NCBI GenBank assembly: GCA_002269645.1
Contig: NIVC01003705.1
Span: 1-34,474 of the forward strand
Direction of reading: 5' to 3'
Length of the DNA: 34,474 bases
Origin: Macrostomum lignano
Lineage: Eukaryota
In this document: piece by piece, positions 1 to 34,474 of the stretch
How positions within the stretch are numbered: the stretch's first letter is position 1
How the letters are laid out: each line of letters opens with the position of its first letter
The notes under the pieces: model-generated
Seen by the model: the letters and a program-made list of their open reading frames with translations, nothing else
What the model was told of the DNA's origin: nothing
The model's database searches: none
Program-made: the position numbers and the translations under genes

Positions 1-160
1 TAGTCAACAGCATCTTCGGCGTCAGTTGAGGAGCTCAGCTGTACGAAGCCAAAGCCGTCACGCAGCAGGATATCCTCCAGCGGCCGTAGCGATGGAAAAA
101 CTTAGCAATATCGCGCTTGGTTGCGCGCGACGACAAGTTGCCAATATAAATGCGGCGCAT
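1..160 (-). pseudogene. 5' part of an SR splicing factor gene (SRSF4/5/6, B52-like RRM1) with a 1-nt frameshift; pseudogene or assembly indel; runs off the window edge
   Basis: ATG at 160-158 gives MRRIYIGNLSSRATKRDIAKFFHRYGR. From 80 the adjacent frame continues LEDILLRDGFGFVQLSSSTDAEDAVD. This matches RNP2 (IYIGNL), RNP1 (GFGFVQ) and the DAEDAV helix of SRSF4/5/6. The unshifted frame stops at TGA 37-35. Not in the ORF track. Confidence 0.8.
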
Positions 161-3100
161 AGCTGCTGGTTGGCTGGCACAAGCACAGCAAATTGATTAA
201 TAAAACTTTTGTATCACTTAATAGTAGAGATCCACTGACTGTAGGTACGGATATGGCTACAGGAATGTATATCTAAATCCCATATTTAGTAATATTGGGC
301 ACTCAATAACTGAGACTTAATGAGTGATAGGTTAAACTATTGCAAGTATTCTTTACTTCCTCACTGTACAATAGGATGCATAATTTATGCACAATATCAT
401 ATAGGCAGACAGGCACAAACATATCAATCAGTCAGAGTAATCTTTTCTTATGTATCCCTATTGAAAAATATGCCATTTTGCGATTGTCTAATTGCTGCAC
501 TTTTCAGATAGACCCCTTTGGTGGTATGGCAAAAAGGAATGGTTTGTGAGAACACATTGTAGCCTGGAAAACTTCAAAGGAGCTTAATATTAATACTATG
601 AAATATAAAAAAGCCAATGCTGCATATTATATATATGCAAAAGTGAAAAATTGATAGTGTCTTCACTTTTCAACTTTTAACCATAAGTTTAGAACCAAGG
701 ACTAAGAGTAAAAGCAATACTCCCAAAAATGCATAGCTCTAGCCCTGGTTAGCTAGTTGTTTGGAATATATGACTTAGAAAAGTACTTTAATAAGAGTCC
801 TATGACTTGCCTATGCTGGTTTTTTTTACAAATAAATAACTTTGCAATGCAATTACACACAATAAAAGCAATTATGAACAAGAGAAAACAGAATAAATCT
901 CTCATACATTTGTCACACTTCTTTCAATAGGTTAGCTTTGTTGCCCTTTGTTAGTAAGCAACTTTTAATATATTAAATTATAGCTTATGTAATAAGAAGA
1001 AGCAATTAAAAATATTGATTATAATGATAAGAGCAAAAATGTTTTTTTTATATATTTTTCCTATATATTTTAGGCCCAAAGCTGACTTATTTGGTATTTT
1101 TGCTAAGTTTTAGGCTATTCTGGCTATATTAGATTTATTGTTATCAATAGATAATAGATAAAAAGCTAAAAAGACATTGGATATATCAAAGGCATAATTG
1201 CTCTCACTGAAATTATCCCACTGCTGCAACCAAGTTGTCAAAGGGCTGATTCTTCTGTCTCTTCAGATGATTCCATAGCTGTTACTAAAGTTGTCAAAGG
1301 GCTAAACTCCTGTTTTTATAAATGTTGGTAGTTGCCACCAAGACTATTCTATTAATAAATTATGAGATTATTAATCTTAGAATAAGTATAAGAATTTTTA
1401 TTAGAATAGGTCTAAGTATTTTGTCTGCGTATTTAGTCTGAGTATTATTCTTAGAAAACTGTTAGCCCTGAAAGATTTTACTCCTCTGTTATTCTGGTAG
1501 CATTCTGTTATTCTGGTAGCATTCTATTTAATAATTTGGCCTGAGTGGTATTTTGGCTTACTGGTATATGTATTTCATGAAGTTTGCAAGTCCTTGGGTG
1601 TTACCGAGATCAGAGGGTCACAGCCTCCAGTTATTCTTACACGTATCACTTTAGATCTACTTTGTATTCTCTTACTACTCAATACTGCTGCTTCTCAATA
1701 GTATGTACTGTATATGCTTCAGTCTATTTCACTCTTACTTCGTAAAAGGAATTTACATAGAAAACACTTCTTTGATTCTTATTTTCTCAGAACTCTTACT
1801 ATTCGCTATCAATCACTTATTGCAGAACCGCAATACGCAAGGTTGGTCTCTCCTCTGCCAAAAATGCTTCTATTTATACTAAAATTTGCTACAGTTTTAA
1901 ACAAAAATTTGTTAGCGCAAAATATTATAGAAAATACAAGTATTAAAACAAAATATGTTTCTTAGTTTTGGCGTGAATTCAAATTGACTAAACGGTGACT
2001 ATTATATAAAGAAATCGGGAGGGGCCCTGCACAGATATTGAAATTAGAAAATATATATTAATAGTATTAGTAAAAAGCAAAGTTTTAAGCAAAAATGAGC
2101 AAGATATACAAATAGGCAAAAACATAAATAAAAAGTTGAAGTTTTAAATAATTAAAACATAATAAAAATCTATTTTTGGTTACTTGACTAATTTTTAAAA
2201 GTAAGGTATATTTAGTCTCTATTGTCATTAAAATAAGTTTCAAAACTAGTAGTAAATATCAGCAGCTCTCAACCTTTTTAGGCAGCCCTAATTTAATTTA
2301 TTCATTTGCATTATTTTTTTAACATTTGCAACCTCTTTTATAATCAATATAATGCATCATTAAGTTTTTTGTCTATCATTTCTTAGAGCTGCGACCCCCA
2401 GAAAATAAGTCACACAACCCCACTGGGAGTCACAACACAACCTATAGGCCATAGTCTTGTAGATGCACCAGCTGCTTGGGAACATTTTGTGGCTGCCATA
2501 GAAGTTGCTTGCAGTGCATAGCCAGCAATTATGCTTTACACATGGGCCTATAAGGCATTGCGACAATAAAGGACCTTTTTTGCAACTGCATCAATAAAGT
2601 TGAAATCAATAAAATCAATCAATTTGCTATTGCAACACTATATGCAATATAATGGATTCTTCAAATTATCTATTTTCAAAAAAATATGACATTATATGTA
2701 TACCATAGTCCGGAAGGTGACCTTTATGCCAAATTTTCTGGCATATTTTTGTTCTCGCTGACAATCTTGGCATACACTTGGCGTATAGAATTTTCAGGTT
2801 TGACATGAAGTGTACATAGTTAGCGTACAAAAAATAGCCAAGTTCAAGGCTAATGTAATTGTGTAGTTAAATATCAACCAATGTCAAAATCTCTTCAGCC
2901 GTTTCAATGTTAAGTAAAAGTTTTGAATTCCTAAAAATATATATGCTTTGAAAAAATGGCATATAAATAATTTTAGTCTTGGCACATTTTTTTATTTTAC
3001 ATCAGCGTAAAATTGAAAAAACATGAATTTTCATTCCAGTGTATGCCTGCCATGATCCGGACTATGGCATGTATATCTATTATATTGTTTTGCAAGAGTG

Positions 3101-3463
3101 AGATGCTGTGGTTTAATTTTTTGTTATTCTCTGTTTGCATTAATAGTGTCGTCTGTTGCCCTATCTGTTGCCCCATCCCTTGCCATTCTGCCCCATCTGC
3201 TGCCCTATCCCTCGCTGGACGGCATAGTTTTACTTTTATAAGGCTAATTTAAGCCACCAATTTTCTTCCTATGCTTTGCTCTTGCTTTCCTTCTCTTACT
3301 TGCTCCCGCTTGCTTATCTACTTTCTTTGTGTGCTTTTATTAAATTGTTTAGTGTCATTGACTAAATAGTTGTCGTTGGCACCCGGCTCCACCGTGATCT
3401 CTTATTTGTAACAATAAAAATAAAAATAATAATAATTGCCTGCTATTAATTATTAAGTTCATT

Positions 3464-3722
3464 GGGCCTTTTCATATTACCAATTCCAGAACCAGAATCG
3501 GTTCGGAATTCCAAGAAAAACAGCAGTATAACTATTAAACTCTGTTAATATTTGACTGCCTTAACAACCTAACTTAGCACAATTTTTCACTTTCTTCTTC
3601 GCGATTGTCATTCAATAATAAAAAATTATAGCACGTATCTCCCTCTAGTTATGGAGACAAAAAGTTATACTTCACAAATTGGTTCTGGTTCTGGAACCAG
3701 AGCAAGCAATATGAAAAGGCCC
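3464..3722. mobile_element. 259-bp MITE, PIF/Harbinger-like
   Basis: Perfect 15-bp TIRs GGGCCTTTTCATATT (3464-3478 / 3708-3722). 3-bp TSD ATT (3461-3463, 3723-3725). Subterminal inverted repeat TTCCAGAACCAGAA (3484-3497 / 3683-3696). No ORF. Confidence 0.8.
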
Positions 3723-4730
3723 ATTAATTAAACAAAGCCCTTAACAGTTTAACTTGAGTTATTTGCCTGTAAGGCATTAAACAACAGAATTAATCTCAAC
3801 TCCAAATGAGCTCTGAGATCTCTACATTCCGTAATACGAAATTACAGTGGTGGCAGCGCTACTCTATTGACAGTAATCAGTTCAGAAACTCAGAAAGAAA
3901 ATTATGGTATCTAGACTATTGAGTCTAAAGTCTGAATGACTATGCCTGCATAAGACTGCTCAACTACAATTACAACTACCCTCCCCCTGGAATTGAGGAC
4001 CTAGCTGTTGGAGTAAAACAGGAGGAAATAACGCATTGTGATTTGTCTGCACACAATTTCCAGATTTATTTGTGCAAACTCAATGCCAATAGCATTTCAA
4101 CGTGGAATCCACCCCACCCCATTAGTGATAGCAACAAATTATAATTCAACCCACTTCCAAAAAAAACTTCCTCTGCCCCACTTCAAATGACTAGGGCCTA
4201 CATAAATTAAAAAATAAAAAATTTTTCTTTTCAATTTTTATATGATCTACAGCATTCAAGCTAAGCTTAAGTAATCAGTCATGACTGCAAATTTTGCGAT
4301 GCTATTCTATTAATAAATTGGCATTTTATCTGTCTCTTTGTCTCTCAAAGAGTATTTGTAGGAAAATAAGAAATTGTCATTAGTCGTTAAATTAAAATTA
4401 AATGACCTCTTTTTAGAAAACATGTTCCAAGTCATTGAAAATTGGGAAACAGATTTTTTAAAATGTACAATATTAAGTCATTACGAGTATAAATTGTATC
4501 TAGTATATCATACATGAATCTAGCATACTTAGTATTAAAATATCAATTTAAACATCTAATCAATCGATCCATGTATGAAAAGATCCTAAATCTCGACAAT
4601 AACAACGGTTGTCGCTCGTCAGTTGATGCCATTCCTTTTGAAATATAATTAATTACTACTTTACTAGTTACTAATATTTTCAGTATTTTACCTTAATAGT
4701 TATTTAACCAGAACAGAATCATTTAAAAAC

Positions 4731-4930
4731 TAGCCAGCTAACGTGCCTGCGGGCGCCCATTTGATTGTATGGGAGCGCGCTTTGGGCCCTCTAGCCGGGA
4801 GAAGCGAGAGCTCGAGAGCGCGCTTTCCTGCCGGTTAGCCCGATGATTTTGTAAGCTTTTGGCCCGGCTAGCCGGTTGTCGTCGGGTGGCGGGCGGGGCC
4901 CGGCGGCGCGACAAAAAAAGGGGCTGGCTA
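4731..4930. mobile_element. GC-rich palindromic 200-bp insert, probable MITE or TE end fragment, class uncertain
   Basis: Sharp GC-rich island in AT-rich DNA bounded by inverted TAGCCAGC (4731-4738) / GCTGGCTA (4923-4930). Internal repeated CTAGCCGG and GAGCGCGCT motifs. Confidence 0.35.
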
Positions 4931-5585
4931 AGTAAACGCAAGAAAGTCATGTTTAAAACTCAATAAAAAATTAACAGAATGCTATTATCAATTATCTCAC
5001 TGCAAATATTTTAGAATCTACATCTTATCATCTTATCATACCTTTTAACTGTCGATAGAAATCTTATTTAGTAAACTGTATTTGTTAAAACATTTGTATT
5101 TTCTCAAAAATAGAACACCGGCTGTGGTTAATTATAAATATCACATTTTTAAAAACTGCACTTGTAAAATTCTATTTGTATGGTTATGCGAATGCCAACC
5201 TGGACAACCGAAACCAGTTTTGTTACGACTTGAATTTAGTCCGGCTGGTCGACAAATCTTGAATATCTTATGAAAAATTCATTACCTCGACTCCAAAAAA
5301 AAATTGTCGGCATTCAAACGTCACAAGGGTATCTGGTCCATGACTGGAACAGATCTTGCAGCTGCTGTCTTGCAACTCTGTGCTTGAGCAGCTCTACTTG
5401 TGGCTTTCTTCTGAGTGAGCATAGAAGTACTATGTGGTGCGTATTTCTATGGCTAAGGGTATGCAAACAAATGCATGCTGCTTACAGCAGGAAGCACTTA
5501 TAAAAATCGGACTTTCATGGTATGAAAGTTAAAATAAGCCGCTGACTTTTAAGGCATATGATTTTTTAACACACATTAATATTTA

Positions 5586-6199
5586 CCTTTCAAGCTCGAC
5601 TTTGGCAAAAGTGACAATTCAATTTTGGCAGCCCATAGAAAAAGCATAAGCCTGCCAGCAACATGTCTATGGTCAACTGTGGTAGAATCGGTTAGAGCGT
5701 GCATTCAACCAGGCTGATTGCCTGCACCGACACGCCAGGTGCGCCTGGAAGTTCGGCTTCCATCTTCTCCTTTATCTCCCTCAACCTTATGGTGGGCTTC
5801 TCTTCAACAAACCGAGTCACAGCATTTAACATTGGTGGTGTAAATTTTGGCCTCACGGCTTCCTCCTCGTTGCTTCAGCGCAACGCGATCTTCAGTGACA
5901 AACCTGTGGATAATTGTGTCGGCCGTGGTTCTCTTTATGTCGAGGTCCTTCGCCAGTCGTCTCCAGTCTCTTCCTTCTTGGTAGCTGCGCACCAGCCGTT
6001 CTCGATCCTGCAGCGATATACGCGCGTTCGGCATCTTGTTCGGTTGAGTTGCCAAAATTCGCTCACTTTTGCCAAAGTTGAATGCACGCTCTAACCGATT
6101 CTACCACAGTTGACCATAGACATGTTGCTGGCAGGCGTATGCTTTTTCTATGGGCTGCCAAAATTGAAGTCACTTTTGCCAAAGTCCAGCTTGAAAAGG
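5586..6199 (-). mobile_element. Internally deleted Tc1/mariner-IS630 element with long TIRs and TA TSD
   Basis: TIRs of about 124 bp (5586-5709 / 6077-6199) with about 4 differences. TA at 5584-5585 and 6200-6201. The motif TCACTTTTGCCAAAGT occurs twice at the right end (about 6063 and 6170), an IR/DR-like organisation. Confidence 0.88.
5714..6034 (-). pseudogene. Transposase N-terminal bipartite HTH DNA-binding region; frameshifted; catalytic DDE domain deleted
   Basis: MPNARISLQDRERLVRSYQEGRDWRRLAKDLDIKRTTADTIIHRFVTEDRVALKQRGGSREA. After one extra base in the T-run at 5845-5848 it reads KFTPPMLNAVTRFVEEKPTIRLREIKEKMEAELPGAPGVSVQAIS, then runs into the TIR. Confidence 0.8.
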
Positions 6200-9100
6200 T
6201 ATATATACTTGTGGAAGCAAGCAAAAGTGACACATACTTCTGGGACACCCCTCGTAGTATCTGGCGCTGCAGTAGTTGAGCAATATGTGTAGCATGCAGC
6301 ATATAATGTTCAAAAGTCTTCAATTTTTACATACCCAAAAGTATAGGTAGGTCCGTGTGTATCCGTGTGCTCGTATCCCTTGCGTTTCACTTTCGAAATG
6401 ACTTTTACGTACGCGTATGAGGTACTACGCTTATATATGCCTGTAAAAGTACAACGATGTGCTATGGAGTAAGCCTTTCAGTTAAGCGAAACCGAACGCA
6501 AGCGAGCATAATTACTAAATATTTAATACTATAGTTACTGTACCCGTGTTTTCTTTACCCATATGTCTCACATCCGTCAGCGGCCGGGTTCATTAAAAAT
6601 TGAATGGCTTGCAGCGCAAAAATGGGATCGAATTTCACACAGCCCATTATATGGTCGTATTTTTGCGGTGATTAACTAAGATAGAACCGGGCCGTACGTG
6701 CTGACAGCTGCATCATTTTCTAAACTGGCGTGAATTACAAGCTGGTGCCCATTACGTGCATCATAGGTCTCATTACTTGCATTCCGTTACTTCGACGCCC
6801 TCCTGCGAATTAACAAAATGCTTTGTTTGCACAGAAGTACACCCAAGCCTATATGGTGATACATATGCTTTACGTCTTTACGTTTACTCATCTTACGCTG
6901 TGGTGATGCGCGAAGGCCATTAATTCTATTCAAGTGTAAATATTTATTCGATTGAGGCGAATTTTCTATCCAATCTACGTAATTACCCCAGATTGTATCC
7001 ACGAACTGACTGGCTGAGTCAATTCTGGAAGCTGAGGCTTATTGAAGCAGCGATGGACGATCTATTATTGATCATTTTTAGAAGCGAACACAGAATTCAG
7101 AGCTGTGTTTGCAATAGCATTTTGCATGTTTTATAATTTGATGCTTCGTTGGAGATGCCTTTCTTTGGAATTATTTTCGGTTGTCATGCACGCATCTCGG
7201 ATGATTGAAGTGGCACTCGGACGCACTCCATTTTTTCGGCTTCACAATTCTATTTCGCTAATGTAATTTGACAATTTATATGTAATTTAGTCAATGGCGA
7301 ATACATGTAAACGGTGTAATCTCATAAAAAAACTAGAATTTGCGTCATGAAACAATAATACTGGGAGATAATTCCCTATTTGCGCATATCATCTCGGGAT
7401 TTTGCAAAATGTAAATAACTCTAAAATTGATTGCATGCATGTAGTCGTCCATATTGAGACCCAATGCAGTCCGCATGCAGTATATATAGGCAGCTGCATA
7501 AGAGTATCTATACATAGGCATATTATATAAGCTTCGTAATCCCTTTTCTCTTCATTAGTTCTATCCGGTTTGCAGAGAAAATGTGACGAGACCTATTCTA
7601 TTTCCATTCCCTTGTCTGTCTGCCTCTTGAAAGGCCCTCCTCTCTATCTGTCTGGATTATATTTCGCGTGGCCTAAACACATTCCCCCAGCATTTACGCG
7701 TGTGGAGTCACCTGGGCGCGTGTTCGCCTCGCTTATTCGCAGCTTATACTCGTAATAGCTTAGATTCTGCTGCAGCATGGGGCTGCAATAGCCGCCCGCC
7801 CGCTCAGAGCGACAGTCTACATCAAGCCCCGGCTGAAATATTGATTGCAAACATCTTAATCAACAAACAACGCATCCTTCTCCGATCTGAGCTGCGTGCC
7901 CAGCCCAAATTTTATGTGTATTGATTCCACGCATCCCTCACTAGGCTAGGCTTCAAATCTTCCTTTGTCAACGTTGAGAATCCATATACAGATCTGTTTA
8001 TGCTTAGCCAAATTTGGCAAAGTTTAAAGAAGTACGCGTATGTACTGCTCATCACCGATGCTTCTGGGCTTCCATGGGAAAACACGGGAGAAGCGGACCC
8101 TTAAATAGACGAATATCCATAGACGAATAGACGAAGAGTCCAGCATTTTTAGGTAAAACCCGCCCCCGCAATCTGCAGCTGGTTTACTAGAAAATTCAAA
8201 TATGGCTCGCCTTTTGGGAGCCAGCAGATGGTCTCAGCGGACTAAAGTGATTCAACGAGTCCTAACCTTCTGTTATTTTCCCGTTCGCAGCAAAATCTAA
8301 TGCAAATTTGCTTTTGCGGAAGTTACATTTCCTGTTCTGCCCCCGATCTAGATAGAGGGACTGGCCAGGGAATACTCTACATAGAGTAGAATATTCCCTG
8401 GACTGGCTAGTGCTTTAGAGGCCTGGCTGCTGGTCAATATCCTGCGGGAGCACGGACCGCGCACGATTCGTCCACAGTTTAACTATCGGATTGTTACTGC
8501 GCCCTCAATCCATCAGCGCAACCGAACCGTATAGTGGAACTGCATTGATGAGTCAGAGACTGCAGTAAACCTGCAGTGACAATCCGGTCAAACAGACCTG
8601 AACAGAACCTGATGCTGATCGATTTGTGGCCGGCAGCACTTCAGATAGACAGCAGCCATATACTCGTACGTTATTTACAACCACGAAGGCATTTATACTG
8701 TATATTTGCGAAGGAAGATTGGCTTCACGCGAATCGAAAAACGGTATTTACTGCGCGAACTTTGACGCACACAGTTTGCGCGTAATTCCTATTTGCGAAA
8801 CAAAAAACCTCAATATTAGCATCAGCATTGGTGGTGTGTACTCGGCAAATATAGGTATTCGCAAGAGAGAGTTAATCAGCATAGTTCAAATACAAAAGAC
8901 ATGCTAACAGATAGAGGCAGGGGATCATCAGTAACCTGTAGAGGGAGCACATGCAGAGAGAAATCAAATTTGGACTAACGAGCCAAATGGGCTTCCTTTA
9001 TTTGACAGAGTCGCAAGATCTGACAAGCTGTAAGAATATTTACTTCAGTTTCAACCTAATAATCTGTCTCACGTCCACTAGTTTTTTTTACCAGAAACTA

Positions 9101-9465
9101 AAAGCATATAGCAGTTTTGCAATTAGTAACATTTTGGTCCTAAACTCTCACCATTACCACGAGGGGTATGCAGAGTAACAATTACCCGTAAAGACAAGTC
9201 AGGACCGCCTGTACATCCTGTGAGAGTGTGTGCCTGTCGTACTTATCTGTGCGTTTGCGTGCTCAGGGCAAGGACTACTTACTTAAACAATACTTAAGTC
9301 GTCGATCCGATTGGCTCAGAGTTCATCAGAACTAACTATACCACCATAGCAACACGGTCTCTGGACTCTGGTAGACAAGTGAATCCGTTTCAATTGAAAG
9401 TATTGGTTAAATTGGCCCAAGTAAAACAGCACAGTAACAGGCAGTAGAAACATTTCGGTGAAAAA

Positions 9466-9873
9466 TCAGTCGCCAAAACCTCCGTCACCGCCGCCGCCGC
9501 CGCCGCCGCCAACTCCGTCGTGCAGGCCTCCGAACATGGCCTGATCCAAGTCCATCTCGGCCGCAGCGTCGTCATCTTTGATGGCCTCGGCGCGGGAGAA
9601 CAGGCCGTAGGCCAGGAAGCCCATCGCCAGAAGGCACATCGCGCTCAGACTGACTATGAGAACAAATGCCGATCGGTATCTGGACGCAGATGGTGGATGA
9701 TTGTGCTCGTCAATTTCGCTGTCTCCGACGCCGTCGACACTCCAGTTGCCTGACGCATTCAGGGTCGAATTGATGGACTCGACACCGGCAGCAGCCAGAG
9801 CTCTCTGCCATCTGTGCAGGCAGGTCAAGCAGCAGCCAGCAAGACCAACTGCACGAAATGATGCAAATTTCAT
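9466..9873 (-). CDS. Probable small single-pass (type I) membrane glycoprotein, 135 aa; may be one exon of a larger gene
   Basis: GC-rich ATG-to-TGA ORF in AT-rich context. Putative N-terminal signal segment, three N-glycosylation sequons (NST, NAS, NWS), hydrophobic helix AFVLIVSLSAMCLLAMGFLAYGLF, acidic and poly-Gly tail. Confidence 0.6.
   Translation of the reverse strand: MKFASFRAVGLAGCCLTCLHRWQRALAAAGVESINSTLNASGNWSVDGVGDSEIDEHNHPPSASRYRSAFVLIVSLSAMCLLAMGFLAYGLFSRAEAIKDDDAAAEMDLDQAMFGGLHDGVGGGGGGGGDGGFGD
9488..9510. repeat. (CCG)n microsatellite encoding the poly-Gly run
   Basis: About 7.7 CCG copies; the minus strand reads GGC repeats in frame with 9466..9873. Confidence 0.9.
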
Positions 9874-12134
9874 AAAGATGGAAACCTAAGCAGATTAGCG
9901 ATTCGCGTCCATAAGCTTCTAGATAGATAGCATTAAATGCCACTGTAATGTATAGCTTTTTGTGGACCAATCAGATTTTTTTCTACTTCAGTGGACGCCC
10001 ATTCGTTGTTTGCACGAATCAAGGCTGCAATTAATTGAATGCTACTCAAAGTAGCAAAGCTTTCTGTTCTATTACTAATACTCAAGAATGATGCAAAGAA
10101 AAATACAATGCGATAGAATAAATGCAAAAGTACAGCAGTCATTGTCTCATTCAGTTGCTTTGATCAAAAAGTAAGTTTATGGCAACAAGTTTATGTCTAA
10201 TGTACGATGGCTAGTATGGTCCAAAAGTATTGTCTATTCAAAACACAGCTACATATAGCTCGTACAGAATACTTTCTCTTTGACACTACGTGGGTTACTT
10301 GACTAAAGAAAGAAAGTCCATAAGCCAATCAGTTGAATGAAGAGAATAGTATTTGTACTTTAAAACTAGCTTTTGTGAGTGGTTGCGCAGAGACTGTTTC
10401 TTAATTTTCACGACTGCATGGTAAATTGAAGAATCAGAATCCGGAAACTTTGAAAACGAATGGCCAAAGAAATACTCTTTTGAATAGAAATTTGATCGAC
10501 ATGTAAGATTGATTCCATTTGTCGCGTGGATCATTTAATCCACAGCCATCAATATTTAACTCCGCTGAGCTGAATTGGGACTGTTTTGATTCGCCTAAGT
10601 TTCTCATTTATGCACATTGGATTGGAAATTCCAATCAAGGTCGATGTAAGTATCCAAAGAGAAATGTAACTCCAGCAATTTCCTGCATGGCTCTACCGAA
10701 ATGCCACTGTATTTGAGCGATCAGGTTTCCCCATTGGTCAGCTAATTGGGGGACAATGTATAGGCTATGTGACACCAAGGGGGCATTTAAAAAACTATCC
10801 CATTTTATACATATGATTGTTGTCTTTTACCTACAAAATATGGGCCAGTCGTATTATTGCTGATTATCTACCAAGAGTATATTGCATAGTATAAGCATGA
10901 ACACAGACATAGCACTGCCGTGTCACTTGTCATAAAAACTGTCAGTGTCACTAACTGCCTCATTTTTAATAATCAAAAACTGCAGACGAGGTCCCGTGGC
11001 ATCAAAACAAGGTGCAACCAAAGTCCAAGTCTCTCTCGGATCAAAATGGAAATTTCATGTCAACTTAAAATATTAGATTGGAACAAAAATATTTCACAGG
11101 ATTGCACGATTGGACAGAATTGCAAAGATCTCTCAGAACTTTTTCGTCGTCAGAAAACAGACCTGAAGATGCCAGTCCGGGTCGCTTTCACAAGACTAAA
11201 ATTTCACAACTTAGAAAACTTAATATAACGAGGACCACGCAAAATTTTCAGCGTTGAGAAATTTCGGTCTTATGAAACCCCTCCCGTCAGCCAAAATCCA
11301 ATGATCTTGTACTTCGACTATATTTAGCATAGTTAGCCACTAAGTGTCCAAACCACATCATGAAGCACTATTTAATTCTTTCCCAGAAACCGCTGACATT
11401 GTTGACAAAAATGTGTAGCTACAGAGTCAAAAAATCAAAAGCCACCATTTAAACTGATAGTACATTTGTCATGTCAAACTGACCGACGCCACCACAAAGA
11501 GGGTTAGAAAGTTGTGTCGCGTGTGGTCAAAAGCAACAGATAAGAGAAAGGTGGTCTCATAACCGTACGAAGTGAACTCAAGCAAAAAAAAACTGCAGAC
11601 TAACATCAAAAAATGCGTTTAGTTATATATCTATACTACTCTGAGCAATTGGCTCTAATTTTTACCGCGATATCTGCTGTATGCATTAAAATTCAAAGGC
11701 CAACAATCCTTGCCTACCGCAGGGTCATTGTTATCTTAAGAATAAAAAAGCTTTTGAAAAGAGCTTGCAAAGACACAAATAACTGTGCATAGAGCCCAGC
11801 AACTTGTACGGGAAGCTATGTTACGGTTAAACAGCGATCATGTACACTAAGCCAGATAGCAACAAGCAAAAAAACAGGAGTTTCACAGCTCGGCTGGGAC
11901 TGCCCGCTGATAAGACCACATAGAAGGCGTTCTTAGATAAGCTGTCCTTAGCGTTGCTGTTAGTCTCAAACACAAAAGCAGGGGAGTCTTCTTCAAAAGC
12001 AGATATAATACGCCAATCAATTTCTGTCCGGCAGTCTTGAAAATCTTTCGCTAAGCACTGAGAAAATTGGAGGTCAGAAGTATAGCAGTCGCGAGCTGTT
12101 TTCCAACGAAGTTCAAGTATTATAGTCTAAAACA

Positions 12135-13574
12135 ATGCCCCGAGTTAAACGGTCTAGTCGGCTGGATTTGGAAGTGACCAGCGAGGAGGATTGGCGCATC
12201 AAGTCTATCATCACTAAATTCTTCCCGACGCATAAACAAATCTGCGAGCTCAAAGATAGACTCAGGGAGGAGATTGAGAAAGGACTCAGCGATGACCCAG
12301 AACAAAGGAAAGCGAGCTCGCTTCAAATGGCTGTCACGTTTGTTCGCGGATTGCTTAACGGTTCCGAGAGAGGAAACTTCTTGGCGCTGGATCTCGGCGG
12401 AACAAACTTTCGAATTCTCGATGTTTCGTTGCGCAGTGGCAGCAGGTGTTTCAGCAGCTGCGAGAACTTTGCCATCCCGACTGAGAGACTCAAGGGAACG
12501 GCAGCCGAGTTGTTTGACTTTATCGCTGATAAGCTGGCCGAGTTCGTCCACAAGGAGAAGCTGGACAGCTCCGAAAAGCGAATTCCGCTCGGATTCACGT
12601 ACTCATACCCTCTGGGACTCACCTCTCTCACTTCCGGTGTGATCGAGCGTTTGAACAAGTCCCTATCAATCAAAGACGGAATCGGAAAAGATCCGGTGAA
12701 GCTTCTGCAAGACGCAATCAACAAACACTCGCTCAAAATCGACGTACTCGCAGTTCTGAACGACACCACTGGAACACTCATGAGTGGTGCATTCATGGAC
12801 GCATCGTGCGGCATCGGGCTCATCATGGGAACCGGCAGCAACGTCTGCTACATGGAGAGAATCTGCAACATTCCAAAGTGGCAGTCTCTGACTGGACATT
12901 CGCCGTCCGAGTTTCAAGAGTACGAATACGTCATTGTGAACACTGAGTGGGGTGCGTTCGGAGACAATGGAGTGATCAAGTTTCTCAAGACTGAGTTCGA
13001 CTTCCAGCTGGATAACGAGTCGCTCTATGCCGGAACGTACACGTTCGAGAAGCTTTTCAGCGGAATGTACCTCGGAGAGCTAGCTCGCGTCACTCTCGTG
13101 AAGCTCTGCGACGAGGGTCTCGTCTTCGGAGGCCAGCCGTCTCCGGCGCTGCTTACACCAGGCAGCTTCCCTTCATCCTTCATCTCTCGAGTAGAGCAGG
13201 ACAATCACCGAGACCTGAGCCAAACATACCGCTGTCTGAAGGAGCTGAAACTGAGCAGCATCTCTGATGAGGACTACCACGTTGTTCGGTACCTGGCGAA
13301 CGCATTGTCGGTGCGCGCAGCTCAGATTGTCGCTGCCGGACTGTCCGTGTTCGTCGAGCGCGTTCAGCGCACTGAGGTCGCAATCGCGGTCGACGGGTCC
13401 CTATTCACCAAACATCCTGTGCTACCAGGTCTGATTCAGGAGTTCCTGGACAAGTACTGCCCAAGAACGCATACAAGGCTAATACACGCTGAGGACGGCA
13501 GCGGCAAGGGCGCGGCCTTCACCGCTGCTGTTGTTGACAGATTTCGAAGGGACGAGACCTCAAATGGCGAGTAA
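12135..13574 (+). CDS. HK: Hexokinase, single-domain ~50 kDa type, intronless, 479 aa (copy 1)
   Basis: Motifs LALDLGGTNFR, PLGFTYSYP, LNDTTGTL, MGTGSN, NTEWGAFG, FEKLFSGMYLGE, VDGSL, EDGSGKGAA. Uninterrupted ORF. AAAACA-ATG start context. Confidence 0.97.
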   Translation: MPRVKRSSRLDLEVTSEEDWRIKSIITKFFPTHKQICELKDRLREEIEKGLSDDPEQRKASSLQMAVTFVRGLLNGSERGNFLALDLGGTNFRILDVSLRSGSRCFSSCENFAIPTERLKGTAAELFDFIADKLAEFVHKEKLDSSEKRIPLGFTYSYPLGLTSLTSGVIERLNKSLSIKDGIGKDPVKLLQDAINKHSLKIDVLAVLNDTTGTLMSGAFMDASCGIGLIMGTGSNVCYMERICNIPKWQSLTGHSPSEFQEYEYVIVNTEWGAFGDNGVIKFLKTEFDFQLDNESLYAGTYTFEKLFSGMYLGELARVTLVKLCDEGLVFGGQPSPALLTPGSFPSSFISRVEQDNHRDLSQTYRCLKELKLSSISDEDYHVVRYLANALSVRAAQIVAAGLSVFVERVQRTEVAIAVDGSLFTKHPVLPGLIQEFLDKYCPRTHTRLIHAEDGSGKGAAFTAAVVDRFRRDETSNGE

Positions 13575-14249
13575 AAGTGAATTATCTTTCTGAGAGCAGG
13601 TTGTGGCAATAGTGCCTTTTTGTTTGCTTTGACTCCCGACTGTGAAAGATCCGAATCTGATCGGAACAAGATCTGCAGGACATCCGCTTTGCTGCTTTGC
13701 TTTTATTGCCCAAGTTGATGCTTAAATATTTTGTCATTCCATTTTGAGTCGAATATCGATCCTATCTTTTTCGATTTGTTTCATTCTCTATAAATTTAGT
13801 CCGACACGGCCAAGTAACACGAAGTTACGAGGTACCATTAATCTACACGATATTGGAGTAAAAGACCCGTTAGCTTTTTGACGCTTAAAGACCTTTTTTC
13901 TATTTTGAACTCCGACAGAAAACACTAAATTCTAATCTATTCGATTGTCGCTGTCTTTTTAAGTAGCCCACTAAATTAAATAAATTTAATGTACTCGTAC
14001 CTGCTACCTTTGCCCCTCAATCACATGCATGTTATTGCTTTGTTCATGCGAAGATACTTGTAAGCGTTGCACAGCTACATGAGCCTAAAAAAGTAGTCTT
14101 AAAAACAAGCGCTTGAATACAAGCAGTTTTTGCTCGGCCAATCGGAAGCTCGCAGATCTAAATCTGGAGTTCTTTATCAATGTATAACATTCGCCCCTGT
14201 CATTGATATTGCAACCTGTCCGCTTTCTTCAGCTTGTTTCAGTTTCTCA

Positions 14250-14994
14250 AATTTCTCCGATAAGCTCAACACACCCTTCTCCGCTGCTTCGATTGCAGTT
14301 GCTAGGGTGAGCGCGTCCGACAGGGTCTTTTTTTATTCTTGCAGCAGTCGTTGCTGGATCAGATGATTCCTGAGGCTAACGAAAAATCAGTTTCTCAGTG
14401 CATCATCTAAAAATCTTTCAAAGCCACTCGTGATAGCCAGCTTCCGTAGACTTGCAAGGAATTCACCGATGGATTCCCCTTTATGCTTAGTCAGGGAAGC
14501 CTCTATGGTCGCTGCGCTCCCCAAGGAAGGGACACTAGTTTAGGCAGCATACAAGTTTAGGGGTAAAAACCCGATTGGAAAGCAGTGATAGGAAAATGCA
14601 ACGTTTATTCATTTCTATGATTGATAACTTTTTAACTAAAAGTCATAGAAAGATGCGGTTTGCACTATTCAACGCAAAACATCGCAGGATCTCAGCGCAA
14701 CTTCTCCAACTCTGCTGCTGTCCACTTTCGGGGAATTGCAGAGATCCATTTTCCAGAAGCTCCGGCTGTGTATATATTATTTTTCCAGTTAGCAAGCTAT
14801 GAAATACGAGAGGTGTTACAAAAGTTCGCGTACAAACTGCTCTAGCGAGAAATCGATAAGCAGCAGCATCATTTCATATTCTATGCCATTCCCCTCAACT
14901 TGTATAGCGGAGTGGGGTGGGGCGGGTGAGTGTCCCTTCCTGGGGAGCGCAGCGACCATAGAGGCTTCCCTGGCTTAGTCCTGCTGTGGAAGTT
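14250..14994 (-). pseudogene. Decayed Ty3/Gypsy LTR-retrotransposon gag fragment, split by a DNA element
   Basis: Removing 14492-14972 plus one TSD restores NFHSRTKHKGESIGEFLASLRKLAITSGFERFLDDALRN*FFVSLRNHLIQQRLLQE*KKTLSDALTLATAIEAAEKG. This fits the FxxRxQxxGES..F...LRxLA..LRD.FV.GL..IQ.RLL gag pattern. In-frame stops at 14389-14387 and 14335-14333. Confidence 0.75.
14492..14972. mobile_element. 481-bp non-autonomous TIR DNA element (hAT- or P-like CAGGG ends)
   Basis: 45/44-bp TIRs CAGGGAAGCCTCTATGGTCGCTGCGCTCCCC(A)AGGAAGGGACACT (14492-14536 / 14929-14972) differing by one base. Flanking direct repeat GCTTAGT (14485-14491, 14973-14979). Confidence 0.85.
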
Positions 14995-15308
14995 TTAGAG
15001 TTTGTAAAAGAGAAGCATTAACTTTAATACGCTCGTAAAACTGGACTAACCGTCTATGGCTAAAACTCCCGTTAAACTGCATAATGATAGGACCAAGGAT
15101 TTTAGGATCATAATGATATTATGATAGGATCACGTGATAAAGTTGTCCTTGGATAGGGCAACAAAAATATCTATTAGAACGAGTACCCTTGCGAAAAAGA
15201 CAAGATGGAAAAGCAAGACCAAGAACTGTTTGAGGAAGGCGGTGAGAATGAGGACAACACAACAGCTTCGGAGCACAAGATCTTGGCGTGGCTAACGGTC
15301 AAAAAATT

Positions 15309-16349
15309 CGCCGAACCAACAACAGGATTAGTATCTGATATAATGCTGACAGAGGTAGGATCATCGGAGCCTTTGAACAAGGGGAGGATTTCACCGCTTT
15401 TGCAGGACATCTCAATGTCAAAAGAACAACAACGTACGAGTATACGACTGTTTGTTCTGGAAAAATCGAAACGCTCCTAAAATGTGGGTCGAAGCGAGTC
15501 GAGTGGAATATGGAGATGCAGGCATTCGTTGAATCTAACCTGCTCATTACGTTAAGGAAATTGAATGCTAATCTGCGGCAACATTTTCCAAATAAGTTTC
15601 AATTCACGGACAATTGTATCAGTGAAAATGGTGCCCTATACAACAGGCAGCTGGCAATGGATCTACCAGCCGGAAAAACACCCCCGGTGATTGACGCGCT
15701 TGGAGTTTTGCGAGTGGGTTTGTTTAGCGGAAGTTCTCACAATCCATAAAATATATTCATCGATGAGTTTGGATTTGATGCCCGATCGTTCCACCGGTTG
15801 CAAGGTCGCTCACGGAGCGGAGAGCACTGTACTGGCAGGGCGGCTTGCGAAAGGGACTGCGCATCACCATTTTCTTAGCTAGATATTTTTCTACGTCAAT
15901 TCTACACGCATAACAAAGGGTGTGACAAAGGAAAATTCCTGCACATCACCATAAAAAACTTTATTGCAGCTTTTCTTGAAGCCAACTGCCACATCACCAT
16001 GATAGCGTAAGTTCTCATATTAATGCCAAAGACTACGGGGTCCCCGGCAATGTCGATGTCAAGAGGCTGCTATCAATGCAGTCCTTTCCTCACGCCTGTT
16101 TAAGAAGCTATTTCGCGCTGGGAGGCTGAGCTGAAGAGTGAATTGGCTCAATAGCAGTCTTTATTCATCGCTCTGACTGCCGAATAACTCGAAGGTTAGA
16201 CACTGGCTGCGCATCGACGGGACACACTTGTCACTACAGTCAACCAAACTTCAGGCTGCATTACAGCCAAAAATTGTACTGAGAGTAGTATAAATCACAT
16301 ATTCACATATGTACTGCGCTGCCTTGTTCGACAAGCAATTGATGGCTGA
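15309..16349 (+). pseudogene. Near full-length decayed Tc1/mariner-IS630 (DDE_3-type) transposase
   Basis: Reconstructed across frames: NRISI*YNADRGRIIGAFEQGEDFTAFAGHLNVKRTTTY (HTH1); FVESNLLITLRKLNANLRQHFPNK (HTH2); IFIDEFGF at 15753-15776 then GRSRSGE; ITM[D]SVSSH near 16000; CSPFLTPV*EAISRW at 16077-16121 with the catalytic E position occupied by TAA (16101-16103); C-terminal YVLRCLVRQAIDG*. Confidence 0.82.
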
Positions 16350-17106
16350 ATGTGAAATTCACAGCCAAGTTCTTGCATCAGTGACTCGATCCTTGAATAT
16401 TTTGAGCCGTGTTTTTAATGCAAAGTGTTTTTTGCGAAGTTGATCTGTAACGTATTCAATTAGGTTTAACGAGCTACAGATCAGCATGAAACATTGTTTG
16501 ACTATGCATTTGCTTTTTCAATTTGCTGTGCAAGCCTTGTGGATTTTTAAGGGTTCGAGGTCATAAAATAGATTCGATCTTTTGCAAGCCGCACAAATAG
16601 AATTCCATAATGCCTAGTTGCGTACCTCGATAAATAAAAAAGACAAACCGCTTTGCACCGTTAACTGCAAGCCCACAAGTGACATTCTGGTGTCATGTGG
16701 TGTAGTTTTGTGTAAGCAAAAGAAACTGCAAGATATGAGAAAAACCTCTGCGATTTCATTAATTCTCACTGAATCTTTTTTCTCACACGGGTGATTCGGC
16801 ATGCCGCAGATGTGCGACTAGAATGAGATGCAAATCAAGCGCAGCCGCGGTCCATTAAGGAAGGAGGCTCACAAGCTGCTTCTGTCTGATCTGACAGAGA
16901 TAGCGAATTCAAGCGAAGCAATTCTCACCTAGTCACTGTACTTTAACATAAACATGAATCAATTTAGCTAAAATATGCAGTTCTAGCCACACCTCTACTC
17001 CTAGGCACCGACAAAGCTATAAGATCTCAGTTCGAAGCAACACTGTGCCCAGTCGCACTATCACGAGTACACATACTTTGCTCTGTACTAGCTTACAAAG
17101 GTCAGG

Positions 17107-18573
17107 ATGAGTCGTATCAGACGATCAAGTCGATTGGATATGGAAGTCACCTCGGAAAAAGATTGGCGAATAAAGTCCATGATAAGCAAGTTCAAAATAA
17201 GCCATCAACAGATCTGCGAGCTCAAAGATAGACTCAGGGAGGAGATTGAGAAAGGACTCAGCGATGACCCAGAACAAAGGAAAGCGAGCTCGCTTCAAAT
17301 GGCTGTCACGTTTGTTCGCGGATTGCTTAACGGTTCCGAGAGAGGAAACTTCTTGGCGCTGGATCTCGGCGGAACAAACTTTCGAATTCTCGATGTTTCG
17401 TTGCGCAGTGGCAGCAGGTGTTTCAGCAGCTGCGAGAACTTTGCCATCCCGACTGAGAGACTCAAGGGAACGGCAGCCGAGTTGTTTGACTTTATCGCTG
17501 ATAAGCTGGCCGAGTTCGTCCACAAGGAGAAGCTGGACAGCTCCGAAAAGCGAATTCCGCTCGGATTCACGTACTCATACCCTCTGGGACTCACCTCTCT
17601 CACTTCCGGTGTGATCGAGCGTTTGAACAAGTCCCTATCAATCAAAGACGGAATCGGAAAAGATCCGGTGAAGCTTCTGCAAGACGCAATCAACAAACAC
17701 TCGCTCAAAATCGACGTACTCGCAGTTCTGAACGACACCACTGGAACACTCATGAGTGGTGCATTCATGGACGCATCGTGCGGCATCGGGCTCATCATGG
17801 GAACCGGCAGCAACGTCTGCTACATGGAGAGAATCTGCAACATTCCAAAGTGGCAGTCTCTGACTGGACATTCGCCGTCCGAGTTTCAAGAGTACGAATA
17901 CGTCATTGTGAACACTGAGTGGGGTGCGTTCGGAGACAATGGAGTGATCAAGTTTCTCAAGACTGAGTTCGACTTCCAGCTGGATAACGAGTCGCTCTAT
18001 GCCGGAACGTACACGTTCGAGAAGCTTTTCAGCGGAATGTACCTCGGAGAGCTGGCTCGCGTCACTCTCGTGAAGCTCTGCGACGAGGGTCTCGTCTTCG
18101 GAGGCCAGCCGTCTCCGGCGCTGCTTACACCAGGCAGCTTCCCTTCATCCTTCATCTCTCGAGTAGAGCAGGACAATCACCGAGACCTGAGCCAAACATA
18201 CCGCTGTCTGAAGGAGCTGAAACTGAGCAGCATCTCTGATGAGGACTACCACGTTGTTCGGTACCTGGCGAACGCTTTGTCGGTGCGCGCAGCTCAGATT
18301 GTCGCTGCCGGACTGTCCGTGTTCGTCGAGCGCATTCAGCGCGCTGAGGTCGCAATCGCGGTTGATGGCTCTCTGTACAAAAAGCACCCGAAATTGCAGT
18401 TTCTCATTCAAGAATTTCTAGACATTCATTGTGAGAATGTTTATACCCACTTGATTCTTGCCGAGGACGGTAGTGGAAAGGGCGCTGCATTTACGGCAGC
18501 TGTGGCCGAAAGGATCAAGACCAAGTCCGACGCGGACGAGTGTTCGACTTCGCAAGACTCGTCGGCTGAATAA
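17107..18573 (+). CDS. HK: Hexokinase, single-domain ~50 kDa type, intronless, 488 aa (copy 2)
   Basis: Same motif set as copy 1, with DGSLYKKHP. Colinear with copy 1 at a constant offset of 4972 bp. Confidence 0.97.
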   Translation: MSRIRRSSRLDMEVTSEKDWRIKSMISKFKISHQQICELKDRLREEIEKGLSDDPEQRKASSLQMAVTFVRGLLNGSERGNFLALDLGGTNFRILDVSLRSGSRCFSSCENFAIPTERLKGTAAELFDFIADKLAEFVHKEKLDSSEKRIPLGFTYSYPLGLTSLTSGVIERLNKSLSIKDGIGKDPVKLLQDAINKHSLKIDVLAVLNDTTGTLMSGAFMDASCGIGLIMGTGSNVCYMERICNIPKWQSLTGHSPSEFQEYEYVIVNTEWGAFGDNGVIKFLKTEFDFQLDNESLYAGTYTFEKLFSGMYLGELARVTLVKLCDEGLVFGGQPSPALLTPGSFPSSFISRVEQDNHRDLSQTYRCLKELKLSSISDEDYHVVRYLANALSVRAAQIVAAGLSVFVERIQRAEVAIAVDGSLYKKHPKLQFLIQEFLDIHCENVYTHLILAEDGSGKGAAFTAAVAERIKTKSDADECSTSQDSSAE

Positions 18574-19827
18574 CCACAATGTTTTATAACTTCTGCTGTG
18601 AAAGCCACTAAAATCTAAAAATATTTGCATCTATACGACCATCTGAATCAAACATTATTGAATAATACCGGTAGCTGTAAAAGTATATGCTCGTACATGT
18701 ACACTGAGCATCATGTTAAAGTTATCGCCCCGAAACCAGTGGTTAACAAGTGACAGCCTTAATACAATTCTAGCCATTACTCTCGACTCTCTCCTCACCA
18801 GCCTAAGCTGTGGGGCCTAGCTTGTGGCGCAAAGCGCATCACTCACAGTTGAGACGACAATCGCGAGGGCTGAGATCAAAGAAAAGTTTTTGGGGTGGAA
18901 ACTTAAAAATGTGATAAAAAACTGGGTGTTTTTTCTGAGTTCACTGAGTTCGCTGAGAATCGCTGACTTAAAATTTAGCCTAAAATCTACTGAAGTAAAT
19001 CTACTGATCTAATGACTCAAATTTGAATTAGTACAGCTCATATGTGATTTTTTACCTTGATTTTTGCTATTGTCCTTCCTTTAAGAGTTCAATAGGTTTA
19101 ATACAATCATTAATCAGATCCTTTTCCGGCGTGAGCACAAGAAGTCAATATAGCCATTATAAATATAAAATTAGCCTAAAAAAATTGAAGGCAAAAACGG
19201 CACTATATGTTGTCAGGATCTGTTGTATATCTGTTGTAAAAATGAAATGACTAATAGCTTCTCCAGACTTCTCGTCTGTAGTTTAAGCCATGAATCAATG
19301 TAGCCATAGGTTTGGATTCAAATTTATTGGTTATTACAGGCGCATGAGTGTGACTATATACACTTGTGTGTGGGCCAGTGTAAATCTGACTAGTTTCCAT
19401 CTCGCTCCCTCATTTTACTACGCTGTGATCACTGCCTCGCAAACTATAGTACTTACAGCTATAACAACTCTTTATTTAATTATTTCATAATAAAAATGTC
19501 TAAAAGTAACACGAACATAATATATATCCACTGCTCAGTGAAAGTGGTCTCTTTTGATATATTTATGTTAGCATGAAAGCCAAGCAAGAATTCTAGTTAT
19601 TGAACTAGCAATCTACGCCCCCCGTAGGGGCGCCAAAGAAATGCAATACACGTTTTTTAATAAGCTACATATATCCTTGAAATCTTAAAAAATCTCCTGT
19701 CAAACCTTGTAAGCCTTGACATGTCAATAATTCCCCCCCACAAGCTTTAACACATCAACTTCCCCCCTTGACATCTCAGCATTACCCCCAATAAGCCTTG
19801 GAAATCTAAAAATATCTGTCAACCTTC

Positions 19828-19887
19828 TAACCCTAACCCTAGCCTAACCCTAACCCTACCCTAACCCTAACCCTAACCTAACCCTAA
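19828..19887. repeat. Interstitial telomere-like (TAACCC)n tract inside A1
   Basis: About 10 imperfect TAACCC units. Shorter copy at 23575-23597 and a degenerate one at about 23978-24025. Confidence 0.9.
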
Positions 19888-20324
19888 AGCATTGAAATTT
19901 CAGTAATTCTCTCTGAGAGTCATTATAGCACTACTACAGCATTATAGCGATTCCCTGCAAGCCTCGACATCGTAGGGATTCCCAAATGAATCTCTTAACT
20001 TCGACATGAAGCTTCTTTTATTTTTTACATTACGCTTTTTTTATCAGCGCCCCCCCGTGGCGAGCCAACAATGAATGCAATAAAAAATTGAGTAAAGTAC
20101 ATGAACTTTGAAGTAGCCTCTGACTTTTGCTTTGACATCTCAGAAACCCCCCCTCCCGTAATCTCAGTTATTCTCTGAGAGCCTTGACGTCTCAGTAATT
20201 CTCCCCAGCACAGCATTATAGCTGCATTTAATTTTTACATGACACCCTTCATGTCTGACATGACGCTTCTTTTATTCTACCATGATGCTTCTTAATATTT
20301 TAAATGACACTTTCATTACTTTTT

Positions 20325-22730
20325 AAATGAGGCTTCTATGATTTTTTACATGACGCTTCTATGATTAATTACATGACGCTTCTATGATTAATTACATGAC
20401 GCTTCTATGATTGTTTACATGACGCTTCTATTATTTTTTAAACGACGTTTCTATGATTTTTTAAATGACGCTTCTATGATTGTTTACATGACGCTTCTAT
20501 GATTGTTTACATGACGCTTCTATGATTGTTTACATGACGCTTCTATGATTTTTTACATGACGCTTCTATGATTTTTTACATGACGCTTCTATGATTGTTT
20601 ACATGACGCTTCTATGATTTTTTACATGACGCTTCTATGATTGTTTACATGACGCTTCTATGATTGTTTACATGACGCTTCTATGATTGTTTACATGACG
20701 CTTCTATGATTTTTTAAACGACGCTTCTATGATTAATTACATGACGCTTCTATGATTGTTTACATGACGCTTCTATGATTTTTTACATGACGCTTCTATG
20801 ATTGTTTACATGACGCTTCTATGATTTTTTACATGACGCTTCTATGATTGTTTACATGACGCTTCTATGATTGTTTACATGACGCTTCTATGATTGTTTA
20901 CATGACGCTTCTATGATTTTTTACATGACGCTTCTATGATTAATTACATGACGCTTCTATGATTTTTTACATGACGCTTCTATGATTGTTTACATGACGC
21001 TTCTATGATTTTTTACATGACGCTTCTATGATTGTTTACATGACGCTTCTATGATTTTTTACATGACGCTTCTATGATTGTTTACATGACGCTTCTATTA
21101 TTTTTTAAACGACGTTTCTATGATTTTTTAAATGACGCTTCTATGATTGTTTACATGACGCTTCTATGATTTTTTACATGACGCTTCAATGATTTTTTAC
21201 ATGACGCTTCTATGGTTTTTTACATGACGCTTCTATGATTGTTTACATGACGCTTCTATGATTGTTTACATGACGCTTCTATGATTGTTTACATGACGCT
21301 TCTATGATTGTTTACATGACGCTTCTATGATTTTTTACATGACGCTTCTATGATTTTTTACATGACGCTTCTATGATTGTTTACATGACGCTTCTATGAT
21401 TTTTTACATGACGCTTCTATGATTGTTTACATGACGCTTCTATGATTGTTTACATGACGCTTCTATGATTGTTTACATGACGCTTCTATGATTTTTTAAA
21501 CGACGCTTCTATGATTAATTACATGACGCTTCTATGATTGTTTACATGACGCTTCTATGATTTTTTACATGACGCTTCTATGATTGTTTACATGACGCTT
21601 CTATGATTTTTTACATGACGCTTCTATGATTGTTTACATGACGCTTCTATGATTGTTTACATGACGCTTCTATGATTGTTTACATGACGCTTCTATGATT
21701 TTTTACATGACGCTTCTATGATTTTTTACATGACGCTTCTATGATCTTTTAAACTCTATGATTTTTACATGACGCTTCTATGATTTTTTACATGACGCTT
21801 CTATGATTGTTTACATGACGCTTCTATGATTTTTTACATGACGCTTCTATGATTGTTTACATGACGCTTCTATGATTTTTTACATGACGCTTCTATGATT
21901 GTTTACATGACGCTTCTATGATTGTTTACATGACGCTTCTATGATTGTTTACATGACGCTTCTATGATTTTTTACATGACGCTTCTATGATTTTTTACAT
22001 GACGCTTCTATGATTTTTTACATGACGCTTCTATGATTTTTTACATGACGCTTCTATCATCTTTTAAACTCTATGATTGTTTACATGACGCTTCTATGAT
22101 TTTTTACATGACGCTTCTATGATTGTTTACATGACGCTTCTATGATTTTTTACATGACGCTTCTATGATTGTTTACATGACGCTTCTATGATTTTTTACA
22201 TGACGCTTCTATGATTGTTTACATGACGCTTCTATGATTTTTTACATGACGCTTCTATGATTGTTTACATGACGCTTCTATGATTGTTTACATGACACTT
22301 CTATGATTGTTTACATGACGCTTCTATGATTGTTTACATGACGCTTCTATGATTGTTTACATGACGCTTCTATGATTTTTTACATGACGCTTCTATGATT
22401 TTTTACAGGACGCTTCTATGATTTTTTACATGACGCTTCTATGAGCTTTTAAACTCTATGATTTTTACATGACGCTTCTATGATTTTTTAAATGACGCTT
22501 CTATGGTTGTTTACATGACGCTTCTATGATTTTTTACATGACGCTTCTATGATTTTTTACATGACGCTTCTATGATTTTTTACATGACGCTTCTATGATT
22601 GTTTACATGACGCTTCTATGATTTTTTACATGACGCTTCTATGATTGTTTACATGACGCTTCTATGATTGTTTACATGACGCTTCAATGATTGTTTACAT
22701 GACGCTTCTATGATTTTTTACATGACGCCT
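20325..22730. repeat. 23-bp minisatellite CATGACGCTTCTATGATT(G/T)TTTA, about 105 units
   Basis: Direct tandem repeat, period 23 (e.g. CATG at 20533 and 20556). Two dominant variants, ATTGTTTA and ATTTTTTA. Confidence 0.97.
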
Positions 22731-22767
22731 TTTGTCCTTTATTTGTCCTTTAATAAAAGCTTTTAAT

Positions 22768-22841
22768 AAAAAAACTTTTCACTACTAAGATTCGAACCCA
22801 GGTCGCTGCATTTGCAGTCTAGTCTGTTCACATCTAGGCTA
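22768..22841 (-). promoter_or_regulatory. tRNA-derived Pol III-type cassette (A box, B box, T-run) in A1
   Basis: Minus strand: TAGCCTAGATG (22841-22831), GGTTCGAATC (22798-22789), T7 run (22774-22768). The acceptor stem does not pair, so this is not a tRNA gene. Confidence 0.65.
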
Positions 22842-23300
22842 GCTATTATTGAATTTATAAATGAGATTGTAGCACTTATATAATTCAACACTCACTAACG
22901 AAGCAGTTATGACATAATCAATTTCCCAGGCAAGTCAGTATCAGTCTCAATTAAAGTTGACAATATGGTTACGCAATCTAAATCACGTCTGGTGCTACGC
23001 TTCCACACTGCATTTTCAATACTGTGACGCAATTCAAGTCGGAGTTACAATTCATTTATGATGCAATCTATTTCAGAATCAGAATTCAACCAGTCAGTTT
23101 TTTCTCTAGCATTCTTACAATGCATTTCAAGTCGAAAAGTTTGCTTGACCTTTGCAAAAAAGCATGTTTTTCGAATATTTAATCCCTTTAACATGGAGCA
23201 ATTTCTTAGCCAAGATGCATGTACCGTCACGGGAAAATTTCTGATCGAACAGTGCAAGTCTCATGAAAATCGGTTAAGCCATTTTTTCTCTAATCGATTA

Positions 23301-23324
23301 CAAGCAAGCAAGCAAGCAAGCAAG
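23301..23324. repeat. (CAAG)6 microsatellite near the 5' end of A1
   Basis: Six copies here, three at the same place in A2 (25723-25734), and an (ACCT)/(ACAT) tract at the same place in B1 (about 31360-31386). Confidence 0.9.
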
Positions 23325-24479
23325 ATTTTCATTTTTAGTATATAGGACTAGCAATCAGCGCCCCCCGTTGGGGAGCCAAAAAATACAGCACAAGTTTTTT
23401 AATAAACTACATATAAGCGTCTCTTTGCATTATACCTCAGCAACCCCTTGTAAGCCTTGACATGCCAGCAATTCCTCCCCCCCACAAGCCTTAGCATATC
23501 AACTCCCCCTTGACATCTTAGCAATTCCCCCCATAAGCCTTGAAATCTTAAAAAATCTGTTAACCTTCTAAACCTAACCCTAACCCTAACCCTAACCTTA
23601 AAGCATTGACATTTCAGTAATTCTCTCCGAGAGTCATTATAGCACTACAGCATTATAGCGATTCCCTGCAAGCCTCGACATCGTAGGGATTCCCAAATGA
23701 ATCTCTTAACTTCGACATGAAGCTTCTTTTATTTTTTACATTACACTTTATCTATCAGCGATCCTTCCCGTGAAGAGCCAACAAATAATGAAAACATTTT
23801 TCAATAAACTACATCATCTACATGTAGCTTGTGAATTTAGCCTTGACATCTCGGTTATTCCCCCGTGAGCCTTGACATCTCAGCTATTCCCCCCGTAAGC
23901 CTTGTCATGTTAGCGATGCCCCCCATAAACCTTGATATCTGAAAAATCCCCTGGTTATCTTGAAACCCGCTAAAATCTAACCCTCAACCCAAACCTGACC
24001 TAAACCTAACTTTAACCCAACCTAAAGCCTTGAATCTCAGCAATTCTTCTCCCCTAAGCCTTGACATTTTAGTGATTCCTTATTTAAGAATCACAGCACC
24101 ATAGCGATTCCCTCCAAGCCTTGGCATCGTAGCAATTCCCAAATGAATCTTTTAACTTTGACATAATGACTCTTCTTTTATGTACACATAGTGCTTCTTC
24201 TCTTTTTTACATGACTCTTCTTCTATCAGCGCCCCCTCCCCCGTAGCGAGCCAACAAAGAATGTAATAAAAAATTGAGTAAACTACATGTACTTTGAAGT
24301 AGCTTCTGACGTTTGCTACTTTGCTTCTCTGGCATCTCAGAAACCGCCTCCCCATAATCTCAGTTATTCTCCGTGAGCCTTGACATCTTAGTAATTCTCC
24401 CCAGCACAGCACAATAGCTTCTTTTAATTTTTACATGACACTTCTTTCATGTCTGACATGACGCTTCTTTTATTCTTCC

Positions 24480-25146
24480 ATGACGCTTCTATGATTTCTC
24501 AAATGACACTTCCATTAGTTTTTATATGAGGCTTCTATGATTGTTTATATGACGCTTCTTTGATTTTTACATGACGCTTCTACGATTGTTTGCATGACGC
24601 TTCCATGATTTTTTCATGTCGCTTCTATGATTTTTATATAACGCTTCTATGATTGTTTACATGACGTTTCTTTGATTGTTTACATGACGCTTCTATGATT
24701 TTTATAAGACGCTTCTACGATTTTTTACATGACGCTTCTATGATTGTTTTCATGACGCTTCTATGATTTTTTACATGACGCTTCTATGATTTTTACATGA
24801 CGCTTCTATGATTTTTTCATGACGCTTCTATGATTTTTACATGACGCTTCTACGATTGTTTGCCTGACGCTTCTATGATTGTTTGCATGACGCTTCTATG
24901 ATTGTTTACATGACGCTTCTATGATTTTTACATGACGCTTCTATGATTGTTTACATGACGCTTCTATGATTGTTTATATGACGCTTCTTTGATTTTTACA
25001 TGACGCTTCTATGATTGTTTACAATACGCTTCTATGATTTTTTACATGACACTTCTATGATTGTTTACATGACGCTTCTATGATTGTTTGCATGACGCTT
25101 CTATGATTTTTACATGACGCTTCTATGATTTTTACATGACGCTTCT
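24480..25146. repeat. Same 23-bp CATGACGCTTCTATGATT minisatellite, about 29 units, more degenerate
   Basis: Direct tandem repeat with frequent 22-bp variants. Confidence 0.95.
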
Positions 25147-25191
25147 TTTTAAAAAGTCTTTTAGTTTTCCTGACGTTGAAAAGCTTTAATT

Positions 25192-25266
25192 AAAAAAATT
25201 ATACTCTATGAAAATTCGAACCACCGTCGCTGCATTTAGCAGTTCAGTTTGTTCACCTCTAGGCTA
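25192..25266 (-). promoter_or_regulatory. tRNA-derived Pol III-type cassette in A2
   Basis: TAGCCTAGAGG (25266-25256), GGTTCGAATT (25222-25213), T7 run (25198-25192). Confidence 0.55.
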
Positions 25267-25899
25267 GCTCTCATCGTTTTGATAACATCAAATTTTGCAC
25301 TTATATAATTCAACACTTTAAAATCCAAGCATAGAGTAAATCACACGAAGCAGTTATGACATAATCAGTTTCTCAGTCAGTCAGTATCAGTTAACAATTA
25401 TGGTTACGCAATTTAAATCAAGTCTGGTGCTACGCTTCCACACTGCATTTTCAATTCAAGTCGGAGTTACAATTCAGTTATGATGCAATCTATTTCAGAA
25501 TCAGAATTCAACCAGTCAGTTTTTTCTCTAGCATTCTTACAATGCATTTCAAGTCGAAAAGTTTGCTTGACCTTTGCAAAAAAGCATGTTTTTCGAATAT
25601 TTAATGCCTTTAGCATCGAGCAATTTCTTAGCCACGATGCATGTACAGTCACGGGAAAATTTCTGATCGAACAGTGCAAGTCTCATAAAAATCGGTAAAG
25701 CCATTTTTTCTCTAATCGATTACAAGCAAGCAAGATTTTCATTTTTAGTATATTGGACTAGCAATCTTCGCCCCCCGTTGGGGGACATCTGTATAGAACC
25801 TCTGTTCTCTACAAGTAACAAAAAGATAGCCAAAAAAGCCTTCGCAAAGAAAACAGACAAAATACTCAAAGGAAGTGCAATGCAAAAAGAAATCATTCC

Positions 25900-26334
25900 A
25901 AGACAGCAAGCATCCCCCAGATAGCAAGCATCCTCCAGATTGCAAGCAACCCCCGGATAGCAAGCATCCCCCAGATAGCAAGCATCCCCCAGATAGCAAG
26001 CATCCCCCAGATAGCAAGCATCCTCCAGATTGCAAGCAACCCCCGGATAGCAAGCATCCCCCAGATAGCAAGCATCCCCCAGATAGCAAGCATCCCCTAG
26101 ATAGCAACCATCCCCAGATAGCAAGCATCCCCCAGATAGCAAGCATCCCTCAGATAGCAAGCATCCCCCAGATAGCAAGCATCCCCCAGATAGCAAGCAT
26201 CCCTCAGATAGCAAGCATCCCCCAGATAACAAGCATCCCCCAGATAGCAAGCATCCCCCAGATAGCAAGCATCCCCCAGTTAGCAAGCATCCCCTACATA
26301 GATAGCATCCCCAAATAGCAAGCATCCACCAGAC
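25900..26334. repeat. 18-bp minisatellite CAGATAGCAAGCATCCCC, about 24 units
   Basis: Period 18 (gives PPDSKH / IASIPQ ORF-track repeats), with occasional 17-bp units. Confidence 0.97.
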
Positions 26335-26421
26335 AATAAGTAGCTAGTGCGACAATTTCCTTAGCATTATAGTGGCTCCTTTAAAATTCGCTTACTTTTA
26401 CGTTTGAAATTGTGTAAATTT

Positions 26422-29400
26422 TATGTTTGACATGGTGGCTCTTTTATGTTCTACATGGCAACTCTTTTATGTTTGAAACAATGGCTTTTTAATGTCTGAC
26501 AGGGTGGCTCTTTTATGTTTGACATGGTGGCTCTTTATTGTTTGACATGGTGGCTCTTTAATGTTTAACCTGGTGGCTCTTTTATGTTTGACACAGTGGC
26601 CCTTTAATGTTCGACAAAGTGGCTATTTAATGTTTGACAAGGTGGCTTTTAAATGTTTGACATGGTGGCTCCTTAATGTTCGAAATGGTGGCTCTTTAAT
26701 GTATGACATAAAGACACATATAAATGTTTGACATGGTGGCTCTTTATTGTTTGACATAGTGGCTCTTTAATGATCGACAAAGTGGCTCTTTAATGTTCTT
26801 CATGGTATAGCTCTTTTATGTTCGACATGGTGGCTCTTAAATGTTTGACATGGTGGCTCTTTAATGTTAGAAATGGTGGCTCTTTTGTTTGACATGGTGG
26901 CTCTTTAATATTCTACATTGTGGCTCTTAAGTGTTCGAAATGGTGGATCTTTTAGGTTTGACATGATGGCTGTTTAATGTTTGACATGGTAGCTCTTTTA
27001 TGTTGACATGGTAGCTCTTTTAGGTTTGACATGGTGGCTTTTTAATGTTCAGTATGATGGCTCTTTAATGTTCAACATAGTGGCTCTTTAATATTCTACA
27101 TGGTGGCTCTTTTATGTTTAACATGGTGGCTCTTTTGTTTTACATGGTGGCTCTTTAATGTTTTACATTGTGGCTCTTAAGTGTTCGACATGGTGGCTCT
27201 TTTAGGTTTGACATGGTGGCTCTTTTATATTCTACATTTTAGCTCTTAAATTTTCGACATGGTGGCTCTTTTTGGTTTGACATGGTGGCTCTTTTATGCT
27301 TGATATGGTGGCTCTTTAATGTTTAACATGGTGACTTTTAATGTTAGACATGGTGGCTCTTTAATGTTCGACATGGTGGCTCTTTGATATTCGACAGGGT
27401 GGCTCTTAAATGTTTGATATGGTGGCTCTTTATGTTTGACATGTTGGCTCTTTTGTGTTTGACATGGTGGCTCTTTCATGTTTGACATGGTGGCTCTTTT
27501 TTGTTCGAAATGGTGGCTCTTTTTTGTTCTACATAGTAACTCTTATATCTGATACGGTGGCTTTTTTAATGTCTGACATGTTGGCTCTTTTATGTTCAAA
27601 ATGGTGGCTCTTTTATGTTTGACATGGTGGCTCTTTAATGATTGACATGGTGGCTCTTTTATGTTCGACATGGTGGCTCTTTAATGTTCGAAATGGTGGC
27701 TTTTTAATGTTCAAAATAGTGGCTCTTTAATGTCAGACATGGTGGCTCTTTAATGTTCGACATAGTGGCTCTTTAATGTTAGACATGGTGGCTCTTCTAT
27801 GTTTGACATGGTGGCTCTTCTATTTTTGACATGGTGGCTCTTTAATGTTCGACATGGTGGTCCTTTAATTTTTGACATAGTGGCTCTTTACTGTTAGACA
27901 TGGTGGCTCTTTAATGTTCGATACGGTGGCACTTTAATGTTTGACATCATGCCAGATTTATGTTAGACATGGTGGCTCTTTAATGTTCGACATGGTGGCT
28001 CTTTTAGGTTTGACATGTTGGCTCTTTAATGTTCGATATGGTGGCACTTTAATGTTTGACATCATGCCAGATTTATGTTTGACATGGTGGCTCTTTAATG
28101 TTCGACTTGGTGGCTCTTTTAGGTTTGACATGGTGGCTCTTTAATGTTCGACATGGTGGTTCTTTAATGTTCTACATGGTGGCCCTTTAATGTTCGACAT
28201 GGTGGCTCTTTACTGTTAGACATGGTGGCTCTTTAATGTTCGATATGGTGGCACTTTAATGTTTGACATCATGCCAGATTTATGTTTGACATGGTGGCTC
28301 TTTAATGTTCGACATGGTGGCTCTTTTAGGTTTGACATGGTGGCTCTTTAATGTTCGACATGGTGGTTCTTTAATGTTCGACATGGTGGCTCTTTTATGT
28401 TCTACATGGTGGCCCTTTAATGTTCGACATGGTGGCTCTTTAATGTTCGATATGGTGGCACTTTAATGTTTGACATCATGCCAGATTTATGTTTGACATG
28501 GTGGCTCTTTTCTGTTAGACATGGTGGGTCTTTTTGGTTTGACATGATGGCACTTTTATGTTTTGACATGGCGGCTCTTTAATGTTTTACATGGTGGCTC
28601 TTTAATGTTCGACATGGTGGCTCTTTAATGTTCGACATGGTGGCTCTTTAATGATTGACATGGTGGCTCTTTTATGTTCGACATGGTGGCTCTTTAATGT
28701 TCGAAATGGTGGCTTTTTAATGTTCAAAATAGTGGCTCTTTTATGTCAGACATGGTGGCTCTTTAATGTTCGACATAGTGGCTCTTTAATGTTAGACATG
28801 GTGGCTCTTCTATGTTTGACATGGTGGCTCTTCTATTTTTGACATGGTGGCTCTTTAATGTTCGACATGGTGGTCCTTTAATTTTTGACATAGTGGCTCT
28901 TTACTGTTAGACATGGTGGCTCTTTAATGTTCGATACGGTGGCACTTTAATGTTTGACATCATGCCAGATTTATGTTAGACATGGTGGCTCTTTAATGTT
29001 CGACATGGTGGCTCTTTTAGGTTTGACATGTTGGCTCTTTAATGTTCGATATGGTGGCACTTTAATGTTTGACATCATGCCAGATTTATGTTTGACATGG
29101 TGGCTCTTTAATGTTCGACTTGGTGGCTCTTTTAGGTTTGACATGGTGGCTCTTTAATGTTCGACATGGTGGTTCTTTAATGTTCTACATGGTGGCCCTT
29201 TAATGTTCGACATGGTGGCTCTTTACTGTTAGACATGGTGGCTCTTTAATGTTCGATATGGTGGCACTTTAATGTTTGACATCATGCCAGATTTATGTTT
29301 GACATGGTGGCTCTTTAATGTTCGACATGGTGGCTCTTTTAGGTTTGACATGGTGGCTCTTTAATGTTCGACATGGTGGTTCTTTAATGTTCGACATGGT

Positions 29401-30800
29401 GGCTCTTTTATGTTCTACATGGTGGCTCTTTAATGTTCGATATGGTGGCACTTTAATGTTTGACATCATGCCAGATTTATGTTTGACATGGTGGCTCTTT
29501 TCTGTTAGACATGGTGGGTCTTTTTGGTTTGACATGATGGCACTTTTATGTTTTGACATGGCGGCTCTTTAATGTTTTACATGGTGGCTCTTTAATGTTC
29601 GACATGGTGGCTCTTTAATGTTCGACATGGTGGCTCTTTAATGTTTGAACTGGTGGCTCTTTAATGTTTGACATGGTGGCTCTTTAATGTTCGACATGGT
29701 GGCTCTTTAATGTTTGACATAAAGTCACATATATGTTTGACATGGTGGCTCTTAAATGTTTGACATAGTGGCTCTTTAATGTTCGACATGGTGGCTCTTA
29801 AATGTTTGACATGGTGGCTCTTTAATATTCTACATGGTGGCTCTTTTATGTTCCACATGGTGGCTCTTTAATGTTCTTCATGGTATAGCTCTTTTATGTT
29901 AGACATGGTGGCTCTTTAATGTTCGACATAGTGGCTTTTTAAGGTTTGAAATGGTAACTCTTTAATGTTTGACATAAAGTCACATATATGTTTGACATGG
30001 TGGCTCCTAAATGTTTGACATGGTGGTTCTTTATGTTTGACATGGTGGCTCTTTTATTTTCGACATGGTGGCTCTTTTATGTTTAACATGGTGGCTCTTT
30101 AATGTTCGACAAAGTGGCTCTTTAATGTTTGACATGGTGGCTCTTAAATGTTTGACATGGTGGCTCTTTAATGTTCGACATGGTGGCTCTTTAATGTTCG
30201 AAATGGTGCTCTTAAATGTTCGACATGGTGGCTCTTTAATGTTTGACATGGTGGCTTCTAATTGTTTGACATGGTGGCTCTTAAATGTTCAAAATGGTGC
30301 TCTTTAATGTTCGAAATGGTGGCTCTTTAATGTTCGAAATGGTGGCTCTTAAATGTTCAAAATGGTGGCTCTTTAATGTTCGAAATGGTGGCTCTTTAAT
30401 GTTCGAAATGGTGGCTCTTTATGTTTGACATGGTGGCTCTTTTATGTTCGACATGGTGGCTCTTTTATGTTTGACATGGTGGCTCTTTATGTTTGACATG
30501 GTGGCTCTTTTATGTTTGACATGGCGGCTCTTTTATGTTTGACATGGTGGCTCTTTTATGTTCGACATGGTGGCTCTTTTATGTTTGACAGGGTGGCTCT
30601 TAAATGTTCGACATGGTGGCTCTTTTATGTTTGACAGGGTGGCTCTTAAATGTTTGACATGGTGGCTCTTTAATGTTCTTCATGGTGGCTCTTCAATATT
30701 CTACATGGTGGCTCTTTAATGTTCGACATGGTGGCTCTTCTATGTTTGATATGGTAACTCTTTTATGTTCGATATGTTGGCTCTTCTATGTTTGACATTG
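26422..30800. repeat. 23-bp minisatellite GACATGGTGGCTCTTTAATGTT(C/T), about 190 units
   Basis: Direct tandem repeat, period 23, with recurrent variant monomers such as GACATCATGCCAGATTTATGTT. Confidence 0.97.
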
Positions 30801-30849
30801 CGCTTCTTTGATGTTTAGCAGTTTTGTTGTGTTTTTAAGGTGTTTTAAT

Positions 30850-30925
30850 AAAAAATCTTTTTGCACTACTAAGATTCGAACCCAGGTCGCTACATTAGCA
30901 TTCCAGTCTGTTCGCATCAGGGCTA
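30850..30925 (-). promoter_or_regulatory. tRNA-derived Pol III-type cassette in B1
   Basis: TAGCCCTGATG (30925-30915), GGTTCGAATC (30882-30873), T6 run (30855-30850). Confidence 0.6.
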
Positions 30926-31554
30926 TCTCTTTTCAATTGGAGAACATGAATTGTGGCCCTTATAATTCAATTCTTACAGCAAGTCAATTGAGTAAAAAGT
31001 TATGACATAATCAATTTCTCAGTCAGCCAGTATCAGTCTCAATTCAAGTTAGCAATATGGTTACGCAATTTAAATCAAGTCGTGTGTGCATTTTCGGCAC
31101 TGTTTTCAACTTGTTGTGATGCAATCTTTATCACAATCGGAATTCAGTCAGTCAGTTTTTTCTAGCATTCTTACAATGCATTTCAGGTCGAAAGAGCTGC
31201 TTGACCTTTGCAAAAAAAGCATGTTTTTGGAATATTTAATCCCTTTAACATTGAGCAATTTCTTAGCCAAGATGCATGTACCGTCCCAGGAAAATTTCTG
31301 ATCGAATGGTGCAAGTTTGAAGATAATCGGTTGAGCCAATTTTTCTGAAATCTATCGCATACCTACCTACCCACATACATACATACAGACAACTCATTTT
31401 TAGTATATAGGACTAGCAATCTTCGCCCCCCGATGGGGGACATCTGGATAGAATCTCTGTTCTCTACAATTAACAAAAAGACAGCCAAAAAATCCTTCAC
31501 AAAGACAACAGACAAACTGCTCAAATGAAGTGAATTGCAATAAGAAATCTTCCC

Positions 31555-32130
31555 AAGACCACAAGCATCCCCAGATAGCAAGCATCCTCCAGATAGCAAG
31601 CATTCTCCCAGATAGCAAGCATTTCCCAGATAGCAAGCATCCCCAAGATAGCAAGCATCCTCCAGATAGCAAGCATCCCCAGATAGCAAGCATCCCCCAG
31701 ATAGCAAGCATCCCCCAGATAGCAAACATCCCCCAGATAGCAAGCATTCCCCAGATAGCAAAGCATTCCGCAGATAGCAAGCATCCCCCAGATAGCAAGC
31801 ATCCCCAAGATAGCAAGCATCCCTCAGATAGCAAGCATACCCCAAGATAGCAAGCATCCCTCAGATAGCAAGCATACCCCAGATAGCAAGCATCCCCAGA
31901 TAGCAAGCATCACTCAGATAGCAAGCATCCCTCAGATAGCAAGCATCCACCAGATAGCAAGCATCCCCAGATAGCAAACATCCCCCAGATAGCAAGCATC
32001 CCCCAGATAGCAAGCATTCCCCAGATAGCAAGCATTCCCCAGATAGCAAGCATCCCCAGAAAGCAAGCATCCTCCAAATAGCAAGCATCCCCAAGTAGAT
32101 AGCATCCCCAAATAGCAACCATCCACCAGA
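31555..32130. repeat. 18/17-bp CAGATAGCAAGCATCCCC minisatellite, about 32 units
   Basis: Direct tandem repeat with mixed 17- and 18-bp units. Confidence 0.96.
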
Positions 32131-32227
32131 CAATAAGTAGCTAGAGCGACAATTTCCTTAGCTTTATAGTGGCTCCTTTAAATTGCATGGCGCTTTATAC
32201 CTTTACATTTGAAATTGGATATCTTGA

Positions 32228-34474
32228 ATGTTTGACATGGTGGCTCTTTTATGTTTGACATAGTGGCTCTTCTATGTTTGACATGGTGGCTCTTTTATGT
32301 TTGACATAGTGGCTCTTTTATGTTCGACATGGTGGCTCTTCTATGTTTGACATGGTGGCTTTTTTAGGTTTGACATGGTGGCTCTTTTATGTTTGACATG
32401 TTGACTTTTTTATGTTCGACACGGTGGCTTTTTAATGTTCGACATGGTGGCTCTTTTAGGTTTGAACCGGTGGCTCTTTAATGTTTGACATGGTTGCTCT
32501 TTAATGTTCGACATGGTGGCTCTTTTATGTTCGACATGGTGGCTCTTTAATGTTTGACATGGTGGCCCTTTAATGGTTAACATGGCGGCTCTTTAATTTT
32601 CGAAATGGTGGCTCCTTAATTTTCGAAATGGTGGCTGTTTTATGTTGACATGGTGGCTCTTTAATGTTCGACATGGTGGCTCTTTAATGTTTGACATGGT
32701 GTCTGTTTTATGTTTGATATGGTGGCTCTTTAATGTTCGACATGGTGGCTCTTTAATGTTTGACATGGTAACTCTTTTATGTTTGATATGGTGGCTCTTT
32801 AATGTTCGACATGGTGGCTCTTTAATGTTCGACATGGTGGCTCTTAATGTTCGACATGGTGGCTCTTTAATTTTTAACATGGTGACTCTTTTATGTTCGA
32901 CATGGTGGCTCTTTATGTTTGACATAGTGGCTCTTCTATGTTTGACATGGTGGCTCTTTAATGTTTGACATGGTGGCTCCTATTATGTTTGACATGGTGG
33001 CTCTTCTATGTTTGACATGGTGGCTTTTTTAGGTTTGACATGGTGGCTCTTTTATGTTTGACATGTTGGCTTTTTAATGTTCGACATGGTGGCTTTTTAA
33101 TGTTCGACATGGTGGCTCCTTTAGGTTTGAAATGGTGGCTCTTTAATATTTGACAAGGTGGCTCTTTAATGTTCGACATGGTGCTCTTTTAGTTTGAACC
33201 GGTGGCTCTTTAATGTTTGACATGGTGTCTGTTTTATGTTTGACATGGTGGCTCTTTAATGTTCGACAGGGTGGCTCTTTAATGTTCGACATGGTGGCTC
33301 TTTAATTTTTAACATGGTGACTCTTTTATGTTCGACATGGTGGCTCCTTAAGGTTTGAAATATTGGCTCTTTAATGTTTAACATGGTGGCTTTTCTATGT
33401 TCGACATGGTGGCTTTTCTATGTTCGACATGGTGGCTCTTGTATGTTCGACATGGTGGCTCTTTTAATGGTCGACATGGTGGCTCTTTAATGTTCTTCAT
33501 GTTGGCTCTTTTATGTTTGACATGGTGGCTTTTTATGTTTGACATGGTGCTCTTTTATGTTCTACATAGCTGCTCTTTTATGTTCGACATTGTGGCTCTT
33601 GTATGTTCGACAGGGTCGCTCTTTTAGGTTTGAAATGGTGCTCTTTAATATTTGACAAGGTGGCCCTTTAATGTTTAACATGGCGGCTCTTAAATTTTCG
33701 AAATGGTGGCTGTTTTATATTTGACATGGTGGCTCTTTAATGTTCTTAATGGTGTCTGTTTTATGTTTGACATGGTTGCTCTTTTATGTTCGACATGGTG
33801 GCTCTTTAATTTTAACATGGTAACTCTTTATGTTTGATATGGTGGCTCTTTTATGTTCGACATGGTGGCTCTTGTATGTTCGACATGGTGGCTTCTTTAG
33901 GTTTGAAATGGTGGCTCTTTAATATTTGACAAGGTGGCTCTTTAATGTTCGACATGGTGCTCTTTTAGGTTTGAAATGGTGGCTCTTTAATATTTGACAA
34001 GGTGGCTCTTTTAATGTTTGACATGGTGGCTCTTTAATGTTCGACATGGTGGCTCTTTAATGTTTGACATGGTAACTCTTTTATGTTTGATATGGTGGCT
34101 CTTTTATGTTCGACATGGTGGCTCTAATGTTTGACATGTGGCTCTTTAATGTTTGACATGGTAACTCTTTTATGTTTGATATGGTGGCTCTTTAATGTTC
34201 GACATGGTGGCTCTTGTATGTTCGACATGGTGGCTTCTTTAGTTTGAAATGGTGGCTCTTTAATATTTGACAAGGTGGCTCTTTAATGTTTGACATGGTG
34301 GCTCTTTAATGTTTGACATGGTGGCTCTTTAGGTTTGAAATGGTGGCTTTTTAATGTTTGACAATGTGGCTCTTAATGTTTGACATGGTGGCTTTTTAAT
34401 GTTCGACATGGTGGCTCTTTTAGGTTTGAACCGGTGGCTCTTTAATGTTTGACATGGTGGCTCTTTAATGTTTG
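32228..34474. repeat. 23-bp GACATGGTGGCTCTTTAATGTT minisatellite, about 97 units in the window
   Basis: Direct tandem repeat continuing to the window end. Confidence 0.97.

Follow-up and report, generated by a model that had tools for sequence, protein, structure and literature searches.

Tandem hexokinase genes of Macrostomum lignano with a near-identical core between anciently diverged ends

Gene conversion between tandem paralogs has classic examples in human HBG1/HBG2 (fetal globin), RHD/RHCE, the red/green opsins and CYP21A2/CYP21A1P, as well as in Drosophila Hsp70. Among hexokinases, the adjacent genes TbHK1 and TbHK2 of Trypanosoma brucei show few differences, which are concentrated in the C-terminal tail, and TbHK2 differs from TbHK1 in its activity in vitro. 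The products of these two genes are 98% identical, and their unique 3' UTRs permit gene-specific RNAi (PMC3195984). Duplicated histones of yeast are a documented case of interlocus gene conversion (PMC4700949). Our literature search retrieved no report of such conversion for animal hexokinases or for Macrostomum.

The window analyzed here (34,474 nucleotides) is the entire contig NIVC01003705.1 of the Mlig_3_7 assembly of the flatworm Macrostomum lignano. This species is a hidden tetraploid, and DV1 has additional large chromosomes. The window carries two hexokinase genes, whose open reading frames lie on the same strand and in ungapped register, with an offset of 4972 bp:

12135-13574, forward strand: HK-A, intronless hexokinase gene (open reading frame, 479 aa), annotated in the GenBank record
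17107-18573, forward strand: HK-B, intronless hexokinase gene (open reading frame, 488 aa), without annotation on any of the four contigs that bear the pair
13575-17106, no strand assigned: spacer between HK-A and HK-B, sharing no homology with the DNA on either side of the pair

Both proteins match the Pfam families Hexokinase_1 (E = 1e-58) and Hexokinase_2 (E = 1e-69) over their full length, HK1 is matched in PDB (E = 6e-177), and the AlphaFold2 model has a pLDDT of 83 and a pTM of 0.83. The ATP loop LDLGGTNFR is present, as are NDT (with the catalytic Asp), GTGSN, TEWGAFG, EK..GMYLGE and DGSGKGAA. The glucose-contact motif WTKGF is replaced in both copies by LNKSL (aa 173-177), with Lys kept, Thr changed to Asn and Trp changed to Leu; WTK is found in all 24 of the 24 hexokinases compared. 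When searching the protein collection, we found the exact HK-A protein recorded on three contigs. One HK-A copy is annotated as a fragment of 264 aa, probably owing to a homopolymer error. The exact HK-B protein is absent from this collection, GenBank calling no gene there on 4 of the 4 contigs. No close relatives from other species were found in the protein or contig collections: the best match in a full-length protein search, the window's own protein aside, is ~40% identical, a profile search seeded with the C-terminal 136-145 aa of both proteins returned eight distant fragments only, and a metagenome scan for relatives gave no match. Around the genes, none of the ten flanking or spacer ORFs has a Pfam match above family thresholds, and scans of the window DNA detected no Rfam families and no tRNAs. 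The spacer contains a pair of 45-nt inverted repeats (14486-14530 and 14934-14978), and its equivalent in another contig bearing the pair (L001) has ~1.46 kb of additional sequence at window position ~15085.

Codons 36-419 of HK-A and HK-B are ~99.7% identical, along the following tract:

12240-13390, forward strand: putative conversion tract in HK-A (1151 bp, codons 36-419), with four differences from HK-B
17212-18362, forward strand: counterpart of this tract in HK-B

The only mismatches between the two cores in the window are at 13082, 13304, 13362 and 13371, which leaves a perfect run of 842 bp (12240-13081); the initial annotation had reported the same tract, mismatch sites and run, all of which we reproduced. 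Identity reaches synonymous sites, with 2 differences out of 268 in the tract (3 in the segment used for dS, which extends one base beyond it), a dS of 0.011 and a dN of 0.002, and protein-level constraint does not account for it. When the variable sites were permuted 20,000 times, no perfect run exceeded 181 bp, versus the 842 bp observed (analytic P ~1e-40). Restricting the test to codons that encode the same amino acid in both genes gives an uninterrupted stretch of 272 identical codons, where permutation reached 107 at most. By a GENECONV-type criterion, the identity tract is significantly longer than the overall divergence of the pair predicts.

The coding sequence on either side of the tract is strongly diverged:

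12135-12239, forward strand: N-terminal segment of HK-A (35 codons; HK-B counterpart 17107-17211), with 37 of 105 nt differing, 24 of 35 aa conserved and a pS of 0.89
13391-13574, forward strand: C-terminal segment of HK-A (HK-B counterpart 18363-18573), with 64 of 155 nt differing in codons 420-470; beyond these come indels and tails of unequal length

Both ends are synonymously saturated (pS ~0.9-1.1), with a dN of ~0.25. In codons 1-35, 14 of the 24 codons with a conserved residue differ synonymously; the alignable C-terminal part comprises the last ~51 codons, with indels close to the stop. The low dN and the open frame show long purifying selection on both ends. Boundaries are abrupt: mismatches reach the very edge of the tract on the 5' side (12229-12239) and on the 3' side, where every third base differs from 13391 onward. 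A sensitive blastn search (word size 7, 4 kb on either side, 5' and 3') detected no flank homology outside the coding sequences. The counts for codons 1-35, as well as the divergence of 3' ends and flanks, had been put forward from the initial annotation and are borne out by these comparisons. In the secondary structure predicted by AlphaFold2, the tract starts inside a helix (33-50) on its 5' side and stops where a strand (414-420) ends on its 3' side; neither boundary coincides with a domain border. Finally, 42 of the 57 conserved degenerate codons of the ends differ (a small sample), versus 32.8 +/- 3.5 expected from independent draws. We attribute this slight excess to base composition, GC3 being 0.60 in the A ends and 0.51 in the B ends (0.66 in the core), rather than to selection against homology.

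On the antisense strand, long ORFs (143-172 aa) run across parts of the core, and purifying selection at the nucleotide level, acting on such an ORF or on an RNA structure, might be invoked to explain core identity without any exchange. This explanation is extremely improbable and is effectively refuted by the finding of 2 differences per 268 synonymous sites in the tract versus saturation at adjoining sites. Besides, the antisense ORFs span the tract only partly and are of a kind that commonly arises opposite a GC-rich coding frame, and there is no Rfam match.

Four contigs, each assembled separately (the window, L001, L003 and L004), bear a tandem pair with this mosaic. They sample three or more haplotypes or homeologs, among which blocks of non-coding DNA differ by 1-2.5%. 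Tract boundaries are base-identical on the four contigs, with the exception of one site in L003, and the ends always group with their own paralog: A and B copies differ at 35-37 sites in the N-terminal and 64-65 in the C-terminal segment, versus 0-2 among copies of one paralog. On all four contigs, A keeps two A-type ends and B two B-type ends, and the flanks are unexchanged. Recurrence of the mosaic on three further contigs makes a one-off misassembly unlikely. Given saturated ends, a core dS of ~0.01 and the same mosaic on four contigs, an ancient duplicate pair with a recently homogenized core, as initially proposed, is supported as the sole reading compatible with the data.

All four contigs were produced from the same reads by a single pipeline: PacBio RS reads were assembled with Canu (errorRate 0.04), and polishing was performed with Pilon using multi-mapping Illumina DNA and RNA-seq reads. 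Canu read correction is able to blend near-identical repeats, so exact core identity and the placement of single variants such as the T at 12629 (see below) are provisional. The 1-bp deletions left uncorrected in A4 runs of the A copy of L001 and the B copy of L004 reflect an imperfect consensus. Both the assembly settings and these leftover deletions would fit an assembly, read-correction or polishing artefact, the real cores being more different and blended by the pipeline. Such an artefact is highly improbable as an explanation of the locus, because the 1.15-kb tract and the 5-kb spacing are below long-read length and both copies lie on one contig with unique flanks, and because the boundaries are the same to the base on four contigs, bar the site in L003. 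Simple merging of the copies is also contradicted by copy-specific substitutions that persist in the core (13362, 13082 and 13371), and blending is unable to yield a switch from ~62% to 100% identity within 1-3 bp with the frame kept. At most, it would shrink a small true divergence, without creating the mosaic itself.

Among the eight gene copies, 13362 is the sole fixed core difference between A and B, as 13304 is private to the window's A copy and 13082 and 13371 are missing from one B copy; three more core sites vary, lying further 5'. Mismatches had been noted to cluster at the 3' edge of the tract: they do so in this contig (P ~0.005), but less tidily across the four, and the gradient is weaker than it first seemed because only 13362 is a fixed difference. 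A T at 12629, which is not in a CpG, is common to two copies from different contigs (B of L001 and A of L003), and this site is found with 13362 in every one of the four possible combinations, in violation of the four-gamete rule. Similarly, the A copy of L003 has the B state (G) at 12239, right at the 5' boundary. The B core of L001 shows 2-4 differences from A copies versus 4-5 from other B copies; with 2-5 differences in each core comparison, A-B divergence is statistically indistinguishable from between-haplotype divergence. This haplotype variation indicates at least one further, later exchange, in which 391 bp or more, spanning 12239-12629, would have passed from B to A. As 13362 is fixed on all four contigs, no event has extended over this site since the haplotype split.

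The same variants weigh on an alternative history, in which both genes diverged over their full length and then underwent a single recent 1.15-kb overwrite (by homeologous gene conversion, or by template-switch/MMBIR-type repair), with no long-term concerted evolution. The abrupt boundaries, with no zone of intermediate divergence beyond the tract, fit a single event with arbitrary end points, and the fixed A/B difference at 13362 places the main homogenization before the haplotype split. We nevertheless find a one-off replacement unlikely: recombination is strongly suppressed at ~30% divergence, the shared 12629 variant and the B state at 12239 in L003 require at least a second exchange, and the slight excess of differences at the inner 3' edge is what overlapping tracts predict. 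The proposal that the core has been homogenized repeatedly is partially supported, by the shared T at 12629, the four-gamete violation, the B state at 12239 and the abruptness of the boundaries.

In the probable explanation that we favour, HK-A and HK-B are ancient intronless paralogs, interlocus (non-allelic) gene conversion makes their core evolve in concert, and homology cliffs bound the tract. A break in one copy would be mended by synthesis-dependent copying, with either the neighbouring paralog at a distance of 5 kb or the one carried by the sister chromatid or homolog as template. Up to ~1.15 kb would be replaced while the flanks stay unexchanged, and heteroduplex extension would fail in the ~60-65% identical sequence at both tract borders. 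With such failure at the cliffs, the ends would have escaped long ago and the boundary would be self-reinforcing. As homologous repair requires near-identity, the core would have been kept similar through repeated events, instead of being rescued once from saturation. Transfer probably took place in both directions, and A may be the more frequent donor, since core GC3 is nearer to that of the A ends than to that of the B ends (although direction based on GC3 is confounded by amino-acid composition and possible GC-biased conversion). Unequal crossing-over was rejected as the cause: it would alter copy number and leave a chimera, whereas here each of the two genes retains both of its own ends.

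The sequence copied might also have come from outside the pair, if both cores had been overwritten from another, unseen hexokinase paralog of the genome or from its cDNA. HK-B shows that unannotated copies are possible in this assembly and, both genes being intronless, cDNA-templated repair would be traceless. A third donor is very unlikely, however, as no further protein with this core is on record according to our protein search, and as two events with equal end points in two genes would be required, versus one event within the pair.

The tract boundaries may alternatively be held in place by selection, boundary-crossing tracts being eliminated in a long-lived isoenzyme pair that shares one catalytic core, which we consider rather unlikely. 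By analogy with TbHK1/TbHK2, having their own N-terminal helix and C-terminal ~60 residues would then confer distinct regulation, localization or partners on the two enzymes. In a variant of this scenario, HK-B would be poorly expressed, its core being continually repaired from HK-A or acting as a reservoir for HK-A.

Under interlocus gene conversion bounded by homology cliffs, the flatworm hexokinase pair is a new but ordinary instance of a well-known process and raises no new molecular-evolution question. It does offer a clean case of partial concerted evolution, with a 1.15-kb, ~99.7% identical tract between synonymously saturated coding ends, in a hidden-polyploid animal in which several haplotypes can be compared. 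In practical terms, short reads, RNAi triggers, in situ probes, qPCR primers and CRISPR guides directed at codons 36-419 are blind to the difference between HK-A and HK-B; sequence unique to each gene is confined to the UTRs and to the outer parts of the coding region (105 bp at its start, ~180 bp at its end).

The flatworm proteins have two Pfam domains in common with the vertebrate 100-kDa hexokinases (HK1-3 and HKDC1) and the 50-kDa glucokinase, and are ~38-41% identical to either half of the 100-kDa enzymes. Unlike vertebrate hexokinases, they are encoded by intronless genes as single 50-kDa units and carry LNKSL in place of WTKGF. The TbHK1/TbHK2 pair belongs to an unrelated lineage and arose by an independent duplication, and it lacks an anciently diverged N-terminus. 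With classic cases of interlocus conversion, the flatworm pair shares a contiguous tract of near-identity, synonymous sites included, within otherwise diverged paralogs, sharp tract boundaries, a tract length of ~1 kb, polymorphism common to both paralogs, and close linkage of the copies in the same orientation. It differs from them in the unusually extreme contrast between saturated ends and ~0.3% core divergence, and in that the tract lies entirely within the coding sequence of intronless genes.

The two same-strand hexokinase genes lie in tandem in the window:

12135-13574, + strand, HK-A, uninterrupted ORF of 479 aa
17107-18573, + strand, HK-B, uninterrupted ORF of 488 aa

Their alignment, ungapped at an offset of 4972 bp, shows 37 of 105 positions mismatched in 12135-12239, exactly four mismatches in the core (codons 36-419; 12240-13390 in HK-A and 17212-18362 in HK-B), and a mismatch at nearly every third base from 13391 onward (64 of 155 positions to codon 470, followed by indels). 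The core mismatches, in HK-A coordinates, are:

13082, synonymous
13304, synonymous
13362, Val/Ile
13371, Thr/Ala

These mismatches and the perfect run of 842 bp (12240-13081) exactly reproduce those of the initial annotation, as does the count for codons 1-35: among the 35 residues, 24 are conserved, and synonymous differences occur in 14 of these 24 codons. The diverged 3' ends and flanks that it reported were also recovered, as sensitive blastn detected no flank similarity between the two genes: homology begins with the start codon and is gradually lost at the C-terminus. Both core boundaries are cliffs, without a zone of intermediate divergence outside. None of 20,000 permutations gave a perfect run longer than 181, against the observed 842 bp (analytic P about 1e-40); when the test was restricted to codons with a conserved residue, the longest observed run was 272 codons and the longest permuted one 107. 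The proposed clustering of mismatches at the 3' edge holds in the window (P about 0.005), but is weaker across all copies.

Nei-Gojobori estimates per segment were as follows:

Core: dS 0.011, dN 0.002
N-terminal end: pS 0.89, pN 0.22
C-terminal end: pS above 1, pN 0.21

Silent sites of the ends are saturated while their dN is about 0.25, and 42 of their 57 conserved degenerate codons differ, versus 32.8 +/- 3.5 expected for independent draws. Saturated silent sites and low dN in the ends, together with the tiny core dS, indicate that the ends are very old and the core very young; sequence comparison points to purifying selection on the ends in both genes.

The same tandem pair is present on three further contigs of the assembly:

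NIVC01003845 (L001)
NIVC01001189, 341 kb (L003)
NIVC01004366 (L004)

L004 is nearly identical to the window throughout, L003 diverges by ~1-2.6% upstream of HK-A, and L001 by ~1.5% in the spacer and ~2-2.5% downstream, a pattern which implies at least three haplotypes or homeologs, themselves recombinant mosaics. M. lignano is a hidden tetraploid, extra large chromosomes are present in DV1, and redundancy of the assembly is known; the HK-A protein has exact matches on record on three contigs of GCA_002269645.1, the window's own (NIVC01003705.1) among them. On all four contigs, A ends group only with A ends and B ends only with B ends, and the core is almost the same in every copy, which supports the suggestion of an old duplicate pair with a homogenised core.

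For the Mlig_3_7 assembly (PMC5730564), PacBio reads were assembled in Canu 1.4, Pilon polishing used Illumina DNA and RNA-seq reads, and SSPACE was used for scaffolding. Canu read correction could have erased slight true divergence or misplaced single variants, and the consensus is imperfect in this region, as single-base deletions in A4 homopolymers were left uncorrected in the L001 copy of HK-A (A_L001; core position 12574, L001 ~7323) and in the L004 copy of HK-B (L004 ~15061, codon 30). Both deletions are probably PacBio consensus errors. However, the 1.15-kb tract and 5-kb spacing fit inside single long reads, both copies lie in one contig with unique flanks, the four contigs agree, and copy-specific substitutions persist in the core; moreover, no blending process raises identity from ~62% to 100% over a few bases and keeps the reading frame.

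Core sites variable among the eight copies are 12629, 12812, 13010, 13082, 13304, 13362 and 13371. Only 13362 separates all A from all B copies, and the 13304 variant is private to the window's A copy. B_L001 is A-type at 13082 and 13371, and its core shows 2-4 differences from A copies versus 4-5 from other B copies. T at 12629, which is not a CpG site, occurs in B_L001 and A_L003, and all four combinations of 12629 and 13362 are present. At 12239, which marks the 5' boundary elsewhere, A_L003 has G, the B state; this G and the T at 12629 suggest that a tract of at least 391 bp, ending before 12812, was transferred from B to A. Such polymorphism shared by A and B is the pattern left by continuing exchange between the two loci, with the caveat that all copies come from one pipeline.

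The mosaic, the shared variants and the recurrence of the pattern on four contigs are direct observations; as their mechanism, we infer that breaks would be repaired by synthesis-dependent copying from the paralog, yielding non-reciprocal tracts of up to ~1.15 kb. Because a divergence of ~30% strongly suppresses homologous repair, it is improbable that a core already saturated was converted for the first time. More likely, the core would have been kept similar ever since duplication, whereas the ends would have escaped at an early stage and would now prevent heteroduplex from extending further. Inward erosion or overlapping tracts would fit the slightly higher number of differences just inside the 3' edge. 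GC3 (0.66 in the core, 0.60 in A ends, 0.51 in B ends) is only suggestive of A as the commoner donor, or of GC-biased conversion.

Both genes carry full-length Hexokinase_1 and Hexokinase_2 domains and match human HK1 (PDB; E = 6e-177), with ~40% identity to either half. In both, LNKSL at aa 173-177 (12651-12665; 17623-17637) replaces the conserved glucose-contact motif WTKGF, whose W-T-K is kept in 24/24 other aligned hexokinases; the remaining catalytic motifs are intact in sequence, and the replacement may change substrate affinity or specificity. In an AlphaFold2 model (pLDDT 83), the 5' boundary falls inside helix 33-50 and the 3' boundary at the end of strand 414-420, neither of them at a domain border. 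Neither gene (12135-13574; 17107-18573) has introns, the mean per M. lignano gene being ~4.9, and the pair may stem from an ancient retrocopy. HK-A is annotated as a gene, but on L001 the 1-bp deletion reduces the annotation to a 264-aa fragment. No gene is called at HK-B on the window, L001, L003 or L004, and the protein is missing from the protein collection, although the ORF is intact on two contigs. The private ends of HK-B vary among contigs (K30I, F437L, N444D and E478*, the last being GAG>TAG in B_L001 at L001 14812-14814, with loss of the last 11 residues), versus one synonymous change in HK-A ends, which hints at weaker present constraint on HK-B.

Two inverted-repeat pairs, which may be MITE-like elements, were found in the window:

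5618-5709 / 6077-6168, 92-nt arms, 99% complementary, 367 nt apart
14486-14530 / 14934-14978, 45-nt arms, 89% complementary, 403 nt apart, in the HK-A/HK-B spacer

At window ~15085, the L001 spacer has ~1.46 kb of additional sequence (L001 ~9893-11355), possibly a mobile-element fragment, with a perfect 36-nt hairpin (9898-9999) and a 355-aa ORF (10241-11308) whose match to the QRICH1 domain is weak and sub-threshold. Downstream of HK-B, at a distance of ~1.25 kb, the window has a degenerate telomere-type block of (CCCTAA)n (19827-19887), and another, short block follows after a further 3.7 kb (23578-23595). A (CCCTAA)n block is common to L001 (16121-16138) and L004 (17726-17743) and absent from L003, where homology to the window stops at about 19604, giving way to an SH3-SH2-tyrosine-kinase gene. 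The repeats represent either interstitial telomeric sequence where haplotypes or homeologs differ in structure, or a subtelomeric position. Interstitial telomere clusters were not seen in published FISH, which is compatible with such a block, as 60 bp would be invisible to FISH. The last 14 kb of the window are almost all satellite, with two distinct 23-bp units (ACATGACGCTTCTATGATTTTTT, TTTAATGTTTGACATGGTGGCTC) and one 18-bp unit (AGATAGCAAGCATCCCCC), a strong asymmetry between strands, and periods of higher order at 68-91 bp:

20258-22728, 24417-25146, 26419-30816, 32222-34474, satellite
25901-26333, 31562-32130, satellite

The HK-A/HK-B mosaic represents classic interlocus gene conversion; it adds one more case to a process already known, and is of practical use when genes are annotated or reagents designed. 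Our literature search found no paper that connects gene conversion with hexokinases of Macrostomum or of animals. Among hexokinases, the closest analogue is the TbHK1/TbHK2 pair of T. brucei, with 98% identity between its members and a unique 3' UTR in each (PMC3195984).
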